In this document: piece after piece, positions 1 through 64,000 of the stretch
How positions within the stretch are numbered: position 1 is the first letter of the stretch
Layout of the letters: each line of letters opens with the position of its first letter
Assembly (NCBI GenBank): GCA_000997385.1
Contig: LCBT01000003.1
Span: 64,892-128,891, forward strand
Reading direction: 5' to 3'
DNA: 64,000 bases
From: Candidatus Daviesbacteria bacterium GW2011_GWA1_41_61
GTDB lineage: Bacteria; Patescibacteriota; Microgenomatia; Daviesbacterales; UBA10151
Position numbers and translations under genes: made by a program
The notes under the pieces: generated by a model
What the model was told of the DNA's origin: nothing
Database searches by the model: none
What the model saw: the letters and a program-made list of their open reading frames with translations, nothing else

Positions 1-390
1 TTAGAGATGCCAGTGGATATTTTAATCCCAGCAGCTTTAGAAGGAGTAATCACTGAAGATAATGCTGATAAAATTCAAGCCAAGATAATTTTGGAGATGG
101 CCAACGGTCCAATAACTGCTGAGGCAGATGAGATCTTGGCTAAAAAAGGTGTTGTGGTAGTGCCGGATGTGCTAGCTAACTCCGGTGGGGTAACAGTTTC
201 TTACTTTGAATGGTATCAAAACATGCACTCTGAAAGTTGGACTAAAGAGAAGGTTAACACTAAATTAAAGGAAAAGATGGTTGGGGCTTTTGATGAAGTT
301 TGGAAGATTCATAAGGAGAAGGGTGTGGATTTAAGAACAGCAGCCTATGTTTTAGCTTTACAAAGATTAGTAGCTGCTAAGAAGATTTAA
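1..390 (+). CDS. gdhA: Glutamate dehydrogenase, C-terminal portion (5' end outside window)
   Basis: Open in-frame from nt 1. C-terminal Glu/Leu/Phe/Val dehydrogenase motifs are present ([35 protein letters not shown]). TAA stop at 388-390. Confidence 0.85.
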
Positions 391-426
391 ATCTTTTTAT
401 TTGCTATACTTGCCCATAAAATAGTT

Positions 427-1014
427 ATGAGTGAGCTAATAGTCAGTTTGGGGGAAGATTTTTTCCCAATAGATCCTCGGTTTCATCGTCAGAAACCGGT
501 GGCTTACAGTAAAGGATTCCGCATTGATTCAATTGAAGCACGAGGAGGTATTACGTGGCTGTCTTATAGATTACTACCTACACAATCTCCACTTATAAGG
601 TGGGGTGAGATCGAAACTGCATTAGAACAACGGCTAGGAAATTATGTCTATCCCTTTGTTTCTTTCTATTTAAGGGGCGATATGGTTTTAAATTTAGTAG
701 AGGGTGCAAGCCACCAATTAAGAGTTAAGTGTTTATTAGAAGACAAATCAAGGGGAGTGATTTACTGTGGAACCCCAAACAACCGTAATTTTTATGATGG
801 AGAGCTTTGGGATATAAAAAGGGTTGGTAGGGATTATTTGTTTGGATGGTTAATCGAGTATTGGCGAGCTATAGAAGACAACCCTTATCAATTAGAAGAA
901 GCATGGAAAAGAATAATGGGGGAAGACTATGAGTGGAAAGGTGAGGGAGGTACTTTACTAGTGCCAAAAAAGCCAGGTATTTGGGCTTTTTCCCGAATGA
1001 GGTTTGTTATTTAG
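427..1014 (+). CDS. Hypothetical protein (195 aa)
   Basis: Long ORF in a co-directional gene context. No recognisable motifs. Confidence 0.45.
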   Translation: MSELIVSLGEDFFPIDPRFHRQKPVAYSKGFRIDSIEARGGITWLSYRLLPTQSPLIRWGEIETALEQRLGNYVYPFVSFYLRGDMVLNLVEGASHQLRVKCLLEDKSRGVIYCGTPNNRNFYDGELWDIKRVGRDYLFGWLIEYWRAIEDNPYQLEEAWKRIMGEDYEWKGEGGTLLVPKKPGIWAFSRMRFVI

Positions 1015-1323
1015 TGATTAATCTTAAAAAGGACACCCCTGTAAGGCCAGGCCTTTTATGGTTAAATATTGTTTGTTATTTTAAGATGGTACTCCCCCTT
1101 GGTAACTCCAAAAAACTCTAGACTTTTTTGATCACTGATTGTCTTTTGCTCATCTGACATCTGTTGCCAGTTTTTCCAGATTCTTTTTTGCTCTTTTATA
1201 GTTGGTTCTTTGTGGATTAACTCTATTCCTGTTTCCGCTCTCTATCTGTGTACAGGATCTTTTAATAGAGTGGTTGCCTGAGTGGGATGAAATCTTTTAA
1301 TTTTTTCTACAGTGAATGGGGAT

Positions 1324-2034
1324 TTATACATAGTCAATAGTAATTGTTTCTATAGGTAATATTTCCTCAGCTTGTTCTACAAAAGCTTGGTAAGAAAGTT
1401 GATGATTGGTTTTAGAAAAATAGCTCAGTATATCTTCTGGATGAACCCACTCAGTTTTTTTCTGCCCTAAATATTCTGGCAAAGAGGATGGCTGAGAAAA
1501 ACAGGCACGCCAGACGACCTCTGGTGAGGCTGACTTTTTCTTTTGATTTTTTATTGGGTTTTGATGAATATATGAGGTAAGATAAAGCAGTTGTGGTTCT
1601 GAGTCAACCATGACCGCTTTATAAACGTCTTGGAATAAACGACCAACACGTTCGTATTTAGTGTTGAAAAATTTAGCATATCGCAAACAGAGAGAATTCA
1701 TAAATGTATCGATACTATTTGCCGAGTTCTGCTTGATCAGAAAATGAAAATGATTTGGCATTAAACAATAGGCATTTAGCATGATTTCACCATGAAAGTT
1801 ATTTAAACGTAATAGCCTTAAAATTTTATATTTCTCCTTGTAACTAGTATTTGGATCAGATAATTTCTTTCTTAGAGCCTCTTCATTTTTAGGTAATAAA
1901 TATTCTTTAAGATAAGAAAGAAAGACAGCATAGTCTTGATCGTCTTGAAAAATAGGACGTTTTTCAACACCTCGATTATAGAGGTGATAGTAGGTATTTT
2001 CAGAATATACTTTTATGGAATTTTTTGAGGCCAT
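1324..2034 (-). CDS. IS200/IS605-like HUH Y1 transposase (RAYT-like), 236 aa with long C-terminal extension
   Basis: HUH motif (MPNHFHFLI) and catalytic-Tyr region (LTSYIHQNP) in the spacing typical of Y1 transposases. No tnpB partner. Confidence 0.75.
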   Translation of the reverse strand: MASKNSIKVYSENTYYHLYNRGVEKRPIFQDDQDYAVFLSYLKEYLLPKNEEALRKKLSDPNTSYKEKYKILRLLRLNNFHGEIMLNAYCLMPNHFHFLIKQNSANSIDTFMNSLCLRYAKFFNTKYERVGRLFQDVYKAVMVDSEPQLLYLTSYIHQNPIKNQKKKSASPEVVWRACFSQPSSLPEYLGQKKTEWVHPEDILSYFSKTNHQLSYQAFVEQAEEILPIETITIDYV

Positions 2035-2057
2035 AAATTTAGTTTGCAGTACTAGAT

Positions 2058-2639
2058 TTAGACTGTCAATAATCTAGCCTCATCAGACGACCTCTGGTGA
2101 GGCTGGTGAGGATAAGAATTAAAGATTTTGGTTTTGAGCCAGGATTTGAGGAGCCAGACTAGGGAAACTGAGATGAAGCCTAAGGCAATGCCTCCTACAA
2201 TATCCAAAGGGTAATGAACTCCGACAAAAATTCTGGCAAAGCCTACCGAAACCATAAGAATTAAAAACAACAAAGTCCATTTGGATCTGTAAAAGTAGTA
2301 ACTGAAAGCTACTGTGGCCATAGCGGTGGTATGTTCTGAAGGGAATGAGGCATCAGGCAGGTGTTTTATGAGCGGCTCTAAGTTGTAAGTGACAAAGGGG
2401 CGGGGTTCAACGTAGAAAAGGTGGAAGATTTTTATAATAATCTCAGCAAAAATTAAGCTCAGAATAATCACTAATAAAGCCTTTTTTTCTTTGACTCCTC
2501 CTTTGATAGCCAGGATGAAGATGGAAGCAATTACAAAGTAGATAAGATACTGAGCTGTAAAAACCATTAGATTGTCTAAAAAAGGGAACTTCTGGCCTAA
2601 GCTGAAAATTTGAAAAAAAAGTTCAGTATTAAAAGGCAT
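2058..2639 (-). CDS. PAP2-family phosphatase (undecaprenyl-diphosphatase/PgpB-like), membrane
   Basis: PAP2 motifs are present: EPRP, PSEHT and FARIFVGVHYPLDIVGG. Multiple TM helices. Confidence 0.75.
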   Translation of the reverse strand: MPFNTELFFQIFSLGQKFPFLDNLMVFTAQYLIYFVIASIFILAIKGGVKEKKALLVIILSLIFAEIIIKIFHLFYVEPRPFVTYNLEPLIKHLPDASFPSEHTTAMATVAFSYYFYRSKWTLLFLILMVSVGFARIFVGVHYPLDIVGGIALGFISVSLVWLLKSWLKTKIFNSYPHQPHQRSSDEARLLTV

Positions 2640-2645
2640 GGCAGG

Positions 2646-3026
2646 TTAAACAAACATCGCTTTAAGGTAAGGCAGGAAGATGATCAGTCCGACAATAGCT
2701 GAAGCAATAATAACAATGACTACAGAACCAGCTGAGAAATCTTTAGCCAGTTTAGCCTTGGGGTGGACTTCTTCGGTAAAGGAGTCAACGATAGCTTCTA
2801 CAGCACTGTTTCCCAGTTCGGCGGATAATACTAGCCCGATGAGGATGATCACAATCATCCAATCAACTCGGGAGATTTGAAAATAGAATCCAGCTAAGAT
2901 GACCAAAAAAGCTTCTATTAAACCAATTTTCCAGTTGGTCTCTGTTTTGATGGCAGAGTACATTCCCTCAAAAGCAAATCTAAAAGAATGGAAAAGCTTT
3001 TTAGTAGGTTGAGTTACCGACTCCAT
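2646..3026 (-). CDS. dgkA: Diacylglycerol/undecaprenol kinase family protein (DgkA-like)
   Basis: Motifs FRFAFEG, ETNWKIGLIEAF, SAELGNSAVEAIVD. Start moved to the internal Met (MESVTQP) because the longer ORF overlaps dus and its N-terminus is non-protein-like. Confidence 0.7.
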   Translation of the reverse strand: MESVTQPTKKLFHSFRFAFEGMYSAIKTETNWKIGLIEAFLVILAGFYFQISRVDWMIVIILIGLVLSAELGNSAVEAIVDSFTEEVHPKAKLAKDFSAGSVVIVIIASAIVGLIIFLPYLKAMFV

Positions 3027-3120
3027 AAGTTTAGTATAACACTTCTTTAATCTTTGCCAATACAATATGAGGATAGTAAATTTGGCGTAAGAATCTTGTA
3101 TAATTCTCCTAAGGGAAATT

Positions 3121-4071
3121 ATGGCTAATTTTTGGCAGAAACTAAAAAAACCGTTTTTTGCCTTGGCTCCAATGGATGATGTTACAGACACTGTCTTTAG
3201 ACAGATTATAGTAAGCTGTGGCAAACCTGACGTTTTCTTTACCGAGTTTGTCAGCGCTGATGGTTTAATCTCCTCCGGACAGCAGAAACTGCTGCAAAAA
3301 TTTCAGTTTAGCGAAGCAGAAAGACCGATCGTGGCTCAAATCTGGGGTACTAAGCCTGAGACGATGTACCAGGCTGCCATGATAATTAAAGATTTAGGTT
3401 TTGATGGGATTGATATTAACATGGGCTGCCCGGACAGATCAGTGGTCAAAAGTGGGGCTGGTGGGGCATTGATTGATAATCCCACTTTGGCCCAAGAAGT
3501 TATTTTGGCTACTCAAGAGGGGGCAGGAGGACTGCCTTTAAGTGTTAAAACCAGGATTGGATTTAAAACTGTCCAAACTGAACAATGGATCAGTTTCCTG
3601 TTAAAATTTGACCTGGCAGCTTTAACTGTTCATGGCCGGACTGTGGCTGAACTTTCTAAGGTTCCTGCTCACTGGGAGGAAATTGGCCGGGCAGCAGCAG
3701 TTAGGGATCAACTGGGTGTTAAAATTTTACTTATCGGTAATGGTGATGTTACCACTTTCCATGATGGATTAAAAAAAGCCAAGCAGTTTAAAATAGATGG
3801 GATCATGATTGGGCGGGGGATTTTTAAAAGTCCTTGGATTTTTAATCCTCAGGTAGACACTTCCCAAGTTACTCCTCAAAAGAGGCTGCAGCTTTTATTG
3901 GAACATGCCCGGCTTTTTGATGAGGTCTGGCAGGGTTCTAAAAACTTTGCCATCTTAAAAAAGTTTTTTAATTCTTATGTTAGGGGTTTTAAAGGAGCCA
4001 GTGATTTAAGAATAAAACTGATGGAAACTAAAACTTTAGCGGATGTTGAACAGTTGGTGGGCAACCAGTAA
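3121..4071 (+). CDS. dus: tRNA-dihydrouridine synthase
   Basis: Dus TIM-barrel motifs: LAPMDDVTD, IWG..PE, DINMGCP, KSGAGGALI. Confidence 0.8.
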   Translation: MANFWQKLKKPFFALAPMDDVTDTVFRQIIVSCGKPDVFFTEFVSADGLISSGQQKLLQKFQFSEAERPIVAQIWGTKPETMYQAAMIIKDLGFDGIDINMGCPDRSVVKSGAGGALIDNPTLAQEVILATQEGAGGLPLSVKTRIGFKTVQTEQWISFLLKFDLAALTVHGRTVAELSKVPAHWEEIGRAAAVRDQLGVKILLIGNGDVTTFHDGLKKAKQFKIDGIMIGRGIFKSPWIFNPQVDTSQVTPQKRLQLLLEHARLFDEVWQGSKNFAILKKFFNSYVRGFKGASDLRIKLMETKTLADVEQLVGNQ

Positions 4072-4101
4072 TTTGGTATAGTTAAAATACACCTGCCCTC
4101 T

Positions 4102-6771
4102 TTGGATTTGGGAAGGTATCTTTCAATGATTGGAAACACCTTTGGATTATCTCAAGATGAGGTTCGTTTAAGACTTAAGGAGCACGGGCCTAATGAAATC
4201 AAAGGTACTCGTAAGACTCACCCGCTGCAAATTTTTTTAAGACAAACTAAAAAGAACCTAATTCTCTATCTGTTGCTTTTTGCCTCTTTGATCTCTTTTG
4301 TTGTCGGAGAAACTGTAACTGCCGTGACTATTGTATTGGTGGCTGCTATGGTTGTGACTGTCTCTTTTATCCAAGAATATCGGGCAGAGAAGGCTATCCA
4401 GGCTTTAAAACAAATGGTGGTACCGATATCGACGGCAATAAGAGGGGGGAAAGAGACGGAAGTGCTATCTTCCCAGCTTGTTCCGGGGGATATAGTGACT
4501 CTCCGCAGCGGAGAGAAAATTCCCGCCGATTGTTTGTTGATCGAAGAGAATAATTTAAGAGTTGATGAATCGGTTTTAACCGGAGAATCGCGGGAAATTT
4601 CTAAAAAAGCTGCCCGCAGTGAGCATTCTTACGGTGAAGAAAATATGATTTTTATGGGTACTTTTGTAATTGCTGGCCGTTGCCGGGCAAAAATCGTCCA
4701 CACCGGGATGAATACCAGGTTTGGAGCTATCGCTAGTATGATCTCGGAAACTGAGAAAAGTTTGCCTCTTCAACAAAAGCTTAATAAGATCGCCCGTTTT
4801 ATGGTGATAGTGGCAGTAGTGGCCTCTTTCTCAACCGGCCTTTTAATGCTTACTAGGGCTGAAGTTTTAAGCTACCAATCTTTAACTAATATCTTAATTT
4901 TAACCCTGGCCCTGGCTGTTTCTGCTTTTCCAGAAGGTTTACCGGCAGTTTTGATCACTACCTTGGCGGTAGGAGCCCGGCGGATGGCTAAGAAAAACGC
5001 TATTGTCAACCGTATGTCCATCATTGAGACACTGGGTGAAACGACAGTTATTTGTACCGATAAAACCGGCACTTTAACCAGTGGCGAGATGACAGTTAAA
5101 AAGATCTATCTTAATGGAAAGATGGTGCAGGTTTCAGGAAGCGGTTATGAGGCTGCGGGGGAATTTTCTGTGGCTGAAAGAAGCTTTGATCCTAAAAAAA
5201 ATCCAGGGCTTACTTTGTTGTTGAAGACAGCGGTTATCTGTAATGACAGCCGGATTAAAAGGACCGGTGAGGACCACCAATATAAGATTAGCGGTACCCC
5301 GACTGAAGGAGCCTTAATGATTTTAGCCGCCAAAGCCCATCTTTTCCGGGAGGACTTATCTTATCTTAGAGTAGAAGAGATCCCTTTTACTTCCGACAGA
5401 AAGATGATGTCAGTGCTATCTAAAGAAAAAGAGGGTAACTTTATCTATGCTAAAGGAGCTCCGGAAATTTTACTGGCTAAATGCCATTGTCAGCAGATTA
5501 ACGGTAAATGTGTCACTTTAAATGAAGCCCAAAAAGAGGAGATCCTTAAAGAAAATGCCCAGTTAAACCATCAGTCTTACCGAACTTTGGCTTTAGCCTA
5601 CAAAAAAGTTGAGCGGCTGGATAAAGATTACAGCGAGGACGGATTGATCTGGGCGGGATTAGTGGGGATGGAAGATCCTCCCCGGGAAGAAGTGGCCCAA
5701 GCCTTACAACTTTGCCAAAGCGCTGGTATCAGTGTCAAAATGGTTACCGGTGATCATCAAGAAACTGCTTTAGCCATCGCTTCCCAGATAGGCTTATCGG
5801 GGAAGGCCGTTGAGGGAACTGATTTAGATCAACTAACGGATGAGGAGTTAGCTAAGGTAGTAAACCAAATAACTATTTTTAGCCGGGTCAGACCGGAGCA
5901 TAAGCTGAGAATCGTTAAAGCTTTACAAGCTATCGGTGAGATAGTTACCATGACTGGTGATGGAGTCAATGATGCCCCAGCTTTAAAAGAGGCTCATATC
6001 GGGGTAGCAATGGGGAAAAACGGTACTGATGTCTCCCGATCTGTGGCTGATCTTACTTTAAAGGATGATAACTTTGCTACTATTGTCGAGGCAATTAAAG
6101 AGGGCAGATCTATTTTTAACAATATCAGGAAATTTGTAAGCTATCAGCTGGCATGCAATTGGGCGGAAATTTTAATACTTTTTATAGGGGTCTTGCTCTC
6201 TCCATTTTTAGGATGGCAGGCCCCGCTTCTTTTGGCCCTGCAAATCCTTTTTATGAATTTGGTGACAGATGATCTTCCGGCTATTACTTTAGGATTAAAC
6301 CGTACTTCCAAGGATGTAATGCGTATCAAACCCCGCCGGAAGGCTGAAATATTTAACAGACCGCTTTTTTATATGACCATTGGGGTAGGGGTATTAATGG
6401 CTTTTTTGACTTTAACATCCTTTTATATCTCCTTTAATATTTTAGGGCAGGGCTTGGAAGTAGCTAGAACGACTGCTTTGGTTACCTTAATTTTGTTGGA
6501 GATAGCCGGAGCTTTCAGCTACCGCTCCTTCAGGCAAAAGGTTTTAACCAGATCTCCTTTTGCCAATATTTATCTAGTTTATGCTTCTGTCATCTCCGTC
6601 ATCGCTACTTTAGTGATTGTTTATTCCCCTTTAAGTCATGTCTTTGAGACAACTTCTTTGGACAGTTTCAGTTGGTTTATAGCTTCTCTGGCAGCAATTA
6701 TACTGGTGATTATTTTAGATTTAGTGAAGAATCTTGATATTAGCAGAAGTGTTACTCAGACCACCTCTTGA
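4102..6771 (+). CDS. Cation-transporting P-type ATPase (Ca2+/Mg2+ type, P2)
   Basis: CTDKTGTLT phosphorylation motif, TGDGVNDAPALK, TGES actuator motif, about 10 TM segments. TGA stop. Confidence 0.9.
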   Translation: MDLGRYLSMIGNTFGLSQDEVRLRLKEHGPNEIKGTRKTHPLQIFLRQTKKNLILYLLLFASLISFVVGETVTAVTIVLVAAMVVTVSFIQEYRAEKAIQALKQMVVPISTAIRGGKETEVLSSQLVPGDIVTLRSGEKIPADCLLIEENNLRVDESVLTGESREISKKAARSEHSYGEENMIFMGTFVIAGRCRAKIVHTGMNTRFGAIASMISETEKSLPLQQKLNKIARFMVIVAVVASFSTGLLMLTRAEVLSYQSLTNILILTLALAVSAFPEGLPAVLITTLAVGARRMAKKNAIVNRMSIIETLGETTVICTDKTGTLTSGEMTVKKIYLNGKMVQVSGSGYEAAGEFSVAERSFDPKKNPGLTLLLKTAVICNDSRIKRTGEDHQYKISGTPTEGALMILAAKAHLFREDLSYLRVEEIPFTSDRKMMSVLSKEKEGNFIYAKGAPEILLAKCHCQQINGKCVTLNEAQKEEILKENAQLNHQSYRTLALAYKKVERLDKDYSEDGLIWAGLVGMEDPPREEVAQALQLCQSAGISVKMVTGDHQETALAIASQIGLSGKAVEGTDLDQLTDEELAKVVNQITIFSRVRPEHKLRIVKALQAIGEIVTMTGDGVNDAPALKEAHIGVAMGKNGTDVSRSVADLTLKDDNFATIVEAIKEGRSIFNNIRKFVSYQLACNWAEILILFIGVLLSPFLGWQAPLLLALQILFMNLVTDDLPAITLGLNRTSKDVMRIKPRRKAEIFNRPLFYMTIGVGVLMAFLTLTSFYISFNILGQGLEVARTTALVTLILLEIAGAFSYRSFRQKVLTRSPFANIYLVYASVISVIATLVIVYSPLSHVFETTSLDSFSWFIASLAAIILVIILDLVKNLDISRSVTQTTS

Positions 6772-6886
6772 GGAGATTCTTTCTACTGATTCGGGAGAAA
6801 TTTAGTTTGGGAGACTAATTTGAGGGAGAAGTAAACCGTAACTCACAATATCTTTCTTGTGAAGTACGAAGCAGGTCATTATAATA

Positions 6887-7375
6887 GTGGGGCTGATGTT
6901 TCGTTCGTCTTATTGGGCTATCATACCGCTGCTTATCATCGGGGGGATGTTGCTGTGGGGAGTTTTTATCTATGAGGCGGGGGATAAAAAAGAAATCAAA
7001 GTTGAACTTATACCAGTTACAGCAACCCCGATTCCTTCTTTAAGCCCGGTTCCCCAAGAGGCCTCACCTACCCCCCAGCTGGTTTTAAGCCAATATAAAA
7101 TTAAAGTTTTAAATGGCAGCGGCAGGAAAGGTGAAGCAGCTAAAACGGGAGAGATTTTAGAAGCGGCAGGCTTTAGCGTCTCAGCTATTGGTAATAATGA
7201 CACGAGCAATTACAAAACTACCTTGATCCAAGTTACTAAAGAGGTTCCTGAGGAGTTTATTACAAAGCTGGAAGAAGTTTTAGGTAAAGAGCTTGTTTTA
7301 GCTGCCAAGGTAGAAGTGGTCAGCGAAGTTGATAACCCGGTTACTGTCATAGTCGGCCGGGGAAAAAGGAGGTGA
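6887..7375 (+). CDS. LytR_C domain membrane protein
   Basis: N-terminal TM segment, Pro/Thr-rich linker, C-terminal VLNGSGRKGEAAKTGEILEAAGFSV..IGNND typical of the LytR C-terminal domain. Confidence 0.6.
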   Translation: MGLMFRSSYWAIIPLLIIGGMLLWGVFIYEAGDKKEIKVELIPVTATPIPSLSPVPQEASPTPQLVLSQYKIKVLNGSGRKGEAAKTGEILEAAGFSVSAIGNNDTSNYKTTLIQVTKEVPEEFITKLEEVLGKELVLAAKVEVVSEVDNPVTVIVGRGKRR

Positions 7376-7381
7376 GAAGTT

Positions 7382-7654
7382 ATGGATGATAAAAAAGATT
7401 CAGACCAAGGGATAGAGTTTAATTTGAATTTAGATACTACCCCTATTTTTTATACAGATTTTATTCAAATTGAAGCTAATGAAGATGGGGTGACATTAAA
7501 CATCTGTCAAAGAGTTGGTTCCCCCAAGAAACTGCGGATTGTTTCCAGGGTTGGGATGAGTAGGGAACATGCTAAAAAGTTTGTCAAAGCTTTAAAAGAT
7601 CTGTTAGAACTTTCTGGCGGTCAGATCCAAACAGGCAAAGCAGCCAGGGCTTAA
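7382..7654 (+). CDS. Hypothetical small protein (90 aa)
   Basis: ORF immediately follows the LytR_C gene. No recognised motifs. Confidence 0.4.
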   Translation: MDDKKDSDQGIEFNLNLDTTPIFYTDFIQIEANEDGVTLNICQRVGSPKKLRIVSRVGMSREHAKKFVKALKDLLELSGGQIQTGKAARA

Positions 7655-7743
7655 ATGTGCTTTCATACCAAAATTTTGCCTAATTTTCTTCTAAATTTCA
7701 TACTTTTTTATTAGCATATATGACTAGAAGGGGGTGAAGGATA

Positions 7744-7899
7744 ATGGAAGAGAAGATGTTTGAATGTGGTGATGATGACTTTATGGCCCGGGGTAGAAAT
7801 CTAGACGAGCTGATGGAGATTGCTAAGATGCATTCTGAGAAACAGCATGGTATGAAGATTTCTAATGAAGAGGCCAAAGCTAAAATTAAAGAGGTTTAA
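7744..7899 (+). CDS. DUF1059-like small protein (51 aa), not in the supplied ORF track
   Basis: ATG at 7744 is preceded by AAGGGGGTGAAGG. The translation MEEKMFECGDDDFMARGRNLDELMEIAKMHSEKQHGMKISNEEAKAKIKEV matches the DUF1059 pattern (F-C-D..G..eEL...H..HGM). Confidence 0.5.
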   Translation: MEEKMFECGDDDFMARGRNLDELMEIAKMHSEKQHGMKISNEEAKAKIKEV

Positions 7900-8080
7900 C
7901 CTGAGTAGGCTGAGATACATCGGTAACACTTCTAAGATAGAAGAACTATTCTTAGGAGGTGATTTTTATCTGTAATTTATCTTTCATAGCTCTTACCGTG
8001 TTTTAACCCTTAATATAAATTTGACTGCTAGGATAAGTAAGTTTATTGTTAGTAAATCTAATATACGAGGAGGTGAGAAT

Positions 8081-8482
8081 ATGCCAAATGGATATGGACC
8101 AATGATGGGGGGAGGACCGATGATGGGAGGTTTTCCAGCGACCTATGGGGGAGGAGTTCCTTATTGGTGGGGGGCACCATATGGCTGGACAGATCTAGAC
8201 CTGTATGATTATAATAATAACTTCGTTTTAGATGATGACGAGATTACAGCCTTAGTTCGGGATAATATTGAGGCTGATCCGTTTATTCCTCCTTTTGACC
8301 AGAATAATATTAAGGTTGAGGTTAAAAACAGAGTGGTGACCCTTGCGGGAACTGTCAAAACTCCCCGTTCCAAACCCTTAGCTTATGCCGATGCTTTCTG
8401 GAGCAGTGGGGTAGCGGACGTGGTCAGTAATATCGAAGTTACCCCACTGGAACGCAAGGAAGGCCAGAGAGGGAAAAAGTAA
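8081..8482 (+). CDS. BON-domain protein (OsmY-like) with Gly/Met/Pro-rich N-terminus
   Basis: Internal ATG with a GGAGGTGAG ribosome-binding site. BON domain runs DDEITALVRDNIEADP...IKVEVKNRVVTLAGTV...VADVVSNIEV. Confidence 0.65.
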   Translation: MPNGYGPMMGGGPMMGGFPATYGGGVPYWWGAPYGWTDLDLYDYNNNFVLDDDEITALVRDNIEADPFIPPFDQNNIKVEVKNRVVTLAGTVKTPRSKPLAYADAFWSSGVADVVSNIEVTPLERKEGQRGKK

Positions 8483-8560
8483 GCAGGTGGATGGTAAAAG
8501 AAAAGAACAAGAGATGATTGGTGAAAAGGCAGCATCTTTTCAAAGAAGGGTGGTGAAATT

Positions 8561-9004
8561 ATGGCAAGTTTAATTCCCAGAGATTTTTTAAGTTTTCCAC
8601 GCCTTCGCCTTCCTTTACTTTGGGATGAGTTGAGAGAAGATCTTGAGGAGATGAGGGTAGGGATGATGGTAGTACCTCGGGGCATGTCAATTTATGAGGA
8701 TGATAAAAACGTCTTTGTTGAAGCCACAGTTGCAGGAGTTGATCCCAAAGATGTTGAAGTAACCTTTGATAAAGATAACAGGACTTTGTGGATTAGGGCT
8801 GAGGTCAAGAAGGAAGAAGGAGAGGAGAAAAGGAAATATTACCATAGGCAGGTGCGAACCTATTCCTATCAGGTCATGCTTCCCAGTAGTGTGGATACAA
8901 GTAAAGACCCGGATGTAAGTTACAGGAATGGGTTGCTGGTAGCAAAATTTGCTAAATCACCGGCAATGCAACCCAAGAAAATTCCTGTTAAAATAGCAGG
9001 ATAA
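8561..9004 (+). CDS. Hsp20/alpha-crystallin family small heat-shock protein
   Basis: Alpha-crystallin domain (YEDDKNVFVEATVAGVDPKDVEVTFDKDNRTLWIRAEV...LLVAKFAK). Good ribosome-binding site. Confidence 0.8.
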   Translation: MASLIPRDFLSFPRLRLPLLWDELREDLEEMRVGMMVVPRGMSIYEDDKNVFVEATVAGVDPKDVEVTFDKDNRTLWIRAEVKKEEGEEKRKYYHRQVRTYSYQVMLPSSVDTSKDPDVSYRNGLLVAKFAKSPAMQPKKIPVKIAG

Positions 9005-9006
9005 AA

Positions 9007-9654
9007 ATGTTTTTTGAAAACCGTCAGGAAGCAGGGAAAAAGCTGGCCGGTGAACTTTTTAAATACCGCAGCGAAAATCCTTATGTTTTAGCCATGCCCC
9101 GGGGTGGAGTGCCCATAGGCTTTGAGGTAGCTGAGGTTTTACATGCCCCACTGTCAGTGATCGTGGTTCGTAAGATTGGCTTATCGGGTAACCGGGAATT
9201 TGGTATTGGGGCAATTGCTGAAGGTGGTGTAAAAGTATTGGATCAGACTACTATCGAAGTTTTAGCTATAGATGAGGAAGAGATAAAGGATACACTTCAG
9301 TTGGAAGAAGAGGAGTTAAAAAGAAGAGTTAAAACTTATCGGGGTAAGAAGCCTTTGCCAGATCTGACAGGCAGAACCGCTGTTTTAGTTGATGATGGTA
9401 TGGCCACAGGGATTACCGCTAAAGCAGCTATTGAATCGGTAAAAAAACTTAATCCCCAGAAAATTGTTTTAGCTATACCTGTTTGTGCTTTGGACACTGT
9501 TGAAGGTTTTAAAAAAATGGCTGATGAGGTTATTTGTTTGGCTGCCCCTGCCGAATTTATGGCAGTTGGGCTTTGGTATAAAAATTTTGCTCAAATTTCT
9601 GATGAAGAGGTGGTGGATTTACTGAAGAAGGCTGAAAATTTTAAGCGGGTATAA
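9007..9654 (+). CDS. Putative phosphoribosyltransferase (type I PRTase fold, COG1926-like)
   Basis: PRPP-binding loop VLVDDGMATGIT. Confidence 0.65.
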   Translation: MFFENRQEAGKKLAGELFKYRSENPYVLAMPRGGVPIGFEVAEVLHAPLSVIVVRKIGLSGNREFGIGAIAEGGVKVLDQTTIEVLAIDEEEIKDTLQLEEEELKRRVKTYRGKKPLPDLTGRTAVLVDDGMATGITAKAAIESVKKLNPQKIVLAIPVCALDTVEGFKKMADEVICLAAPAEFMAVGLWYKNFAQISDEEVVDLLKKAENFKRV

Positions 9655-9661
9655 CTAAAGT

Positions 9662-10321
9662 ATGGGGGAGCAAGATTTAAAACAGGAAATACAGATTAAT
9701 GCTGACGGGATAATAATAAATGGATCTTTGACTCTACCCCAGAAAGCCCGGGGGATAGTTGTCTTTGCTCATGGTAGCGGCAGCAGCAGGTTTAGTCCCA
9801 GAAATAAATTTGTGGCCTCTAAGCTTAATAAGACAGACATTGCCACCTTACTGATAGATTTATTAACAGAAGAGGAAGAAAGAGTTGATGAGGAAACCCG
9901 AGAATATCGTTTTAATATTGATCTTTTAGCCAGCCGTCTGGTTTATGCTACGCATTTTGTCAATCAATCCGTAAGCCCCAAGGGGTTAAAAGTGGGATAC
10001 TTTGGGGCCAGTACCGGGGCGGCAGCTGCCTTGGTAGCAGCAGCTCAACTTCCTGAAGGGACTTCGGCCATAGTCTCAAGAGGTGGCAGGCCTGATTTGG
10101 CCGGAGAAGCATTAGGCAGAGTAAAAGCTCCAGTTCTTTTACTGGTAGGCGGAGAAGATTATCAGGTGATTGATTTAAATAAACAAACTTTAAAAAAGTT
10201 AACTCAAGTTAAAAACAAAGAGTTGGTTATTATTCCAGGAGCAACTCATCTTTTTGAAGAACCGGGCAAGCTTGAAGATGTAGCAAGTTATGCTGCCTCC
10301 TGGTTTAAAAAGTATTTATGA
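9662..10321 (+). CDS. Dienelactone hydrolase-family alpha/beta hydrolase
   Basis: VVFAHGSGSS, nucleophile elbow GASTG, C-terminal GATHLF. Confidence 0.65.
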   Translation: MGEQDLKQEIQINADGIIINGSLTLPQKARGIVVFAHGSGSSRFSPRNKFVASKLNKTDIATLLIDLLTEEEERVDEETREYRFNIDLLASRLVYATHFVNQSVSPKGLKVGYFGASTGAAAALVAAAQLPEGTSAIVSRGGRPDLAGEALGRVKAPVLLLVGGEDYQVIDLNKQTLKKLTQVKNKELVIIPGATHLFEEPGKLEDVASYAASWFKKYL

Positions 10322-11220
10322 AAATTTTACTTGTTGGTGATGTGATGTTAGGAAGGTTAGTAAACGAGGTGTTAAAACATGAACCTCCTGGGTATCCTTG
10401 GGGTGATACTTCAGCTATTTTTAAAAAAGCAGACCTTCGAATCTGTAATTTAGAATGTGTCATTTCCGATAAAGGGCAACCTTGGACTATTACCCCCAAA
10501 ATTTCTTTGGCTAATAATCATGTCTTGGATTATGAAGAAGAGGCTTTATTAGATATGTTAGAGACCCTGGACCGTAATAATATTGAGTACGCTGGAGCAG
10601 GTATTAGTTTTGTAGAAGCATCATCTGTAGCAGTTTCTGATAAGATAGGGATGATCGCTTTTACTGATAACGAACCGGAATGGGAGATAGGAGATCAGCC
10701 GGGTGTTTTTTATGTCCCTATTGATCTAGAAGATAAGCGGGCGAAAGTTCTAATACATCAGATTAAAGAGGCTAAAAAAGATGTGGATTTTTTAATTGTT
10801 TCAGCTCACTGGGGTCCTAATTGGGGATATAGGCCACAGCCGGGCCATCTTCCCTTCGCTAAGGCTTTAATTGACGCCGGGGGAGATTTAATTTTTGGCC
10901 ATTCCTGTCATGTCTTTCAGGGTATAGAAATCTACAACAGCAAGCCCATCCTTTATTCAACGGGGAATTTTATTGATGATTATGCGGTTGATGAAGTTGA
11001 AAGAAATGATCAATCGTTTATCTTTTTAGTGGAAACTGAAGGGAGAAAAATAGTAAGGCTTAAACTTTACCCCACTGTCATCAGAAATATGCAGGCCTGC
11101 CTTGCTAAAGAACCAGAGCTTAAGGAGATTGTCTTTAAGATGATTGAGCTTTGTGATGAGTTTGGTACAAAAACAATTTGGCATGATAAAGATAGGTATC
11201 TTGAAATACAAATACGATGA
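10318..11220 (+). CDS. CapA/PgsA-family metallophosphatase
   Basis: N-terminal MKILLVGDVMLGR, NLECVISD, SAHWGPNWGY. Confidence 0.7.
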   Translation: MKILLVGDVMLGRLVNEVLKHEPPGYPWGDTSAIFKKADLRICNLECVISDKGQPWTITPKISLANNHVLDYEEEALLDMLETLDRNNIEYAGAGISFVEASSVAVSDKIGMIAFTDNEPEWEIGDQPGVFYVPIDLEDKRAKVLIHQIKEAKKDVDFLIVSAHWGPNWGYRPQPGHLPFAKALIDAGGDLIFGHSCHVFQGIEIYNSKPILYSTGNFIDDYAVDEVERNDQSFIFLVETEGRKIVRLKLYPTVIRNMQACLAKEPELKEIVFKMIELCDEFGTKTIWHDKDRYLEIQIR

Positions 11221-11485
11221 AAGAAAAAAGAAAATTACCTCCAGGGATTTGGGGATAGATTTGCAGTCTCAAAAAGAGCAAGAATTTTTTTAAGAGATTT
11301 AAAGAAAATAGGAAATTACCAAAAGTAAATCCCTTGCAGAAAGAGGCCAAGATATGTCTTTAAAAATAGGAATAGCGGGAACAGAACAAATCATATTGAG
11401 GCTAATTACATACCATTACCACCTAAATCCACCTTGTAAAGTTTCTATATTGCATTTTCTGGAGGAACTTCTTATTATTAAATGC

Positions 11486-11508
11486 AAGCTGCCGATGCAG
11501 CTTTTTTT
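11486..11508 (+). terminator. Intrinsic terminator-like hairpin in the purN leader
   Basis: 7 bp stem AAGCTGC/GCAGCTT with loop CGAT and a T-run after it. It ends 17 nt upstream of the purN start. Confidence 0.45.
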
Positions 11509-11524
11509 GTAAATTGAGATTAAG

Positions 11525-12253
11525 ATGAGAGAAAGATTAGCAACATTAATTTCTGGTAGTGGAACTACAACGCAAGAGATCATCAGAGCTTGCCAATCCG
11601 GAGAAATCCCCATGGATGTGGCTTTAGTTATCTCCAGTAACACTACAGCCGGTGGTATAGAAAAAGCCAGAAGATTAGGTATCCCAGATCATGACATTGT
11701 AGTTGTAAATCCTAATGATTTTCGTGGTGGAGATGGAAAGGTAGACCAAGAAGGTTTTGGTTTACAAATCCTTAAGAACGTAAAAGAACGAGGAGTAACT
11801 GTAGTAACCCAAAATGGTTGGTTGCCTCTTACTCCAAGGGTTGTTATAGATCAATATCCTGAAACAATGTTTAACCAACATCCTGGCCCAGTACCGGAAT
11901 TTGGCGGGAAAGGAGTGTATGGCAGACGGGTTCATGCTGCTAGATTGTTATTTACAAGACTCACCGGGAGAGATAACTGGACTGAAGCGATTGGCCAAAG
12001 AGTGCACAGCGAATATGACCAAGGTTTGGTTGTTAAAGCTACTCGGGTTGAAATTTTGCCAGAGGATACTGTAGATGACTTACAACAACGAGTCTTGCCT
12101 ATAGAACATAGGGTTCAAATAGATTTATTAAAAGATGTTGCTAAAGGAAATATAAGAGAGCTTACAGGAGGAGAAAAGCTAGTAAGACCAGGAGAGGAGC
12201 AGACTTTATCCTTGGCTAAGAAAATAGCAAGGTTAATGTATCCTCACGGATAA
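11525..12253 (+). CDS. purN: Phosphoribosylglycinamide formyltransferase-like (PurN family), unusually long
   Basis: N-terminal LISGSGTT..II pattern, formyltransferase NQHPGPVPEFGG segment. Heads a purN-purQ-purL cluster. Confidence 0.65.
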   Translation: MRERLATLISGSGTTTQEIIRACQSGEIPMDVALVISSNTTAGGIEKARRLGIPDHDIVVVNPNDFRGGDGKVDQEGFGLQILKNVKERGVTVVTQNGWLPLTPRVVIDQYPETMFNQHPGPVPEFGGKGVYGRRVHAARLLFTRLTGRDNWTEAIGQRVHSEYDQGLVVKATRVEILPEDTVDDLQQRVLPIEHRVQIDLLKDVAKGNIRELTGGEKLVRPGEEQTLSLAKKIARLMYPHG

Positions 12254-12260
12254 ATGTCTT

Positions 12261-13004
12261 ATGGCAATTCAAGAAGTTAGAGTGGGATTTATAGAAAAAG
12301 ATATAAGAGGCGGAGAGCAACCTTTGGAGGTGGTAGTAGTTCGATATCCAGGTTCAAATTGTGACTTTGATACTCTTAAGTTTTTCCATCGCGGAGGACA
12401 TAATGCTAGGTTCCTCTGGCATAAAGATACTATAGTGCCGAAGGCTGATTTATTGGTTTTGTGTGGCGGCTTTGCCTTTGGTGACCGTGAGTACGAAAGA
12501 GCAACCGGTGAGTATAGAATGAACCCGGGAGCCCGAGCTTTAAAAAGCCCAGTGATGGAAGTTATTGATCAATGGGCAAAAGACGAGCGACCAATTTTAG
12601 GAATCTGTAACGGATTTCAAATTCTTTGTCATGCGGGACTATTACCAGGAAAATTAGAGCACAATGAGAGAGGAAAATTTTTCTGTGATGATGTTGATGT
12701 AGCAGTGGAAGGTCGGTCTTTCTTTAATTCCCCTGATTTATCAGGGAATGTTTACCCGATTAATATTGCTCATGGTTATGGCCGGTATGAAGTTACCGCA
12801 GAAGAGTACGCTGGATTAATGGCTAACAAACAAGTCTTTTTGCGATATCAAGGTTTTAATCCTAACGGTTCAGTGGAAAATATTGCCGGTGTTTGTAATA
12901 AAGATGGCAATATCTGGGCAATGATGCCTCATCCAGAAAGAATTGTTAGTTTAGAAACTAAAAGAGTTTTTTTGGAGGCAATCAAAAAATATGTCAGAAG
13001 CTAA
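12261..13004 (+). CDS. purQ: Phosphoribosylformylglycinamidine synthase, glutaminase subunit
   Basis: Class I GATase triad context: LCGGFAFGD, GICNGFQIL, HPER. Confidence 0.85.
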   Translation: MAIQEVRVGFIEKDIRGGEQPLEVVVVRYPGSNCDFDTLKFFHRGGHNARFLWHKDTIVPKADLLVLCGGFAFGDREYERATGEYRMNPGARALKSPVMEVIDQWAKDERPILGICNGFQILCHAGLLPGKLEHNERGKFFCDDVDVAVEGRSFFNSPDLSGNVYPINIAHGYGRYEVTAEEYAGLMANKQVFLRYQGFNPNGSVENIAGVCNKDGNIWAMMPHPERIVSLETKRVFLEAIKKYVRS

Positions 13005-14556
13005 AACCAAATTTGCTGAGATGTCGATAGAGGAAGCTATACGGGATACTATGCACAGCGAACACTGCAGCTATAAAAGTACCCGTAAATTTTTGGCGGG
13101 ACTGCACACTACCGGCGAACACATTATCCAAGGACCAGGTGAGAATGCCGGAATATTGGATTTGGGGCAGGGGTTAGCTTTGGCTTTGAGAATTGAAAGT
13201 CATAACCATCCGTCGCATGTAAAACCTGCAGAAGGAGCAGCAACTGGTGTGGGTGGTATTATACGCGATATTTTTACCATGGGAGCTAGGCCAATTGCTC
13301 TGCTTGATAATTTAAGATTTGGAGCCGATCAGCGGGCTACCTGGCTCTTAAGGGGAGTAGCGGAAGGTATTTCCCGTTATGGCAATTGTATTGGGATTCC
13401 GGTCGTGGGGGGAGAAATTTTTTTTGACCGGACTTATAACGGCAACTGTTTGGTCAATGTTTGTTGTATGGGTTTAGTTCCACAGAAAAATATAATTTAT
13501 GGTAACGCTTTAACTACTGACAGTGATTTAATCTACGTCGGGGCGAGGACAGGACGTGATGGAATGGGGGGAGCTAGTTTTGCTTCCAAGACTTTTCAAG
13601 AAGACGCTCCGAGGGATGAAAAGGCGATTCAGGATGACGATCCTTTCTTGGAAAAATTATTATTGGAAGCTTGTGTTGAGTTGGCCGAAACTAACTGGTT
13701 GGAAGGGATGCAGGATATGGGAGCGGCAGGATTACTTTGTTCTACTACTGAAGTGATTCATCGCGGCCAGAAAAAGACAGGTTTACCGCTTGGCGCGATA
13801 GTTGATCTTGATCTTATACCGGCAAAAGCGGGGGGCATGACGCCGCCGGAATTTTTGTGTTCCGAGTCTCAAGAGAGAATGATGGTTGTTGGCAAAAGAC
13901 CTTACCGGGAAAGAATATTGGAAAAATTTACAAATTGGGATCTTGAAGCGGTGGTAGTGGGAGAAGTTACTTTGGACGGTAAATATACTTTGCTATATAC
14001 AGAAAATGGTCAACGAAAAGCTACGGCGATGAGTATTAAAGAAATTTGCGAGCCGATTGACCAGGAATGGCCACTGACTCCTTGGCGAACTCAAGGAGGG
14101 GAATATCGTAAGGCTTCTAAGTCAACGATAGCCTCGGTTTGGCATCAATACGACTGGCGGGTGGGAACCAGAACAATAAAGGGGCCAAACGAGCCAGGAC
14201 ATTTTGCAGTTTTGGATATCGATGAAATCGGTAAAGATTTAGTGGTTGCCTGGTCCTCCGATGAAGGAAGGTCGGATGTAAATCCTCGGATAGGTATAGA
14301 ATATGCTTTCCAAAAAGCTTACCGGCACATTAAAGATCAGGGTGCTAAACCATTAGGGCTAACTAATTGTTTAAACTTTGGATACCCAGCTGATTCAATG
14401 GGAGCTTTTGCCGAAACAGTGGAAGGATTGAGTAGTATTTGCCGGCAATATGAGGTTCCAGTAGTGAGTGGCAATGTTTCGCTTTATAACGGCACCGGAG
14501 AACACTCAATTAAACCAACGCCAATTTTGGTTATGGTTGGAATTAAGGATAAATAG
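12991..14556 (+). CDS. purL: Phosphoribosylformylglycinamidine synthase II (PurL), apparently 3'-truncated (521 aa)
   Basis: AIRS-domain motifs GENAGILDLG, ESHNHPS, GVGGIIRD. Second-repeat motifs TNCLNFGYP..VPVVSGNVSLYN. Stops right after PTPILVMVGI, where full-length PurL carries about 180 more residues. Confidence 0.75.
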   Translation: MSEAKTKFAEMSIEEAIRDTMHSEHCSYKSTRKFLAGLHTTGEHIIQGPGENAGILDLGQGLALALRIESHNHPSHVKPAEGAATGVGGIIRDIFTMGARPIALLDNLRFGADQRATWLLRGVAEGISRYGNCIGIPVVGGEIFFDRTYNGNCLVNVCCMGLVPQKNIIYGNALTTDSDLIYVGARTGRDGMGGASFASKTFQEDAPRDEKAIQDDDPFLEKLLLEACVELAETNWLEGMQDMGAAGLLCSTTEVIHRGQKKTGLPLGAIVDLDLIPAKAGGMTPPEFLCSESQERMMVVGKRPYRERILEKFTNWDLEAVVVGEVTLDGKYTLLYTENGQRKATAMSIKEICEPIDQEWPLTPWRTQGGEYRKASKSTIASVWHQYDWRVGTRTIKGPNEPGHFAVLDIDEIGKDLVVAWSSDEGRSDVNPRIGIEYAFQKAYRHIKDQGAKPLGLTNCLNFGYPADSMGAFAETVEGLSSICRQYEVPVVSGNVSLYNGTGEHSIKPTPILVMVGIKDK

Positions 14557-14706
14557 CCAATTGGTGATTGGAGATAAAATAAAGATATCAGTAAACCTCA
14601 AGGTTTACCTTTATTTGAAGGGATGGTATCTTATGCTAAAGGGAGTTGAGAATAGATGGAAAGAGTAAATAAACCACTTTTATCTATTCCTGATAGAATC
14701 TAAACC

Positions 14707-15807
14707 ATGTCGTCGGTCAAATGCGGAATAGTTGGACTTCCTAATGTGGGGAAAAGTACTTTATTTAATGCCCTTTTGAAAAAGAGGGTGGCGCTTAGTG
14801 CTAATTATCCTTTTGCTACTATCGAGCCTAATGTGGGGGTGGTGGTGGTGCCTGATCAGAAGCTAAATGAACTGGCAGAGCTAGTGAAAGATGAGGAGAA
14901 GATGGATTATTTGCCACCGCTTGTGCCAGCTGTTGTTGAATTTGTAGACATAGCCGGGCTGGTTAAAGGAGCTCATCAAGGAGCAGGTTTAGGAAATCAA
15001 TTTTTATCTCATATCAGGGAAGTAGATGCCATTATTCATGTTTTAAGAGATTTCCAGGATGAAGATGTGATCCGTGAGGGTTCAGAAAATCCCGATGCTG
15101 ATAAGTTAACCATAGAAACAGAGTTAGCTTTGGCAGATTTACAAACCCTGGAAAAGTTAGTAGCAGCCCAGGAAAAGGAAATTAGGGCTGCTAAAGATCC
15201 AATTGAACAGAAAAAACTGGAGATTCTAAATGTTATTAAAAAGAATCTGGAAGACGGAAAAGTTTTGGGCCATTACGAGATGGGAGATGAAAGGTTAAAA
15301 AGTTGGTTTGAACACTTACCGCTTTTAACTATTAAACCCATTCTTTATGTCTACAATGTTTCTGAAGGTGAATATAAAGAAAAAATTGATCAGGGAAATG
15401 TAAATGAAAATGAGATAGTTATCAGTGCCAAGCTTGAGGAAGAACTGGCTGATTATTCAGAAGAAGAAAGAAAAGAGTATTTGCATGAGCTGGGGATTGA
15501 AGAAACTGGTTTAGAAAGGCTTATTAAAAAAGCCTATGAACTTTTGGGACTTATTTCCTTTTTAACTGCTGGGAAAAAAGAGGTCCGGGCTTGGACTATT
15601 AAAAAAGGAACTAAAACTCCTCAGGCAGCAGGTGTGATTCACACTGATTTTGAGAAAGGTTTTATCAGAGCTCAGGTAATAGAATATGAAAAGCTAATAG
15701 AAGCTGGTTCTTATACTAAAGCCAAACAGCTAGGTTGGATCAGAACTGAAGGTAAGGGTTATGAGGTTAAAGATGGAGATGCTATTGAATTTTTGGTGAG
15801 TAGCTAG
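14707..15807 (+). CDS. ychF: Ribosome-binding ATPase YchF (Obg-family GTPase)
   Basis: G1 motif GIVGLPNVGKSTLFNAL, DIAGLV, C-terminal TGS domain. Confidence 0.9.
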   Translation: MSSVKCGIVGLPNVGKSTLFNALLKKRVALSANYPFATIEPNVGVVVVPDQKLNELAELVKDEEKMDYLPPLVPAVVEFVDIAGLVKGAHQGAGLGNQFLSHIREVDAIIHVLRDFQDEDVIREGSENPDADKLTIETELALADLQTLEKLVAAQEKEIRAAKDPIEQKKLEILNVIKKNLEDGKVLGHYEMGDERLKSWFEHLPLLTIKPILYVYNVSEGEYKEKIDQGNVNENEIVISAKLEEELADYSEEERKEYLHELGIEETGLERLIKKAYELLGLISFLTAGKKEVRAWTIKKGTKTPQAAGVIHTDFEKGFIRAQVIEYEKLIEAGSYTKAKQLGWIRTEGKGYEVKDGDAIEFLVSS

Positions 15808-16805
15808 TCTATTTGTTTATTTGATTCATACCACACTCCTTTAGTAGTACCTCTTTTTTTAACTAACCCTCGATCTGTTAAATGTTTTAAATCAAACCTT
15901 AAGGTTCTTTCGCTAACTGCTAAAAACCTTCTTCTAATGGTGTCAAAGTTAACTATTTTATGATCCTTAATGATGTTAAAAATTTCAGCCCGGCGAGGAA
16001 GTAGCAAATCTGTAACTTCAACCTTTTTCTTTTCCAAAACTTGAGTTTTGGCTTCCTCAGCTGTTTGAGATATCGCTTCCAACATAAACTCCAGATAATC
16101 TGTGACATCTTTCTCGGTAGCTTCTAGTGCTCGGTAATACTCACTCCGGTGGTTGTCCAGATATTCTTCTATTGAAAGTAAGCCTTTCATCCCATAACCT
16201 CCTTTTATTAAAACCATTTGTAAAAAAAGCCTGCCAACCCTCCCATTACCATCTAAAAAGGGATGGATTTTCTCAAAGATGTAATGGCCTAGGCAGGCTC
16301 TGGTTGGTACAAAGGATTCTTTATTACTGTTGGTAAGCTTAACTAAACGTTCCGTTAAAGGTAAAATCTTGTTTGGTTTGGGAGGGAGGTAAATGGCAAT
16401 GCCAGCACTATTAAAAATAGCTTCCAAGTTGGTTCTAAACTTGCCCAGATCTATTTTCTCCACTAGCCCTTCCATGACTATTTTATGTAGTTCAAGGATA
16501 TCTTTAACGGTTACATCCCGGTGTTTCCTTTGATGGATCCAATTTAGGGCCTTTAAAATGTTAAAAACTTCCATCTTCTTTTGGTCTTTAGAAGAAGACA
16601 TTTGTAGCTCATTTAAAGTTAGGGTATTACCCTCAATACGGGCAGAAAAAAGTGAACTTTTTAAAGTAGATGTTCTTCTGATATTTTGTTCAATTTCTGG
16701 AGGGATATCTACATAGTTGATCACTTCTTTACATGCTTCAATAGTCTGGAGAAATTGAGAAATTTTAGGAGTCAGGAAGTATTTTGGAGGGATTACCATA
16801 AACAT
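15804..16805 (-). CDS. Fic-family protein (AMPylase-like) with C-terminal wHTH
   Basis: Canonical Fic motif HPFLDGNGRVGR. Convergent with ychF, divergent from rpsF. Confidence 0.85.
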   Translation of the reverse strand: MFMVIPPKYFLTPKISQFLQTIEACKEVINYVDIPPEIEQNIRRTSTLKSSLFSARIEGNTLTLNELQMSSSKDQKKMEVFNILKALNWIHQRKHRDVTVKDILELHKIVMEGLVEKIDLGKFRTNLEAIFNSAGIAIYLPPKPNKILPLTERLVKLTNSNKESFVPTRACLGHYIFEKIHPFLDGNGRVGRLFLQMVLIKGGYGMKGLLSIEEYLDNHRSEYYRALEATEKDVTDYLEFMLEAISQTAEEAKTQVLEKKKVEVTDLLLPRRAEIFNIIKDHKIVNFDTIRRRFLAVSERTLRFDLKHLTDRGLVKKRGTTKGVWYESNKQID

Positions 16806-16872
16806 CCTAATATTACCAGATATTGCCTAATACCACCAGATATTACCAAGAATTATCAGACAAATTTGCTGG

Positions 16873-16901
16873 TTGAATATTTAACTTATTCCTAGTAAAA
16901 T
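16873..16901 (+). promoter_or_regulatory. Candidate sigma70-like promoter for rpsF-ssb-rpsR
   Basis: TTGAAT, a 17 bp spacer and TAAAAT sit just upstream of the rpsF start. The preceding intergenic region carries two ACCAGATATT direct repeats. Confidence 0.3.
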
Positions 16902-16909
16902 CTTATCTC

Positions 16910-17179
16910 GTGAACAATTATGCTTTAACATTGGTATTAAAACCTGATGTAGAGGAAAAAGCCCGCAAGGAGCTTTTAGAATCTATGGCTAAAAAAATGG
17001 GAAAGAAAGAAAAAGAAGAGGAGTGGGGAGTAAGGGACTTGGCTTATCCTATTAAACACCAGAGGAAAGGTTATTTTCTTCATTACCAATTTTGTGTTGA
17101 ACCTAAAGATATTGCCCCGCTTGACAAAGCACTTAAATTAGACGAAGATATTTTGAGATATTTATTGGTTAGGGTTTAA
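16910..17179 (+). CDS. rpsF: 30S ribosomal protein S6
   Basis: S6 family (YALTLVLKPDVEE...), GTG start. rpsF-ssb-rpsR order is conserved. Confidence 0.85.
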   Translation: MNNYALTLVLKPDVEEKARKELLESMAKKMGKKEKEEEWGVRDLAYPIKHQRKGYFLHYQFCVEPKDIAPLDKALKLDEDILRYLLVRV

Positions 17180-17182
17180 TGT

Positions 17183-17698
17183 ATGGCTTCAAGATCCTGG
17201 AACAGAGTAGAATTAATAGGTAATCTTACAAGAGACCCCGAACTTCGATATACCCCAAACGGTGCAGCTGTGGCTACTTTTGGTATAGCTACCAACCGGA
17301 CTTATGTAGTAGAAGGTGAAAGAAAAGAAGAGGTATATTTCCACCGTTTAGTAGCCTGGAACAAGCTCGCTGAACTGTGTACCCAGCTTTTAAAAAAAGG
17401 TACCCGGGCTTTTATCTCCGGAAGATTACAATACCGGGAATGGGAAACTCAAGACGGTCAAAAAAGAAGAGATGCGGAAATTGTGATGGAAGACCTGATT
17501 GTTTTAACCAGCAGAAACGGCAGTTTTGCCGATGAAGAGATGGAAACGGAGGGCGGTTTAGAAAGCCCATCTGAAACTGCTAAAGCTGAAACAGGGCCTG
17601 CCAAAGAAACCGCTGAGAAAAGTGAAGCTAAAGAAAAGCCTGCGCCTAAAGCTTCCGCTGATGAAACTGTTTCTCCAGACGAAGACTTGCCCTTCTAG
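17183..17698 (+). CDS. ssb: Single-stranded DNA-binding protein
   Basis: OB-fold motif NRVELIGNLTRDPELRYTPNGAAVA. Acidic tail ends DEDLPF. Confidence 0.9.
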   Translation: MASRSWNRVELIGNLTRDPELRYTPNGAAVATFGIATNRTYVVEGERKEEVYFHRLVAWNKLAELCTQLLKKGTRAFISGRLQYREWETQDGQKRRDAEIVMEDLIVLTSRNGSFADEEMETEGGLESPSETAKAETGPAKETAEKSEAKEKPAPKASADETVSPDEDLPF

Positions 17699-17724
17699 TA
17701 TTTTTTAGATATAATCCTAAAGTT

Positions 17725-18039
17725 ATGCCAGTAATAAAGAAAGTCCAATCTAAAGTATCTTTTCCTTTAAAGGCAGTTGAAGAGACTGAAAAAGACGGGA
17801 AAGCAGAAGAAAAAACCACAGAAATCTCTCGGCCTAAGAAGGTCTGCCAGTTTTGTAAGGGGAAAATTGAACCTAAATATTGGGATGTGGTAACTTTAAG
17901 AAGATTCTTAAATGACCGAGGCAGAATTGTTTCCCGGGGACGGGGTGGATGCTGCGCTAAACACCAAAGACGTATCAGCCGGGAAATTAAAAGAGCCAGA
18001 CACTTAGCCCTCCTTCCCTTTACTGTCAGTGTGAGATAG
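17725..18039 (+). CDS. rpsR: 30S ribosomal protein S18 (with N-terminal extension)
   Basis: CQFCKG..IDYKD-like region and RGRIVSRGRGG..CAKHQRRISREIKRARHLALLP. Confidence 0.85.
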   Translation: MPVIKKVQSKVSFPLKAVEETEKDGKAEEKTTEISRPKKVCQFCKGKIEPKYWDVVTLRRFLNDRGRIVSRGRGGCCAKHQRRISREIKRARHLALLPFTVSVR

Positions 18040-18084
18040 TTTTTGGACTATCTGGACATACCTTAATCTGCTAAACTATAGTTA

Positions 18085-18705
18085 ATGCCCAGTTTCAAAA
18101 GTCTACTTGAATATTTCCCCCAGCTGGAATCCATTTATCCCGAGAAAGTTATACAGTGGCTAAAAGGTCAGGGCAGCGGGCAAATTTTGGAAAATGAGAT
18201 GGGCAACAGAATACTTTATCCTCAAACAATCCCTTTAAGTGAAAGAGAGCTGTTTTTAGAGATGGCTATTTTAAGAGAGGCTCTAAAGGTTCAGCCGTCA
18301 AAATATTATAACCGCAACCTCAATAGATTATTTATTGATGTGGATTTCTTAGAAAGATTTCCGGATGCTTCCAGTTTAGTCCAAGCCTTTGTTGATGCTT
18401 TACAACCTGTAGGTTTAGTCTCTTTGATTTTAAGATCTGAAAATGTTGGTTCAAAGAGTGTGGGGACCCTGCTTCGGCCCCGGATTTTAAAACCGGAGGG
18501 CAAAGTCACTCTGTGGGTGGGCAACCAAAAATATGACATTGAAATAGGCAGCTTTATAACTATACCCAGCAGCTTAAACCATCTCACTATTAAATTTGAT
18601 TCTCCGGTAGCCAAGATTTTAGACCATCATAAGCTGGTTGCCGAAGTATCTGGAGGGAGGCTGGGAGTGGTGGTGGATACCCGTGGTAAAGAAGTGGAAG
18701 TTTAA
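18085..18705 (+). CDS. Hypothetical protein (206 aa)
   Basis: ORF in an operon-like arrangement upstream of ctpA. No motifs recognised. Confidence 0.45.
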   Translation: MPSFKSLLEYFPQLESIYPEKVIQWLKGQGSGQILENEMGNRILYPQTIPLSERELFLEMAILREALKVQPSKYYNRNLNRLFIDVDFLERFPDASSLVQAFVDALQPVGLVSLILRSENVGSKSVGTLLRPRILKPEGKVTLWVGNQKYDIEIGSFITIPSSLNHLTIKFDSPVAKILDHHKLVAEVSGGRLGVVVDTRGKEVEV

Positions 18706-18706
18706 G

Positions 18707-19867
18707 ATGAATCAACTGTTTGGATCTTACCGTCTCAGAATAGAAAAAAACAAAATTATTCATATCAGAAGGCGTTTGATTAATGCCAAGGGTCAAATTA
18801 AGGTGTCAGTAGGGCAGGAAGTTTGTCCTCAGGATGTGGTAGCAGAGGGACATACTTCTTCCGGTTTTAGGACTATTCATCTAGCTGCAGAACTGAAAGT
18901 CAGCCGCAAAAAAGCAGATGGGTATTTGATGCGTCAAATAGGCCAGAATATTTACCAGGGTGAGCTTTTAGCCATGAAAAAGGATTTTTTAGGTTTGAGT
19001 AAACAACTGATACTTTCACCGGTAGATGGGGTAATTGAGACTTATGACCACCAAAACGGCAACTTAAAGATTCAGTTAACCCCCAAAACTATCCGTCTAG
19101 TAAGTGGTGTTTATGGGATAGTTGATGCTATTGACGAGGTTACAGGGACAGTTTTAATCCGAACTATGGCCAATATGGTATATGGAGTTTTAGGTTCAGG
19201 GAAAGAGAGGGAGGGACTGTTAAAAATCCTCGGTCCATCTGATATGTTAACAAGTTCTAAACAAATTCCTTCCCAAGCTCAAGGCAGGATAGTGGTGGCC
19301 GGAGGACTGGTTTTTATGGCAGCTTTGGAGAAGGCTTTGGATGTCCGTTTAAACGGTATTATTAGCGGTGGTATTAACGCTTCCGACTACCGGTCCATGG
19401 CCGGGGGACAATGGAATATCTGGCATAAACATTGGTCTGATGTAGGATTATCTTTAATGGTGACTGAAGGCTTTGGAGCAGCTCCTATCGGCGAGGATAT
19501 TTTTTCTTTACTTCAAAATTACAACGAAAGTTTTGTGATGTTAGACGGCAACAGGTCAAGATTAATCTTGCCAATAAATGAACAAAACAGTATGATATAT
19601 ATTCGTAAAACGGGATTACCGACTAAGCTTCAAGCGGACCCTTCTCCTGAAGTTGGGCTGTGGCCTATCAGGGAGGGAGTCAGAGTCAGAATTGTCAGCA
19701 CTCCTTTTTTAGGGTTGCAAGGCAAGGTGGAGGCAATTGATCAAACTTTAACGAAACTTCCATCAGGGCTTGAGACTTATCTGGTAACAGTGGGAAGCGG
19801 ATCCCGGAAAATCAGGGTACCTTATTCTAATTTAGAAGTGATGGCTTTATGTGATGAAAGAAATTAA
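18707..19867 (+). CDS. Hypothetical protein (about 386 aa)
   Basis: Long ORF. Start placed at the ATG (MNQLFG) immediately after the previous stop. No motifs recognised. Confidence 0.45.
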   Translation: MNQLFGSYRLRIEKNKIIHIRRRLINAKGQIKVSVGQEVCPQDVVAEGHTSSGFRTIHLAAELKVSRKKADGYLMRQIGQNIYQGELLAMKKDFLGLSKQLILSPVDGVIETYDHQNGNLKIQLTPKTIRLVSGVYGIVDAIDEVTGTVLIRTMANMVYGVLGSGKEREGLLKILGPSDMLTSSKQIPSQAQGRIVVAGGLVFMAALEKALDVRLNGIISGGINASDYRSMAGGQWNIWHKHWSDVGLSLMVTEGFGAAPIGEDIFSLLQNYNESFVMLDGNRSRLILPINEQNSMIYIRKTGLPTKLQADPSPEVGLWPIREGVRVRIVSTPFLGLQGKVEAIDQTLTKLPSGLETYLVTVGSGSRKIRVPYSNLEVMALCDERN

Positions 19868-21140
19868 CCAACCAAGTGATAATCAAGCCTCATCAGGATG
19901 GAGAGGGGTTTTAAGTAAGCTCAATGCGGGCAGTTTAATAATTGTCCTGTTGGCTTTTGTTTTAGGTTGGCAACTGGGCCACCGCGATTATACCCTCTCT
20001 TTCCAAAGCTATAAACCAAAAATTACCGTCTTAAATGAGCAACCTCCGGCTCAAAATGTTAATCTTGATTTTAAGCTTTTCTGGCAGACCTGGGATTTAG
20101 TTTCCCAAAAATATATCGATAAAAAAGCTATTGACCCTCAAAAGCTTTACTATGGAGCTATCCAAGGGATGGTATCAGCAGTGGGTGATCCTTATACTGT
20201 TTTTTTACCCCCTCAGGCTCAAAAAACAGCTAAAGAACAGCTGGGAGGTTCTTTTGAAGGTGTGGGTATTCAGCTGGGCTATAACAAAGATAAAAGACTG
20301 GTGGTCATTGCTCCTTTAAAAGATACCCCGGCGGATAGGGCTGGAGTGAAGGCCGGGGATTTAATCTTGCAAGTTGATGGTAAAGATACCACCACTTTGT
20401 CTCTCCCTGAAGCAGTAGGGCTAATTAGAGGGCTTAAAGGGAGCACCGTTTCCTTAGAACTTTTGGGGGAAAAGGAACAAAAGTCCAAAGAGGTTAAATT
20501 AATCCGGGATACTATTATTGTCAAAACAGTTGAGTTTGAGGCCAAAAATACCAAAAATGGTCAGAAGGTAGGGTATTTACGGCTTTCCGGGTTTGGGGAA
20601 AAGACTAAAAGTGAATGGGATGAGGCTGTTTCCGGCCTTTTAGCTGCTTCAGTATCGGGGGTGATTGTTGATGTCCGTAACAACCCGGGAGGGTTTTTAG
20701 AGGCAGCTGTTTATATATCTTCAGAGTTTTTAGATGGAGGTAAGGTGGTTTTACAGGAGGATGCTAAAGGAGTAAGGCAGGAGCAGGGGGTGATCCGTTC
20801 CGGGAAAATTTTAAGATTACCGCTGGTGGTTTTAATCAATAAAGGTTCAGCTTCGGCTTCGGAGATTTTGGCTGGGGCGATCCAAGACCGGGGACGGGGG
20901 ACTTTGGTAGGAGAGCAATCTTTTGGTAAAGGAACTATTCAAACTGCTGAGGATTTGCCGCAAGAAACAGGTATTCATATCACCACAGCCAAGTGGCTGA
21001 CTCCGGGCGGTCGGTGGATTCATGACACCGGGCTAACCCCGGATACAGCAGTCAAGATGGAAGATGAGGAAGATGCTGCCACTGAGCAAAAAGACCCCCA
21101 ACTGGAAGCAGCCCTGGAAATTTTGGACCGAAAGATTTAA
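19851..21140 (+). CDS. ctpA: Carboxy-terminal processing protease (S41) with PDZ domain
   Basis: PDZ motif (GVGIQL...VIAPLKDTPADRAGVKAGDLILQVDG) and S41 catalytic region (NPGGFLEAA, SASASEILAGA, GKGT). Confidence 0.85.
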   Translation: MMKEINQPSDNQASSGWRGVLSKLNAGSLIIVLLAFVLGWQLGHRDYTLSFQSYKPKITVLNEQPPAQNVNLDFKLFWQTWDLVSQKYIDKKAIDPQKLYYGAIQGMVSAVGDPYTVFLPPQAQKTAKEQLGGSFEGVGIQLGYNKDKRLVVIAPLKDTPADRAGVKAGDLILQVDGKDTTTLSLPEAVGLIRGLKGSTVSLELLGEKEQKSKEVKLIRDTIIVKTVEFEAKNTKNGQKVGYLRLSGFGEKTKSEWDEAVSGLLAASVSGVIVDVRNNPGGFLEAAVYISSEFLDGGKVVLQEDAKGVRQEQGVIRSGKILRLPLVVLINKGSASASEILAGAIQDRGRGTLVGEQSFGKGTIQTAEDLPQETGIHITTAKWLTPGGRWIHDTGLTPDTAVKMEDEEDAATEQKDPQLEAALEILDRKI

Positions 21141-21153
21141 AATTAATCACACC

Positions 21154-22287
21154 ATGGAATCTAAAACTGCCAAACCATTTTCACTCTTTACCATTTTAGT
21201 GTTAGCAATAGTGTTAGGGTCTTTAGCCGGGGCAGCTATTTTCCAGGCTGCTTCCCAGGGATATCTGCCTTTTAAGACTAATTTACCTAAAATTTCCACA
21301 CCCTTAGAACAAAAAACCCAAACTATTTTGAATGAAGAAAATGCAGTCATTGATGTGGTGGATAAAACCTCCTCTTCAGTGGTGGCCATCGGGGCAACCA
21401 GAAAGGTTTTTAACCCCTTTGATCCTTTCTCGGTTCCCAGAAACCAAAGCAGCACCATTGGTACTGGTTTTGTGGTTTCTGACAAAGGGATTATCGTGAC
21501 TAACAAACATGTAGTTTCTGATTCTGATACCCGTTATACGGTTGTAACCCGCGATGGGAAAAGGTTTGATGTGCAAAAAATTTACCGGGATCCAATACTC
21601 GATCTGGCTTTGGTCCAAATAGACGGATCTGATTTTAAAGCTTTAGAGCTGGGGGATTCCTCCCAGTTGAAAGTAGGGCAAACAGTCATTGCTATTGGTA
21701 ATGCTTTGGGCAAGTTTACCAACACTGTAACTACCGGAGTAGTTTCCGGGTTAGGCAGAAGGGTGGTGGCAGGGGATCCTTTCTCAGGGTCAGCGGAAAG
21801 CTTGGATGATTTAGTACAAACAGATGCTGCCATCAACCCGGGAAATTCCGGAGGGCCGCTTTTAAATTCCGCCGGTCAGGTGATTGGCTTAAATGTGGCT
21901 ACTACCGAGGGAGCTCAAAACATTGGTTTTGCGATTCCTATAAACTCTGTTAAAAAGATTGTTGATGAGTTTGTGCAAAAAGGAACAGTTTCCAGGCCGT
22001 TTTTGGGGATTAGGTACAGGTTTATCTCTAAAGATTTAGCTATTTTAAATGAACTGCCTCAGGGAGCCTATATTCAAGAGGTAGTAGAAAACTCCTCAGC
22101 TTCCAAGGCTGGTGTACAAACTGGTGATATTATTACCAAAGTTGATGGGCAGGCAGTAGATTCAGAAACTAAAATTTCCGAAGTTATTGCCGGTAAGAAA
22201 ACCGGAGATAGGGTCGAGATGGTTATCTGGAATGATGGTAAGGAAAAAACAGTTACTGCTACTCTCCAAGAAAGCCCTAATCAGTAA
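21154..22287 (+). CDS. htrA: HtrA/DegP-family trypsin-like serine protease with PDZ domain
   Basis: Catalytic motifs TNKHVV, DLALV, GNSGGPLLN. C-terminal PDZ domain. N-terminal TM anchor. Confidence 0.85.
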   Translation: MESKTAKPFSLFTILVLAIVLGSLAGAAIFQAASQGYLPFKTNLPKISTPLEQKTQTILNEENAVIDVVDKTSSSVVAIGATRKVFNPFDPFSVPRNQSSTIGTGFVVSDKGIIVTNKHVVSDSDTRYTVVTRDGKRFDVQKIYRDPILDLALVQIDGSDFKALELGDSSQLKVGQTVIAIGNALGKFTNTVTTGVVSGLGRRVVAGDPFSGSAESLDDLVQTDAAINPGNSGGPLLNSAGQVIGLNVATTEGAQNIGFAIPINSVKKIVDEFVQKGTVSRPFLGIRYRFISKDLAILNELPQGAYIQEVVENSSASKAGVQTGDIITKVDGQAVDSETKISEVIAGKKTGDRVEMVIWNDGKEKTVTATLQESPNQ

Positions 22288-22306
22288 AAAGAAAAACACC
22301 CAACTA

Positions 22307-22987
22307 TTATTGATATTTAATAGTTAGTACCCTTTGAAGGTGAGTTAGATCTTTTTTAACCTCTACTGAGGCTTTGGGGAAGTATTTAGAAGCTTCCAGA
22401 TAAGCTAAATCTCCATGGGTATAATCTATTTCTCCTAAAATCAGCTTTGGTTTCCAGCCCTTGTCCCCAATTTGCTGAAATAGCTTTCTGTAAAGCTTGA
22501 AACCATCGTCTCCTCCATCTAAAGCTGCTAGAGGTTCATAGTCTTTGACAGAAGAGTCTAAATAAGGAATTCTGGCAGAAGGGATATAAGGTAAGTTAGT
22601 GACAATAATATCTGGATAAAATGTACAACCCCCGAGCTTGGACAAAAGATTGCTCTGGAGGAAAGTAATTTTATCTTCTACTCCATGAAGCTTAGCGTTT
22701 TGCCGGGCTACTTTAATGGCTTTTGGGGAGATATCAGTAGCAATAATTTGTGCGTCCACTTGAAGGGTGGACAGGCCTTTAGTAATAGAGATGGCGATAT
22801 TGCCGGAGCCAGTACCAAGGTCAAGAATGCAGAGTTCAGAGTAATGAGTTATGAATGCTTCTACCCATCTTAAAACTTCGTCTACTAAAAGTTCTGTTTC
22901 CGGACGGGGGATTAAGACATCAGGGGTAACTTTGAACCGGAGTTTGTAAAATTCAACCCAACCTCTTTGGTACTGTCTTGGCTGCAT
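22307..22987 (-). CDS. prmC: Release-factor glutamine N5-methyltransferase PrmC/HemK, methyltransferase domain only
   Basis: VLIPRPETE, LGTGSGNIAIS, NLPY substrate motif. Start placed at the Met 14 nt after the prfA stop. The longer ORF only adds a basic non-protein-like extension antisense to prfA. Confidence 0.7.
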   Translation of the reverse strand: MQPRQYQRGWVEFYKLRFKVTPDVLIPRPETELLVDEVLRWVEAFITHYSELCILDLGTGSGNIAISITKGLSTLQVDAQIIATDISPKAIKVARQNAKLHGVEDKITFLQSNLLSKLGGCTFYPDIIVTNLPYIPSARIPYLDSSVKDYEPLAALDGGDDGFKLYRKLFQQIGDKGWKPKLILGEIDYTHGDLAYLEASKYFPKASVEVKKDLTHLQRVLTIKYQ

Positions 22988-23000
22988 ATGACAAAGATTT

Positions 23001-23888
23001 TTAAACTTCTTCCTTACCTGCTTCTTCCCGGATAACTTCCAGCACCGGCTCAAGGTTCCCTTCCATGATTTTTTCCAGGTTGTACCAGGATTTACCAATC
23101 CGATGATCAGTGATCCTGTTTTGGGGAAAATTATAAGTCCTGATTTTTTCACTTCTGCCCCCTTCTCCTACAGAAAGTTTCCTTTGCTTTGATATGGAAT
23201 TGAGTCTTTCTTCTTCTTGTTTCTCCCACAGTTTAGCTCGAAGTAGGGCCATGGCATTTTCCCTGTTTTGTAGCTGGGATCTTTCCGTTTGACAGGTAAT
23301 AACAATACCAGAAGGTAAATGTTTTAATCTGACAGCGGTATTTACTTTATTAACATTTTTAATATAAACTTCTGCCTCAGGCACTTGGGGTAAAACTGCC
23401 ACAGTAGCTGTGGAGGTATGGATTCTGCCTGAGGCTTCGGTCTCCGGCACTCTTTGCACCCGGTGGACACCTGATTCATACTGCAGAGATTGATAGGCTC
23501 CCTGACCGGCTATTTTAATAACTACCTCCTTGATCTGGCCAATCTTGCCTTCAGACCGGTCTAACTCCTCAATTTTCCAGCCTTGGTTTTGGGAAAATCT
23601 GCTGTACATTCTGGTTAAGTCTCCGGCAAAAAGCCCTGCCTCATCACCTCCGGCAGCTGACCTGATTTCTAAGATAGCTATGTTAGGATTGACCCCCTCA
23701 CCTGATTCCTCTTCTCCCTCTTGGGACATAGGAGTAGCGGCAGAAGATTCAAGCTCCTCCTTCTGTCTTTTTAGATCTTCAATTTCCAAGCGTGCTAAAG
23801 CAGCTAGCTCTGGGTCGGAAAGCAGCTTTTGTGTGTCTTTGATTTTTTGATCTATTTGTTCTAGTTGTTGTTGAATATAATCGTCCAT
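23001..23888 (-). CDS. prfA: Peptide chain release factor 1 homologue lacking the GGQ motif (295 aa)
   Basis: RF1-type PxT tripeptide ([17 protein letters not shown]), [24 protein letters not shown]-terminal [21 protein letters not shown]. The segment expected to hold ..[13 protein letters not shown].. reads [16 protein letters not shown]. Confidence 0.8.
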
Positions 23889-23935
23889 AGGATAATTATA
23901 CTGCTGTCACTGGGAACTTGTCTCAGAATCTTAGA

Positions 23936-23952
23936 TCCCGAAACGATTTCGG
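23936..23952 (-). terminator. Hairpin between rpmE and prfA (weak terminator/attenuator candidate)
   Basis: CCCGAAA-CGA-TTTCGGG stem-loop 19 nt after the rpmE stop. The downstream U-tract is poor. Confidence 0.25.
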
Positions 23953-23970
23953 GTGACAAGTAGAAGGCAG

Positions 23971-24297
23971 CTAAGACGCAACGTTTTTTCTGGCTTGGAG
24001 GAGTAAGTCTTTGAGGCTTTTCTTCTCAGTAGTTTGCTTTTGGACTTTAGAAGCCCTGACCGCGGTAATTTTAGCTCTTTCCGCCTTTTTAACTTCAGCT
24101 AAAGCCCCTCTTTTACCGAATTTTTCTACCTGCCCTTGGGTATCAATATACTTCTGTTGGCCGGTAAAGAAAGGGTGGCACTTGGCACAAATTTCCACTT
24201 TAATTGCCTGCAGTGTAGAGCCGGTAACAAAGGTGTTGCCGCAAACGCAGGTAACTTTAGCATCATTATAATAAGTTGGATGAATACTAGCTTTCAT
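23971..24297 (-). CDS. rpmE: 50S ribosomal protein L31 (with C-terminal Lys/Ala-rich extension)
   Basis: L31 motifs IHP.Y, CxC..CxxCHPFFTG. Confidence 0.85.
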
Positions 24298-24364
24298 GAC
24301 TGGAGTAGTATAGCAAAATAAGCGACTAGAGTCCAGACTCAGAGTCTATGTCACTAGACTCTAA

Positions 24365-25351
24365 TTATACTCTGTGGGCTTTGTGGTGTTTATGCTGCTC
24401 TTTGGCTAAAGTGCTCCAGTAAACTCCCAGTCCTATTAATAAGGCTCCTATGACAAAAGTAAACCTGATCTGTTCCCCTAAGAGTAGTATTCCTAAAGTG
24501 ACAGCAATAACAGGCTCTATATATTGAAAAAGATCGGCTTTGACTACCCCCAGCTTCCCTAAACCCCATTCAAATAAAAAATAAGCTGAGGTAGAAGACA
24601 AAACAGCAATATAAATAATACCAAAGATTCCCAGGAAAGTCATTTTTAAGGGCCAGCTGGGGTTTTGGAAGTACTCTACAGCAGCAGGAAGGGCAAAGGT
24701 GATCATTCCTACCAAAAAGACAATGGCAGTAATAGTTAAGGTAGAGTATTTTGTAAGCATCTTTTTAGACAGGATAGCTCCAGCCACCCAGGATATAGAA
24801 GCTAGAATGATTAACAGGTTGCCTAAAATAGCCTCTGAAAATAGGGAAGTCCCCAAAATATAGACAGGCAAGCCGATAACCAAAGCTGCTCCCAGCAAAC
24901 CCAGTAAGATGCCAAAAAGGTTAAAGGTATAGATCTTCTCTTTAAAAATCCACCAGGCAGTTAAAACGGAAACTACCGGAATAGTCATGGTCAGTACTGA
25001 GGCGGTGGTGGCGGTAGTTCTGGCTATTCCCAGATAAAAAAGGGCAATGTTTAAAGTAGACATTAAAGCTCCAATAGCAATCAGTTGAGGCAGGTCTTTT
25101 TTGCTGATCTTTAATTTATCCCTTTCTATTAATAAAAAAGGCAGTAGAAGCAGAGTAGCCAGGGTAAAACGGACAAAAGCCAAAGACATGGGGGGAACTT
25201 CTTGTAAGGTAACTTTGGCTACTACAAAGTTAATCCCCCAAATAGTATGAGCTGCCAAAACAGCTGCATAAGGCCAGGCAACAGTTACTAAATTTCTACT
25301 GCCAAGGTTAAAGTTTAACAATTTTTGAATTTTTAATACTGCTGTAGTCAT
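24365..25351 (-). CDS. EamA/DMT-family transporter
   Basis: Ten predicted TM helices and duplicated EamA-like halves. 4-bp overlap with hisS. Confidence 0.7.
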   Translation of the reverse strand: MTTAVLKIQKLLNFNLGSRNLVTVAWPYAAVLAAHTIWGINFVVAKVTLQEVPPMSLAFVRFTLATLLLLPFLLIERDKLKISKKDLPQLIAIGALMSTLNIALFYLGIARTTATTASVLTMTIPVVSVLTAWWIFKEKIYTFNLFGILLGLLGAALVIGLPVYILGTSLFSEAILGNLLIILASISWVAGAILSKKMLTKYSTLTITAIVFLVGMITFALPAAVEYFQNPSWPLKMTFLGIFGIIYIAVLSSTSAYFLFEWGLGKLGVVKADLFQYIEPVIAVTLGILLLGEQIRFTFVIGALLIGLGVYWSTLAKEQHKHHKAHRV

Positions 25352-26556
25352 CTTGAGTTAGAGAGTTTATCAACAACTTCAGGAAAGGAAAGCAAGACCT
25401 GAGACTTCAAAGTTAAATCTTTCAAAGCTATTTTTCCTGAAGTTGCTTCGTCGGGGCCAATAATGACAACATAAGGGATGCTTTTTTGATCAGCATATTT
25501 TAACTGTTTGTCCAGTTTGGAATCAGCATCTAACCAGAGTTCAGTATTAATATTGTTGGCCCGTAGTTTTTCAGCTACTTTTAAAGAATTAGCAAGATAA
25601 GTAGGGGAAAAAATTGTCACCAGGACTGAAGCTGAGGAGGAAGTTTCAAGCAAAATCCCTTGCTCCTTCAATACCTCTACAGTTCTGTCAAAACCTAAAC
25701 CAAAACCTACTGCCGGTAAGTTTTGTCCGGTAAAATTACCAATAAGGTTGTCCCATCTTCCTCCACTGCAAATTGACCCTGTACTGCCCTCCGCTACAGT
25801 CTCAAAGATCATGCCGGTATAGTAATCTAACCCTCTGGCCAGTGTTGGTTCATATTTGATCTTTTCCATATCTGTTCCCATTTGTTTTAAATGATCTAGG
25901 ATTTGTTGAAGGTTGGCGGTAAGGGGTTTGTTTTGCAGCGTCTTTAAAGCTTCCTGGGCCTCTTTTTCAACCATACCTTTTTGTACCATCTCTGAAAGGA
26001 CACCGCTTTCACCAATTTTTTCTAATTTATCAATAGCTGCCACATATTTTTTCTCTAAGCCCTCAAAGTTTATCCGGTCATTTATTTTAATGGTGATATT
26101 TAATCCTAGATTTTGGTAAATGTTTAGAACCAGGTTTATTATCTCTGCATCAGCCAAAGGAGATGAGGCACCAACAATATCCGCATCACATTGTAAAAAT
26201 TCCCGGTAACGTCCTTTTTGAGGGCTTTCTCCTCTCCAAACCGGCTGAGTCTGGTATCTTTTAAAAGGCTTTGCTAAGTTATGGTAAGAGGCCAAAACCC
26301 GGGCTAATGGTACAGTTTGATCATATCTTAAGGCCACTTCATCTCCGCCTCTAGTTTTAAACTCATAAATTAACTTTTCTTCTTCCCCGTATTTACCTTT
26401 TAAAACTGAAGCGTATTCTAAAGCCGGCGTTTCTAAGGGTTCAAAGCCGAAAAGACGGAACGTGGAGACTATTTTTTCCAAAACGTATCTTCGGGTATTG
26501 GCTTGCTCCGGCAAAAAATCCCGAAATCCTTTAACCGCTTGTAAAGGTTGTCCCAT
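25348..26556 (-). CDS. hisS: Histidine--tRNA ligase
   Basis: Class II motifs: motif 1 region KGFRDFLPE, HisA motif RGESPQKGRYREFLQCD, motif 3 GGRWDNL. C-terminal anticodon-binding domain. Confidence 0.9.
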   Translation of the reverse strand: MGQPLQAVKGFRDFLPEQANTRRYVLEKIVSTFRLFGFEPLETPALEYASVLKGKYGEEEKLIYEFKTRGGDEVALRYDQTVPLARVLASYHNLAKPFKRYQTQPVWRGESPQKGRYREFLQCDADIVGASSPLADAEIINLVLNIYQNLGLNITIKINDRINFEGLEKKYVAAIDKLEKIGESGVLSEMVQKGMVEKEAQEALKTLQNKPLTANLQQILDHLKQMGTDMEKIKYEPTLARGLDYYTGMIFETVAEGSTGSICSGGRWDNLIGNFTGQNLPAVGFGLGFDRTVEVLKEQGILLETSSSASVLVTIFSPTYLANSLKVAEKLRANNINTELWLDADSKLDKQLKYADQKSIPYVVIIGPDEATSGKIALKDLTLKSQVLLSFPEVVDKLSNSR

Positions 26557-26646
26557 ACAACAAATATTATCTCACAAAAAATACCATTGAGGTAGTGCAG
26601 CCGGGTGTACACACTGTCCACCTGAAAGGTGGACGCATAAAGTATT

Positions 26647-27369
26647 TTAAGAGGATGTTGGATTTTGGCTAGGGGTAGGGGTAATGGTAGCGGGATCAGG
26701 GAAAAGGTAAATAAATCTGGCTTTAAATATTCCACCGAGACCTTTTATAAGGACGGCGGTAATTTTTTGTCCTGCTTTAAGATCCTTGGATGTGCCATTT
26801 TTGCCTGATATTTTGATTTTAGTTTTACTGTCAAAACTAAAGGTAATTTGTTGATCCTTTTTATCTTTAATAGCCAGGGTTTTTTTATCAGCCGAGATTA
26901 TTTGACCAAAAACAACTTGTCTATCATTAACCTTTAAAGCCTGGGTTTTAATGATCCTTTTGGCCAGTAAGGTTTCTTTATCATCAACATCTCCTAAAAC
27001 TACGACAAAATCACCTACAGCTAAATTTTTAAAGGTAAGTTTTCCCCCCCCTAAATAATCAGTGTAATCTTTAATCTCGATCTTTTTATCTCCCTTTTTG
27101 GTATTTAGAACAAAGGTATTATCCCCTTTAGAGCTGATGCTCCCCAGATAAACTTTATTTTGTAACTTTTTACCCATCTCAACTTTTAATTGATTAGCTT
27201 TGGAAGCAATCTCCTCCTGTAAAGCTTTTAGTTTGGCTTTAATATCAGCACTGACAGTGGAAGCAGGAGATGATTCCTGGGCTGAAACTTGAGAAGTTGA
27301 GGGTTGAAAGTGGAGAGTTGAAAGTAAAAAAATGATGACAAATATTTTCCAGTTGTAAATTATTTTCAT
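26647..27369 (-). CDS. Secreted hypothetical protein (signal peptide)
   Basis: N-terminal hydrophobic signal, Lys-rich beta-like repeats. Confidence 0.5.
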   Translation of the reverse strand: MKIIYNWKIFVIIFLLSTLHFQPSTSQVSAQESSPASTVSADIKAKLKALQEEIASKANQLKVEMGKKLQNKVYLGSISSKGDNTFVLNTKKGDKKIEIKDYTDYLGGGKLTFKNLAVGDFVVVLGDVDDKETLLAKRIIKTQALKVNDRQVVFGQIISADKKTLAIKDKKDQQITFSFDSKTKIKISGKNGTSKDLKAGQKITAVLIKGLGGIFKARFIYLFPDPATITPTPSQNPTSS

Positions 27370-27830
27370 AGTTTCTCCTTGGAATAGTACACCGTTCTTT
27401 CTTCCTGCTTGAGATCTCCATCTTTATTGATGGCAGTGACTGTAAACTGATTGACCCCTTCATCCATATAAACGGTAGTGGAGAACTCTCCGGAGGGAGA
27501 AGGCTCTAAAGCCAAATCGCTACTTTCAAAACTGATTAAGATCAAAGAACCCGGGGTGGTTTTGCCTTGCAGCAGTATGTTTTCATCAAAGACCAGCTGA
27601 TTATCATCCGGGCTGGAAAGGTTTAAGGTCATGCCTGAAGGCAGGGAGGTAATTGGCTTAAGAGGTAAGGATAAAAGAGTAAGAGGGGGAGGAGCAGCGG
27701 GGAAAGTTTTCTGAGACAGAAACTGTTTAAAGGTATTAAGATATCCTAGTCTCCAGGCTATGGTGGCTCCCATAATGAAAGCAACAATAGAGATAATGAT
27801 GACTGTCCAAATTAGAACTTTTTTCATCAA
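27366..27830 (-). CDS. Membrane-anchored hypothetical protein
   Basis: N-terminal TM helix. ATGA overlap with the downstream gene. Confidence 0.5.
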   Translation of the reverse strand: MMKKVLIWTVIIISIVAFIMGATIAWRLGYLNTFKQFLSQKTFPAAPPPLTLLSLPLKPITSLPSGMTLNLSSPDDNQLVFDENILLQGKTTPGSLILISFESSDLALEPSPSGEFSTTVYMDEGVNQFTVTAINKDGDLKQEERTVYYSKEKL

Positions 27831-27936
27831 ATTAGTTTATCAGAAGTTATACTATCATTTTTAAGAAAGAATTAGAAGTTGGTGATATATTTAGTCCATC
27901 TTGTTTGAAAGAGAAAAATTATGATAACATCTGGCC

Positions 27937-28578
27937 ATGGATATTTACTGGTATGGTCAATCCTGCTTTCGTATCAAGGGCAAAAGCACCACGGTTATTT
28001 TAGATCCTTTTGATCCTGAGTATACCGGTCTAAAGCTGCCTGTCAAAGAGATGGAAGCTCAAATAGTTTTATCGACCCATGATCACAAAGATCATAATAA
28101 TGTGGGAGTGGTCAGCGGGGATCCTTTAGTCATCACCGGTCCTGGTGAGTATGAGGTTAAGGGAGTAACTATTAATGGAGCCCAAGTTTATCATGATAAC
28201 TCCTCCGGCAGTGAGAGGGGAAGGAGCACAATCTACCACTTAGTGATTGATGGAGTAAATATTGTCCATGTTGGAGATTTGGGGCATATTTTAAATGAGG
28301 AGCAAATCAGCCAAATTGAGACTACAGATATTTTACTGGTGCCGGTAGGGGGGATTTATACTATTGACGGGGAAACGGCTGCCAAGGTGGTAGCTCAATT
28401 TGAGCCTAAGGTGGTTATCCCCATGCACTATAAAATCCCCGGGTTAAAGTTTGACCTTAAAGAGGTCGAACCATTTTTAAAGGAGATGGGAGCAGAAAAT
28501 GTTGAGCCGGTCAGTAAATTAACTATCACCCGCGATAAGCTGCCTGAAGAAACAACAGTAGTACTGCTTGGACTTTAA
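27937..28578 (+). CDS. MBL-fold metallo-hydrolase
   Basis: Zn-binding THDHKDHNN motif, HVGDLGH. Confidence 0.7.
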   Translation: MDIYWYGQSCFRIKGKSTTVILDPFDPEYTGLKLPVKEMEAQIVLSTHDHKDHNNVGVVSGDPLVITGPGEYEVKGVTINGAQVYHDNSSGSERGRSTIYHLVIDGVNIVHVGDLGHILNEEQISQIETTDILLVPVGGIYTIDGETAAKVVAQFEPKVVIPMHYKIPGLKFDLKEVEPFLKEMGAENVEPVSKLTITRDKLPEETTVVLLGL

Positions 28579-28582
28579 GATT

Positions 28583-29941
28583 ATGGCGCAGACCACTAAG
28601 CTTCCTCCGCAAAATATTGAAGCTGAACAATCCCTTTTGGGAGCACTGCTCATTGATAAAGACTCTATTGTCAGGATTGCTGAAACCTTGCACCCGACTC
28701 ATTTTTACCGCACTGAGCAGCACGGCAGAATCTTTGAAGCCATTTTAGATCTTTTTGACAAAAGAGAACCGGTGGATCTGGTGACTATCACCGAGAAACT
28801 GCGGCAAAAAGATTCTCTGGACTTAGTGGGAGGCCCGGCATACCTTACAACTTTGGTCAACACCGTCCCTACTTCAGCCCATATTGAATCTTATGCCCGG
28901 ATTATTAAAGAACATGCTATGCGGCGTAAACTGATCGCCGAGTGTACCAAATTGGTGGAATCAGCCTATGATGAATCAGTTCCGGTGGAGACGCTTTTGG
29001 ATGATGCTCAGCAAGGTGTCTTCGCCATTTCTCAACAAAACATCAAAAGGGATTTTGTCCCCTTAAAAGATTTACTGACTGTTTCTTTTGACCGTTTGGA
29101 TGAGCTGCAGAAAAATTCCGGCAAACTCCGTGGTGTGCCCACCGGTTTTAAAGATTTGGATAATAAATTGGCCGGGCTTCAAGAGTCAAATTTAATTATC
29201 TTTGCTGCCAGGCCCGGTCAGGGAAAAACCTCTTTCGTGTTGAATGTGGCTGAGTATGTGGCAGTGAAAACCGGCCTTCCGGTAGGCATTTTCTCTTTGG
29301 AGATGTCTCAAGAGGAGTTAGTAGACAGGATTATTGTTTCTAAAGCTGAGATTGATTCCTGGAAGTTAAAAACAGGCAAATTAGATGATGCTGATTTTGA
29401 CAAGATTTCGGCAGCTTATGGAGAGTTGGCTGAGGCTCCGCTTTTTATTGATGATACCCCCGGTTTGTCTTTGGCGGAGATTAGGACTAAAGCCAGGAGA
29501 CTGCAGATGGAGCATGGGTTAAAGCTTCTGATTGTGGACTATCTGCAGCTGATTCACGGGAGGAATCTGGAAAACCGGGTACAGGAAGTCTCAGAAATCT
29601 CCCAGGGCCTTAAAAATTTAGCCAGGGAGTTAAAGATTCCCGTTTTAGCAGTTTCTCAGCTTTCCCGGGCAGTGGAAAGTAGGGCAACCAGGAGGCCACA
29701 ACTGGCTGACCTTCGGGAATCCGGAGCTATTGAGCAGGATGCGGATGTGGTGATGTTTATTTACCGGGAGGATCCGGACAATATTTCTGATGTGACTTTG
29801 GATATCCAAAAACACAGAAATGGGGCTACCGGTGAAATTAAACTGGTGTTTATCGGGGAAAGAACCAAGTTTTACGGTATGGAAAAACATCGGGCTAAAC
29901 CAGCAGAAAAAAGTGAAGAAAAAGCTCCCACTGCAGCCTGA
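28583..29941 (+). CDS. dnaB: Replicative DNA helicase DnaB
   Basis: LPPQNIEAEQSLLGALL, Walker A GARPGQGKTSF, RecA-like domain. ATG at 28583 preferred over the upstream TTG at 28568. Confidence 0.9.
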   Translation: MAQTTKLPPQNIEAEQSLLGALLIDKDSIVRIAETLHPTHFYRTEQHGRIFEAILDLFDKREPVDLVTITEKLRQKDSLDLVGGPAYLTTLVNTVPTSAHIESYARIIKEHAMRRKLIAECTKLVESAYDESVPVETLLDDAQQGVFAISQQNIKRDFVPLKDLLTVSFDRLDELQKNSGKLRGVPTGFKDLDNKLAGLQESNLIIFAARPGQGKTSFVLNVAEYVAVKTGLPVGIFSLEMSQEELVDRIIVSKAEIDSWKLKTGKLDDADFDKISAAYGELAEAPLFIDDTPGLSLAEIRTKARRLQMEHGLKLLIVDYLQLIHGRNLENRVQEVSEISQGLKNLARELKIPVLAVSQLSRAVESRATRRPQLADLRESGAIEQDADVVMFIYREDPDNISDVTLDIQKHRNGATGEIKLVFIGERTKFYGMEKHRAKPAEKSEEKAPTAA

Positions 29942-29949
29942 AAGAAAAG

Positions 29950-30032
29950 TGCCGGGAGAGGGACTCGAACCCTCATGATTTTGCAACCAAAGGTTTTTGA
30001 GACCTTCGCGTCTACCATTTCGCCACCCCGGC
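29950..30032 (-). tRNA. tRNA-Leu (anticodon CAA), type II with long variable arm
   Basis: Hand-folded cloverleaf: 7 bp acceptor (GCCGGGG/TCCCGGC), GG-containing D-loop, anticodon stem AAGGT/ACCTT with loop CTCAAAA (U33, A37), long variable arm, T-arm GAGGG-TTCGAGT-CCCTC. CCA not encoded. Confidence 0.9.
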
Positions 30033-30107
30033 AGGGAAGATACATAGGTATTTTATCAGAATTTAAGGTTAGTTGACAATTTAAAGGTTGGTCAGTATAT
30101 TTACCAT

Positions 30108-30668
30108 ATGTTAAACGCTACAGATCTTCGAAACGGAGCTGTTTTTAAAGAAGATAACCAGATCCTCCAGGTGGTAAATTATGAACATATTAAGATGGGA
30201 CGGGGCAGCGGAACCATCAAGGTGAAGGTAAGAAATTTAAAAACAGGCTCAACTACAGAAAAATCATTTATCACCGGAGCCAGGGTGGAAGAAGCTGATG
30301 TGGAAAAAAGGAAAGCCCAGTTTTTATATATGGATAAGGGAGTTTATTACTTTATGGATTCTATAAGCTTTGAGCAGTTTCCCTTAAGTAAGGATATATT
30401 AGGTGAACAGGTAAGGTTTCTCAAAGAAGGTTTGGAAGTAGTGATTATTGTTTCAGAAGACCAAGCTTTAACCCTGGAGCTTCCCAATAGCCTGATATAT
30501 GAGATTAAAGATACCGGACCTGCTGAAAAAGGCAATACTGTTTCCAATGTTTTTAAATCAGCCACTTTGGAAAATGGTTTAGAGGTCAAAGTTCCGATGT
30601 TTGCCAAAGTTGGGGACAAAGTTAAGGTTGATACCAGAACAGGGCAATATATAGAAAGAGTCAAGTAA
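30108..30668 (+). CDS. efp: Elongation factor P
   Basis: KOW-like N-domain (GAVFKEDNQILQVVNYEHIKMGRGSG), OB domains. Confidence 0.9.
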   Translation: MLNATDLRNGAVFKEDNQILQVVNYEHIKMGRGSGTIKVKVRNLKTGSTTEKSFITGARVEEADVEKRKAQFLYMDKGVYYFMDSISFEQFPLSKDILGEQVRFLKEGLEVVIIVSEDQALTLELPNSLIYEIKDTGPAEKGNTVSNVFKSATLENGLEVKVPMFAKVGDKVKVDTRTGQYIERVK

Positions 30669-30682
30669 ATAATTTCTAGTGG

Positions 30683-31147
30683 CTAGAGTTTAGAGACTAG
30701 GAAAATAATGACCGCTACAGTTACTATCTGAGTTAAAATTCCCCATTTGGGTCCGGTTCTTCCCTGCATCCGGTGTTGTATTTGATAAGCCCAATAAAAA
30801 GGAGGAATCTTCCGTTTTAAAAACCAATAAGGAGCTTCCAAGAAATCCCACATAATGGAAGCTAAGATACAGGCTGCAAAATATCTTGGTTCCACCCCTT
30901 GGCTAAATAAGGCAGTGGTTAGGGTAACCCCGACGATGACATCTAAAGAGCTTTCAATAAACAGTTTGGTTTTGGGTTTATCCCGCCATCCCCGGGCAAA
31001 ATCCCAGTGGGGAATAACATCTACCAGGGGATGAGAAACAGCTGCCAAGGTGACTCCCAGGAGAGGATTAGAGACAGAAGCAGCAACAACTCCTCCGATT
31101 AAAGCATGCGCAGTAGCAACCATATAGGTATAAGTGACGCCAACCAT
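30683..31147 (-). CDS. Hypothetical integral membrane protein
   Basis: Four to five TM helices. No motifs recognised. Confidence 0.4.
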   Translation of the reverse strand: MVGVTYTYMVATAHALIGGVVAASVSNPLLGVTLAAVSHPLVDVIPHWDFARGWRDKPKTKLFIESSLDVIVGVTLTTALFSQGVEPRYFAACILASIMWDFLEAPYWFLKRKIPPFYWAYQIQHRMQGRTGPKWGILTQIVTVAVIIFLVSKL

Positions 31148-31197
31148 CAGTATAACAATAAAAGGAAGATTTAGTCAAAATTTGGTATTATAAATAT

Positions 31198-32139
31198 ATG
31201 TTACCGGTAATTTTTTCAGTAGGGACTCTTTCCATCTCCTCATTTGGAGTCTTTTTGGGATTGGCTTTTTTAGCCGCCATTTACGTCTGTTGGAAAATGG
31301 CCCGTCTTTATGAAATTGATGAAGAGAGGATCTTAGATTTGGGGATCCTGGCCTTTTTTGGGGGGATGATCGGTGCCAGGCTTTATTTTGTTTTAACTCA
31401 CCTTGCTTTGTTTGATAATCTGCAAAAGATTGTTCTTATCAGCCGTTATCCCGGGCTCTCTTTATGGGGAGGGCTGACGGGAGGGATTTTGGCCTTATGG
31501 TTTTTTTCCTCCCGCAGCAAATTAAATTTTTGGCAACTGGCTGATTTTGCTGCAGCAGGTCTGCTTTTGGCTTTAAGCTTGGGGGATTTGGGCTGTCTTT
31601 TAGGAGGCTGTTATTATGGCCAAGTATCCGGCTCTTTTTTGGCCACTTCAGTAGCGGGGGTGATCGGGAAAAGATTTCCTCTGGCTGCCTTAGAGAGCCT
31701 GACTCTATTATTAGCTTACTTTTGGGTGGGGAAACAGGTGGTAAGATATCACTTTGCTGGAAAAATAATCGCTGTAGTGTTGTTAATTTTAGGGTCAGTA
31801 AAATTTATTTTTGAATTCTTTAGAGGAGATGCGATTTATCTTGCTTCCATCGGCATTTCTGAGGGACATTTGTGGTCAATTGGATCTTTGGCGGTTGGCC
31901 TGGCCATCTTTTATAACCGTTCTAAAAGGTCATTTTTTGATGACAGTGCTGCTTTGGTTAACCTGCCTTTTTCTCCCAAGAAACGTAAAGCCGTGCTGTT
32001 GTATCTTCGGAAAAACTGGTATAATTTTGTAGTAGACTGGAGAATTAAAGGGGCAAAATTAGGAGAGTTTCTAAAGCTTGCTCCCAAGAATTTAAAAAGG
32101 AGACTGAATGTTAAATCTACCCCAAAAAACCTTAGCTAA
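31198..32139 (+). CDS. lgt: Prolipoprotein diacylglyceryl transferase-like
   Basis: Polytopic membrane protein. GARLYFVL and GGCYYGQ resemble the Lgt signature regions. Confidence 0.6.
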   Translation: MLPVIFSVGTLSISSFGVFLGLAFLAAIYVCWKMARLYEIDEERILDLGILAFFGGMIGARLYFVLTHLALFDNLQKIVLISRYPGLSLWGGLTGGILALWFFSSRSKLNFWQLADFAAAGLLLALSLGDLGCLLGGCYYGQVSGSFLATSVAGVIGKRFPLAALESLTLLLAYFWVGKQVVRYHFAGKIIAVVLLILGSVKFIFEFFRGDAIYLASIGISEGHLWSIGSLAVGLAIFYNRSKRSFFDDSAALVNLPFSPKKRKAVLLYLRKNWYNFVVDWRIKGAKLGEFLKLAPKNLKRRLNVKSTPKNLS

Positions 32140-32479
32140 AGTTCGAGATTTACTGCTTCGAAGACAGAAAGAAGTGGATCAGCAACTGAAGAGCCTGGAA
32201 AAAAGTGATCCGGTGCTCTTAGACGGAGTAGCTGAGGCTTCAGAGTCAGGCACAGAATCATGGCTGGCGGATACTCATCGAAGGCTGACGGCGGTTAAAA
32301 ATGATCTGCTGGATTTTTCCTCCAGGATTACCTCCTCCCTTTTAAGAATTAAAAAGGGCACTTATGGAAAGTGTGAGAGGTGTAAAATTGCTATTGAAAC
32401 TGAAAGGTTAAAAGTGATGCCCATGGCTACTTTGTGCCTTGCCTGCTCCCAGAAATTCGTTAACAGCAAGAAAAGATAA
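32108..32479 (+). CDS. DksA/TraR-family C4 zinc-finger protein
   Basis: C-terminal CxxC...CxxC (CERCKIAIETERLKVMPMATLCLAC). Confidence 0.7.
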   Translation: MLNLPQKTLAKVRDLLLRRQKEVDQQLKSLEKSDPVLLDGVAEASESGTESWLADTHRRLTAVKNDLLDFSSRITSSLLRIKKGTYGKCERCKIAIETERLKVMPMATLCLACSQKFVNSKKR

Positions 32480-32538
32480 GCTGCCAATCTTAAGATCCAC
32501 TTTACAGAAGTGGTGATTAGTGTTATACAATCTAGTAT

Positions 32539-32952
32539 ATGGCTATGTTTACTTCAACACCTACTTCTTCCCCGGGAAAGATTTTAATTGTCGACGATGA
32601 TGATGATATCAGAAATATCTACAAAGATTATTTAACTGCCAATGGGTTTAAGGTCGAGCTGGCAACAAATGGTCAGGAAGGACTGTCCAAGATTCTTCAA
32701 GGAGGATATGATCTGATACTTTTAGATATTATGATGCCCAAAATAGATGGGTTGGGGATTTTAAGAAGGTTAAAGGAAAAACCTTTAAATCAAAATGTTT
32801 ACAATGGTCCCATTGTGGTTTTATCAGCCTTAAGGCAGGATGAAGTTTACAATGAAGCTTTAAGGTTAGGGGCCAAGGGCTATATTGTTAAATCAGACAT
32901 TACCCCCAAAGATCTATTAGATAAAGTAGTAGAGCTCCTCAAAAAACCCTAA
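32539..32952 (+). CDS. Single-domain response regulator (CheY-like receiver)
   Basis: KILIVDDDDDI, phospho-acceptor Asp in LILLDIMMP, KGYIVK. Confidence 0.8.
   Translation: MAMFTSTPTSSPGKILIVDDDDDIRNIYKDYLTANGFKVELATNGQEGLSKILQGGYDLILLDIMMPKIDGLGILRRLKEKPLNQNVYNGPIVVLSALRQDEVYNEALRLGAKGYIVKSDITPKDLLDKVVELLKKP
32854..32952 (+). repeat. 99 bp direct repeat, copy 1 (last 99 nt of the response-regulator gene including the stop)
   Basis: Identical at every position to 37065..37163. Confidence 0.85.
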
Positions 32953-32983
32953 AACAATTCCTAACTCTTTTCGAGTCGTACAA

Positions 32984-34357
32984 TTATTGTGGAATAAATT
33001 TTGCACCCAGTTTTTTAGAGTACTCTTTAGCTTGTTCTCTGTTTCCATCTCCAACATAGACATTTACTCTTTTGCCCTCTCTCCTTAATTCTTCAGATGA
33101 GGAAAATAGCTTTATTATTTGCTTAGTGGTTTTGGGATTTGAGTGCAAAACACTGTCAACACCATTTTTGTCAGTCCAGTAATTCACAGAGAACTGTTTC
33201 TCTTTTGATTTGTTTAGTAAATTAAAAAACTCACTAACTCTTTCAAGTCCATATGCAAATCCAACGGCAGGAATTTGATATTCTTTCCCAGCTAAAAATT
33301 TGCTAACCAACTTATTGTACCTACCACCTCCAGCTACCTCCACGAAAACTTCTTTTCCAAATTTAAGATCAATTTCATATACTATTTCTGTATAATACTC
33401 ATGGCTTCTAATAACTGAGGGGTCTATGACACATTTTATACCTCGAGCCTGCAGAACCGAGGCAATGATATTTAAGTCGTTAACAGGTTTACTGTAACCA
33501 AGCAATTTTTCTGTTTGTTGGTCTAAAACGGTAACAAAAGTATTGCATACGATCTCCCACTTTTTCATTAGTTGATTAGAAGTATCAGTCCTTTTTATAA
33601 TTTCTATTACCTTATCAATCTCGGGTTGAAGTCTCTCCGGCTGTTTTCCTGCACGAGATTCGGCAATAGTGTCCAAACTGTTTTTAAGAACTAACCGTGT
33701 CCGTTCATCTATCTGTGATTCATCGCACAATAAATTAAAAAGTTCGACGCTACCTATTCGGACAGTAATTAATTCTCCAGGGACATTTATTGCTATAAAA
33801 CCTTCATAAAGTAAGAAAAGAATTTCTATATCCGAAAGCAGATTTGAAGTTCCTAGTATTTCGACCCCCACCTGGTTAAATTCTCTATTTTTCGTAACAG
33901 AAAGTTTAGAAATCAGTTCGTTTCTGAAACAAGGTGTTATATAGAAAACTTTGATTGGGAAAAAGTTTTTAACCTTCTTGTTTGTCGCAAGAACTTTAGC
34001 AAGCCACCGAGAAACAGAAATAGTTCCTTCCGGTATGAGGAGAGATGGAACCTGTTCAGGAATGATATTATAAGATTCATTGTAATCCTGAATATGCAAA
34101 TGAAACACCCCTCGCTTGTCCCATTCTGGCCACGGAGAACCACCGATCACTTGTTCACTAAAACTACTAGCTCTTTCGACTAGAGGGAAAACTATTTGCT
34201 CATAACTCCATTTTTGGAAAACCTCAGAGATTTTATGGGCAATAAAGTTTTTAACTCTCACCTCTTGTCCTACAATATCTCTAAAACCCCTTAACGGTTC
34301 ACGAATATTCTCGTCTTTAAATCGCTTATTCAACTTGATCCTATAGGCAGAATTCAC
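32984..34357 (-). CDS. HisRS-like class II aminoacyl-tRNA-synthetase paralogue 1 (457 aa), divergent motifs
   Basis: Motif 1-like LRGFRDIVG, motif 2 position CFRNE, motif 3 GGGRYNKL. Insertion domain and C-terminal anticodon-binding-like domain. Distinct from hisS at 25348..26556. Confidence 0.65.
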   Translation of the reverse strand: MNSAYRIKLNKRFKDENIREPLRGFRDIVGQEVRVKNFIAHKISEVFQKWSYEQIVFPLVERASSFSEQVIGGSPWPEWDKRGVFHLHIQDYNESYNIIPEQVPSLLIPEGTISVSRWLAKVLATNKKVKNFFPIKVFYITPCFRNELISKLSVTKNREFNQVGVEILGTSNLLSDIEILFLLYEGFIAINVPGELITVRIGSVELFNLLCDESQIDERTRLVLKNSLDTIAESRAGKQPERLQPEIDKVIEIIKRTDTSNQLMKKWEIVCNTFVTVLDQQTEKLLGYSKPVNDLNIIASVLQARGIKCVIDPSVIRSHEYYTEIVYEIDLKFGKEVFVEVAGGGRYNKLVSKFLAGKEYQIPAVGFAYGLERVSEFFNLLNKSKEKQFSVNYWTDKNGVDSVLHSNPKTTKQIIKLFSSSEELRREGKRVNVYVGDGNREQAKEYSKKLGAKFIPQ

Positions 34358-34426
34358 ATAGACAGCAGGCTCTTAACATGATATAGTAGGTCTCATTAAT
34401 AATCAATAAAGGAAAGTGATGAACTT

Positions 34427-35827
34427 ATGCATGAAAGAAAAGACGATATGAAAAGAAGATCAGATATACTTACCCCAGATGTATTAAGAAGGAAAGGGGT
34501 TATGAAGGGTTTTGAATACCTAACTCCCGAAAGGCGCGGGGCTGTTAGAGAGATGGAAAATAGATTCAAAATGGTAACTGAATCTTTTGGATTCAGAGAA
34601 GTAGAAGGACCATTACTCCAACCAATTGAATTCTATCAAGTCAAGTCAGGAGAAGAACTGTTAGCCCACACATATACCTTCGAAGATACAGATGGAAGTT
34701 TACTTGTTCTTAGGCCAGAACTTACTCCCACTGTCGCTTATATGATTGCAAAAGACGATGCCAGATTAAGCTTCCCTCTTAAGTGGTGGTCTAATCCTGA
34801 CTTATTTAGAAAAGAAAAACCTCAAAAAGGTAGAAAAAGGCAATTTAAACAGCTAAATGTTGACATTTTTGACCGTGCAGATTCGGGTAGAGATCGGTCT
34901 TTTGACGATGCCGAAGTTATTGCAGTGGCAATTTCCATATTTGAGTCCTTCGACCTAACAGAAAACGATATAGTGATGAGAATAAATAGCAGATCATTGG
35001 TTGAAAGACTGTTCGATATAGTAGATCTTGACAAGAATCGTAGATTTGACCTTTTATCTCTTATAGACAAATCAGCTAAAATTTCAGCTGAGGAATTTGG
35101 GACCAAAGTCGAAGAGATTGTTCCCCAAAAATTTTCTCGAGAGCTTTTGCAAAGATGGCTGTCAATAAAAAGTCTTGAGGAAGTTGCTGATAATAAACAG
35201 CTTAGTCCTCTAAGTCAGTCAAAAGAATATAAAGATCTAGCTAAGGTTTTTGAATTAATGAAGGCGTATGGGGTGTCAGAATACTGCGAGTTTTCTCCTT
35301 ATATCGTCAGAGGTCTTGGTTACTATACAGGATCAGTATTCGAAACATTTGATAGAAAACCAGAACATGGTTTTAGAAGAGCACTTATGGGTGGAGGAAG
35401 ATATGATAATCTTACGAAAGATGTAGGAGGAAGACTTGATATTACAGGGGTTGGTTTCGGGTTTGGAAATGTGCCTCTTGAAGAGATTCTATTATCGAGA
35501 AATATAGAGATTGTTCCCTCTGAATCTCGTGCAGATTATTGTATCGTTACACAGTCTGCCAACCAGCGAATCGATGCTATCACTCTTTCACAGAGATTAA
35601 GAAAGCAGGGTAAAAAAGTGATCTTGGATGATTCCATTTCTAAAGAGAAACCAGACAAGGTCTCAAAACAACTTTCTCGAGCCAATCAACTAAATTCTAA
35701 GTATTCTCTAATCATTTTTCCTGAAGAGTGGCAAGATAAAAAGGTGGTCATTAAAGATATGCAAAACGGAGAACAACAAATTATCGATATTAGTTCTTTA
35801 CTTGAAACCCAACCTAAATCTGACTAA
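34427..35827 (+). CDS. HisRS-like class II aminoacyl-tRNA-synthetase paralogue 2 (466 aa)
   Basis: Motif 1 MKGFEYLTPE, HisA-like FRKEKPQKGRKRQFKQLNVDIF, HisB-like GGGRYDNL, C-terminal anticodon-binding-like domain. Confidence 0.7.
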   Translation: MHERKDDMKRRSDILTPDVLRRKGVMKGFEYLTPERRGAVREMENRFKMVTESFGFREVEGPLLQPIEFYQVKSGEELLAHTYTFEDTDGSLLVLRPELTPTVAYMIAKDDARLSFPLKWWSNPDLFRKEKPQKGRKRQFKQLNVDIFDRADSGRDRSFDDAEVIAVAISIFESFDLTENDIVMRINSRSLVERLFDIVDLDKNRRFDLLSLIDKSAKISAEEFGTKVEEIVPQKFSRELLQRWLSIKSLEEVADNKQLSPLSQSKEYKDLAKVFELMKAYGVSEYCEFSPYIVRGLGYYTGSVFETFDRKPEHGFRRALMGGGRYDNLTKDVGGRLDITGVGFGFGNVPLEEILLSRNIEIVPSESRADYCIVTQSANQRIDAITLSQRLRKQGKKVILDDSISKEKPDKVSKQLSRANQLNSKYSLIIFPEEWQDKKVVIKDMQNGEQQIIDISSLLETQPKSD

Positions 35828-36856
35828 GTCATCTAAATACTCCCAAGAGTTAAAATTAATATCTTTCTTGTTTTTTTCTAAAATACCTAACGCCTGTATA
35901 CCCCTTTCTTTAAGCATTTTCTCACAATAAGAACGAGCACCAACCTTGGTAATTATTTCTCTTATAAGACTTGCTTCTTTTTGAGTCAAATCCGGCTTAC
36001 CTATATAATTTTTTAATATATTTTTTTCATCTTTATTAGCAAGCTCATAGCCTTTAACAACCAACAGGCTTTTAACCCCCATTCGCAAATCAACAATATT
36101 TGATTTCCCCGTAACCTTCTCGTTACCAAATACACCTTCTAAGTCGTCTTTCAATTGCGAAGCTGCACCCACAAGACGAGCGTATCTATTAAGACTGTTC
36201 ATAAGTTTTTGTGGAAGTCCTCCTAGAATAGCACCAACAGTGAGTGGTAATGAGTAGCAATATAGGGCCGCTTTATTTGTATACATCTCCCAAACCTGTT
36301 CATTTTTCATTTTTCCAAGTTCCCTCATTACAAAATCGAGGTCTGTCACCTGACCAATATTAGTTAGCTCATTAGTTTTAGATATAATGTTTAATGCTTC
36401 GATTTTTCTTTTTTGGGGATACGGAGAGTTCAGTATCATTTCAATTGCCCAAGACCACAGGAAGTCGCCAGCCAAAATAGCCAAATCATTGCCCATCTTC
36501 TCACTCTTGTTGAATTTTCTACTTTGAATATGAATAGTTGGTACATCGTTTTTGATATCATCCTGATCAATAATGTCATCATGAATAGCTAAATATTTGG
36601 TGAAAAAAGTTGTAAAGATTGAAGTATTAATTATGTTCTCTGTGATTTTATTCCCGGCAGCCATATATCCTACCAAAACTAGGGCAGGTCGGGGTTGTGT
36701 AATTTCTGCCAAGGTATATTTCCTAAGGAATTTAATTATTTCGGGTGTAATACCAAATTTTTTCCCTTGATATTGTTCTAGCTTGTGGTTGAAATAGGAC
36801 TCTAAAGCAATTCTAACTTGTGGACTATACTTTTCAATCACTTCCTTTACTTTCAT
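35798..36856 (-). CDS. trans-Isoprenyl diphosphate synthase-family protein (polyprenyl synthetase fold)
   Basis: First Asp-rich motif LAIHDDIIDQDD. Second motif region GAASQLKDDLEG is slightly degenerate. Confidence 0.7.
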   Translation of the reverse strand: MKVKEVIEKYSPQVRIALESYFNHKLEQYQGKKFGITPEIIKFLRKYTLAEITQPRPALVLVGYMAAGNKITENIINTSIFTTFFTKYLAIHDDIIDQDDIKNDVPTIHIQSRKFNKSEKMGNDLAILAGDFLWSWAIEMILNSPYPQKRKIEALNIISKTNELTNIGQVTDLDFVMRELGKMKNEQVWEMYTNKAALYCYSLPLTVGAILGGLPQKLMNSLNRYARLVGAASQLKDDLEGVFGNEKVTGKSNIVDLRMGVKSLLVVKGYELANKDEKNILKNYIGKPDLTQKEASLIREIITKVGARSYCEKMLKERGIQALGILEKNKKDINFNSWEYLDDLVRFRLGFK

Positions 36857-37064
36857 GGACCCATTTTACATTATAGTGGTGAAAATATAAATATTAGAGG
36901 TTTTATTTAAAGACTAATTAACCTCATCAAAAACAGTACTGCTCCAATTTTGTGTCAAGCGCCCCTTTTTATACTGATTTTGCAAACGAGAAGTGGTTAA
37001 AAATGTAGCCTAAATTGAGCTGGAGATTTTTTAAGGTGTTACGGTATGATCTATTTAGATTGAA

Positions 37065-37163
37065 GAAGCTTTAAGGTTAGGGGCCAAGGGCTATATTGTT
37101 AAATCAGACATTACCCCCAAAGATCTATTAGATAAAGTAGTAGAGCTCCTCAAAAAACCCTAA
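37065..37163 (+). repeat. 99 bp direct repeat, copy 2 (orphan copy of the response-regulator 3' end)
   Basis: Identical to 32854..32952. Not attached to a receiver-domain ORF. Confidence 0.85.
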
Positions 37164-37354
37164 GTTTACGTAGAGGCAGAAGATGTAATTTGTGCCAGTA
37201 TTTTTTCACCTCGGAGAGCTTAATTTTATGGTTGTCTCCTGGACCATAATTTATCATCCGCTCCAGTAGGAGTATTCTGCCTGCTTCACTTTTTTGCAGT
37301 TTTTTTTGGGTCGTAGTCCCAGACAAACATACTTCAACTATTATACAACATAGT

Positions 37355-37843
37355 TTAAGTATTAATCCTTATTCCAATCCTTATAAATAAATATCTTATT
37401 ACAACTGTTGGGTGTTTAAAAAATTCGTTAAAAATAACCTTTTTACTGATAGGGGGAACCTCTTTTTTGATAATTTGTTTATCTTGAGAGCGGGTGTCGT
37501 TAAGCAGTGTTAAGAGCTGTGGATCATGTAGTTTAGGGAGATTATTTGGGTAAAAGAAGGCCACGTCTTTTGATTCATTACTTGTTTGGGCAGATCCTGA
37601 GATAATTTGGCATTCAAAAAGATGATTAATCCTTTTAGAATTGTGATAACAATATTCCCCAACCTTTCTTTTTACTTTAGTTTGAAAACCGGATTCTTCC
37701 CAAACTTCTCTGACTACAGCTTGCTGGGGAGATTCTGATTTTTCTATCCTTCCTCCGGGTAAGACCCAAATAGGCACATCACGTCTTTTTACCATCAGGA
37801 CCTTTTTATCTTTATCAAAAACTATACCTATAGCTCCATCCAT
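37355..37843 (-). CDS. Nudix hydrolase
   Basis: Nudix box GGRIEKSESPQQAVVREVWEESGF. Confidence 0.75.
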   Translation of the reverse strand: MDGAIGIVFDKDKKVLMVKRRDVPIWVLPGGRIEKSESPQQAVVREVWEESGFQTKVKRKVGEYCYHNSKRINHLFECQIISGSAQTSNESKDVAFFYPNNLPKLHDPQLLTLLNDTRSQDKQIIKKEVPPISKKVIFNEFFKHPTVVIRYLFIRIGIRINT

Positions 37844-37857
37844 ATTATTATATCCCT

Positions 37858-38365
37858 ATGGACTTAAAGTCTTTCCAAATAGCCCAAGATTACCTAGGGA
37901 AAACAGTTAAAGTTAAAATAGATAGGCCTTTAGGGAGTAAACATCCTAAATGGGGTTTTTGAATATCCTTTAAACTATGGTTTTATTGAAGGAGTTTTAG
38001 CCCCAGATGGGGAAGAGTTTGATGTTTATGTTTTAAAAGTTAAGAAACATTTAGAGGAATTTACAGGAAAAGTGGTGGCTATAGTTCACCGTTTAGAAGA
38101 TGATGATGACAAGTTAGTGGTAATTCCAGAAGATTTAGATATCAAAGATACAGAGATAGAGAAAAGGTGGATTTTCAGGAAAAATGGACAAGTATACTTT
38201 GAATTTATTGATTATTATAAACCAACAAAGTTAAATTTAATTGAAATAGAAGGTCCAAATAATAAAATTATACAAACTTTAATTGATGAATTAGGGGATG
38301 AGGTTAAAGTTGTAGGTGAGGAAATTTTTTCTGTATTTGACAAGAAGAGGCTCAAAAAACCTTAA
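37858..38365 (+). pseudogene. ppa: Family I inorganic pyrophosphatase with a +1 frameshift in a T5 homopolymer (37956..37960)
   Basis: Frame A gives ..KIDRPLGSKHPKWGF* and frame B gives YPLNYGFIEGVLAPDGEEFDVYVL...LEDDDDKLVVIPED. Removing one T joins them into a full-length PPase of about 168 aa. Confidence 0.65.
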
Positions 38366-38394
38366 GATATTAACTGCTATAATGCCTTCAGGAT

Positions 38395-39369
38395 ATGTTT
38401 ATGGCAGAAAGTTCCTACAAAAAATTATTAGAAGTTTCCAGGATAGTTGGGTTACCGATAAAAAAGATTCTGGATATTCTCTATTATCTTGGCAGTGGTA
38501 AGAGGATATTAAATAACAACTTATTGCAAACAGTAGGAGTGTCTAGAAATGTTTTAAATCAGGTTAAACAACAGCTAGAAGAATTTTTTATCCAGAAGAG
38601 CCAATTTACTGTGTTATCTAATCAAGCTACTACTATAGCTAAAAAAATATTAGGGGAAAGTTATACCCCGGAAGAGAAATTGATAAACATATCTTTAGCT
38701 AAAAATACTCAGCTTTTATCACTCATATCCCATTCTCAACCTCAGCCTATCAGGGGATATGATCAATTCTTAGCCGATTCTGAGACGGTGGTTAAAAGAG
38801 CTGCTTTAATGGATTTTTTTGCTGATATTGAAGGGAAAAGAATCCTGTTTTTAGGAGATGATGATTTTACCTCTGTTGCTATTGCTTTTTATAGAAAAGC
38901 TCAGACAATTACTGTAGTAGATATCGATAAGAAAATTTTAGATGGTATTCAAGAAATTTCAGACAGCTCATCTTATCAAATTACGACCAAGCCGTATGAT
39001 GCTAGAGAAAAATTATCTCCAGAGTTGTCAGGAAAATATGACATTGTTTTTACTGATCCTCCTTATACGAGAGAAGGTATAAGCCTATTTTTATCTCGGG
39101 CTGTGCAGGCTTTAGATCCTACTAATCAGGCTGGGAGGATTTATTTTTGTTATGGTAACAGTGACAGAGCTAAGGAAAGATATTTACCCATTTATGAAGT
39201 TATTATTTCTTCAGGACTGATGATCAGATGGGTTTTTGATAAATTCAACCGTTACAGTGGGGCAGAGTCCATAGGCAGTGCCAGCAGTTTATTTATTTGT
39301 GATGTTACCCCCAAGACAAAACCAAAAATTACAGGAGAATATAAAGGAAATATTTATACAGAAAGGTAA
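38395..39369 (+). CDS. DUF43/BpsA C-terminal-domain-like protein (putative aminopropyl-/methyl-transferase) with N-terminal wHTH
   Basis: RILFLGDDDFTSVA, DIVFTDPPYT motif. Confidence 0.55.
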   Translation: MFMAESSYKKLLEVSRIVGLPIKKILDILYYLGSGKRILNNNLLQTVGVSRNVLNQVKQQLEEFFIQKSQFTVLSNQATTIAKKILGESYTPEEKLINISLAKNTQLLSLISHSQPQPIRGYDQFLADSETVVKRAALMDFFADIEGKRILFLGDDDFTSVAIAFYRKAQTITVVDIDKKILDGIQEISDSSSYQITTKPYDAREKLSPELSGKYDIVFTDPPYTREGISLFLSRAVQALDPTNQAGRIYFCYGNSDRAKERYLPIYEVIISSGLMIRWVFDKFNRYSGAESIGSASSLFICDVTPKTKPKITGEYKGNIYTER

Positions 39370-39371
39370 TG

Positions 39372-39500
39372 CTTTTTTAAAGATCTGATTTCTTGAAGTG
39401 TACCATACATTAATACTTGGTGGACAGTATCCGGTGATCTAATATCTGCTGTGGTTGAATACCACATACGCAGGTGGTTTTGTACCTCACAGCAGAGTAG
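39372..39500 (+). repeat. Repeat R2 (99 bp) fused to an XRE-tail remnant, copy 1
   Basis: 39372..39470 is identical to 51823..51921. 39471..39500 encodes QVVLYLTAE*, matching the 3' end of the XRE gene at 43941..43970. Confidence 0.75.
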
Positions 39501-39576
39501 GATCTAAAATATACATCTGTTAAGTATCCGATAGTGATATGTTGACAACTGATGTAGAATAAACTTATCTTAAGAT

Positions 39577-40698
39577 ATGGTTGAGAGTTATACTGACACT
39601 CCAATTTCATTGTCTCCAGTCATAAAAGCAGTCTCTGGTGGTTGTAACTTACGCTGTAATTACTGCTTTTATTCTGGTAATCAGCCAGAAATAAAAAGGA
39701 TGAGTGTTGACACCCTAGAAGCTCTTACTAAACATTTATTAGAGTCTCCATCGAAACATTTTAATTTTATTTGGCATGGCGGTGAGCCAATGCTATTAGG
39801 AATAGAATTTTATGAGAAAGCGTTAGAAGCACAAACGAGGTACAAAAGATCAGATCAAGATATCCGTAATTCTCTCCAAACGAATGCTACTCTTATCAAT
39901 CAGGGATGGGTAGACTTTTTTAAAAGAAATAGTTTTGGTGTAGGAGTAAGTATTGATGGTCCTGCTGAGCTTCATGATTTAGTGAGGGTACAGACCGATG
40001 GAAGGGGGTCTTATGATCAAGTGGTATCAGGAATCAATCAATTGAAGGCAGCTAATATTTCCTTTGGTGGGATAGCGGTCGTAAATAGGATAACTGTCAA
40101 CCATCCAGAGACTATGTTTGCTTTTATCAAAGATGGAGGAATACCAATGGCTTTAAATCGGTGTAATGCTAACACTGATGATCCGGAAGAGGTTAGAAAA
40201 TTAGCGGTTGGTCCAGCTGAGTATAACGCATTTTTATTAAAGATATTTGATCTATGGATCAATGAAAATAATCCAGCGATCAAAATCCGTCCTCTTGATG
40301 AATTAGTTAGGGCAACCTTAGGCTATCATACAGAGAGTTGTAGCTTTTTAGGCCAGTGCGAAAGATATTTTACAGTTGATTTTAATGGCGATGTGTATCC
40401 TTGTGATGAGTTCCTTAATGATAGGTATCTATTGGGGAATATTAAAAGACAGGCAGTAAATGAGCTTTGGCAAGGTGGGGATTTTAGAAGATACTATTTA
40501 GGAAGGCGTGGTGTAATTATTAACTGTGAGGGGTGTGAGTGGATGGATGTGTGCAATGGCGGATGTATAAGAGATTGGGAAGGATCTAAAGGTATGTTTA
40601 ACCCGAAAGAAATTAGCTTTTGTGAAGCAAAAAGGTCGTTATTTCAAACTATAAAATTAAGATTGTCAGAGTTGGGATATACTAGAGGTATAATCTAA
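39577..40698 (+). CDS. Radical SAM/SPASM-domain enzyme (anSME-like peptide-modifying maturase), cassette 1
   Basis: CNLRCNYC radical SAM cluster motif, GGEP. C-terminal SPASM cysteines (CSFLGQC..CDEF...CEGCEWMDVCNGGC). Confidence 0.85.
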   Translation: MVESYTDTPISLSPVIKAVSGGCNLRCNYCFYSGNQPEIKRMSVDTLEALTKHLLESPSKHFNFIWHGGEPMLLGIEFYEKALEAQTRYKRSDQDIRNSLQTNATLINQGWVDFFKRNSFGVGVSIDGPAELHDLVRVQTDGRGSYDQVVSGINQLKAANISFGGIAVVNRITVNHPETMFAFIKDGGIPMALNRCNANTDDPEEVRKLAVGPAEYNAFLLKIFDLWINENNPAIKIRPLDELVRATLGYHTESCSFLGQCERYFTVDFNGDVYPCDEFLNDRYLLGNIKRQAVNELWQGGDFRRYYLGRRGVIINCEGCEWMDVCNGGCIRDWEGSKGMFNPKEISFCEAKRSLFQTIKLRLSELGYTRGII

Positions 40699-40723
40699 TT
40701 ATAAAAGAAAGAAGGTGAAAAAT

Positions 40724-40957
40724 ATGCTAAGAGAAGCAGAAACGGCAGCATCTACTGACGCAGAAACATTAGATCTAACAGCTGTTGTACCTGTTGAACC
40801 GGTAGAGCGAAGTGTCAGAGAACCAAACTTGGTCATTGAAGAGGTGCTAAAAGGATCTAAGAAGCTTATTACACTTTGGTCGGGAGATCATAGCGATCAT
40901 GTAGATGTTAACTTTCCTTATGGTGACTATGCTGATAGATGGAGTGATAAAGCTTAA
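40724..40957 (+). CDS. Small acidic precursor-like peptide (77 aa), cassette 1
   Basis: GAAGGTG ribosome-binding site. Helical acidic N-terminal region. C-terminal core WSGDHSDHVDVNFPYGDYADRWSDKA with repeated aromatic/His-x-Asp triplets. Confidence 0.5.
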   Translation: MLREAETAASTDAETLDLTAVVPVEPVERSVREPNLVIEEVLKGSKKLITLWSGDHSDHVDVNFPYGDYADRWSDKA

Positions 40958-41046
40958 AACTTTATCAATATTATATAATCAGTATTAAAGTATTTAGCAT
41001 CTTAGGGTATTATATATTTTCATAAAACGGAAGTTTATTTTGAGTA

Positions 41047-42033
41047 ATGACTATTAAATTTCAGATTTCTGAAACAGCTAATTTTTGGCATTTTGTGTCA
41101 AACTTAGTTAGTTGGCATGATAGTGTCAGGCTCTATTATAGAGATTATTGGTTAGATCAAACAGGTGATTTTACAGAAATAGAGGAAAAATGTTTAGAAA
41201 AGTTGAAAGACTTTTTCAAAAAGTATACATATGGGGAGAATTACTGGGGCAAAGTTTTTTTACTAGGAAATAATAATGTTTGGGAAAAAGCCGGGCAAAA
41301 ATTTACTGCATCTGAGATTGAATTATTAAAAGAGGCTTCGGAAGTTTTTTACCGTCGTTTTAGAAAAATTTGGGATATTGATCAGCATTTATTGAAAGTT
41401 TGGAAAATACGTTTAGAAAAGACTAGTAAAAGGTTTGTGACAGAGTCCCTTATTCAGGATTTGGATGTATTTTTTAATTACAAACAACCCCTAAAAAGCG
41501 TCACAGTTTTTCTTCTAATGTGTGAGAAAAGAAATGATCCGGCAGGGGGAGGAGCAAATTTAGGTAAAGGATATCTTACTTTGGAGGTCTCAAGAGCTGA
41601 TTATGATGCTATAAGGCCAGCCTGGCTACTATTTTGGCATGAACTGACACACAACCTCTGGCAGGAAGATAGCTCTACCTACCAACAATTAAGAAGAGAC
41701 TTCTCTGATCAAATGAAGAATGAAGGTTTAGACGGGAAAATTCTGCAAATACCTACTTCCAGGATTATTAATGAGGTAGTGGTTGATTCACTTTTCCCTA
41801 AGGGTTATCTTGCCAAGAAACATTTCGACTTTCCAGTTGAGTTAATTTTTAATCGTTTCGGGGAAGGTTCTAAAAAGCGGTTTAAGGTGGAGGATTGGCA
41901 TTACTATTTTGCCTATACTTTAAAGGATTTAGCTAAAGATTATATAGAAAATGGGAAGGCTATTGATATGGATTTTTTTAAAGAGATAAAAAAACAATAC
42001 ATAAGATTTTCTAAAGATTTCAGGAGAAGCTAA
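41047..42033 (+). CDS. HExxH-motif protein (putative Zn metallopeptidase), cassette 1
   Basis: WHELTHNLW. No other recognised domains. Confidence 0.45.
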   Translation: MTIKFQISETANFWHFVSNLVSWHDSVRLYYRDYWLDQTGDFTEIEEKCLEKLKDFFKKYTYGENYWGKVFLLGNNNVWEKAGQKFTASEIELLKEASEVFYRRFRKIWDIDQHLLKVWKIRLEKTSKRFVTESLIQDLDVFFNYKQPLKSVTVFLLMCEKRNDPAGGGANLGKGYLTLEVSRADYDAIRPAWLLFWHELTHNLWQEDSSTYQQLRRDFSDQMKNEGLDGKILQIPTSRIINEVVVDSLFPKGYLAKKHFDFPVELIFNRFGEGSKKRFKVEDWHYYFAYTLKDLAKDYIENGKAIDMDFFKEIKKQYIRFSKDFRRS

Positions 42034-42262
42034 TAAATCTTTAAAATTTTAACTATCACTGGTCCTCCTGGGGAGAGGTATTCTATTTCTTCACCAACTT
42101 TATGGAAAAGGATAGCTTGAGCTAGGGGAGCTTGAGGTGAGATATAAGTTACATCTTTTTTTAAAGGTTGATCAGTTTTTAAGCGATACAAATTTTTAAA
42201 GCAACACAGAAGCAATTTATTATCCATGAAAAAAGTTTATCAACTGGGGAAGCATCTGTGAC

Positions 42263-42751
42263 ATGAAAGTAACAAGTGTTTATATAATTGTTCAAAATAA
42301 GTTAAACAAGATATTACTTTCTAAAAGAGCAGATATTCCTCTTTGGGTTCTTCCAGGTGGGCATGTAGAGGAAAATGAGCTAGCTGAAGTTGCTGCCTTA
42401 AGGGAGTTTCATGAAGAAACAGGTTTGAAGACAAGAATAAAAACAACTATAGCATGTTACAAAAATATAGGGAGTAGGAGTAGGAAATATCTCTTTTTAG
42501 GAGAACTAACTGGAGGGAAAAAAACTCTTTCAAACGAGACTGTTGCCTTAAAGTGGGTAGATCTAAACCACTTACCTTCCCCTATGACGATTTATGAAAG
42601 AAGGAAGATCGAGGACTTTATTAATTACAGAAACAAAATTATTATAAGGGAGGACAAAATTAATATGATAGGGGAAATTTTAAGCCAGATTAAAAATCCT
42701 ATTATATTCGGATATCTGCTTTATCGGTTAATAAAATTGTTAATTTTTTAA
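42263..42751 (+). CDS. Nudix hydrolase
   Basis: Nudix box LPGGHVEENELAEVAALREFHEETGL. Confidence 0.75.
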   Translation: MKVTSVYIIVQNKLNKILLSKRADIPLWVLPGGHVEENELAEVAALREFHEETGLKTRIKTTIACYKNIGSRSRKYLFLGELTGGKKTLSNETVALKWVDLNHLPSPMTIYERRKIEDFINYRNKIIIREDKINMIGEILSQIKNPIIFGYLLYRLIKLLIF

Positions 42752-42782
42752 AAAAATACGTTTAAATTTAAAGTTTAAAAAT

Positions 42783-43148
42783 ATGAGTAATCATTGTCCG
42801 GAACGAATGTTAGAATACTATACTGCCGCACAAAATGCTTACAGTAATTGGGGTAGAGATCTAAAAAGACCTGCTCTATATGCTCTTCATAGTGGTTTTT
42901 TGCCAGAAGGACAAAATCTATCACATTTTTCTGTGCAAAACTACATGGAGATGGCTTTCTCTGATAAAGTTTTTGATCGAATTATTTTTTGTGAGAGTTT
43001 TTCCCATGCAACTAATAAGCCAAGGACGATATCGGAAGCGAGGAGGTTGTTAAAAAATGGCGGAATGATGATTATTGCTGACTGTTTTGTCAGTAGGGGG
43101 GATTTAACCAATGATCAACTATTACAAGTGAGGCGAATGGAGGTTTAG
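42783..43148 (+). pseudogene. C-terminal fragment of a class I SAM-dependent methyltransferase
   Basis: Has post-motif-I elements (DRIIFCESFSHA, LLKNGGMMIIADCF) but no GxGxG SAM-binding N-terminus. Confidence 0.45.
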
Positions 43149-43163
43149 TATATTATTTTGTGA

Positions 43164-43970
43164 GTGCAGAGAGAGTGTAATACACTTTTTAGCCAATTTA
43201 TGTTAACAGCTACTTTAGGAAGGTTAATTAAAGATCATAGATTAAGAAAAAGGCTTTCACAGCTGGAAATTTCTTTAAGGATAGGTTGGAGGGATACCAC
43301 CAGGTTATCTAAGATAGAGCAGGGAAGGGTGGGGAAACCTCTTAGGAAGACAGTAGATAAGATCATGGAGGCTCTAGATTTAAATAAGCAGGAAAGAGGA
43401 GAGTTTTTACTAGTTGGAGGATATCTACCCACAGATGAGGAAATTAAAAAGGTTATCAAACTGGTAAAAGAAAGAATAAACACTTGGCCTTACCCAGCCT
43501 ATTTGTTAGATTTCTCCTGGAGAGTTCTGTGTCTTAATCAACATACTATTGATATCTTTAAGTTACCTTCTGCTCTAAAGAGCATTTCTTTTAAAAAAGC
43601 TCCAAATCTACTGGAATTCCTTTTTTCTCCCAAGGAGGTTCTACCGGTTAAAATAGAAAAAGGTGATGATGACAAATCAGTCCAACCTTTCCCGATAGCA
43701 CAAGTTGCTCAATTTAAAGTAGAGCAAAATGGCAGGGATAATGAGAAGTGGTATAAAGATTTAATCAAAAAGTTGATGCAAAATGAGCAATTCCGTCAGG
43801 TTTGGCCCAAAGTAGATCCCAAACAGTATCACAAAAAGTTGTTAGATTATGAATATAAAGTAATTACTTGGCCAGACAAAAGTCACAAAACCTTTAGGTT
43901 TCATATTTTCACCTCCAGATTAATCCAAGACCAAAGGTTCCAGGTGGTATTATACCTCACAGCAGAGTAG
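43164..43970 (+). CDS. XRE-family HTH regulator with C-terminal domain
   Basis: HTH LSQLEISLRIGWRDTTRLSKIEQG. Its last about 29 codons (43884..43970) form the gene-tail repeat found at four other sites. Confidence 0.65.
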   Translation: MQRECNTLFSQFMLTATLGRLIKDHRLRKRLSQLEISLRIGWRDTTRLSKIEQGRVGKPLRKTVDKIMEALDLNKQERGEFLLVGGYLPTDEEIKKVIKLVKERINTWPYPAYLLDFSWRVLCLNQHTIDIFKLPSALKSISFKKAPNLLEFLFSPKEVLPVKIEKGDDDKSVQPFPIAQVAQFKVEQNGRDNEKWYKDLIKKLMQNEQFRQVWPKVDPKQYHKKLLDYEYKVITWPDKSHKTFRFHIFTSRLIQDQRFQVVLYLTAE

Positions 43971-44144
43971 AGTATTAAAATTTAACGTCAAATATTTGAT
44001 AGAAGAATCTTGCTAAATCATTCAAGAGAGATAAAAGGGGATAAAATTCCCATTAAAATCTTAACACTCTATCATATAGGGACTATAAACATTTCAAGTG
44101 CTTAATGTATGTCTGTATACCCAACTAACTCCAGTTTGCAACTT

Positions 44145-44654
44145 TTAGGTGGAAATGAGTTGAAAACTATCAGTTAAAAGTGTACTCATCTCTTTCTGGT
44201 AAAGGTAGATGTTTTCAAAGAAGTTTAAACAGGATTCTTTGAATTTAGGGAAAGTGTCATAGTATTGGTTGTAGGTAACTTTCTGATGAAACAGTCTCCA
44301 TAACCTCTCAATCAAGTTTAAATTGGGTGAATATGGTGGCAGGAATTTAGGGATTAACCTTGGATGGTATCTTAGATAGTTTTGGACCTGTCTTGAGTAG
44401 TAATACCTGGCATTGTCCCAAATCAGATAAATCCTGCCTGTTGGGTGCTTTTCTAATAGTTGGTCCAGCAGATTGATGGTGGAAGTTGAGTTAATCCTTA
44501 AATCTTCCCTGATGATTACATCATGGGTTTTAGCATTTAAGGCCCCATTTAAGTTTAACCTGTCCCTGCCTGTATTAGACTTAATTAGTTTATCAGTCCC
44601 CTTTAGTATCCAACCATACGAAGGTCTGGTATTATGCTGGGGATGAGTTTGCAT
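44145..44654 (-). CDS. IS630-family transposase DDE-domain ORF (+1 frame relative to orfA)
   Basis: LIWDNARYYYS, LPPYSPNLNLIERLW. 23 nt overlap with orfA. Confidence 0.7.
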   Translation of the reverse strand: MQTHPQHNTRPSYGWILKGTDKLIKSNTGRDRLNLNGALNAKTHDVIIREDLRINSTSTINLLDQLLEKHPTGRIYLIWDNARYYYSRQVQNYLRYHPRLIPKFLPPYSPNLNLIERLWRLFHQKVTYNQYYDTFPKFKESCLNFFENIYLYQKEMSTLLTDSFQLIST

Positions 44655-45174
44655 CCAGGAAGTAGATCTGGTCAGCTGCTTCTAACTGATTTTTAAGTTT
44701 TAAGTACTCATCTAAAAAGGCTCGCTGTTTGTCTAAATCAGCTTTGGCTGGTACAAGCTTGGGTTTCTTGTAGACAAAGCCTAACCTGTGGAGGAGTTTA
44801 GTCATACCAATAACTGAGTATTTAATGTGATATGTGGATTTAATATACCGGGCTACTTCTTTAGCTGTTAAGTAAATATGCTCACCTTCTGCTAAATGGT
44901 TTTTGAGTTCCAGCTCTTGGGTTTTGGTAAGTCTTGGATGACCACCAGTGTAGTGGAACTGCAATAATCCACTCAGTCCCTCTTGCTTAAAACTTTTAAC
45001 ATATCTCCTGATGGTTGTCTCGTCTAAAAGCAGTGCAGCAATTATCTGGGGATATGTGAAGCCTCTATGAACCATGAGTATGGCTTTGATTCTATCAGCC
45101 AACCTTTTGTCTCTTACCTGTTTATGTGCCTTTCTCAAAACCAGCACTTCTTCTTCAGTTAAAATTTCGGGCAT
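44632..45174 (-). CDS. IS630-family transposase N-terminal (HTH) ORF
   Basis: Helix-turn-helix region and HYTGGHPRL. Confidence 0.7.
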   Translation of the reverse strand: MPEILTEEEVLVLRKAHKQVRDKRLADRIKAILMVHRGFTYPQIIAALLLDETTIRRYVKSFKQEGLSGLLQFHYTGGHPRLTKTQELELKNHLAEGEHIYLTAKEVARYIKSTYHIKYSVIGMTKLLHRLGFVYKKPKLVPAKADLDKQRAFLDEYLKLKNQLEAADQIYFLDANSSPA

Positions 45175-45255
45175 TAACTATTATGGGATCACACTTTTAC
45201 CCTACTTGTCAAATTTTAGGTTGCAAACTCATTGAAGATTGGTATATGTACTCCT

Positions 45256-45528
45256 TTAGGTACATACAATGACACAATTGCAGTTACAATTAAAACAGCC
45301 AGCATCACAATCACAGCTGCCTGCATAATCTATACCTCTATCTGTTCTTCCCAGTGCCTGGACGAATGGTTGAGTAAAAATAGATTCAAATTCCATAGTT
45401 CGTCTCTGACTTTGCAATTGGGTTTGTTCCGCTAACAGTTGGTTAGCTGCAAATTCATATTTTGGTGTTAACTGCTCATTTTGCAATTGGGCTTGTTCCA
45501 AAGATTCGTTCTCGACTTCCCGCAACAT
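45256..45528 (-). CDS. Cys/Asp/Asn-rich precursor-like peptide (90 aa), cassette 2
   Basis: GGAAGGAGG ribosome-binding site 8 nt before the ATG. N-terminus MLREVE.. resembles cassette 1 peptide (MLREAE..). C-terminal core GSCDCDAGCFNCNCNCVIVCT. Confidence 0.6.
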   Translation of the reverse strand: MLREVENESLEQAQLQNEQLTPKYEFAANQLLAEQTQLQSQRRTMEFESIFTQPFVQALGRTDRGIDYAGSCDCDAGCFNCNCNCVIVCT

Positions 45529-45564
45529 TAAAATCACCTCCTTCCGATATTATTATCTTAGCAT

Positions 45565-46287
45565 TTAGTTAATTTGCTTTATAACTTCTAGAAAATCCTT
45601 GTTGTAGACATGCCTAAATTTTTTATAAAAGATTATATTATTACATCTATCACCCAGTGACGACAGAAAATATAAAAGTTGAAGTTTGCCATATTTTTTA
45701 ATTAAGTAACTTACTGCTCTCCAACTGTGCCAATAGCCCTGTATAGATGGTTTGGCTACATTCTTACTCCATTGTTTTGATGTTCCTAGCAAGAAAATCG
45801 TCCGGGGGTTAAAATTGATACTAAAGTTACTAGCTAAGTTTATCTGGCCAGCAACAAAACAGGCCAAACCCTCATCAAACCATTGCGGTCTATAACCTTT
45901 ATGTATTGCACTGGTAAATAAGTGGGCAATCTCATGGCAAAGGATCTTTTTAAACTCATTTTTATTATGATTACTCACTTTCTCAAATACTTCCGGGCTA
46001 AATATACAAATCTGGCTTTGGGTCGATGGGTCAGCACGACCTACCAGCCAGGGTGGAGTTTTATGGCCAGATAGATCATCCATTTCTTGGCGTGTATATA
46101 ATAAAACCAAATCGACTCCATCAATTTCCCTTTTGAAGAACTTCACATTTCTTCTGTAACATTGCTGCAACATTTTTTTTACTTCACCTATAAAATTGTC
46201 ATCAAATGAATAATAGATTGTACCTTTGGCGGTAGTACTTAAGCTGAAAAGCTCTCTTTTTTTGTTTTTAATCATTAATTGTCTCAT
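45565..46287 (-). CDS. HExxH-motif protein (putative Zn metallopeptidase), cassette 2
   Basis: CHEIAHLF. Lies between the radical SAM gene and the peptide. Confidence 0.5.
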   Translation of the reverse strand: MRQLMIKNKKRELFSLSTTAKGTIYYSFDDNFIGEVKKMLQQCYRRNVKFFKREIDGVDLVLLYTRQEMDDLSGHKTPPWLVGRADPSTQSQICIFSPEVFEKVSNHNKNEFKKILCHEIAHLFTSAIHKGYRPQWFDEGLACFVAGQINLASNFSINFNPRTIFLLGTSKQWSKNVAKPSIQGYWHSWRAVSYLIKKYGKLQLLYFLSSLGDRCNNIIFYKKFRHVYNKDFLEVIKQIN

Positions 46288-47647
46288 TAACTGGTTGAAT
46301 AAAGCCTAGTTTGAATAGTCTAAAGAAAAATTCATTCGGGGCTTCTGTCAAACTAAATTGGTCTTGTATTTCCTTAATTGTAAACGGTCTCTCCCAAAAT
46401 CTTACTTCTTTTAAAGCGATATAACCTAACTTGTCAAGAAACAGGGAAGCTCTAGGACCGTTAGAGACAATACCTCCAAAATCCTCTGACCTAAATTTTA
46501 TCTTCTTCCCCAACACAAGTTTTCTATCCAGAAGATCCATAGGAGAAAAAGTCTCAGACTGATTTTGTGGCTGATTATAGACACCCTCTGGGCTTGTTGC
46601 CAAAGGATCCATACCATCAATCCCGTTACAATATTTTGCATTCATACGGCAACCGGCTCTACAGCTAGGAAAATATTCGCATTCAGATAAACATCCTTTT
46701 GGAATACGGGAACCGTCTCTCCAATCCGTCATTCTCTTCCAGATATCTTCAAGAGTTTCATTAAATATATTTCCATAAACTTCATCGGCGACAGTACAAG
46801 GCCTAACATTTCCTTCAGCGGAAATCGCACAAGTTGCAACTCCAGCAGCACACTTTCTCTCAATAAATTTTCGATAATACCCCCAATTCCCAAGAGCACA
46901 TAAGGGATATGAGATTAAGCTGTCGACATGCATTCCCTCCTCCGCTTCTAGAAACAATAAATCGTCTAACATTTTCTTATAATCTTCCTTATTCAAATCA
47001 ATTTCATCAAAGTTGATACCACCCATACATGGAGAAACTTTAGTTGCCGAAAATGAAGAGACTCCCTTACTTTTTACTAACCTACCAGTATCTAGCACTT
47101 GATCCTTATTTAAAGCGGAGACTACCATATTTGCAGTGATATCTAAGCCTTCTCCTACACAAATATCAATTCCTCTAACGGTTTGTTTAAAAGATCCTTT
47201 TCTTTGTGTTATCGTATCATGTAAGGTGCTATTACTTGCATGCAGAGAGGCAAGTATTGAGTCTACCCCGGAAATTTTTAATTCTCTGGCTAATTCAGGA
47301 GTTATTAGAGTTAGATTACTATTTATTGAGCATGCAATATCGTATTGTTTAGCTAATTTTATTCCTTCTAATAATTTTCTGCTTTTAAGTAACGGCTCTC
47401 CTCCTGTGAAGGTAAGTGCTATAATTTGATGCTGAGCAAGATACCTGATGGTGGTTTCAAGTCCAGTCAGGGATAAGGAGGAATTAGAGTAATCCTTATT
47501 CAAGTCCCGAAATTTGTCCCCCCTCCAGTAGTTGTAGCAATGTACGCAATAATTGTTACACCTAGAGGTTAACTCAATCTGAGCGTCAAGTGGCCCGCTA
47601 AGAGTTTTATACACATCTAGCGAGGGAACTAGAGGATTTCTTTCCAT
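46268..47647 (-). CDS. Radical SAM/SPASM-domain enzyme, cassette 2
   Basis: CNNYCVHCYNYW radical SAM motif, SPASM cysteines (CAAGVATC...C..CEYFPSCRAGC). Start at the internal Met with an AGGAAAAG ribosome-binding site. Confidence 0.85.
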   Translation of the reverse strand: MERNPLVPSLDVYKTLSGPLDAQIELTSRCNNYCVHCYNYWRGDKFRDLNKDYSNSSLSLTGLETTIRYLAQHQIIALTFTGGEPLLKSRKLLEGIKLAKQYDIACSINSNLTLITPELARELKISGVDSILASLHASNSTLHDTITQRKGSFKQTVRGIDICVGEGLDITANMVVSALNKDQVLDTGRLVKSKGVSSFSATKVSPCMGGINFDEIDLNKEDYKKMLDDLLFLEAEEGMHVDSLISYPLCALGNWGYYRKFIERKCAAGVATCAISAEGNVRPCTVADEVYGNIFNETLEDIWKRMTDWRDGSRIPKGCLSECEYFPSCRAGCRMNAKYCNGIDGMDPLATSPEGVYNQPQNQSETFSPMDLLDRKLVLGKKIKFRSEDFGGIVSNGPRASLFLDKLGYIALKEVRFWERPFTIKEIQDQFSLTEAPNEFFFRLFKLGFIQPVNETIND

Positions 47648-47864
47648 AATCTTTTCCTGGGCTTCTACGCGAATACTATCATTAATAAATGGTACTGTCA
47701 AAAATTTTGGTTTAACACCAGCAGGGGACAATACCAGAAATTATCAGCAGCAATGAATGGTATTTGATAGTTGTATTTTGACAAACATGGAGATGTTATG
47801 TTATTAGTAAGGATGTAATTTAAGAAGGAAGAAAGAGTAGCTAATTTGATGTTAATTTAAAAAG

Positions 47865-49244
47865 ATGGGCATTGAAAACACTAAAGTAAATGTAGATAGC
47901 TTACCGAATGCCCCCAAACAGATATACAAAACTCTTTCCGCTCCAGTTACAGCTCAATGGGAATTAACAGATTGGTGTAACCAACGATGCTTCCATTGTT
48001 ATAATTATTGGCGAAATGATAATCCAGAAACTGTTGAGCCTTCCGATAGTGTGGGGCAGATTCATCATACAATAGCAAGGGAAATTGTGGCTAATCATGT
48101 TTTTAGCGTGACAATTACAGGTGGAGAACCACTACCTTTTATCAAAAAATATGCTGAGTCAATCGGATTACTCAGAGATGCAGACGTTGATTTAAAGGTT
48201 AATTCTAACTTAACTTTGTTTGACCGAGAGTATGGCCATATTCTTAAGGATTTGGGTATTACTTCGTTACTAACATCTGTAATATCTTATAACCCTAATA
48301 CTCACGATCGTTTATGCTGTAGTCCTGGAAGTCATAAAAAAATAAGCGATAATATCAGAAGAGCTTTGGATATGGGATTTAGAGTTAGCCCAAATATGGT
48401 TGTAAGTAAACTAAATTTAGGTGATATCGAGGGAACTGCAAAGTATGTAAAAAGCCTGGGACTAACTTCTTTCTTGGCAACCAAAGCGACTGCCCCTCCG
48501 AATTGTCCAGATTTTAGCCAATATTCATTATCACTAGAAGAATTAAAGATTATGTTTAATTTGTTGAAGAAAGCAGAAGCAGAGTATGGCGTATCTGTTG
48601 ATTCACTTGAGCCTTACCCTATGTGTCATTTTCAAGACCACGATCAATTAAAGGCCTTTGGGCAACGTGTTTGTGGGGCAGGTAAATCAATATGTACAAT
48701 TGGATTTGACGGAGCTGTAAGGCCTTGTTCTCACGCAGATCAAGTTAGTGGAATAATATCGGATCAAAACAGCTTTAAAGAGTTATGGTTGAAGCTACGG
48801 CCATGGCGTACTGATGAATATTTGCCTGAAGAATGTAGTAAATGTAGTATAAGAAATGTATGTTACGGTGGATGTAGAGTTGAAGCTTGCGTAGTTAATG
48901 GAGATTTAAAGTCTAGGAATCCCTATTGTGATCCAGAAAATATTCCAAATATTAACTCCTTGGAGCTAACATGGAAAAACGATGATGTTAAATTTAATCC
49001 GGGAAGTGCTTTCCAATTTAACCCACATTTAAAATATAGAGGGGAAGAGTTTGGGGGTATACTATTTTTATCTCCTAAAGCATGGGTGGGAGTTAATGAA
49101 TATATACTGACTTTCTACAAGAAAAGAAAAGACTCACCCTTTGTTGTTAAAGACTTATCTGATGATATTGGTGTTGAAAGAGGAAGTTTGGTTGAAACGA
49201 TGCATTTGTTATACAAAAAAAATATAATTGAAGAAAGGAGGTGA
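47865..49244 (+). CDS. Radical SAM/SPASM-domain enzyme, cassette 3 (paralogue of cassette 2 enzyme)
   Basis: CNQRCFHCYNYW motif, SPASM cysteines (CGAGKSIC...CSKCSIRNVCYGGC). Confidence 0.85.
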   Translation: MGIENTKVNVDSLPNAPKQIYKTLSAPVTAQWELTDWCNQRCFHCYNYWRNDNPETVEPSDSVGQIHHTIAREIVANHVFSVTITGGEPLPFIKKYAESIGLLRDADVDLKVNSNLTLFDREYGHILKDLGITSLLTSVISYNPNTHDRLCCSPGSHKKISDNIRRALDMGFRVSPNMVVSKLNLGDIEGTAKYVKSLGLTSFLATKATAPPNCPDFSQYSLSLEELKIMFNLLKKAEAEYGVSVDSLEPYPMCHFQDHDQLKAFGQRVCGAGKSICTIGFDGAVRPCSHADQVSGIISDQNSFKELWLKLRPWRTDEYLPEECSKCSIRNVCYGGCRVEACVVNGDLKSRNPYCDPENIPNINSLELTWKNDDVKFNPGSAFQFNPHLKYRGEEFGGILFLSPKAWVGVNEYILTFYKKRKDSPFVVKDLSDDIGVERGSLVETMHLLYKKNIIEERR

Positions 49245-49248
49245 TATT

Positions 49249-49464
49249 GTGAGCAAAGAAAACTCAGTTGGTTTATTAGATATACAAGTTGTTGCTGAGA
49301 GTGAGATGACTGCACCTAAGCAAGTGGATACCACTAAGGCTTATGGAATAGTTCCTATGTTTAATAATGTGGGTGGTGCGGTTGAAGGTGATATATTCCA
49401 GTATGATGATGGTGGTTGTTATGATGGCCCAGAATGCGATGAATGCGATCCTTCTCCGTTGTAA
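49249..49464 (+). CDS. Cys/Asp-rich precursor-like peptide (71 aa), cassette 3
   Basis: GTG start with an AGGAGG ribosome-binding site at a 7 nt spacer. C-terminal core DIFQYDDGGCYDGPECDECDPSPL. Confidence 0.55.
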   Translation: MSKENSVGLLDIQVVAESEMTAPKQVDTTKAYGIVPMFNNVGGAVEGDIFQYDDGGCYDGPECDECDPSPL

Positions 49465-49618
49465 AAGGATTATTTTGGTCTATAGATTTCATCTATGGGA
49501 ATCGAAGCTCCGGGGGTTTAAACTCTCGGTTGCTTTTTAAAAGATTTTATCTGTGATAGAACTAGACTTGAGTTTTTCAATAGGTTAATCTGAGTTTAGG
49601 AGCAAATACAACTAATTA

Positions 49619-50281
49619 ATGATTAATATCAAAGTTGCTTACAATAGGGGTCGTGATGTTCAAGTGTATCTGAATTATCTGTATCAATTTAAGTCATACA
49701 AACATGGTCGAAATAATATCAGAGAAGAATTATTAAACTCATACCCTGAAGAGTTTAGGATCGCCCTGAATAATGCCCCTAATAGGTTAGAGGCAGCCAG
49801 AGTTGCAAAAAACTATCTAAAAGATAGATACATAGGTAAAAGATCCTATTTCAGAAAAGTTGCTTTAATGTTAGAAGAGGCTTGGATCAAACAAAGAGCA
49901 GATATTGAAAGACAATTGGCCGATCTTTACGGTCAAAAAGTTCCTTTTCAAATGATATGGGTTTATTATACAACTACCCCAATTTGTCCATATAATTTTA
50001 GAAAAAGAGAAATTATTGTCTCTTATAAGCGTCCGATTGATGTTCAAATAAATATTTTGAAACACGAGCTCAATCATTTTATGTTTTATAATTATTTTCC
50101 AGAACTATTAGAAGAATTTGGTAAAGAAAAGTTTGAATCATTAAAAGAAGCATTAACAGTTCTAACCAATCCAGAGGAGAAAGGGTACCCCGCTCAACAA
50201 AAACTTCGTCAATGGTTAAAAAAACAGCAGGGTACAATCCCTGAGATTATTACACAGGATAAATGGAAGAAATATCTTTAA
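49619..50281 (+). CDS. HExxH-motif protein (putative Zn metallopeptidase), cassette 3
   Basis: KHELNHFMF. Confidence 0.45.
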   Translation: MINIKVAYNRGRDVQVYLNYLYQFKSYKHGRNNIREELLNSYPEEFRIALNNAPNRLEAARVAKNYLKDRYIGKRSYFRKVALMLEEAWIKQRADIERQLADLYGQKVPFQMIWVYYTTTPICPYNFRKREIIVSYKRPIDVQINILKHELNHFMFYNYFPELLEEFGKEKFESLKEALTVLTNPEEKGYPAQQKLRQWLKKQQGTIPEIITQDKWKKYL

Positions 50282-50326
50282 AGAGGTAAAAATACTTGAT
50301 GTTCTCAAACTGAGTGTTTATTTAAC

Positions 50327-50413
50327 CACAAAACCTTAAGGTTCCATATCTTTACTTCTAGATTAATCCAAGACCAAAGATTTCAGGTGGTGCTATGTTT
50401 GCCAGCAAGGTAA
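50327..50413 (+). repeat. XRE gene-tail repeat, copy B (orphan 3' fragment)
   Basis: Encodes HKTLRFHIFTSRLIQDQRFQVVLCLPAR*. Homologous to 43884..43970 with mostly synonymous differences. Confidence 0.65.
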
Positions 50414-50442
50414 GTGATCTAGAGTTATGATATAATTAGCTC

Positions 50443-50760
50443 ATGACTCAAGTGCAAATTCAGGATCAAATAGACTCTATTAAAAATCAACTCATAGAAA
50501 AGTACAAACCACAGAAGATTTTTTTGTTTGGTTCCTCTGTAACCGGAAAGATGACCGAAGATTCTGATTTAGATTTTTTAATCATCAAAGATGATAAAAA
50601 AGATCCATACAACCGGATAGTAGAAGTTTACCATCTAATAGAAAAAGATATTGCTGCGGATTTCCTGGTCTACACACCGCAGGAATTTAGTGAAAGGTTA
50701 AAACTAGGTGATCCTTTTGTAACTTCAATACCGTCAGAGGGAAAAGTCCTTTATGGTTGA
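50443..50760 (+). CDS. Nucleotidyltransferase (MNT-type, Pol-beta superfamily)
   Basis: LFGSSVTG....DSDLDFLI motif. Confidence 0.7.
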   Translation: MTQVQIQDQIDSIKNQLIEKYKPQKIFLFGSSVTGKMTEDSDLDFLIIKDDKKDPYNRIVEVYHLIEKDIAADFLVYTPQEFSERLKLGDPFVTSIPSEGKVLYG

Positions 50761-50945
50761 AAATATGTACAGAACATGACTTGGAGTTTAATAAATTTAG
50801 TGAAGCTTCCAAACTTTTAAATCCATTTTACATTGTAACCCGCTATCCAGACTTTGTTATCTCAGTTAATAAATCTGACGCTGAAAACGCTCTCAAGATA
50901 GCAGAAGAAATTGCTGATCTAGTTAAATTGAAACTCTCTGCTTGA
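50757..50945 (+). CDS. HEPN-like C-terminal fragment, partner of the MNT gene
   Basis: Only 62 aa with a TRYPD-like motif and a TTG start. Probably degenerate. Confidence 0.35.
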   Translation: MKICTEHDLEFNKFSEASKLLNPFYIVTRYPDFVISVNKSDAENALKIAEEIADLVKLKLSA

Positions 50946-51062
50946 TCTTCTTCTAAACTGGCTGTTTCTAAAAACTCAACAGATTGTTTCAGGTATTAGC
51001 TTCTAGGTAATTTTATCCCAAGAATTGGGACAAACTTGTTTATATTTGCCAGTAGAGTAAAA

Positions 51063-51710
51063 CTAGATATGGGATTTAACCAACTTGGTAAAGAATCGTT
51101 TTATTTCCTTTGGGTCGGCAGGTGTAGTCAAAGGAGCAGGTACTATATCAAAATTTGATAAATCTCCAAAATAGACTAATTGTTCTAAAAAGATTTTTTC
51201 ATCAAAAATACTGCCGTAAACACTTTTGGCTACCGAAATGATCTGTTTAAGATCCGTATAATCATGTTTTAAAATGGTGTATAGGTCAAAATAATCCCGG
51301 TATTCACCTCTTCTGCCAATGGTATATGCCTTCTGTACAGCAATTTCTTGTACAGGGAATAAAGATAAGCCATCTTCTAACTCCAGGATCTTAAAGTGTG
51401 GTTTAAAAGGGTAATAAAGAAAGGTAATTTTGATATTGTCCTTTGTAAAAAAGGTTAGCTCGTCGGGGGTATCAACAGCAATATTGTTAATTGGAAAACT
51501 TTGGGAAAGTTTCTCCAATAGTTTTTTGGGGATCTGTGAGGTGCTGAAAAAATCAAAATCAAAAGATTTACGGTGGACAAGTTGTAAGGCAAGTGCAGTC
51601 CCCCCACTCAGTACAAAACCTTTGGTTAGAGGAAGTAGTGTCTGTAACAACTCCCTCCTTTTATTATCTAATATATCGAGGTGTAGTTTTAAGGTATTTT
51701 TGTTCATCAA
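51063..51710 (-). CDS. AbiEii/DUF1814-like nucleotidyltransferase toxin-family protein
   Basis: GFVLSGGTALAL..HRKSFDFDF motif. Confidence 0.55.
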   Translation of the reverse strand: MMNKNTLKLHLDILDNKRRELLQTLLPLTKGFVLSGGTALALQLVHRKSFDFDFFSTSQIPKKLLEKLSQSFPINNIAVDTPDELTFFTKDNIKITFLYYPFKPHFKILELEDGLSLFPVQEIAVQKAYTIGRRGEYRDYFDLYTILKHDYTDLKQIISVAKSVYGSIFDEKIFLEQLVYFGDLSNFDIVPAPLTTPADPKEIKRFFTKLVKSHI

Positions 51711-51822
51711 TTGAACTGTTGATATCTAGCACAAAATTTTTGATGAAATTGAGTGCTGGTTTTGTGTAGATCTTTTTGGGATAGTGCAGAAAAAGCTCCT
51801 TTAGCCATTTTTCTCCTAGTGT

Positions 51823-51978
51823 CTTTTTTAAAGATCTGATTTCTTGAAGTGTACCATACATTAATACTTGGTGGACAGTATCCGGTGATCTAATATCTGC
51901 TGTGGTTGAATACCACATACGTCTAGATTAATCCAAGACCAAAGATTCCAGGTGGTTTTGTATTTACCAGCAGAGTAG
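51823..51978 (+). repeat. Repeat R2 (99 bp) fused to an XRE-tail remnant, copy 2
   Basis: 51823..51921 is identical to 39372..39470. 51922..51978 encodes SRLIQDQRFQVVLYLPAE*. Confidence 0.75.
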
Positions 51979-51993
51979 TTTTAAAAAGCTCTT

Positions 51994-52785
51994 TTAAGTG
52001 GTATGGTTATTTGCTAGTTGATGAACAAGTAAGTCATCTGGATATTCAATAGCTGTTTCTATTATCTGTCTAATAGTCTCTTGGGTTAAGATAAACGGAT
52101 TACCAGTGATTCTAGCAACAAGATAAGCCTTTAAGAAAAGATCATGCAAGAAGCAAAGTTTCTTCTCCAGATATTTTTCAAAACAATTATCAATAACTAA
52201 AAGCTCATCGATTTCTTGTGAGTGTTTAAAATCTCGTTCTAACAAGAAGTATATTTTTGCGATAGTTTGAGCGCGAATTTGATCTTCAATATCACTTAAT
52301 CTGTCCTCAGACGGAAAAGGTTTATCAGCGTTTTTATATCTTCCCCAGCAAGTTTGAAAATATTGTTCATCGTTATTAAAGTACAGTTTTAATAGTCTAC
52401 TTTTCAGGGGATTTATATCTTCGTCTAAAGAAGTATGATAGTATCTTCCCATATCAATTGCGAACCTTAGATAAGCCGGAGGTGAGGAGGTAGTCAATAA
52501 AGTTTGACGATCTTGAGGAGAGAGGTAGGCTAAAGAGCCGTTTAAATAGCATTCAATAAAATCCTTAATTCTTGCTCCTGCTGCAAAGTAGATCGGCTCT
52601 ATGGTCAAAGATTGTCTATATAGATTTGCCCCTTCATCCAGGCTATCTTGTTCTGTTGCTGTTCCAAAACGAGTAACATTTTGCAAACAGATGGAGGCCC
52701 TGAATTTAAGGCTGAATTTAAAGCTAATGTATTCAAATATGCAGATAGATTCAGAGTAGCCAGGCCATACAAAAAGAATGAACAA
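51994..52785 (-). CDS. Hypothetical protein, start uncertain
   Basis: Long ORF whose N-terminal third is antisense to the transposase fragment. The real start is probably an internal Met near 52452. Confidence 0.3.
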   Translation of the reverse strand: MFILFVWPGYSESICIFEYISFKFSLKFRASICLQNVTRFGTATEQDSLDEGANLYRQSLTIEPIYFAAGARIKDFIECYLNGSLAYLSPQDRQTLLTTSSPPAYLRFAIDMGRYYHTSLDEDINPLKSRLLKLYFNNDEQYFQTCWGRYKNADKPFPSEDRLSDIEDQIRAQTIAKIYFLLERDFKHSQEIDELLVIDNCFEKYLEKKLCFLHDLFLKAYLVARITGNPFILTQETIRQIIETAIEYPDDLLVHQLANNHTT

Positions 52786-52980
52786 AGCTACATTGAGAGT
52801 TTTAACAGATCACTCAGAAAAGAGTGTTTAGGCTGGAGTAAGTATAGAGCTGATCAACTGTCAAGCCTAACTAGAGAACTAACAGATTATTTAGTGTATT
52901 ATCATACTAAGAGGCCTCATATGAGTTTAGGTATGAAGACACCAGAAAGGTTTTTAAAAGAACTAGTGTCGGATATTTAA
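52648..52980 (+). pseudogene. C-terminal fragment of an rve (integrase-core) DDE transposase (IS481/IS3-like)
   Basis: TDGGPEF and YYHTKRPHMSLGMKTPERF. N-terminal two-thirds are missing. Confidence 0.6.
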
Positions 52981-53142
52981 GTGTACATACCGGATTGGGC
53001 GTTGAAAGTAATATTTCAGAGTCCTTGACACGATTTCGTCATTGCGAGCGTAGCGAAGCAATCTCTGACATGTTTTGATACACTTTTGTCAACAAGACTG
53101 AAATATTACCGTTGAAATTAAGACACAGAAGATAAAAAATTA

Positions 53143-53685
53143 TCAACTGTATTGTGATATTAAGTTGCTAAGTTTTTCGATATCATCATACTTATGTTCA
53201 TTGCCAGAAAATTTTGTTATCTGGTAACTTTTGATTTGAGTTTGTGTTAAAAATTCTGTTAACTGATGAAAGGGGATAGCTGGATCATTGGAATTTTGAA
53301 TAAATAAAGTAGGGACTTCATAATTTTTGAATAATGAATTTAAATCAATGTTTTGGAGTTTTGCCCAAGAAAAAGCCATGCCTGCAAAAATACATTTTGA
53401 AGGTTTGAGTTTTTTAAGTTTTTTATCTGAAATTGCTTTCAAGGCAAGGATAACTCCTACAGATTTAGCAAAAATAATATAATCCTTAAAATTACTGGTA
53501 AAATCAGCTAGAGTATTGAGCTCATATTCTAGATTAAGGAACTTCTCATCAGTGCCCCAGTGGTGGTAGTTTTGAATGTATATAGAGTCGAAGTGGGATT
53601 TTAATGATGATTTTAAAGATTCTGCCCACTGCTTATTAGAAAGACTATTACCAGGTAAGATAATAAGATCCATGATTGTAAACAA
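53143..53685 (-). CDS. Putative alpha/beta-fold serine hydrolase (YdeN/RBBP9-like)
   Basis: Size and a FAKSVGV nucleophile-elbow-like motif. Weak assignment. Confidence 0.45.
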   Translation of the reverse strand: MFTIMDLIILPGNSLSNKQWAESLKSSLKSHFDSIYIQNYHHWGTDEKFLNLEYELNTLADFTSNFKDYIIFAKSVGVILALKAISDKKLKKLKPSKCIFAGMAFSWAKLQNIDLNSLFKNYEVPTLFIQNSNDPAIPFHQLTEFLTQTQIKSYQITKFSGNEHKYDDIEKLSNLISQYS

Positions 53686-53724
53686 ATAATAACCTAGATT
53701 TTCTTAAAAAGCTATTCTGAACTA

Positions 53725-53772
53725 GTTTCAGACCAAAGGTTCCAGGTAGTATTATATTTGCCAGCAGAGTAA
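53725..53772 (+). repeat. XRE gene-tail repeat, copy D (orphan)
   Basis: Encodes VSDQRFQVVLYLPAE*. Confidence 0.6.
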
Positions 53773-53832
53773 TCATTTTCCACAAAAAATCCTCAAGACA
53801 GAGGGTCTTTTGCTACATAAAATATATGTGAA

Positions 53833-54162
53833 TTAGTCTTTGTGCCAAGGCAAACGGGCATTGGGTCTCCCAAATAACCAGGCAGCGGTAATTGCTACAG
53901 CTATGGCTCCTGCTAAATATGCCCAGAAATTAGATCCTGTAAGACCTGCATCCCAAGGTAAAGCAAAACCTCCTGTTCCTGCAGCGATACCTAAAACATA
54001 AAGTCCAATGATTAAGTTTATAAATCCCCACACCACATTTAGCATAGGAGATGAAACTCTCTTAAAGGGTGTCATATGTGTTTGACCCATGATACCGGGA
54101 ACTAAATGGGGAATAGAATTCCATGTAAAGAATCCTGCTAAGAAATACCAGAGTAATTCCAT
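53833..54162 (-). CDS. Small integral membrane protein
   Basis: Three TM helices. No motifs. Confidence 0.4.
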   Translation of the reverse strand: MELLWYFLAGFFTWNSIPHLVPGIMGQTHMTPFKRVSSPMLNVVWGFINLIIGLYVLGIAAGTGGFALPWDAGLTGSNFWAYLAGAIAVAITAAWLFGRPNARLPWHKD

Positions 54163-54284
54163 ATTCTCACCCCCTTACTTACTCAGATTTTTCTTAACTT
54201 TTGGAAACTCCTGAGCTGTTACGAACTTTGGTATTGACAGAAGAGCATCTATAAGATTAGTATCGAAACAAGAGGAGGTGAATT

Positions 54285-54683
54285 ATGGATTTTTCTAAAG
54301 CTAAAAAAGTTATAGAAGCAGCAGAGGCAAAAGCAGAAGAGTTGGGGATTGCAATCTCCACCGCTATAGTTGATGAATATGGTGATTTAGTAGCATTCTC
54401 ACGGATGAAAGGAGCTATTAAAATTAGCCCCAAGTTTGCGCTTGCCAAAGCCTATACAGCTGGAACGATTGGTATGGCTACAGTAGATATGGCTCCCTAT
54501 GCAGTTCCTGGTAAGCCTTATTATGGTATGGACGCATTATTTGGGGGGGAATTAACCACGATAGCAGGTGGTTTACCTATCAAAGCGGGAGATAAATTAA
54601 TTGGCGGAATAGGAGTAGGTGGTTCAGCAGATGTGACTCAAGATGTGGAATGCGCTCAAGCTGCACTGAAGGCTCTTGAATGA
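54285..54683 (+). CDS. GlcG/HbpS-like (DUF336) putative heme-binding protein
   Basis: AAEELGIAISTAIVDEYGDLVAFSRMKGA...GGLPIKAGDKLIGGIGVGG pattern. Confidence 0.7.
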   Translation: MDFSKAKKVIEAAEAKAEELGIAISTAIVDEYGDLVAFSRMKGAIKISPKFALAKAYTAGTIGMATVDMAPYAVPGKPYYGMDALFGGELTTIAGGLPIKAGDKLIGGIGVGGSADVTQDVECAQAALKALE

Positions 54684-54864
54684 GCTTTTGGCCGACTTGA
54701 ATAGCGACGAGCTTTTTGGTAAGGGGGAATTTCTATAAAGATTCGGTTAAAGTCCTCACCTGCTCGAACAGTGGTACATCGTCCTCCCATCCACTGGAGA
54801 GCTTCGCAAAATTGCCACTAAGTTTCATTTATTGGAGGAGAGATTGTCTTTTGTCAAGAACAAC

Positions 54865-56754
54865 CTAGAGTTTGTTCGGAAAAATAATTCTACCTGCTAC
54901 TGCACTGGCTGCAACCACAGCTGGATTTGCTAGATAAACATCTCCTTGGCCCATTCTGCCTGGGAAATTTCTATTTGTTGCGGAGATTCCCACTTCACCT
55001 TTACTTACAGATCCTGGTCCAAAATTAACACATGCTCCGCATGCAGAAGGAACTATGATAGCCCCTGCTTCACTGAGTATTTTTATGATGCCTTCTCGAG
55101 AGAGTCTTTCGTAGATAGATCTAGAGCTGGCTGAAACATGAAGTTGTACGCTCGGATATACTTTTTTCCCTTCCAAAACTCTGGCTGCCGCGACTAAATC
55201 TTCATATTTTCCACCAGTGCAGGATCCAATAAAGGCTTTATTAATTTGTACGGTTTCATTATTTTCTTCTAATAATTGAGATAGAGGTATGCCATTACGA
55301 GGATCCCCAGGCGTTGCAACATATGGTTCTAGTTTTGAGGTGTCAATAAGGAATTTATTCTCATAGACTGCATCTGGATCACTGTATACTGACAGTTCAG
55401 ATATTTCTGAAGCAGATAAATGATGTCTTTCCATGAAATATTCTGCTAACATCCTGTTCATCTCGACGTAACCTGTATACCCCCCACCTTCTACAGTCAT
55501 ATTAGAAAAAACAAATTGTTCGTCAACCGGTAATATATCTAATGTTGTCCCACTGAACAAAAAGATTCTTCCAATGCCGCCACCACTGCGAATTGTGTCA
55601 CGAGAAAGTATATAGAGCATGATATCTTTGGCCATAGTACCAGATGGAGGTAATCCTCTTAGTTCAAAGTTTATTGTTGGGGGAACACTCATACGTATCT
55701 TTTTTGCCCAAAGTGCAGCTCCCCATTCCGTAGAACCCACACCGACTGGTAAAGCACCGAGCCCAAGGCTGCAAGTGTGAGAATCAGTGCCTGTACTTAC
55801 ATCTCCAGGCTTTAAGTATCTTTCTAGCATTACTGTGTGACAGATGCCTTCTGTTCCCTGTTCACGGTTTCCATCGTAGAGTGTAAATCCTTCCTTGCGA
55901 GCTATCGAGCGCATCTGTTGGGCCAAGGAATATGCATCGGGAGAACTATCAAGGAGAGAGTGGTCATAAAACAGATAAACAGAGTCTGGATCTTTAATGA
56001 CAGCATTTGAGATTTGTTTTTGCAGGATGGAGTAACTCATTGGGAAAAAGATTTCGTAAGAATAGCGATGATCCACATCTATAAACCCTAAATCTCCTGG
56101 TTTTACATAGAGTATTCCCATATGTTTAGCAATAATTTTTTCCGGAGCTGTCATTGGACGAGTTCCTGTCTCGGGTTTGGGAATTATCCCAGGATTATCT
56201 TGATATTGTCTTAGGAAAGGAAAAAGTCCTCCTGCCGAGACAATGGCAGCAGAAATTGGGTCTAATCCTCGTGTCGCTTCTGATAAAGGAAGAACTCCTT
56301 CGTTTACAAGCCTCGTTGCGTATAAATAGGGATTACCTTCTATATAAGGTAGCCCAATATTTTGACAATTTTGAGCGCAAATTCTTTCTACAGAGGAGGC
56401 AATGATAACTTTAATTCCTGCAGCTTTTAAAGACCAAGGAAAATGTTCACGGGAAGAACCACTTCCAAAGGAACGACCTGCTACAATACCTCCGAAATTC
56501 CCCCTTCTTATTGCATCATCAGGAATAGGACTACTATTACTAAGGCGAAGGCCAGTGAGTGCTTTACTTGCCATATACTCTTCGTCAAAACGAAAACAAG
56601 CCTTTGTGGGGTAAGCATCTGTTGAGACTCGGTCTAAAAGAGAATCTTCATTGACTGGCTCGATATCTTCTCCCGCCAATTGTCGCTCTATTAAAATGGG
56701 GTTTTTCGTTAAATATAAGATTCGCTTACCTTCAATGTTTATTGTTTCTAACAT
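54865..56754 (-). CDS. Aconitase-family hydro-lyase with fused LeuD-like (N-terminal) and LeuC-like (C-terminal) domains
   Basis: N-terminal swivel-domain motif GRSFGSGSSREHFPW. C-terminal catalytic cysteines (DSHTCSLG, GSCTGG, ACGACVNFGPG). Confidence 0.8.
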   Translation of the reverse strand: MLETINIEGKRILYLTKNPILIERQLAGEDIEPVNEDSLLDRVSTDAYPTKACFRFDEEYMASKALTGLRLSNSSPIPDDAIRRGNFGGIVAGRSFGSGSSREHFPWSLKAAGIKVIIASSVERICAQNCQNIGLPYIEGNPYLYATRLVNEGVLPLSEATRGLDPISAAIVSAGGLFPFLRQYQDNPGIIPKPETGTRPMTAPEKIIAKHMGILYVKPGDLGFIDVDHRYSYEIFFPMSYSILQKQISNAVIKDPDSVYLFYDHSLLDSSPDAYSLAQQMRSIARKEGFTLYDGNREQGTEGICHTVMLERYLKPGDVSTGTDSHTCSLGLGALPVGVGSTEWGAALWAKKIRMSVPPTINFELRGLPPSGTMAKDIMLYILSRDTIRSGGGIGRIFLFSGTTLDILPVDEQFVFSNMTVEGGGYTGYVEMNRMLAEYFMERHHLSASEISELSVYSDPDAVYENKFLIDTSKLEPYVATPGDPRNGIPLSQLLEENNETVQINKAFIGSCTGGKYEDLVAAARVLEGKKVYPSVQLHVSASSRSIYERLSREGIIKILSEAGAIIVPSACGACVNFGPGSVSKGEVGISATNRNFPGRMGQGDVYLANPAVVAASAVAGRIIFPNKL

Positions 56755-56873
56755 GGTATTTGCATTATACTATAAGTTATTGTATAATTCAACTATATTT
56801 GTTAACAGTATAATATAACATTATAATAAGTGTAATATATATTATTGCAAAAATGTTAACATAAAATAAAATT

Positions 56874-58133
56874 ATGACTATTAATGAAAATGAAATTGAA
56901 AACCATAATTGGGGAGATTATGATTTTTCAAAGACTGATGTTGAGGTTTTAGATACCTCTTTAAGAGATGGATTACAAGATTCTGATATCAGGCACCCTA
57001 ATTTAGAGGAAAAACTAGAACTTATAGATAAGCTTGTTAAGGTAGGTATTGATGCTATTGATCTTGCTATTCCTGTTGCGAGAGGCCCCCATTTAAAGGA
57101 TGCTATCCAGATTGCTAGAAGAGTGCCTTCTAACGTCATAGTAGCATGCTTGGCAAGAACTCATGAGGTTGATATCAAAGCTGCTCTTGAATTAGCCCAA
57201 GGGGCGGGTAGAAATATTGAAGGAATTATTTTTGTAGGCTCAAGTCCCTTACGTAGGTTCGTTGAAGGTTGGGAGCTTAATTATATGAAAAAATGGATGG
57301 AAGAAAATGTAGCTTTGGCTGCTCAAGAGGGAATTATACCAGTAGTTGCAACTGAACATACAACCGAAACGGAACCTGCGGTTATAAAGCTGCTGTATAG
57401 GGTTGGGCTTGAAAATGGAGGTAAAAAGGTCTGTATCGCTGATACAACAGGTACTGCTACACCGAGGGGTGTTCAAAGATTAATAACTTTCTTTAAAAAA
57501 GAAGTCCTAGTTGGATTTGATGGCGTCACTATTGATTGGCATGGCCATAATGATAGAGATTTAGCTGTAGTTAATAGTATGGAAGCATTTGATAGTGGTG
57601 CTAAGAGGGTTCATGTTTCAGTTTTGGGAATAGGCGAAAGGGCAGGGAATACAAGACTAGAGTCTATATTAACTAATCTTAAAATTGTTGGAGATCCCAA
57701 AAGACAAGATTTAACAAAAATACTTGAGTTATCAGAATTTGCTTCTAATATATATAGAGTAGATATACCTTCTAATACCCCAGCTATTGGTGATAAAGCA
57801 GGAAGAACAGCTTCGGGAATTCATGGTTCTGCTGAATGGAAAATGCGTCTGCTTAGCCGACAAGGCAAATTATCTTTAAAGAATAGGAGATCTCCATATT
57901 CAGCAATAGATCAGCGTTGGTTTGGGAAAGACCCTGAGGTTCTTGTAGGGCCATTAGCTGGAGAGGATAGTGTTCTGTGTGTTTTAGATGAGCTGGGAAT
58001 CGAACCATCTCCCAAAATGGTGCAGAGAATACTAAATTCTGCAGTTATCCAGCAAGAAGTCTTAACTAAAGAAAAAGTTCGTAATATCGCTCGAAGTATG
58101 GAGGATAACGGTCAGAATGGCTATAGTAAATAA
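56874..58133 (+). CDS. LeuA/CimA/NifV-family (DRE-TIM) 2-oxoacid:acetyl-CoA synthase-like
   Basis: VLDTSLRDGLQ near the N-terminus, HGHNDRDLAV. Divergent from the aconitase-family gene. Confidence 0.7.
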   Translation: MTINENEIENHNWGDYDFSKTDVEVLDTSLRDGLQDSDIRHPNLEEKLELIDKLVKVGIDAIDLAIPVARGPHLKDAIQIARRVPSNVIVACLARTHEVDIKAALELAQGAGRNIEGIIFVGSSPLRRFVEGWELNYMKKWMEENVALAAQEGIIPVVATEHTTETEPAVIKLLYRVGLENGGKKVCIADTTGTATPRGVQRLITFFKKEVLVGFDGVTIDWHGHNDRDLAVVNSMEAFDSGAKRVHVSVLGIGERAGNTRLESILTNLKIVGDPKRQDLTKILELSEFASNIYRVDIPSNTPAIGDKAGRTASGIHGSAEWKMRLLSRQGKLSLKNRRSPYSAIDQRWFGKDPEVLVGPLAGEDSVLCVLDELGIEPSPKMVQRILNSAVIQQEVLTKEKVRNIARSMEDNGQNGYSK

Positions 58134-59148
58134 AGAAACTCTTGAAGTAGCGCATGAAGTCCCTCCGCTGATTCCTTTTCCAAGGGGGAGTCGTTTTGAG
58201 TATCTAGAATTACCAGATGGGCGCACACATCGCTTACATATTGTTTCTTTTAGAGATCCTCGACATACTGACGTAGTAGTAAGCGCATTAGCACGCGATG
58301 AGGCAATTGCTTTTCATGGATGGGGAGTGTCAGGTATGGGTTGCCGTGCTGATAATGCTTCTGATAGCCGAAAGTTTTGGCTGTATAAGGAAGGAAGACC
58401 CTTAGGCGCAAAAGTTCCTCTACTTGAGCCTCCCAAGTATGCTGTTGAGCATATTGATTGGCAGAGTGTTCATAAACAATTTCGACATCTACAGGATCCC
58501 AGGTTACTAAAAGAATTATGGGAAAACCCAATTTTGCCTTACCATCTAATTTTCCCTTATAGAAGTGAAGGTCGTACTTTAAATGAGGCAGTAGTAACTC
58601 CAGCCCATGATAAAGAAGTCGCTTCCGATGTTCCGGTGCCTACAATCTGCCTTTTCTGGACTGGGGATCCTGCCATCGATCATTTAGTAAGAAAAGTGAA
58701 GAAAGCTTGTCCAGAGGCTCAGATTGCAGTTTCTTCTTTGAACGATTCTGGTGAAACACCCTCCTTTACTACACCAGAATTGATAGCTTATTTTCAACAA
58801 AAGGGGAAAACTCACTGGACTATTATTGTAGAAGATCCTCTGTTAGAACCTTTAGACATTGCTAGTTCTCACTCTCAATTTATTGTTCCTCTAGCTGACG
58901 AAGAACCAGTCTTTGGTATTAAGCGTATAGGTAGTTTATCTCCAGGAGGATTTAGTGAGCATATTGGTTTGAAAGTTAAAATTCCAGAGAAGGTAAAAAT
59001 AGCTTCTCGTCGTGTCCCTGATGATGTAATTTTGGATGAAAAACTGTATCAAGCTGATGCATTAATACACTCTTGGCAAAAAGGGCTTTTATGGCAAGTT
59101 GCAGGAAGCTATTTTGAAGATTTGAAAGAACGCTTGCATTTAGTGTAG
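58117..59148 (+). CDS. Hypothetical protein (343 aa)
   Basis: Long ORF with a 17 nt overlap onto the previous gene. No motifs. Confidence 0.45.
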   Translation: MAIVNKETLEVAHEVPPLIPFPRGSRFEYLELPDGRTHRLHIVSFRDPRHTDVVVSALARDEAIAFHGWGVSGMGCRADNASDSRKFWLYKEGRPLGAKVPLLEPPKYAVEHIDWQSVHKQFRHLQDPRLLKELWENPILPYHLIFPYRSEGRTLNEAVVTPAHDKEVASDVPVPTICLFWTGDPAIDHLVRKVKKACPEAQIAVSSLNDSGETPSFTTPELIAYFQQKGKTHWTIIVEDPLLEPLDIASSHSQFIVPLADEEPVFGIKRIGSLSPGGFSEHIGLKVKIPEKVKIASRRVPDDVILDEKLYQADALIHSWQKGLLWQVAGSYFEDLKERLHLV

Positions 59149-59160
59149 ACTAAATGCAGG

Positions 59161-60627
59161 ATGCATCTGCCTTTTTTAGGAAAAAACCCTTTACTAAAAG
59201 TAACAGTTTCAACGTCTGGAATTCGAATCCCCGTTAAAAAAGAATCCCTGGAAACACTTTGGCGTCTGGTCCAAGTAATGCTGGTTAATTTAGAATTTGA
59301 AAACGTAGCAGGAAAAGTTGTAAATAGTGCTCTTGATGAATTTGGATATTTAAAATTAGGTTATCGAATAATTGTTCTTACATTATTCAACGAATCAACT
59401 GGATTTCTTGAAAGAGTTGCAATCTCCTCGACCCCTGAAGCAAAAAAAGCATTAGAGTTAACTCCCGTAGCCTTTAAAGATATTAAAATTCCAATTCATA
59501 ACTTTGATAATCTGTGTATTAAAGCGATGAAAGATAAACAAATTTATAGGACTTACGACTGGTATGATATACTTCGCCCAGTCTACACGAAGGAGCAAGC
59601 TGAAATTGTCCAAAAAGCTGTAGGGATAAAATCAAGTATGGTTTATCCTCTTATTTTTCAAGGTAGACCCATTGGTGTGCTTATTTTTAGCATGATAAAG
59701 GATTTTAATGATGTAACAGAAGATGAGAAAGATCTTTTGAGTGGTTTTGCTGATCTAGTAGGTTTGGCAGTACGTAACTCGATATTATTTACATCGTTAA
59801 AAACGACAACAAGCCAACTCCAAGTAGCTAATACCAAACTTCAGGAGCTTGATCAGCTGAAAGATGATTTTGTGTCTGTGGCTTCCCATGAACTGAGGAC
59901 TCCTATGACTGCTATTAAATCTTACCTTTGGATGGCCTTAAAAAGGCCAGATGCTCCTTTATCTGAAAAGATGAATAAGTATTTAGATAGAGCTTATATC
60001 TCTACTGAAAGGTTAATTAATCTGGTTAATGATATGTTGAATGTTTCCCGGATTGAAGCTGGAAGTATTGAAATCAGGCCTTCTGCCTTTGCCTTGGATA
60101 AATTAACAGATGATGTTTTGGCTGAGGTTAATGCTAAAGCCTCCGAGAAATCTGTCAGCCTCCATGTCCTTCAAAGTCAAATCCCTCAAGTCTTTGCAGA
60201 CCAGGATAAAGTCCACCAGGTTTTACTTAACTTAGTTGGGAATTCTTTAAAGTTTACCCCGGAAGGGGGGTCTATCACCATCAGCTTTTTTTCCGATGGT
60301 AAAACAGTGGAAACTTCTATTAAAGACAGCGGGGTAGGGATGTCCAAAGATGATCTGTCCAGGTTATTCCAAAAGTTTGGCAGGTTGGATAACTCTTATG
60401 TGGCTGCTGCTACCTCTGGCGGTACAGGGCTGGGACTTTTTATCTCCAAAAGTTTGGTAGAGTTGATGGGGGGTAAAATCTGGGCTAGATCAGAAGGAGT
60501 TGGCAAGGGATCTACTTTTACCTTCTCCCTGCCTGTAGCTACCCCTGAAGTTTTATCTAAAGCAGAACAGTTCACCAAAAAAGTTACTCCAGGTGAGGTA
60601 AAAACCCTGGAACCAGTAGCTATTTAA
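59161..60627 (+). CDS. Cytoplasmic sensor histidine kinase with GAF-like N-terminal domain
   Basis: H-box FVSVASHELRTPMTAI, N/G boxes GGTGLGLFISKSLVELMGGKIW. No TM segments. Confidence 0.8.
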   Translation: MHLPFLGKNPLLKVTVSTSGIRIPVKKESLETLWRLVQVMLVNLEFENVAGKVVNSALDEFGYLKLGYRIIVLTLFNESTGFLERVAISSTPEAKKALELTPVAFKDIKIPIHNFDNLCIKAMKDKQIYRTYDWYDILRPVYTKEQAEIVQKAVGIKSSMVYPLIFQGRPIGVLIFSMIKDFNDVTEDEKDLLSGFADLVGLAVRNSILFTSLKTTTSQLQVANTKLQELDQLKDDFVSVASHELRTPMTAIKSYLWMALKRPDAPLSEKMNKYLDRAYISTERLINLVNDMLNVSRIEAGSIEIRPSAFALDKLTDDVLAEVNAKASEKSVSLHVLQSQIPQVFADQDKVHQVLLNLVGNSLKFTPEGGSITISFFSDGKTVETSIKDSGVGMSKDDLSRLFQKFGRLDNSYVAAATSGGTGLGLFISKSLVELMGGKIWARSEGVGKGSTFTFSLPVATPEVLSKAEQFTKKVTPGEVKTLEPVAI

Positions 60628-60645
60628 AAATGGTATAATATATAT

Positions 60646-60834
60646 ATGACAGTTAATCAAGTAGTTCATCAAGAAAAAGGACTAGTTAAAGCCTTTAAAC
60701 GCTACCAAAAGCGTTATCTTTCTGTGGGCAAAAAACCAGATGTAGAAAAAATGCTTTCCGAAGATCTTTATTCCACTCTGCGTCTTGAAGGAGAAAAGAT
60801 CACTAAAAAGCAGGCTCGGGATCTTTTTAAATAA
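60646..60834 (+). CDS. Hypothetical small protein (62 aa)
   Basis: ORF preceded by a TGGTATAAT -10-like element. No motifs. Confidence 0.3.
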   Translation: MTVNQVVHQEKGLVKAFKRYQKRYLSVGKKPDVEKMLSEDLYSTLRLEGEKITKKQARDLFK

Positions 60835-61038
60835 ATCCCTTCTCAAATCTAGTGGCTAAATCAACCAGACCTAAATCTACAACATCGTATAAAGAAACTG
60901 CCTTAGGTATTATTCCACGATCCAAACTGGTTATTTTAGAAAGGGAGGGTGTAAAGAGGGCTCAGCAATATATTCTCAATTGGAAAAGCTGATCGCTCAA
61001 GCTCTTAAAGAAAGTTTGGAGAAAGTATAATCTCTAAG

Positions 61039-61623
61039 ATGGATATTGAATTTGAAGCCACATTTACCAATATAGATAAAGATAAAATAAGGAAAATTTT
61101 AACCTCTATTGGGGCAAAACTTATCAGAAGTGAGTATTTGCAAAGGAGAATTGTGCTAAGTCTACCAAAAGGTCATGAGATTAAAGGGGGTTGGCTAAGA
61201 GTACGTGATGAGGGAGATAAAATCACCCTTACTTTTAAAATCGTAGACGGAGATCAAATTGAGAACCAAAAAGAGGTTTATTTGAAAATAGACGATTTCG
61301 AAAAAGCAGAGCAACTGCTTGATTTAATTGGATGTAGAAAAAGAGCTTATCAGGAAAGTAAACGAGAACTTTGGCAATTGGGGGGTGTTGAAATTACCAT
61401 TGATGAATGGCCCTTCTTAGAGCCTTATGTTGAGATTGAGGGCAAGTCAAAAGAGTCTGTGGAAGAAGTAGCAAGTAAAATGGAGTTGGATTTTAGTAAG
61501 GCACTATTTTGTGCTGTAGACAAGTTATATGCTCTAAGATATAACATCTCGGAAGACGTAATAAATAATCAAGTTCCAGAGTTAAAATTTGACAGCAAGA
61601 ACCCTTTTTTAAAAGAAGACTAA
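61039..61623 (+). CDS. CYTH-domain protein (CyaB/thiamine-triphosphatase-like fold)
   Basis: N-terminal IEFEATF, WLRVRDEGDKITLTFK, LGGVEITIDEWPFLEPYVEIEG. Confidence 0.55.
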   Translation: MDIEFEATFTNIDKDKIRKILTSIGAKLIRSEYLQRRIVLSLPKGHEIKGGWLRVRDEGDKITLTFKIVDGDQIENQKEVYLKIDDFEKAEQLLDLIGCRKRAYQESKRELWQLGGVEITIDEWPFLEPYVEIEGKSKESVEEVASKMELDFSKALFCAVDKLYALRYNISEDVINNQVPELKFDSKNPFLKED

Positions 61624-62278
61624 ACTTAAGTCAGCAGTTTTATAATGGGATGATGGAAGAGCCATGGAAAATATTGTTATACAAGACTTCAGAAGGTGGT
61701 GAGGTTGTTGCATTTTCAAGATTGTGATAAGTTTTAAATATGAGCAAAAAAGCATTTATCATTATCCTGATATTAAGTATTGCCGTATTTATAACCTCTG
61801 GCTTAATATAATTTATAAGTTCATTTAATATTTATGATACGTGTATGTATACAGGTCTTCCGCTTAACCTATGCTTAGATCAAACTCTAAGTTTTAAAGC
61901 AATATTAATAACCATCATCAATATTGCTTTTTGGTTTGCAATTATTTTTCTTCTATGGAAAGTAATCTTAAAACTATTAAAAAAACCTGCTAAACAATAA
62001 TTAATTTTTTTGGTCGTGGGCCACTAAGACCATCTTTTCCATTGTCCCAATATTACCAGCATTATCCTCTGCTATAGCCTTGATTTTATATGTCCTCCCA
62101 TCAGTATCATTACCATTCCTCCAGGCTTCCAAAGGAACAACTTGATTAAAATCATTAAAGGTGAAGTTAAAAATGTTGTATTCATCATTAACCAGTAAAC
62201 TTTTAGTGGCTATTCCTGAAATGGTGTCACTAGAGCTCCCAGAGGTGGTGTTAATAAATAGAAGTTCTTAAAAACAAC

Positions 62279-62905
62279 TTATTCCTCATAGAATTGTTTA
62301 TCTAATGTTACCTGGCCAGTTTTATCATCATATTTGTATCTTTTACCACTAAATTCACTTTTTAACGGGTTAGTAATTTCTACAAAAATATACTCGTCTG
62401 AACCAGACCAATAATTAGAATCGGTAACCTTGGGGTCTATAGAAACATTTTTTGCAATTAATCGTGCTACTTTGATGCTTTGGTTTTTATTATCAAAGAT
62501 ATAGACTCCTCTTGGTTTAAAATCCTCTTCTTGGTAAGCACCTCCACCTCGACCCACCAGCTCAAGTAAAAAAGCTAGTTTATTACAATCTTTTGTCCAT
62601 GCAAGAGGAGAAAGATCGTAAGTAGCTTCACCTGGTGGTACCACACCTTTTTTATAAGTTTCTTTTTTAAGATTTTCTGGGAGGAATGACCAGAGGTCCA
62701 GATCTTTATTGCATTTAGCTAAAATTGGATCAATGTCCTCTTTTGGTGTAGAAACAGTAGGGGTAACAAGCACCTCTTTTGTCTTATTTGTAGAGGGAAC
62801 ACCAAGGGTTTGAGGTTTATAAAAATAGTACACACTACCGATTGCTCCAGTTAAGATTACTAGTCCAACAATAAGTAACAGATAAGTAAAACCTTTTTGA
62901 TTCAT
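62279..62905 (-). CDS. Secreted/membrane-anchored hypothetical protein
   Basis: N-terminal TM/signal segment. Confidence 0.45.
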   Translation of the reverse strand: MNQKGFTYLLLIVGLVILTGAIGSVYYFYKPQTLGVPSTNKTKEVLVTPTVSTPKEDIDPILAKCNKDLDLWSFLPENLKKETYKKGVVPPGEATYDLSPLAWTKDCNKLAFLLELVGRGGGAYQEEDFKPRGVYIFDNKNQSIKVARLIAKNVSIDPKVTDSNYWSGSDEYIFVEITNPLKSEFSGKRYKYDDKTGQVTLDKQFYEE

Positions 62906-62927
62906 CTTTAATTAATAGATCTTTTGC

Positions 62928-63152
62928 CTATCTTTTATCCTCATCATGAGGGACTACAACAGTCACAACTCCTTTTTTAATATTACCTTCCAGATTTTGG
63001 GTTAGTGTTTTAATTGTATACTGTCTGCCATCCAAATCGCTACCATCTCTTTTGGCTTGCAAGCTGATAACCTGCCTAAAATCACTTAAAACAGGTTCAA
63101 TTAAATGATATTCATCTTCTATCTTAAAGTATCTTAGAAGTAGGTTCTCCAA
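62928..63152 (-). CDS. Hypothetical small protein (74 aa)
   Basis: ORF between the GT2 gene and the secreted protein. No motifs. Confidence 0.3.
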   Translation of the reverse strand: MENLLLRYFKIEDEYHLIEPVLSDFRQVISLQAKRDGSDLDGRQYTIKTLTQNLEGNIKKGVVTVVVPHDEDKR

Positions 63153-63154
63153 AA

Positions 63155-64000
63155 TTATCTAGTACCCCAGTGTGTTCTATTAATAGTTAGTATTGCCCAA
63201 ACCCTATTTGGGATTAAAAGAAATATATGCATCAATGCATATATCGGGAAGATAAAGAACTCCCTATTTCCGGTACGATAATATCCGTATAATGACCGAA
63301 GAAAGGCTACCCCTAGAAGTAAAGACATATAATTCAAGATTAGATGTGTCTCTCCTAAAATTATTACCTGGTAAAGCATTACTAAAAGAGCAAAAGTTAG
63401 TAAAAAGGGTAAAATAGCTGAAATTATTAGGTCGTAAGCCATAAATGGATGGTGTTTAGGGAGATATTTTATGGTCCAGAAAAACTCCCTGTAAAAACTT
63501 TTATTCCATCGGTTTTGCTGTTTTAAATATCTTTTTAATGTGTTGGGGACATGGGTATAGGACTTTGCATGTTTGTTAAAAACAACTTTATAGCCCTGTT
63601 CTAAAATTAAATTAGTAAGGTGCCTATCGTCTCCAAAGGTGCAACTCTTCCCTAGAAAACACTGTGAGACGTATTTTTCTTTCACATTTTCAATCAGGCT
63701 TTTCCGGTAAGCAGCAAAGGGACCAGAACAACACATTACAACTCCAAAAAAACTTTGAGCTGCTCTTTCTTGATGAAAGGCTGTCCAATATCTTAGTTCA
63801 ATTAATTTCGTGAGAATATTGTCATAACGATTTATTACAGTTACATTTCCTGTTGCTGCTCCTATTGTCGGATCCTTAAATGATTCCACTAAATTTTTTA
63901 CGCCATAAGGAACATCTATAACTGTATCTGAATCAACAGTAACAACAATCTCTCCGTGACACTGATCAAAACCAATCTTTTGGACGTGACGTTTACCTAC
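63155..64000 (-). CDS. Family 2 processive glycosyltransferase, C-terminal part (5' end beyond window)
   Basis: Q(Q)xRW motif in LKQQNRWNKSF, C-terminal TM helices. The reading frame stays open to nt 64000 (..VDSDTVIDVPYGV..). Confidence 0.75.
   Translation of the reverse strand, partial: VGKRHVQKIGFDQCHGEIVVTVDSDTVIDVPYGVKNLVESFKDPTIGAATGNVTVINRYDNILTKLIELRYWTAFHQERAAQSFFGVVMCCSGPFAAYRKSLIENVKEKYVSQCFLGKSCTFGDDRHLTNLILEQGYKVVFNKHAKSYTHVPNTLKRYLKQQNRWNKSFYREFFWTIKYLPKHHPFMAYDLIISAILPFLLTFALLVMLYQVIILGETHLILNYMSLLLGVAFLRSLYGYYRTGNREFFIFPIYALMHIFLLIPNRVWAILTINRTHWGTR

Follow-up and report, generated by a model that had tools for sequence, protein, structure and literature searches.

The short repeats that partition this locus are copies of the native, conserved C-terminus of a family of regulators, and they are probably scars left by successive insertions at the 3' end of a single gene of this family. 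The gene in question, REG (43200..43970, + strand), is the sole intact copy in the window, by which we mean the whole 64,000-nucleotide stretch analyzed here, from a groundwater Daviesbacteria genome of the CPR. It codes for a 256-aa protein with Pfam matches to the HTH_31 and MmyB-like (MLTR_LBD) domains. REG is identical to P0001 and its full-length homologues are widespread in Microgenomates, with 222 of them spanning the whole query and REG aligning with them from end to end. The C-terminal signature ...FHIFTSRLIxDQRFQVVLYLPAE is conserved in this family, which is present across the CPR bacteria.

The gene neighborhoods of relatives point to the original position of REG. In L023, L024 and L027 it is followed by orf109 (- strand), Acn (- strand) and HMGL, and in L019, L022, L030, L031 and L038 it adjoins HbpS. 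At the corresponding orf109/aconitase/HbpS spot the window has only a tail copy, c5, with the intact REG lying 9.8 kb upstream, and it is this discrepancy that suggests the tails are scars. In the window orf109 (53833..54162, - strand), the conserved convergent neighbor of REG in the relatives, marks the native flank, and c5, ending 60 nt from the orf109 stop, represents the original REG 3' end at its native position. A terminator-like hairpin located 17 nt past the c5 stop codon (53789..53806, + strand) is probably the native REG terminator; it is the only terminator-like site found near the tails.

Six copies of the last 7-29 codons of REG, all on the + strand, are present between 39.4 and 53.8 kb, against approximately zero expected by chance. 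Degenerate tail patterns returned 4 matches each versus 0.00-0.01 expected from shuffles, with no further copy on the - strand or in the rest of the 64 kb. The original prediction had listed five copies, all of which were recovered on the + strand where it had placed them, in frame and each ending in a stop; however, a sixth (c6) has to be added, and c5 (53716..53772) is longer than described, with an in-frame length of 57 nt (SELVSDQRFQVVLYLPAE*) rather than 48. Copy c2 (43884..43970) comprises the last 29 codons of REG, i.e. its current surrogate end, while c3 (50327..50413, 87 nt) is 80% identical to c2 over 86 nt, the last base of the stop codon excluded. A perfect 26-nt block, TCTAGATTAATCCAAGACCAAAGATT, is common to c3 and c4 (51922..51978, 57 nt), and c6 (51040..51060) is a 21-nt relic, TTATATTTGCCAGTAGAGTAA, between HEPN and AbiEii that is identical to c5 at 20/21 positions. 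The remaining copy, c1 (39471..39500), is a chimera, of the c4 type up to GGTTTTGTA and of the c2 type in its distal 16 nt, CCTCACAGCAGAGTAG. Identity between the four independent tails is 72-86%, and c1 is 93% identical to each of c4 and c2. The remnants range in length from 21 to about 110 nt, and the longest perfect runs between neighboring tails are 20-26 nt, with only 11 nt for c4/c5.

These copies indeed delimit modules, as had been proposed, in the order c2-E1-c3-E2-c6-E3-c4-E4-c5, with all tails in the + orientation and the last repeat abutting the native flank beside orf109. The insert next to REG, E1 (43971..50326, unstranded), which we take to be the newest, contains an IS630 element (44116-45246, with TIRs), orf93, a Peptidase_MA gene, two rSAM/SPASM genes, orf78 and orf220; the IS630 element apart, it looks like a RiPP-type cluster. 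E2 (50414..51039, + strand) is an MNT-HEPN toxin-antitoxin cassette with its own TGnTATAAT box, consisting of MNT (50443-50760) and a HEPN gene (50757-50945) that is ~200 nt shorter than its counterpart in L046. E3 (51061..51921, - strand) combines AbiEii (51063-51707) with a small AbiEi-like ORF (51664-51918); in full assemblies this ORF is 89 aa long, and its promoter and 5' end fall within a longer repeat, R (see below). E4 (51979..53715, unstranded), presumably the oldest insert, carries orf230 (51994-52686, - strand), an rve_3 transposase fragment (52648-52980, + strand) and orf176 (53143-53673, - strand). The orientation of the cassettes is mixed, and they have promoters of their own. 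Upstream, between c1 and REG (39501..43199, + strand), lie an rSAM/SPASM gene (39577-40698), orf80, orf328, a NUDIX gene (42263-42751) and a methyltransferase fragment (42783-43148); of these, the rSAM1-orf80-orf328 group recurs near REG in the relative L023.

This order could be generated by repetition of a single step. An incoming block of DNA, often a toxin-antitoxin cassette, would bring its own copy of the REG tail, and one crossover within the tail, of the Campbell type, would join the body of REG to the incoming surrogate tail, thereby leaving REG intact and displacing the resident tail downstream of the insert. Four such rounds would produce the observed series from REG(c2) to the native flank, with the newest insert beside the gene and the oldest tail by orf109. 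The end-to-end alignment of REG, together with its distal 16 nt, which are unlike those of all other tails except c1, is consistent with a gene that was kept intact and whose 3' end is the surrogate end of a tandem accretion.

Comparable architectures are seen in other genomes. In L021 an AbiEi/AbiEii cassette is placed between perfect 26-bp tail-core repeats (9069-9094 and 10013-10038), and L046 displays the order dksA-tailA-orf121-tailB-MNT/HEPN-tailC, i.e. another tail array, in which the MNT-HEPN cassette is 84%-identical to that of the window. The tail upstream of MNT in L046 is collinear with c3 from 50360 on, and tail and MNT together are collinear with 50360-50760 of the window (75% nucleotide identity). 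In L070, L071 and L073, cassettes of the MNT-HEPN type (79-90% at the amino acid level) lie between diverged duplicates of a different gene tail (...KDKIPASDVPDILKN*). The right edge of this 0.75-kb cassette is precise, falling 0-3 nt past the HEPN stop in L046, L070 and L073, and MNT-HEPN cassettes are also present without REG tails. In the genome to which the window belongs, the tail of a response-regulator gene is likewise present twice, the two copies (162 bp, 160/162 identical) bracketing a 4.3-kb block. Given that the same MNT-HEPN type occurs at a different gene tail and that the response-regulator tail is duplicated too, the process does not appear to be target-specific. It is also sporadic, a point against the proposed scheme, as remnants were found at only 1 of ~20 other REG loci with usable flanks.

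The divergence of the tails is of a coding type. Both c2 and c3 differ from c4 by 8 nt, with 1 and 2 amino acid changes respectively, so that the earlier description of the differences as largely synonymous is apt for these three copies, but less so for c5, the most diverged copy of the window (12-15 nt and 3-5 aa differences from the other tails). This pattern fits tails that were once functional gene ends in some lineage; it had been read as evidence that the copies derive from separate paralogous genes. Such an array, in which several REG paralogues, each beside its own module, would have been reduced to their last codons, might draw further support from the two full REG paralogues that occur within a few kb in L021 and in L033. 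However, a search with the full-length family HMM recovered no fragment of the HTH or ligand domain in the window, its only matches beyond REG being profile positions 229/239-257 at c3, c4 and c5. Decay would therefore have involved four or five independent deletions, each stopping within the last 20-95 nt, and c5 occupies the native REG position while the sole intact gene is displaced. Further, tails B and C of L046 have in common a 1-nt indel and in-frame stops, implying that they were copied once already non-coding, and the repeat around AbiE in L021 is a perfect 26 bp. An origin from decayed paralogues is hence very improbable.

The 227-bp repeat R delimits a 12.6-kb variable segment that includes the genes upstream of REG. 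Its left copy (39372..39484, + strand) has 113 nt in the window and its right copy (51823..51962, + strand) 140 nt, compared with 227 nt for both in other assemblies; 19 contigs of this population, all from other assemblies, show R as a perfect repeat composed of 99 bp, a further 87 bp missing from the window and 41 bp of the tail. The identical 99-bp element previously noted at two of the tails is thus literally present in the window, but as a truncated form of R. Since the only other long exact repeat of the window is also exactly 99 bp (32854-32952/37065-37163) and has 162 bp in other assemblies, both this length and the fusion of the element at two tail positions look like k-1 assembly truncation rather than biology. 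The left R begins 2 nt past the stop codon of the DUF43/BpsA_C gene and contains the promoter and 5' end of an AbiEi-like ORF (- strand), followed by the proximal part of the tail. The origin of this copy abutting DUF43 is not accounted for by the serial-insertion scheme.

In different metagenome contigs the 12.6-kb segment is present, absent or circle-joined, and all four combinations of R flanks have been assembled (5 left-junction, 6 right-junction, 7 empty-site and 1 circle or tandem junction contigs), the empty-site and circle junctions being known from assembled contigs that could represent repeat-induced misjoins, as R is longer than the assembler k-mers. This, the different internal deletions of R in three assemblies, and the cutting of both the R copies and the response-regulator repeat to exactly 99 bp in the window might suggest that the repeats as a whole arose by misassembly of a mixed population. 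Against this, the independent tails lie in unique contexts, recur in assemblies of many samples (NCBI, JGI, ENA and Logan), and have the same architecture in independent genomes, making such an artefact extremely improbable. The specific possibility that the tails are assembly duplications is ruled out by the differences between them, which extend even to c1. Thus, the synteny with relatives, the tail-flanked cassettes of L021 and L046 and the variable 12.6-kb segment together uphold the central proposal of the original prediction, namely that of a recombination or insertion hotspot at a conserved 3' gene end.

As to the mechanism, we tentatively propose the integration of looped-out circles by host homologous recombination without a dedicated recombinase, a suggestion that includes an inferred enzyme and intermediate and that we hold at slightly less than even probability. 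A repeat-flanked insert could loop out as a circle holding one tail copy, which might then re-enter any related genome with the conserved gene; toxin-antitoxin cargo would persist as the loss of an otherwise unstable repeat-flanked insert would be penalized. Homology is favored over a fixed att core because no recombinase is found in the arrays of the window and L021 or on the short L046 contig, because the remnant lengths vary and the parent switch of c1, 16 nt before the stop, falls outside the best-conserved block, and because length and perfect identity characterize the recent repeats (227 and 162 bp), with runs of 20-26 nt between neighbors. A length of 20-26 nt is about the minimum for RecA-type exchange. 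Nevertheless, segments of ~57 nt with no more than 75-86% identity should very rarely undergo homologous exchange, which counts against homology. Moreover, the remnants upstream of REG, i.e. c1/R in the window and both copies in L021, break the polarity of gene, insert and old tail, and would need extra steps, such as a decayed earlier copy or REG-containing blocks acting as cassettes. Taken together, serial-insertion scars and a homology-driven mechanism stand at about an even chance.

The alternative of classical site-specific accretion, in which each insert is or derives from an integrative element with an attP mimicking the REG 3' end, and the tyrosine or serine recombinase responsible has since disappeared or has its gene in another part of the genome, would make the present inserts CIME-like relics mobilizable only in trans, with the toxin-antitoxin genes as the last survivors of decay. 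It is the textbook route to an intact target gene with displaced 3'-end repeats. In the pairs c2/c3, c3/c4, L021 L/R and L046 B/C, the perfect 20-26-nt blocks coincide in position, lying between 57 and 29 nt ahead of the stop, and, with the precise cassette edges, this is what a site-specific system would give. Precedents are provided by the composite islands of streptococci, which lie at the 3' ends of rpmG, rpsI, fda and rplL and include CIMEs (1.2-13 kb) as well as microCIMEs that are free of genes (130-220 bp; PMC7563491), a form that the left R copy could also represent, and by the tycheposon islands of Prochlorococcus, in which serial integrations leave partial tRNA scars (10.1101/2020.12.28.424599). 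However, no tyrosine or serine recombinase was detected among the ORFs tested in the window, which comprised every called gene between 28.3 and ~63.8 kb and ten larger ORFs of 1-28 kb, in 19 kb of L021 or in the short L046 contig, IS630 and the rve_3 fragment being the only genes of a related kind. The association of the 0.75-kb cassette with two unrelated gene tails, along with a third duplicated tail, would call for several specificities; variable remnant lengths and a c1 switch outside the putative core are likewise difficult to reconcile with a fixed site. The best dyads in the tails with a dif-like 11-6-11 arrangement (6-9/11) equal those of random 85-mers of the same composition (mean 7.0, maximum 9). 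We consider site-specific accretion the main rival, though less probable than the homology-driven route.

An integron-like platform had also been suggested, where the tail would be the equivalent of a structured attC/attI and a specific, perhaps unknown, recombinase would capture promoter-bearing cassettes beside REG. As in integrons, the array is made of small, single-operon cassettes, each between repeats of the same orientation, with toxin-antitoxin cassettes common and the newest insert nearest the platform gene, and two different arrays have homologous MNT-HEPN cassettes in common. Further, c3 and L021_R possess an inverted repeat in which the start of the tail pairs with bases immediately after the stop and differences compensate each other (TCTAGAT/ATCTAGA and CTCCAG/CTGGAG). 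However, this repeat is absent or out of register in most tail copies and intact REG genes, and the folds are inconsistent between copies. No intI-like integrase with an attI was found beside the array or among the window ORFs tested, and a search of both strands up to 120 nt from each tail gave zero RYYYAAC...GTTRRRY core pairs. Rfam returned only a tRNA at gathering score, besides two chance-level matches away from the tails. The use of a protein-coding gene end as the repeat, the cassettes' own promoters and mixed orientation, and the MNT-HEPN cassettes lacking REG tails again differ from integrons, so that a strictly integron-like system is not borne out, its probability being about as small as that of decayed paralogues.

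IMEX and the pdif modules of Acinetobacter plasmids have no recombinase of their own and use the host Xer proteins at dif-like sites. They resemble the present cassettes in often being toxin-antitoxin modules arranged in arrays with short repeated sites. Unlike in those systems, the sites here are all direct rather than alternating, there is no 11-6-11 dyad above random, and cumulative GC skew reveals no switch across the window and hence does not suggest a replication terminus.

Accretion systems offer further parallels. As in ICE/IME/CIME accretion (PMC7563491), the 3' end of a conserved protein gene is the target, the gene is left intact, tandem elements are separated by att repeats derived from the gene end, and many elements carry cargo but no recombination genes. 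Here, in contrast, neither the array nor the window ORFs tested include an ICE, IME or integrase, a cassette may be a single 0.75-kb toxin-antitoxin operon, the repeats measure 21-227 nt with variable 5' limits, the same cassette occurs on different gene tails, and the host belongs to the CPR. The tycheposons (10.1101/2020.12.28.424599) are similar in their serial integration at a single site, which pushes older elements inward and scatters partial target copies, in the excised, circular or tandem junctions of subpopulations, and in a streamlined host with few classical mobile elements; however, they target tRNA/tmRNA genes using tyrosine recombinases, whereas the insertions at the present locus target a regulator gene, and the ORFs tested include no recombinase. 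In conclusion, displaced gene ends are a known way of building genomic islands, of which this locus is probably a variant without a visible integrase.

The genomes of the CPR bacteria (Patescibacteria) are tiny, uncultured and thought to be poor in classical mobile elements, so that their gain of accessory genes is largely unknown. At the present locus, at least four gene gains in succession can be read off at a single conserved gene; cassettes of the same types are found again at gene ends of other CPR genomes, and one segment seems, on contig evidence, to have been caught integrated, empty and circular in natural populations. In practical terms, islands in CPR MAGs can be delimited by means of such tail scars, and older assemblies may silently truncate long repeats. 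A more speculative reading, to which we assign only a low probability, is that small CPR toxin-antitoxin operons are mobile cassettes without a recombinase of their own, each carrying the conserved 3' end of a host gene; the operon would loop out between tail copies and re-enter any related genome via the tail by host recombination or an unknown enzyme. If true, this would place integron-like arrays behind conserved genes in bacteria where classical mobile elements are very scarce. If the insertions truly proceed without a dedicated recombinase, they would define a simple, general route by which cassettes spread among related streamlined genomes, which would also explain toxin-antitoxin operons as their persisting cargo.

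The repeated peptide noted in the original prediction corresponds, in an alignment of the family, to the native conserved C-terminus (...FHIFTSRLIxDQRFQVVLYLPA) of the regulator encoded by the intact gene at 43200-43970 on the + strand (hereafter REG), whose 256-residue product combines an HTH_31 domain with an MmyB-like ligand-binding domain. This protein is identical to that of Candidatus Daviesbacteria GW2011_GWA1_41_61-type MAGs, and full-length homologues of it number at least 222 across Microgenomates and other CPR bacteria. The presence of copies of the REG 3' end (tails) at the five places first listed is confirmed, each being on the + strand, in frame and terminated by a stop codon: c1 (39471-39500), c2 (43884-43970; the end of intact REG itself), c3 (50327-50413), c4 (51922-51978) and c5, which extends over 57 in-frame nt (53716-53772, SELVSDQRFQVVLYLPAE followed by the stop; formerly 53725-53772). 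To these we add a sixth copy on the + strand, c6 (51040-51060), which spans 21 nt and is identical to c5 at 20 of them. Two degenerate tail patterns recovered four copies each against an expectation of 0.00-0.01, and detected no further ones elsewhere in the window or on the - strand. The four independent copies c2-c5 show 74-86% pairwise identity over 57 nt, with c5 the most diverged; c2 and c4 differ by 8 nt and a single amino acid, and c3 and c4 by 8 nt and two amino acids. The c1 tail is a c4/c2 chimera, 93% identical to both of these and 72% identical to c5. No common sequence was found in the regions downstream of the tails. At c3 the start of the tail can pair with sequence past its end (TCTAGAT/ATCTAGA, 50344-50350 and 50418-50424), and L021_R, from the comparison locus L021, has an inverted repeat (CTCCAG/CTGGAG, 10008-10015 and 10068-10075) differing from that of c3 by compensating changes; such a hairpin was rejected as a conserved element, since the remaining copies have it out of register or lack it, and intact REG genes lack it too.

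Comparison with related genomes places these tails in context. At three loci (L023, L024 and L027) REG is directly followed by an orf109 homologue in the opposite orientation, with aconitase and HMGL genes beyond it, and at five others (L019, L022, L030, L031 and L038) it adjoins HbpS. In the window this native position is held by c5 alone, 60 nt from the orf109 stop and with a terminator-like hairpin 17 nt past its own stop, and intact REG lies 9.8 kb upstream. Together with the same architecture in other genomes, this supports the proposal of a hotspot at a conserved gene end. The companion proposal, that the copies are relics of once-functional paralogues, finds no such support: searching the six-frame translation with a full-length HMM of the family recovered only intact REG and the tail positions at c3, c4 and c5, with no other REG fragment in the window, and tails in a metagenome contig discussed below were copied as non-coding DNA. 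Population variants of REG with c3 or c4/c5 ends were also rejected, the exact hybrid sequences being absent from a collection of 15 billion proteins. Contig L068, which encodes the closest relative of REG (80% identical), stops 37 nt past the REG stop codon (3295-3332); here, too, a tail repeat could have broken the assembly.

The simplest reading of this synteny is that the REG 3' end has been split repeatedly by insertions, each of which would have supplied a substitute tail and displaced the previous one, giving the order REG(c2)-E1-c3-E2-c6-E3-c4-E4-c5-orf109, with the inserts running from newest (E1) to oldest (E4). The greater divergence of c5 is expected if it is the oldest tail. E1 (43971-50326) contains an IS630 element, a peptidase, two radical-SAM/SPASM genes and small ORFs; E2 (50414-51039) an MNT-HEPN pair; E3 (51061-51921) AbiEii with a small partner ORF; and E4 (51979-53715) two unknown ORFs and an rve_3 fragment. 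The HEPN gene of E2 (50757-50945) lacks about 200 nt, the N-terminal half, relative to the 130-residue HEPN of the metagenome contig L046 (77-469, - strand), so that this toxin-antitoxin module is probably defective. Both c1 and remnants in L021 are tail pieces upstream of REG, which runs against a simple polarity and suggests that REG-containing blocks are themselves bounded by tails. The three radical-SAM/SPASM genes, beside which lie small ORFs and a peptidase of the MA family (39577-40957 and 45256-49464), look like RiPP-type clusters; orf93 (45256-45537, - strand) weakly matches the halo-CC-star precursor family (E = 0.003), and rSAM1-orf80-orf328 and a peptidase also occur near REG in L023. 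Upstream of the region, a Fic/DOC-domain protein gene (15804-16805, - strand) and a tRNA gene (29950-30032, - strand) show no link to the repeats.

Comparable arrangements were recovered from other genomes and at other genes. In L021, from a different MAG with a REG 61% identical to that of the window, an AbiEi/AbiEii cassette lies between perfect 26-bp direct repeats (AGACTAATCTCTGACCAAAGATTCCA, 9069-9094 and 10013-10038), the right copy of which sits in a tail remnant of about 70 nt unlike the resident REG's own tail. Here the REG homologue (311 aa) lacks a stop codon and continues in the same frame through a VapB-like ORF, beyond which lies a PIN_3 toxin gene (10134-11481); once more a toxin-antitoxin module has been inserted precisely at the 3' end of REG. 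The 1.8-kb contig L046 has the order dksA-tailA-orf121-tailB-MNT-HEPN-tailC, with tailA comprising about 110 nt and no gene body. Its MNT is 84% identical to that of the window, and its tail, spacer and MNT are collinear with 50360-50760 at 75% nucleotide identity. Tails B and C have a 1-nt indel as well as in-frame stops in common, indicating that they were copied as non-coding DNA. Within about 0.75 kb the compact MNT-HEPN cassette holds MNT, followed by HEPN, and a TGnTATAAT box some 8 nt ahead of the ATG. In L070, L071 and L073 a cassette of this type (79-90% amino acid identity) is enclosed by two copies, diverged from one another, of the tail of another gene, ...KDKIPASDVPDILKN (...KDKIP[SA]SDVPDILKN before the stop; L070 3160-3235 and 3936-3990, L073 6800-6882 and 7610-7720). 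The upstream copy in L073 is the end of an intact 92-residue gene, L070 and L071 have tail remnants only on both sides, and the downstream remnant begins directly after the HEPN stop. In L072, where tail copies are lacking, the cassette lies 15 nt upstream of REG. The window's own genome has a second such duplication, at a response-regulator gene, of which the last 32 codons, the stop and 63 nt are repeated around a 4.3-kb block of two HisRS-like genes and a polyprenyl synthase (32854-32952 and 37065-37163; L002 4296-4457 and 8589-8750; 162 bp in the JGI contig, 160/162 identical), with the same polarity as at REG, i.e. intact gene, block and tail remnant. Tail-duplicating insertion is thus not specific to REG, and it is sporadic, with tail remnants at 1 of about 20 other REG loci; a metagenome pattern scan for tails gave 6 loci. 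Close MNT homologues (70-90% identity in a protein search) are numerous, mostly on contigs of about 1-4 kb, as expected if the cassettes lie in repeat-rich or strain-variable, assembly-breaking regions.

The locus was also recovered from NCBI, JGI, ENA and Logan assemblies by exact-protein look-up, and this bears on the 99-bp element said to be fused to two of the tails. The element is present in the window as part of a repeat R, which in 19 contigs is 227 bp long, comprising the 99 bp, 87 bp missing from the window and the first 41 nt of the tail, with the sequence past it reading CCTCAC... (c1) into rSAM1 or TTTACC... (c4) into orf230. In the window its left and right copies are 113 and 140 nt long, and in the NCBI assembly 152 and 168; the latter assembly (L001, L011) has still other deletions within R and lacks 165 bp in rSAM1 (39944-40108) and 113 bp in rSAM3 (48278-48390). 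The sole other long exact repeat of the window, that of the response regulator, likewise measures exactly 99 bp, and right after exactly 99 nt of each long repeat (39470/39471, 51921/51922, 32952/32953 and 37163/37164) the window assembly lacks 67-114 nt held by others. Two unrelated repeats cut at the same length point to truncation at k-1 by the assembler as the probable origin of the 99-bp repeats, in which case the fusion at two different tail positions would not be biology. The R copies are separated by 12,565 bp in the best contig, and all four combinations of R flanks are assembled: DUF43-R-rSAM1 (5 contigs), AbiEi-R-orf230 (6 contigs), DUF43-R-orf230 without the 12.6 kb (7 contigs, one of 27.7 kb) and AbiEi-R-rSAM1, a circle or tandem junction (1 contig, L055). 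This is the pattern of a segment looping out and in via R, which is longer than the assembler k-mers, so that misjoins are possible. The left R copy, which adjoins the DUF43 stop codon and includes the 5' end of an AbiEi-like ORF in truncated form, may be what is left of an earlier copy after decay, in the manner of a microCIME (a cis-mobilizable element).

If a circular insert bearing a tail copy recombined with the end of the chromosomal gene through a single crossover, the gene would stay intact and its tail would be displaced, and the length of the remnant, which varies, would be that of the tail carried by the circle. We tentatively favour host homologous recombination, through a presumed host enzyme, as a possible route over a trans-acting site-specific enzyme: the tails used as targets are several and unrelated, the recent repeats show perfect identity over long stretches (227 and 162 bp), and the switch of parent in the c1 chimera falls 16 nt ahead of the stop. 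The longest runs of perfect identity shared by neighbouring tails measure 20-26 nt, about the minimal length for RecA-type exchange. The trans-acting enzyme, which appears rather unlikely, would fit the precise cassette edges and the identity blocks at the same place within the tail, and has well-known precedents in the accretion of CIMEs and microCIMEs at the 3' ends of genes (PMC7563491) and in tycheposon islands bearing partial-tRNA scars (10.1101/2020.12.28.424599). Neither a tyrosine nor a serine recombinase was detected among the ORFs tested in the window (all called genes from 28.3 to about 63.8 kb and ten larger ORFs from within the first 28 kb), nor on L046 or over 19 kb of L021. A hidden recombinase among orf328, orf220, orf230/263, orf176/180, orf93, orf78, orf80, an 89-residue ORF and orf109 was rejected on finding no notable Pfam, PHROG or NCBIfam match; orf230 had no PDB sequence match and a single-sequence AlphaFold model of unusable quality (pLDDT 36), and orf220 had PDB matches at chance level only (E 0.6-0.8). 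Taken strictly, the integron-like reading first entertained is not supported, there being no integrase among the tested ORFs and no attC core pairs at the tails. Also rejected were a dif-like site (no dyad above random), a TnpB/IscB-type guide-RNA scaffold or structured RNA (nothing in Rfam, folds varying among copies) and a phage attP (0 matches of the two tail patterns in a viral contig collection).

Toxin-antitoxin cargo might persist by penalising loop-out of the repeat-flanked insert. The locus is read as a form of tandem accretion at the 3' end of a gene, set apart from known cases by its CPR host, its mini toxin-antitoxin cassettes and the lack of a visible integrase.

Follow-up and report, generated by a model that had tools for sequence, protein, structure and literature searches.

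A conserved aromatic-x-Asp peptide adjoins an anSME-like radical SAM/SPASM enzyme in Candidatus Daviesbacteria and is a candidate substrate for cyclophane formation

What does an anSME-like radical SAM (rSAM) enzyme act upon when its neighbor is a small acidic peptide? The question is raised by a cassette of three genes from Candidatus Daviesbacteria, a groundwater member of the candidate phyla radiation, that encodes an rSAM enzyme, an acidic peptide, and an HExxH protein; the window analyzed here is the whole 64-kb stretch of DNA that contains it. Few natural products have been attributed to bacteria of the candidate phyla radiation, whose genomes are minimal and which are believed to live on other cells. 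The cassette would provide a tangible target for expression, made up of a small enzyme and a 77-aa peptide. At stake are the tolerance of cyclophane-forming rSAM enzymes for an acidic residue at position 3, the use of one active site for Trp, Tyr, and His donors at least five times consecutively, and the role of a large HExxH family.

RESULTS

Layout and synteny of the cassette

The positions given in the initial annotation for the rSAM gene and the peptide gene were confirmed, and a further ORF was found to complete the cassette. The peptide start codon lies 25 nt beyond the rSAM stop codon. The features are as follows.

39577..40698, + strand: radical SAM/SPASM peptide maturase, 373 aa (Pfam, NCBIfam, and PDB matches; Cys alignment)
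40712..40718, + strand: Shine-Dalgarno-like AAGGTGA, 5 nt upstream of the peptide ATG (direct sequence reading)
40724..40957, + strand: gene for a Cys-free putative precursor of 77 aa, stop codon included in the coordinates (ORF call, homologues)
40826..40858, + strand: putative leader recognition motif NLVIEEVLKGS, residues 35-45 (function suggested by cross-locus alignment)
40877..40954, + strand: putative core WSGDHSDHVDVNFPYGDYADRWSDKA, residues 52-77, with five aromatic-x-Asp triplets (shuffles, homologues)
41047..42033, + strand: HExxH protein, 328 aa, unmodelled family, zincin-like predicted fold
41638..41652, + strand: HELTH metal-binding motif, H198-E199-x-x-H202 (sequence; invariant in alignments A1-A3)

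A scan for promoters and terminators was uninformative, with counts not above those in shuffled sequence. The BpsA_C-like methyltransferase gene upstream (38395-39369) was rejected as a cassette member because its adjacency to the rSAM gene is not kept at other loci, where the upstream neighbor is a histidine kinase (L006), secretion genes (L007), a kinase-methyltransferase fusion (L024), or an LCM methyltransferase (L025).

The rSAM gene with its small peptide gene, usually accompanied by the HExxH gene, recurs at loci L006, L007, L009, L021, L024, L027, L028, L029, and L031, and the same arrangement is seen at L018 and L022, where the rSAM genes are truncated by contig ends. At L025 and L026 the rSAM and peptide genes stand together and the HExxH gene is missing; at L023 an HExxH homologue occurs without an rSAM gene. 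Locus L004 was withdrawn as an independent genomic context since its join, from 51921 to 39471 and bounding a 12.45-kb segment, passes through a perfect 99-nt repeat and is either a circle/tandem junction or an assembly mis-join. The rSAM-peptide adjacency is thus kept in more than 10 independent loci; the cassette is conserved and at some loci appears mobile.

The radical SAM enzyme

Both the Radical_SAM (8.5e-20) and SPASM (4e-10) domains of Pfam were recognized in the enzyme. In addition to a CX3CX2C motif (C23, C27, C30), it carries eight C-terminal cysteines, the count for two auxiliary clusters, and its cysteines align with C255, C261, C276, C317, C320, C326, C330, and C348 of anSMEcpe. 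The architecture is anSME/DynA-like, the N-terminal RiPP-recognition (RRE) extension is absent, and the enzyme keeps PCD where anSMEcpe has its catalytic base (D277). A search of the PDB returned anSMEcpe (4k36-39; E = 4e-59), with the triceptide synthase ChlB (9gm3; E = 9e-25) as the second-best family.

The enzyme had been called anSME-like from its sequence, with no sulfatase seen in the window, and both statements hold, yet it falls under every anSME cut-off: TIGR03942 gave 316.4 bits versus 349.45, NF010321 gave 242.5 versus 441, and NF010308 gave 197.3 versus 484. Ten rSAM relatives, which like the window enzyme missed all three cut-offs, scored 261 to 314 bits on TIGR03942. The cassette marks a boundary for anSME-type annotation, as relatives come to within about 10% of the anSME cut-off. 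We therefore considered the possibility that the enzyme is a true anSME that generates formylglycine on a sulfatase encoded elsewhere, the small ORF being unrelated. Its top NCBIfam and PDB matches are indeed anSMEs, and the Cys set and PCD motif are laid out identically. Against these likenesses, besides the missed cut-offs, the six-frame translation of the 64-kb window contains no sulfatase motif (C/S-x-P/A-x-R...TG), none of the ten largest remaining ORFs of the window is a sulfatase by Pfam, the relatives are named only "radical SAM protein" at NCBI, and the aromatic/Asp peptide tracks the enzyme over 35 to 57% identity. We regard a true anSME as highly improbable.

The closest peptide-maturase models were, in order, DynA, DarW, and GrrM/OscB, and the enzyme stands between the anSME and the DynA/DarW models. 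All of the named models remained under their NCBIfam cut-offs: DynA (238 versus 450 bits), DarW (210 versus 650), DarE (175 versus 650), GrrM/OscB (181 versus 310), YhhB (172 versus 445), AmcB (160 versus 425), FxsB (124 versus 370), and XyeB (95 versus 450). In the comparison with XYE-type maturases suggested in the initial annotation, the enzyme, at that last score, is not XyeB-like. The PapB and QhpD models gave 135 and 98 bits, respectively. For one relative, P0039, whose adjoining peptide is also rich in aromatic-x-Asp, DynA was the best model overall (323 bits). Where anSMEcpe has Gln64 in its FQGGEP motif, the 11 non-anSME sequences of the alignment all have His (WHGGEP), and a peptide neighbor was found for nine of them.

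The adjoining peptide

The 77-aa peptide lacks cysteine, as originally described, and its last 26 residues, WSGDHSDHVDVNFPYGDYADRWSDKA, hold the triplets HSD, HVD, YGD, YAD, and WSD (H56-D58, H59-D61, Y66-D68, Y69-D71, and W73-D75) together with NFPY. Not one of 20,000 whole-peptide shuffles reached five [WYH]-x-D triplets, and when a 27-residue core was shuffled with its Asp- and aromatic-rich composition preserved, five triplets arose in 0.055% of cases (P of about 5e-4). Throughout the six frames of the 64 kb, the peptide core is the sole 27-residue stretch with at least four such triplets. All triplets in the window core end in Asp, and an aromatic-x-aromatic triplet with Trp or Phe is absent there. 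No Pfam or NCBIfam model matched the 77-aa peptide; it is found at 100% identity on 19 contigs, is annotated as a hypothetical protein of Candidatus Daviesbacteria GW2011_GWA1_41_6x, and has homologues at 79% and 68% identity.

Conservation among homologous peptides is stronger evidence than any statistic on a single sequence. Beside 15 rSAM relatives (35 to 57% identity) from Candidatus Daviesbacteria, Woesebacteria, other Patescibacteria, one locus with archaeal-type neighbors, and two further loci, the adjoining small acidic peptide shows the same repeated pattern. When the 15 peptide cores were pooled, Asp occurred at +2 of W/Y/H 80 times versus 24.2 expected (z = 14.8); the next strongest offset was -1 (z = 3.7), and +1, +3, and +4 were depleted. 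The +2 excess was also present in a motif-independent subset, namely, the fixed C-terminal 30 aa of seven peptides taken from gene calls and not from the motif (30 observed versus 9.2 expected; z = 8.6; 0 of 3,000 shuffles). In the pooled cores the donors were W (34), H (30), and Y (27) and the acceptors D (80), N (6), and E (5); the middle residue was most commonly Ser (32 of 91), with G, A, T, V, I, and others also seen.

The same picture emerged from individual alignments. In P0002, P0003, and L006, the triplets exchange His and Tyr at the aromatic position but keep their Asp, and in an alignment of 12 peptides D68 is invariant and D75 is kept in at least 90%. Thus, W, Y, and H are interchangeable at the aromatic position and Asp is fixed. 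Upstream of the core, a leader block of the form hydrophobic-(I/V)-(D/E/N/S)-x-(I/L/V)-L-(K/E/A) can be aligned over Daviesbacteria, Woesebacteria, and other loci, and a leading conserved W-S-G-D is out of step with the three-residue register. The more distant triad at L031 has WDN repeats, of the Trp-x-Asn type seen in characterized cyclophane peptides. A fixed aromatic-x-Asp spacing with a drifting aromatic residue is the look expected of a substrate for three-residue aryl-to-C-beta crosslinking, and the proposal that the peptide has a triceptide-like substrate pattern is accordingly strengthened, the peptide being a conserved neighbor of the rSAM clade.

It is very unlikely that the small acidic ORF is no rSAM substrate at all, being instead a peptide rich in His and Asp that binds metal or has a regulatory role, or one processed by the HExxH protein only. 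Such a highly acidic, His/Asp-rich core would bind divalent metals, and the HExxH family is perhaps broader than the rSAM clade, one member having no rSAM neighbor. Simple chelation does not need a strict +2 register, however, and both the 25-nt operon spacing and the persistence of rSAM adjacency where the HExxH gene is lacking (L025, L026) argue for a peptide that belongs to the rSAM enzyme.

The HExxH protein

The third gene, left uninterpreted in the initial annotation, encodes an HExxH protein that is predicted to be zincin-like and is a conserved part of the system. It is the founding member of a family of about 600 clusters that no Pfam model covers and in which WHExxH...E is invariant. 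This family may extend beyond the rSAM clade; profile scans behind a word-pattern prefilter found it at no fewer than four genome loci and at least nine metagenome loci. The predicted model has a zincin-like fold to which M1 peptidase and ChlH match about equally weakly, and a Foldseek search of that model against the PDB gave no match at E of 0.001 or less. Sequence searches of the family were negative as well: Pfam and NCBIfam at permissive E-values gave nothing relevant, NCBIfam at E of 10 or less gave no match for 10 family members, and a PDB sequence-profile search returned only spurious repeats and did not recover 8s5f or 22ob. The protein may be a peptidase that acts on the leader, possibly a gluzincin (clan MA) in which the downstream Glu would be a metal ligand on the zincin-like fold, or else an enzyme that tailors the peptide.

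DISCUSSION

Together, these results probably reflect a RiPP system, triceptide/dynobactin-like, that would close aryl-to-Asp-C-beta rings, and its most likely product is a peptide with several closed rings, of a kind that is as yet uncharacterized. The 77-aa translation product would be the precursor, and its N-terminal two-thirds, with the conserved (I/V)(I/V)-x-x-(I/L/V)-L motif, the leader. The rSAM/SPASM enzyme would cleave SAM reductively to the 5'-deoxyadenosyl radical, which would take a C-beta hydrogen from each Asp two residues past a Trp, Tyr, or His; the resulting Asp C-beta radical would add to that aromatic ring, and aromaticity would be restored as one electron passes to the auxiliary clusters and one proton is lost. 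Each event would yield a three-residue cyclophane with a change of -2 Da, presumably through an aryl C-C bond in preference to C-N or C-O, and up to five rings could form with the carboxylates kept. The adjacent HExxH protein would then cut off the leader or tailor the ringed peptide.

Several observations count against this pathway. The top model for the enzyme is an anSME model (316 bits, about 33 bits under its cut-off), and PCD is kept at the catalytic-base position; no named cyclophane-synthase model reaches its cut-off, Asp is absent from position 3 of the characterized triceptide motifs in the literature examined, and W-S-G-D is off register; moreover, the HExxH gene is absent at L025 and L026, and the rSAM gene is absent beside the L023 homologue. 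We therefore also considered that the rSAM enzyme modifies the peptide otherwise, through His-N to C-beta links as in dynobactin, daropeptide ethers, or reactions on Asp or Ser that form no ring (epimerization, decarboxylation, or a beta-oxidation that gives formylglycine or aminomalonate). Of the two links that DynA forms, one is C-C and the other N-C, and DynA is both the top peptide-maturase model for the window enzyme and the top model overall for P0039. Cyclophane-forming enzymes can reportedly yield formylglycine and aminomalonate in vitro, and since Ser is favored as the middle residue, a Ser-directed, anSME-like oxidation is a formal possibility. Yet the middle residue varies, which makes it an unlikely target; the free interchange of W, Y, and H about a fixed +2 Asp points to the aromatic ring as a generic acceptor; and the window core has essentially none of the aromatic-x-aromatic motifs that daropeptide ethers require. 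Such other modifications are possible but doubtful, and aryl-to-Asp-C-beta ring closure is the reading that we prefer.

A bolder extension of that reading is decidedly speculative. The peptides might form a previously unrecognized class that spans the candidate phyla radiation, and perhaps reaches DPANN archaea and certain bacteria outside the radiation, in which the anSME/DynA-like rSAM enzyme staples five to eight aromatics onto Asp C-beta to give a rigid, polyanionic, His/Asp-rich multi-cyclophane. The HExxH protein might then carry out a nonproteolytic, ChlH-like tailoring of Asp and His, and the product might chelate metals or take part in the interaction of an episymbiont with its host.

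Comparison with known systems

The anSMEs (anSMEcpe, AtsB) provide the closest model and solved structure and have in common with the window enzyme the three-cluster Cys layout and the Asp past the third SPASM Cys. They differ from the window clade in that the latter has WHGGEP, sub-cut-off scores, and a conserved small-peptide neighbor, with no sulfatase found in the window. Cyclophane-forming enzymes and anSMEs reportedly belong to one lineage. PapB (ranthipeptide) and QhpD (amine dehydrogenase maturation) are rSAM/SPASM enzymes that take an Asp (or Glu) side-chain hydrogen for a crosslink, which indicates that Asp C-beta radicals are enzymatically accessible; the partner atom is a Cys sulfur in these systems, whereas the window peptide has no Cys.

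DynA and DarW/DarE form aromatic-to-C-beta links over three residues, including one with a His donor in dynobactin, and GrrM/OscB and YhhB likewise make such links across three residues. DynA and DarW/DarE, like the window enzyme, are single-chain rSAM/SPASM proteins of anSME-like architecture that lack an RRE domain. The dynobactin and daropeptide cores are short, basic or neutral, and closed by one or two rings, with BamA as the target (the dynobactin core is WNSNVHSYRF [PMC10125368]), whereas the window core is polyacidic, with at least five aromatic-x-Asp motifs and no aromatic-x-aromatic ether motif. Those systems occur in Gammaproteobacteria with DarBCD-type exporters, in contrast to the window cassette, which belongs to the candidate phyla radiation and includes no transporter. 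No open-access literature linking cyclophanes with candidate-phyla-radiation taxa was found, and published similarity networks may contain the cluster unnamed.

A pairing of rSAM and HExxH proteins is likewise seen in ChlB-ChlH and SjiB-SjiH; as described in PMC12636437, cyclophane synthases can pair with HExxH domains, which hydroxylate Asp and His once the cyclophane has formed. In the window cassette, unlike ChlH/SjiH-type systems, the HExxH protein is encoded by a separate gene and belongs to a different, unmodelled sequence family, without a sequence match to ChlH or SjiH or to the family model of the alpha-KG-dependent HExxH beta-hydroxylases (ChlH, SjiH, BpmH, PflC; IPR026337/TIGR04267).

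The triceptide systems (XyeB, GrrM/OscB, FxsB, YhhB, HaaB, HtkB, ChlB, MicB) also place an rSAM/SPASM enzyme beside a precursor with repeated aromatic-X-X motifs, and the cassette shows both a maturase adjoining its candidate precursor and repeated aromatic-X2-X3 motifs in the core, five of them in the window. The combination of a uniform Asp acceptor with His mixed among Tyr and Trp donors had been called unusual, and this was upheld for the acceptor but not for the donors. His-C2 to C-beta cyclophanes are established, and the known donors include His, Tyr, and Trp, with HaaB, YhhB, and HtkB as precedents for His (PMC11499958); MicB, moreover, acts as one enzyme on YSK/HAS/FTK, that is, on mixed Tyr, His, and Phe donors in one peptide (PMC12912966). 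Position 3 of triceptides in the literature examined is Lys, Arg, Ala, Ser, or Asn, and none of the characterized motifs there has Asp at that position, whereas in the window family it is almost uniformly Asp. Of that combination, the uniform Asp acceptor alone stands out as unusual.

Organization of cassette 1

Cassette 1 consists of three co-directional ORFs:

39577-40698, + strand, radical SAM (rSAM) enzyme, 373 aa
40724-40957, + strand, peptide ORF, 77 aa, starting 25 nt past the rSAM stop
41047-42033, + strand, third gene, HExxH protein, 328 aa, starting 89 nt past the peptide stop

A GGTGA Shine-Dalgarno sequence precedes the peptide ORF. The initial annotation had described a Cys-free peptide with five aromatic/His-x-Asp triplets, and both the ORF and shuffle tests confirmed this: the peptide ends in WSGDHSDHVDVNFPYGDYADRWSDKA, and five [WYH]-x-D triplets arose in 0 of 20,000 shuffles of the entire 77-aa peptide and in 0.055% of shuffles restricted to the 27-residue core. 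At least four such triplets per 27 residues were found nowhere else in any frame of the 64-kb window. In a database search, approximately 20 metagenome contigs carried the identical peptide and enzyme, the peptide being named as a hypothetical protein of Candidatus Daviesbacteria GW2011_GWA1_41_6x (groundwater; candidate phyla radiation).

The rSAM enzyme is anSME-like

Pfam assigned Radical_SAM and SPASM domains to the enzyme, which contains a CX3CX2C motif and eight additional cysteines that align with both auxiliary-cluster sets of anSMEcpe.

NCBIfam models scored against the window rSAM (bits; cut-off)
anSME TIGR03942: 316; 349
anSME NF010321: 242; 441
DynA: 238; 450
DarW: 210; 650
anSME NF010308: 197; 484
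GrrM/OscB: 181; 310
DarE: 175; 650
YhhB: 172; 445
AmcB: 160; 425
PapB: 135; 340
XyeB: 95; 450

The enzyme fell below every curated cut-off among the models tabulated, as did 10 of 10 relatives; one of these ten, P0039, whose own neighboring peptide is likewise rich in aromatic-x-Asp, had DynA as its top model (323 bits). With E 4e-59, anSMEcpe was the nearest solved structure, followed by the triceptide synthase ChlB at E 9e-25. Together, the model scores and nearest structures place the enzyme by sequence in an anSME-like lineage that is also the source of dynobactin, daropeptide, and cyclophane maturases. The anSME-like label of the initial annotation held, with TIGR03942 as top model and anSMEcpe as top structure, albeit at sub-cut-off scores, while its comparison with XYE-type maturases did not, the enzyme not being XyeB-like (95 bits versus a cut-off of 450). 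Ma et al. 2021 reportedly proposed a shared ancestry of cyclophane-forming enzymes and anSMEs. A cognate sulfatase had been said to be missing from the window, and indeed no sulfatase signature was found in any of its frames; ten of the largest window ORFs encode proteins unrelated to sulfatases. That the enzyme is a genuine anSME is improbable, because its scores are subthreshold, no sulfatase was found in the window, and the peptide neighbor is conserved.

Related loci and motif statistics

Neighborhoods of rSAM relatives at 35 to 57% identity and of third-gene homologues were compared, and at the sequence level these loci are the core of the case for the cassette. The gene order is rSAM, peptide (...LKGSEKFLGWSGDHSDHIDHNMPYGDYIDSHRDQA), and HExxH protein in L006 (Patescibacteria) and rSAM, HExxH, and peptide (...HPDYDDWSEYSDGPYWGDGDHWADSTYDPP) in L007 (Woesebacteria); a complete Woesebacteria chromosome (L009/L010) encodes such a peptide as well (...EEDWDDDWDDSWSEHSDGPSWGDGDQWSDSTHNP). 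Peptides of the same type occur in L018, L021, L022, L024, L025, L026 (with archaeal-type neighbors Hjc and HFX_2341), L027, L028, and L029. A more distant triad, L031, has a peptide with WDN repeats of the Trp-x-Asn type known from characterized cyclophane peptides. Two peptides closely homologous to that of the window exchange His and Tyr at the triplet aromatic position and keep all Asp residues.

Across 15 pooled cores, Asp was observed at +2 of W/Y/H 80 times versus 24.2 expected (z 14.8) and was depleted at +1, +3, and +4; triplet donors were W (34), H (30), and Y (27), and acceptors were D (80), N (6), and E (5). Since part of this pool came from a motif-guided scan, the test was repeated on seven peptides from independent gene calls using the fixed C-terminal 30 residues, and +2 Asp again exceeded expectation (30 versus 9.2; z 8.6; 0 of 3000 shuffles reached 30). 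Two elements recur across a 12-peptide alignment: (I/V)(I/V)-x-x-(I/L/V)-L-(K/E/A) as a leader block and P-(Y/W)-x-D as a conserved center. That the peptide is not an rSAM substrate is improbable, because it still adjoins the rSAM gene where the HExxH gene is missing.

Two loci showed other features. In L009/L010 (1-4822), three genes for ATP-grasp proteins and one for a 7TM_transglut protein lie divergently before the cassette and may be a separate graspetide-like peptide-modification system beside it. In L030 (1998-2940), an Amycolatopsis rSAM relative (39% identity) has DarW as its top peptide-maturase model, just behind anSME, and is preceded by two paralogous precursors of 136 to 140 aa with Trp-rich W-x-R/W-x-x cores (YWQDGWGRETSWGRGWDRN, HEWRQSWDRINHWERV); by sequence, these look like a different, neighboring precursor family.

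Proposed chemistry

The rSAM enzyme would abstract the C-beta hydrogen of a core Asp, and the resulting radical would add onto the aromatic ring two residues upstream; the auxiliary clusters would then take one electron and, with loss of a proton, a three-residue cyclophane would close. We infer these steps from characterized relatives. PapB and QhpD provide precedent for hydrogen abstraction at Asp C-beta. Rings from His C2 to C-beta are formed by HaaB, YhhB, and HtkB (PMC11499958), and MicB acts on mixed Tyr/His/Phe motifs (PMC12912966). Other rSAM chemistry on the same peptide, forming C-N or C-O bonds or oxidizing Ser or Asp, is a quite plausible though less likely alternative; aryl-to-Asp-C-beta cyclophanes are the preferred reading.

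The HExxH protein

Ten members of the third-gene family had no match in Pfam (E up to 1) or NCBIfam (E up to 10), and Foldseek and PDB sequence-profile searches returned nothing. Alignments revealed invariant W197, H198, E199, H202, and E243. An exhaustive HMM search retrieved 604 cluster representatives (184 at E<=1e-30); all 150 matches listed of these measured 172 to 407 aa and are therefore too short for an rSAM-domain fusion. According to PMC12636437, the HExxH domain of ChlB places beta-hydroxyls on Asp and His of a cyclophane-bearing precursor. The parallel with the Asp/His-rich core here is striking. By sequence, the window protein is not a member of the ChlB HExxH family, and the predicted-fold evidence does not distinguish a peptidase from an oxygenase.

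A Peptidase_MA_2 gene lies directly 3' of the HExxH gene in L006 and is a candidate conventional leader peptidase. Its homologue in the window lies at 45565-46287 (28% identity, E 6e-30); given that the L006 gene follows a cassette-1-type HExxH gene, this peptidase may serve cassette 1 too.

In L023 (1286-3984), the 3 kb to each side of an HExxH-family gene contain no rSAM; the family may therefore not be strictly bound to rSAM partners. The opposite strand, at a distance of 1.5 kb, carries a highly acidic 83-aa ORF that ends in ...DDPDWAADTYDAIEQDEAD.

Genomic context and apparent mobility

Perfect 99-nt direct repeats (39372-39470 and 51823-51921) flank a 12.45-kb segment with cassette 1 at its start; 106 nt separate the segment's beginning from the rSAM ORF. 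The segment also carries toxin-antitoxin-like genes and an IS630-type transposase (44145-45174). Among its genes are a NUDIX gene, one for an MmyB-like regulator, and NTP_transf_2/HEPN and AbiEii genes. In metagenome contig L004, 51921 is joined to 39471 via the repeat and a 113-nt element, which could reflect a circular or tandem form or an assembler mis-join. GC content is 34 to 37% over ~32 to 54 kb versus 40 to 43% in the upstream 4 to 32 kb, and in L006 the cassette adjoins a backbone block found 15 kb away in the window. From the repeats, junction, GC shift, and L006 placement, the cassette looks mobile.

Both rSAM/peptide cassettes lie inside this segment, the second (45256-49244) comprising:

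93-aa Cys-rich peptide, ...SCDCDAGCFNCNCNCVIVCT
45565-46287, Peptidase_MA_2
46268-47731, rSAM/SPASM, 487 aa
47865-49244, divergent rSAM, 459 aa

A second perfect 99-nt direct repeat (32854-32952, the 3' end of a response-regulator gene at 32539-32952, and 37065-37163) flanks 4.2 kb with a polyprenyl synthetase gene and a divergent pair of HisRS/HisZ-like genes. The identical length of both pairs could be an assembly k-mer effect; the independent JGI contig L001 carries both pairs too. This small candidate-phyla-radiation genome thus has, in a span of 10 kb, three genes resembling histidyl-tRNA synthetase (25348-26556, 32984-34357, and 34427-35827); two, those in the 4.2-kb block, are just under the hisS cut-off or HisZ-like. 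An ~86-nt intergenic repeat family (63 to 80% identity) occurs at 43884-43969, 50327-50412, 51892-51977, and 53686-53771, and the related 113-nt element is absent from the window but is inserted just 5' of the rSAM gene in L001 and L004; this could be a small mobile element or a regulatory one. Directly upstream of the repeat and cassette is a BpsA_C-type (branched-chain polyamine synthase-like) SAM-dependent transferase (38395-39369), rejected as a cassette member since its position next to the cassette is not kept in other genomes.

Comparison with known cyclophane systems

No paper linking cyclophane peptides with candidate-phyla-radiation taxa was found among the open-access papers searched; the clade could lie, unnamed, inside the published similarity networks of ~5,400 cyclophane synthases. 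The system differs from characterized cyclophane systems in that position 3 is nearly always Asp, each peptide has many motifs (five in the window, up to eight elsewhere), the predicted product is strongly acidic, the partner protein represents a new HExxH family, and the host organisms are members of the candidate phyla radiation.

Follow-up and report, generated by a model that had tools for sequence, protein, structure and literature searches.

We describe a three-gene operon, here called cassette 2, from the genome of Candidatus Daviesbacteria bacterium GW2011_GWA1_41_61 which is very probably a RiPP operon; RiPPs modified by rSAM enzymes are a known kind, and we read cassette 2 as a new family among them. 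The operon encodes a radical SAM/SPASM enzyme with a fused C-terminal domain resembling a leader-recognition domain, a zinc metallopeptidase and a short precursor peptide with a Cys-rich C-terminal core. The product likely contains Cys-derived thioether cross-links. Our whole proposal, in which such thioethers are formed with Asp and Asn as preferred partners, is more tentative, and we give it a probability of about 0.4.

Operon layout and family-wide survey

All positions refer to the window, that is, the whole 64,000-nt stretch of DNA that was analysed. A preliminary description, made from the sequence alone, had placed an enzyme, a HExxH protein and a peptide in this order on the minus strand, and the ORF list agrees:

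47647-46268, 46275-45565 and 45528-45256, minus strand: operon of cassette 2 (rSAM/SPASM enzyme, HEIAH protein and peptide, respectively)
47648-47864, no strand assigned: divergent intergenic region, common to cassette 2 and the paralogous cassette 3
47701-47673, minus strand: promoter-like site TTGACA-17-TAGTAT, a consensus match only (shuffled sequence gave more such sites)

The start of the HEIAH gene and the stop of the rSAM gene share 8 nt (ATGATTAA). Both the order (rSAM, MA_2, peptide) and the peptide core are kept on four related contigs (L001-L004), in whose operons the gene starts overlap or sit close-packed. The window's ORF list contains no exporter or immunity gene in the cassette 2 operon. 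Three rSAM-peptide cassettes are found inside 11 kb of this Daviesbacteria genome, and two different such systems adjoin each other in one genome. No similarity was detected between the HExxH protein of cassette 2 and that of cassette 3, which are members of two separate families.

The enzyme family comprises about 440 clusters at 50% identity, with named matches almost all in Patescibacteria. We found no description of it in the literature on radical SAM enzymes in Patescibacteria, CPR or Daviesbacteria. The locus figures given here are drawn from a sample of the family obtained by genome and metagenome scans, among the matches listed, and are not a census. In all but a few of the approximately 27 systems listed, a small ORF with a Cys-rich tail adjoins a family enzyme 30-45% identical to that of cassette 2, and a HExxH protein, belonging to one of two unrelated types, does so in about 19 of the 27. 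The earlier interpretation of the locus as an rSAM peptide-maturation cassette (enzyme, HExxH protease and precursor) is upheld by this recurrence of a Cys-tailed peptide beside enzymes of 30-45% identity, together with the RRE-like C-terminal domain of the enzyme.

The radical SAM/SPASM enzyme

The maturase and its parts were placed as follows:

46268-47647 (including stop), minus strand: radical SAM/SPASM peptide maturase, 459 aa from ATG (ORF, Pfam, homologue N-termini)
47537-47560, minus strand: CX3CX2C motif, C30-NNY-C34-VH-C37-YNYW (CNNYCVHC, then YNYW), read from the sequence
46628-46900, minus strand: SPASM region with 7 auxiliary-cluster Cys (invariant columns of alignment A1)
46292-46525, minus strand: putative leader-binding winged-helix RRE-like domain, residues about 375-452 (AF2, conservation)

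A TTG start at 47731 (enzyme of 487 aa) was rejected, because the homologues begin at the ATG. Pfam identifies both a Radical_SAM domain (E=6.8e-22) and a SPASM domain (E=6.6e-6; 26.7 bits against a cut-off of 21.5; residues 294-341). In the family alignment A1 (26 sequences), C30, C34, H36, C37, Y38 and N39 of the CX3CX2C region are invariant, as are the auxiliary-cluster residues C250, C266, C284, C319, C323, C329 and C333. The AF2 model of the whole enzyme has a pLDDT of 83.

No NCBIfam model passes its curated cut-off on this enzyme. The top match is NirJ2 (128 bits against 500), with AhbD, GeoRSP and MftC also among the best matches and likewise below cut-off; for MftC the score is 84.5 bits (cut-off 265), for PqqE 51 bits (cut-off 381). 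None of the four best-matching families, NirJ2, AhbD, GeoRSP and MftC, forms thioethers. Known sactisynthase families are not matched (AlbA 66 bits against 850, StsB 52 against 625). The models for PapB (NF047865) and the SCIFF maturase (TIGR03974), with cut-offs of 340 and 425 bits, are absent from the best 25 matches, the lowest of which scores 51 bits, and the enzyme is thus placed outside the ranthisynthase clade. Among solved structures, the nearest relatives are peptide-modifying rSAM enzymes (SkfB, PqqE, SuiB and anSME); SkfB is the best sequence-profile match (106 bits) and also a top Foldseek match (E about 1e-15).

In the AF2 model the C-terminal domain resembles a leader-recognition (RRE) domain, with residues 377-452 predicted to fold into four strands and then three helices, ending in a short strand (pLDDT 81-90); its binding of the peptide is putative. 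It contains an R-x-E-x-F-G-G motif, of which R386, E388, F390 and G391 are conserved in A1. A PDB profile search with this domain returned weak winged-helix matches only (SelB, E=0.004), and neither the isolated 90 residues nor four other family enzymes gave a match to PqqD or any other Pfam family at E up to 10.

The precursor peptide

The preliminary description had claimed a 90-aa peptide with a long Gln/Glu-rich leader and a C-terminus in which seven Cys alternate with Asp or Asn. Such a gene is indeed present:

45256-45528, minus strand: precursor peptide gene, 90 aa plus stop (ORF, homologues P0122-P0124 and L001-L004, synonymous excess)
45537-45542, minus strand: Shine-Dalgarno sequence AGGAGG, 8 nt 5' of the peptide ATG, read from the sequence
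45259-45321, minus strand: core peptide GSCDCDAGCFNCNCNCVIVCT, residues 70-90, with 7 Cys (conserved with synonymous changes)
45325-45393, minus strand: conserved leader segment, residues 46-68, EFESIFTQPFVQALGRTDRGIDY, putative recognition sequence (from relatives)

A GTG start at 45537, which would give a peptide of 93 aa, was rejected, as homologues begin at the ATG and the Shine-Dalgarno sequence precedes it. In the core, the Cys occupy residues 72, 74, 78, 81, 83, 85 and 89, and the possible Cys-acceptor pairs read C-D, C-D, C-F-N, C-N and C-N. The Gln/Glu-rich N-terminal part of the leader varies and carries deletions among relatives, unlike residues 46-68, which are nearly invariant and follow the consensus FESIFxQPFVxALGxTDxGIDY. 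Similar G-F-x-S/T-hydrophobic motifs occur in the leaders of distant family members.

Homologues of the C-terminus were found in L001-L004, and Cys-tailed analogues stand beside distant family enzymes. L001-L004 keep the ORF, neither lost nor frameshifted; the one exception to this conservation is P0125, a truncated variant of 52 aa on a 2-kb contig. Over the last 46 codons, the window and L001 differ at 13 codons synonymously and at 6 non-synonymously, a pattern indicating that the core is under purifying selection. Since relatives keep the core despite many synonymous codon changes, we consider the small ORF to be a real gene. Its Cys density alone is rare but not unique: of the 418 six-frame ORFs that the window contains with a length of 30 aa or more, 2 reach 7 Cys in 20 residues. 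The precursor gives no match to the SCIFF peptide model of NCBIfam, and its sole NCBIfam match, halo_CC_star (E=0.003; 17.7 bits against 55), was treated as compositional.

The HEIAH metallopeptidase

The protein between enzyme and peptide was annotated as follows:

45565-46275, minus strand: HEIAH zinc metallopeptidase, 236 aa, gluzincin, Peptidase_MA_2-like, putative leader peptidase (Pfam)
45922-45936, minus strand: zinc-binding motif HEIAH, read from the sequence and invariant in alignment A2

Starts are possible at 46287 and 46275, and the version from 46275 is 100% identical to the 236-aa NCBI protein UU73_C0003G0132. By its sequence the protein qualifies as a clan MA gluzincin, with HExxH and a downstream Glu ligand, and its proteolytic activity is predicted. 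Pfam PF13485 (Peptidase_MA_2) matches with 35.3 bits, above its cut-off of 32.4. All 12 aligned orthologues keep H114, E115, H118, P130, W132, E135, G136 and Y181, and with them the catalytic set of HExxH, Glu and Tyr. A profile of the family finds the active sites of M1 aminopeptidases (E=5.8e-4). An AF2 model built from a 5-sequence alignment reached a pLDDT of 54, and its Foldseek matches, again M1 aminopeptidases (E at least 1.8e-3, TM about 0.3), agree with the sequence evidence but prove nothing by themselves.

Chemistry of the product and alternative readings

We propose that the leader probably docks on the fused winged-helix (RRE-like) domain of the enzyme, which would cleave SAM reductively so that the 5'-deoxyadenosyl radical abstracts hydrogen atoms from the core. 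The Cys sulfurs would then most likely bond to carbons close by, giving several thioether bridges within the peptide, for which the abundant neighbouring Asp and Asn side chains may be the favoured partners, as in ranthipeptides. Afterwards, the leader would be removed by the translationally coupled HEIAH gluzincin, with a cut expected close to the small residues in Y-A-G-S | C.

The composition of the cores fits the idea of Cys-Asp/Asn thioethers. In 21 non-redundant precursors, Asp makes up 22.8% of the non-Cys core residues and 6.0% of the leader (Fisher p=3.5e-15), and it is the commonest residue at the Cys+1 position (42/129). Links between adjacent Cys and Asp are chemically plausible, because the ranthipeptide synthase PapB accepts Cys-Xn-Asp with n=0-6 (PMC9413430). 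Furthermore, StsB, an MftC-like rSAM enzyme, was found to form thioethers on a CxCxC core (PMC10288494). On the other hand, Asp and Asn are absent near most Cys in three members, two with PPPPC[VY]G repeats (L005, L165) and one with CYCHCACACHVTG (L006), and they are therefore not obligatory partners family-wide. The earlier suggestion of non-alpha thioethers to Asp and Asn thus stands in part: Asp enrichment and the Asp at Cys+1 favour it, while these three members, the nearest solved relatives (SkfB, PqqE and SuiB) and the lack of a match to a ranthipeptide-synthase model speak against it. Regiochemistry is not readable from sequence. Simple metal binding would also suit the richness in Cys and Asp.

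A bolder version of the proposal, which we hold to be rather improbable, is that an SkfB/MftC-like enzyme with a C-terminal recognition domain stitches each Cys to the directly adjacent Asp or Asn (Cys-X0-1-Asp/Asn), and that this represents a Patescibacteria-centred RiPP class missed by cluster-mining tools, with a rigid, acidic and possibly metal-binding product used by episymbiotic bacteria in dealings with the host. If true, such stitching would place very small thioether rings one after another, and we know of no report of such a series in a natural RiPP.

The same operon logic could also yield sactionines, with the Cys sulfurs bound to backbone alpha-carbons instead of Asp/Asn side chains, which we consider possible although unlikely. 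SkfB, the best solved-structure match by sequence (106 bits) and a top Foldseek match (E about 1e-15), is a sactisynthase, StsB illustrates that an MftC-like enzyme with a CxCxC substrate can be one too (PMC10288494), and the three cores poor in Asp and Asn retain their Cys, as would suit side-chain-independent alpha-carbon acceptors. However, the enzyme scores far under the AlbA and StsB cut-offs, the Cys of the peptide are spread throughout the core up to the penultimate residue whereas they usually occupy one half, with the acceptors in the other half, and the strong Asp enrichment would stay unexplained.

We are similarly doubtful of another modification altogether, such as C-C or C-O cross-links, epimerisation or anSME-like Cys oxidation, in a core working via free thiols or disulfides, for example in metal binding. 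The nearest profile matches of the enzyme (NirJ2, AhbD, MftC, PqqE, SuiB and anSME) form no thioethers, Cys and Asp are a typical metal-ligand composition, and the operon is without an exporter, all of which are consistent with this reading. Yet Cys is the only feature common to all the sampled family cores except one, that of the Magnetomorum locus L171, an indication that Cys is the residue that reacts. In addition, aromatic residues, the usual partners in C-C and C-O cross-links, are scarce in the cores and show no conservation there.

The absence of a transporter beside the rSAM, RRE, peptidase and small-peptide set also resembles PQQ and mycofactocin loci, and the models nearer to the enzyme include MftC and PqqE; the peptide could be the precursor of an intracellular redox cofactor, like PqqA or MftA. 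We reject this as very improbable because the cores are hypervariable: cofactor precursors keep an invariant reacting motif, whereas the cores here hold anything between 2 and 22 Cys and differ in length, spacing and C-terminus, and one genome holds two different systems side by side. Finally, that the small ORF arose by chance, as did a window ORF of equal Cys density (31068-31178), with the rSAM and HExxH proteins acting on something else, is hardly credible and already contradicted by the conservation data, namely the kept position and sequence with an excess of synonymous changes, as well as by the strong Shine-Dalgarno sequence and the analogous Cys-tailed ORFs beside distant family enzymes.

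Comparison with known systems

Among the closest known systems are the ranthipeptides (PapB/freyrasin; CteB and Tte1186 acting on SCIFF peptides; NxxcB), in which an rSAM/SPASM enzyme is likewise paired with a substrate made of a leader and a Cys-rich C-terminal core. As in cassette 2, their Cys lie near Asp, Asn or Glu, and PapB links Cys to Asp or Glu (PMC9413430). They differ in that their RRE is N-terminal and not C-terminal, that their spacing is CX3D and not mostly CxC/CxxC, and that cassette 2 has a dedicated HExxH peptidase in a family whose named matches are almost all Patescibacteria.

In the StsB/StsA system, the full-length similarity of the enzyme points to the MftC type although its precursor has a CxCxC core (PMC10288494), so that thioether formation is on record for this region of sequence space; the acceptors in StsA, however, are Gly in a GxGxG tract, and the core of cassette 2 has no such tract. 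SkfB, the sporulation killing factor maturase, is also a thioether-forming peptide rSAM enzyme, but it aligns at about 23% identity over only about 290 residues and makes one Cys-Met link. SkfB carries a Twitch domain instead of a full SPASM domain.

Pairs of an rSAM/SPASM enzyme and a small peptide are likewise known from GeoRSP, SynChlorMet ScmE/F and ACGX, uncharacterised systems that NCBIfam/TIGRFAMs define by bioinformatics. Their models belong to the better NCBIfam matches of our enzyme, with 72-95 bits, but are far under the 400-bit cut-offs, and to our knowledge none has been described with a C-terminal RRE-like domain and a HExxH partner. AplP-like M1 gluzincins act as leader peptidases of class III lanthipeptides. 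The HEIAH protein resembles them as a HExxH...E gluzincin whose profile matches M1 active sites, but at about 236 aa it is a bare catalytic domain, and it is operon-encoded and translationally coupled to the maturase.

Implications

The genomes of Patescibacteria (candidate phyla radiation, CPR) are about 1 Mb in size and usually reported with few or no biosynthetic gene clusters. In one survey, the Patescibacteria genomes held none (PMC11613949). Against this background, three rSAM-peptide cassettes lie close together in this one Daviesbacteria genome, and the family of about 440 clusters to which cassette 2 belongs is named by no curated model. If its chemistry turned out to be ordinary sactionine or ranthionine formation, this would be a useful but incremental addition to known classes. 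Characterising the product would define a new RiPP family, possibly with a new cross-link pattern, and would yield an enzyme with an unusual domain order in which the recognition domain is C-terminal. It would also offer a first handle on the specialised peptides of uncultured episymbionts.

Organization of cassette 2

Cassette 2 is a conserved operon consisting of a precursor peptide, a radical SAM (rSAM)/SPASM enzyme and a gluzincin, with catalytic motifs intact. ORF reading of the window placed the three genes head to tail on the minus strand, in full agreement with the preliminary description of an enzyme followed by an HExxH protein and a Cys-tailed peptide:

47647-46268, minus strand: rSAM/SPASM enzyme, 459 aa from ATG
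ATG at 46275, minus strand: HEIAH protein, 236 aa, Pfam Peptidase_MA_2
ATG at 45528, minus strand: precursor peptide gene, 90 aa, C-terminus GSCDCDAGCFNCNCNCVIVCT, Cys at 72, 74, 78, 81, 83, 85 and 89

The HEIAH-protein ATG and the enzyme stop codon share an 8-nt overlap (ATGATTAA), 36 nt separate the protease stop from the start of the peptide gene, and AGGAGG lies 8 nt upstream of the peptide ATG. A mechanical ORF call would start the enzyme at TTG 47731. We rejected this start and took the enzyme as 459 aa because the "ME(K/R)(D/N)P.." of close homologues aligns with ATG 47647 and because the 47731-47647 extension holds a promoter-like TTGACA-17-TAGTAT (a consensus match only).

Authenticity of the peptide gene

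Seven Cys within 20 residues are reached by two of the 418 six-frame ORFs in the window; Cys density by itself is rare, yet not unique. The other such ORF (36 aa, 31068-31178, minus strand, ..YGCYCACFNRRSCCCFCL) overlaps the ends of larger ORFs, is unconserved and is probably due to chance. It is conservation in relatives that places the cassette 2 peptide beyond chance. In each of four related metagenomic contigs, where the enzyme is 76-81% identical to the one in cassette 2, the rSAM enzyme is again followed by the Peptidase_MA_2 protein and then by the peptide, and the genes for enzyme and protease overlap. Their peptides retain FESIFxQPFVxALGxTDxGIDYxGSCDCDAG..CNCNC..CT, and the Gln/Glu-rich N-terminal part is variable, with deletions. 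The ORF proposed earlier is thus present in each of these relatives, and synonymous changes exceed non-synonymous ones: over the last 46 codons, comparison with the close relative L001 gives 13 synonymous and 6 non-synonymous codon differences, with many silent changes falling within the Cys/Asp/Asn core, which is under purifying selection. Peptides of exactly this type are rare: 5.8 billion proteins yielded five clusters, including a truncated variant encoded on a 2-kb contig.

The enzyme and its putative leader-binding domain

The enzyme carries C30-x3-C34-x2-C37 followed by YNYW, and matches Pfam Radical_SAM (E=6.8e-22) and SPASM (E=6.6e-6). With a word-indexed search we retrieved 428 relatives (E<=1e-20), the named ones almost all Patescibacteria (Levybacteria, WWE3, Pacebacteria, Yonathbacteria, Niyogibacteria, Vampirococcus) and one Magnetomorum; exhaustive phmmer against 1.84 billion cluster representatives gave 443 matches at E<=1e-30, most of them 430-460 aa and aligned over nearly their full length. 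Across a 26-sequence family alignment, the SAM-cluster Cys, C250, C266, C284, C319, C323, C329, C333 and a C-terminal R-x-E-x-F-G-G motif are invariant or nearly so.

In the AlphaFold2 model (pLDDT 83), residues 377-452 (pLDDT 81-90) form four strands, three helices and a final short strand, the layout that PqqD-like RiPP recognition elements have. Searched as a profile, the domain gave a weak match to SelB winged-helix domains (E=0.004), and no Pfam PqqD match to it was found. We call the domain RRE-like and infer that it may bind the leader.

No NCBIfam model reached its cut-off for the enzyme; the best scores were NirJ2 (128 bits against 500), AhbD (104 against 500), GeoRSP (95 against 400), MftC (84.5 against 265) and WgkB (83 against 650), with AlbA (66 bits) and StsB (52 bits) lower. 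Among solved structures, profiles ranked SkfB first (106 bits), then PqqE (80) and SuiB (75.5), and Foldseek placed SuiB, SkfB and anSME at the top (E ~1e-14 to 1e-16). All of these solved relatives modify peptides or proteins, and the chemistry of the cassette 2 enzyme is not transferable from any of them.

Two families of HExxH proteins

The HEIAH protein is 100% identical to the NCBI hypothetical protein UU73_C0003G0132 of Candidatus Daviesbacteria bacterium GW2011_GWA1_41_61, which assigns the window to a member of the Patescibacteria (CPR), and it exceeds the Peptidase_MA_2 threshold (35.3 bits against 32.4). HExxH proteins of the family fall into two groups without BLAST similarity to each other: type A, which is Peptidase_MA_2-like and includes the HEIAH protein, and type B, which includes the HELNH protein of the adjacent cassette 3. 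Residues H114, E115, H118, P130, W132, E135, G136 and Y181 are invariant in 12 type-A proteins, and this is the set with which a gluzincin binds zinc and carries out catalysis. Searched as a profile, type A matches M1 aminopeptidases in their active-site region (E=5.8e-4). Weak Foldseek matches of the poor HEIAH model (pLDDT 54) are all M1 enzymes, which is consistent with this, though we do not count it as evidence. As its N-terminus is not hydrophobic, the protein is probably cytoplasmic.

Conservation and diversity across the family

We sampled approximately 27 family systems, a sample rather than a census, drawing on contig look-ups as well as on species-representative genomes and metagenomes. 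In nearly all loci with sufficient flanking DNA, the enzyme is adjoined by a small ORF whose tail is rich in Cys, and about 19 of the 27 systems also have an HExxH protein. The order enzyme-protease-peptide occurs in the window clade and in loci L005 and L165; elsewhere it is enzyme-peptide-protease or peptide-protease-enzyme.

The 26 family precursors contain 2 to 22 Cys, clustered C-terminally and spaced mostly as CxC (48 intervals), CxxC (35) and CxxxC (24), with 0 to 11 residues after the last Cys. By manual count, many leaders bear a short G-F-(E/V)-(S/T)-hydrophobic-hydrophobic motif, usually ~15-20 residues ahead of the first Cys; in the window peptide it reads FESIF, 21 residues ahead of C72. 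Such spacing would be seen if a leader strand docked on a recognition domain that lies a fixed distance away from the active site.

Among the 21 peptides left after de-duplication, Asp accounts for 22.8% of core residues other than Cys and for 6.0% of residues in the leader (Fisher p=3.5e-15); for Asn the figures are 10.6% and 6.7% (p=0.03). At Cys+1, Asp occurs more often than any other residue (42 of 129), and 18 of the 21 peptides have Asp or Asn within 2 residues of most Cys. The exceptions are L006 (CYCHCACACHVTG), L005 (7074-7358) and L165 (6180-6377). The latter two encode PPPPC(V/Y)G-repeat precursors with little Asp/Asn near most Cys; their Levybacteria-like enzymes are the nearest to the window clade (45-50% identical), and they combine the same scaffold of enzyme and type-A protease with a core of another type. 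At the extreme of core diversity, L099 (3212-3451) encodes a 79-aa peptide with 22 Cys in CxCxC/CDxC repeats, immediately upstream of the gene for a family rSAM enzyme.

Proposed pathway and alternatives

In the pathway that we propose, the C-terminal domain of the enzyme would bind the leader, the enzyme would then modify the core by radical chemistry, and the gluzincin would afterwards remove the leader. Cys is the likely reacting residue, since it is the only feature common to all sampled cores but one, that of the Magnetomorum locus L171 with its single Cys. Thioether formation is the established outcome for rSAM/SPASM enzymes acting on Cys-rich cores, and in working terms we regard cassette 2 as a thioether-type rSAM RiPP cassette. 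By analogy with PapB, which accepts Cys-Xn-Asp with n=0-6 (PMC9413430), the family-wide Cys/Asp pairing favours side-chain (non-alpha) links, as the preliminary description proposed from Cys to Asp/Asn. Alpha-carbon (sactionine) links are a possible alternative: some cores have no Asp/Asn near most Cys, and StsB, an MftC-like enzyme, is a sactisynthase acting on a CxCxC core (PMC10288494). A non-thioether modification combined with metal binding is also possible. A cofactor-precursor role, like that of PQQ or mycofactocin, is unlikely given the hypervariable cores and the presence of two different systems in one genome.

Genomic surroundings

The cassette is surrounded by the following features:

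39577-42033, plus strand: cassette 1, with an anSME/DynA/DarW-like rSAM/SPASM enzyme
43164-43970, plus strand: MmyB-like regulator (HTH_31 + MLTR_LBD)
44116-45246: IS630-like element, with 27-nt imperfect terminal inverted repeats at 44116-44142 and 45220-45246
47865-50281, plus strand: cassette 3, divergent from and paralogous to cassette 2
50443-50945: nucleotidyltransferase/HEPN-like pair, just beyond cassette 3
51063-51710: AbiEii-type toxin gene, likewise just beyond cassette 3

Cassette 3 comprises an rSAM/SPASM enzyme that shares 34% identity with the cassette 2 enzyme (E=6e-76), a 78-aa peptide with C-terminus GGCYDGPECDECDPSPL and a 220-aa type-B HELNH protein with no Pfam match. Type-A and type-B systems tend to co-locate, as in cassettes 2 and 3, in L008 (1709-6711; two complete sets, tail to tail) and in L003 (4231-6170), where a type-B HELNH gene, 84% identical to that of the window, directly follows a cassette 2-like peptide without a second rSAM enzyme. 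The two systems may cooperate, or the arrangement may be a remnant of one. Cassette 1 (sulfatase_rSAM 316 bits against a cut-off of 349; DynA 238 bits) encodes a 328-aa HELTH protein and an aromatic-rich 80-aa peptide without Cys, ending ..LWSGDHSDHVDVNFPYGDYADRWSDKA, and looks like a cyclophane- or daropeptide-type system.

The IS630-like element, with its transposase divided between two overlapping ORFs (HTH part 45174-44632, DDE_3 part 44654-44145), terminates 10 nt past the stop codon of the cassette 2 peptide and may therefore have displaced any native terminator or downstream gene of the operon. A gene similar to that of the MmyB-like protein, a possible pathway regulator, lies upstream of the cassette in L001 (1306-2130). 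AbiEii, MazE and Fic genes likewise flank family locus L167, and the cassettes seem to be located in accessory, mobile-element-rich regions.

Relation to known families

It is not rare to find uncharacterised families in which an rSAM enzyme is paired with a Cys-rich peptide. Going by the enzymes or peptides that define them at present, the ranthipeptide, SCIFF, sactipeptide, mycofactocin and PQQ families do not include cassette 2; its own family is distinguished by an RRE-like domain placed at the C-terminus, a minimal gluzincin dedicated to the system, Asp-rich CxC/CxxC cores and named matches almost all from Patescibacteria. We found no description of it in the full text of open-access PubMed Central and bioRxiv, and one survey reported its Patescibacteria genomes to be without any biosynthetic clusters (PMC11613949). 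Nothing yet shows new chemistry; what cassette 2 offers is a solid, testable lead.
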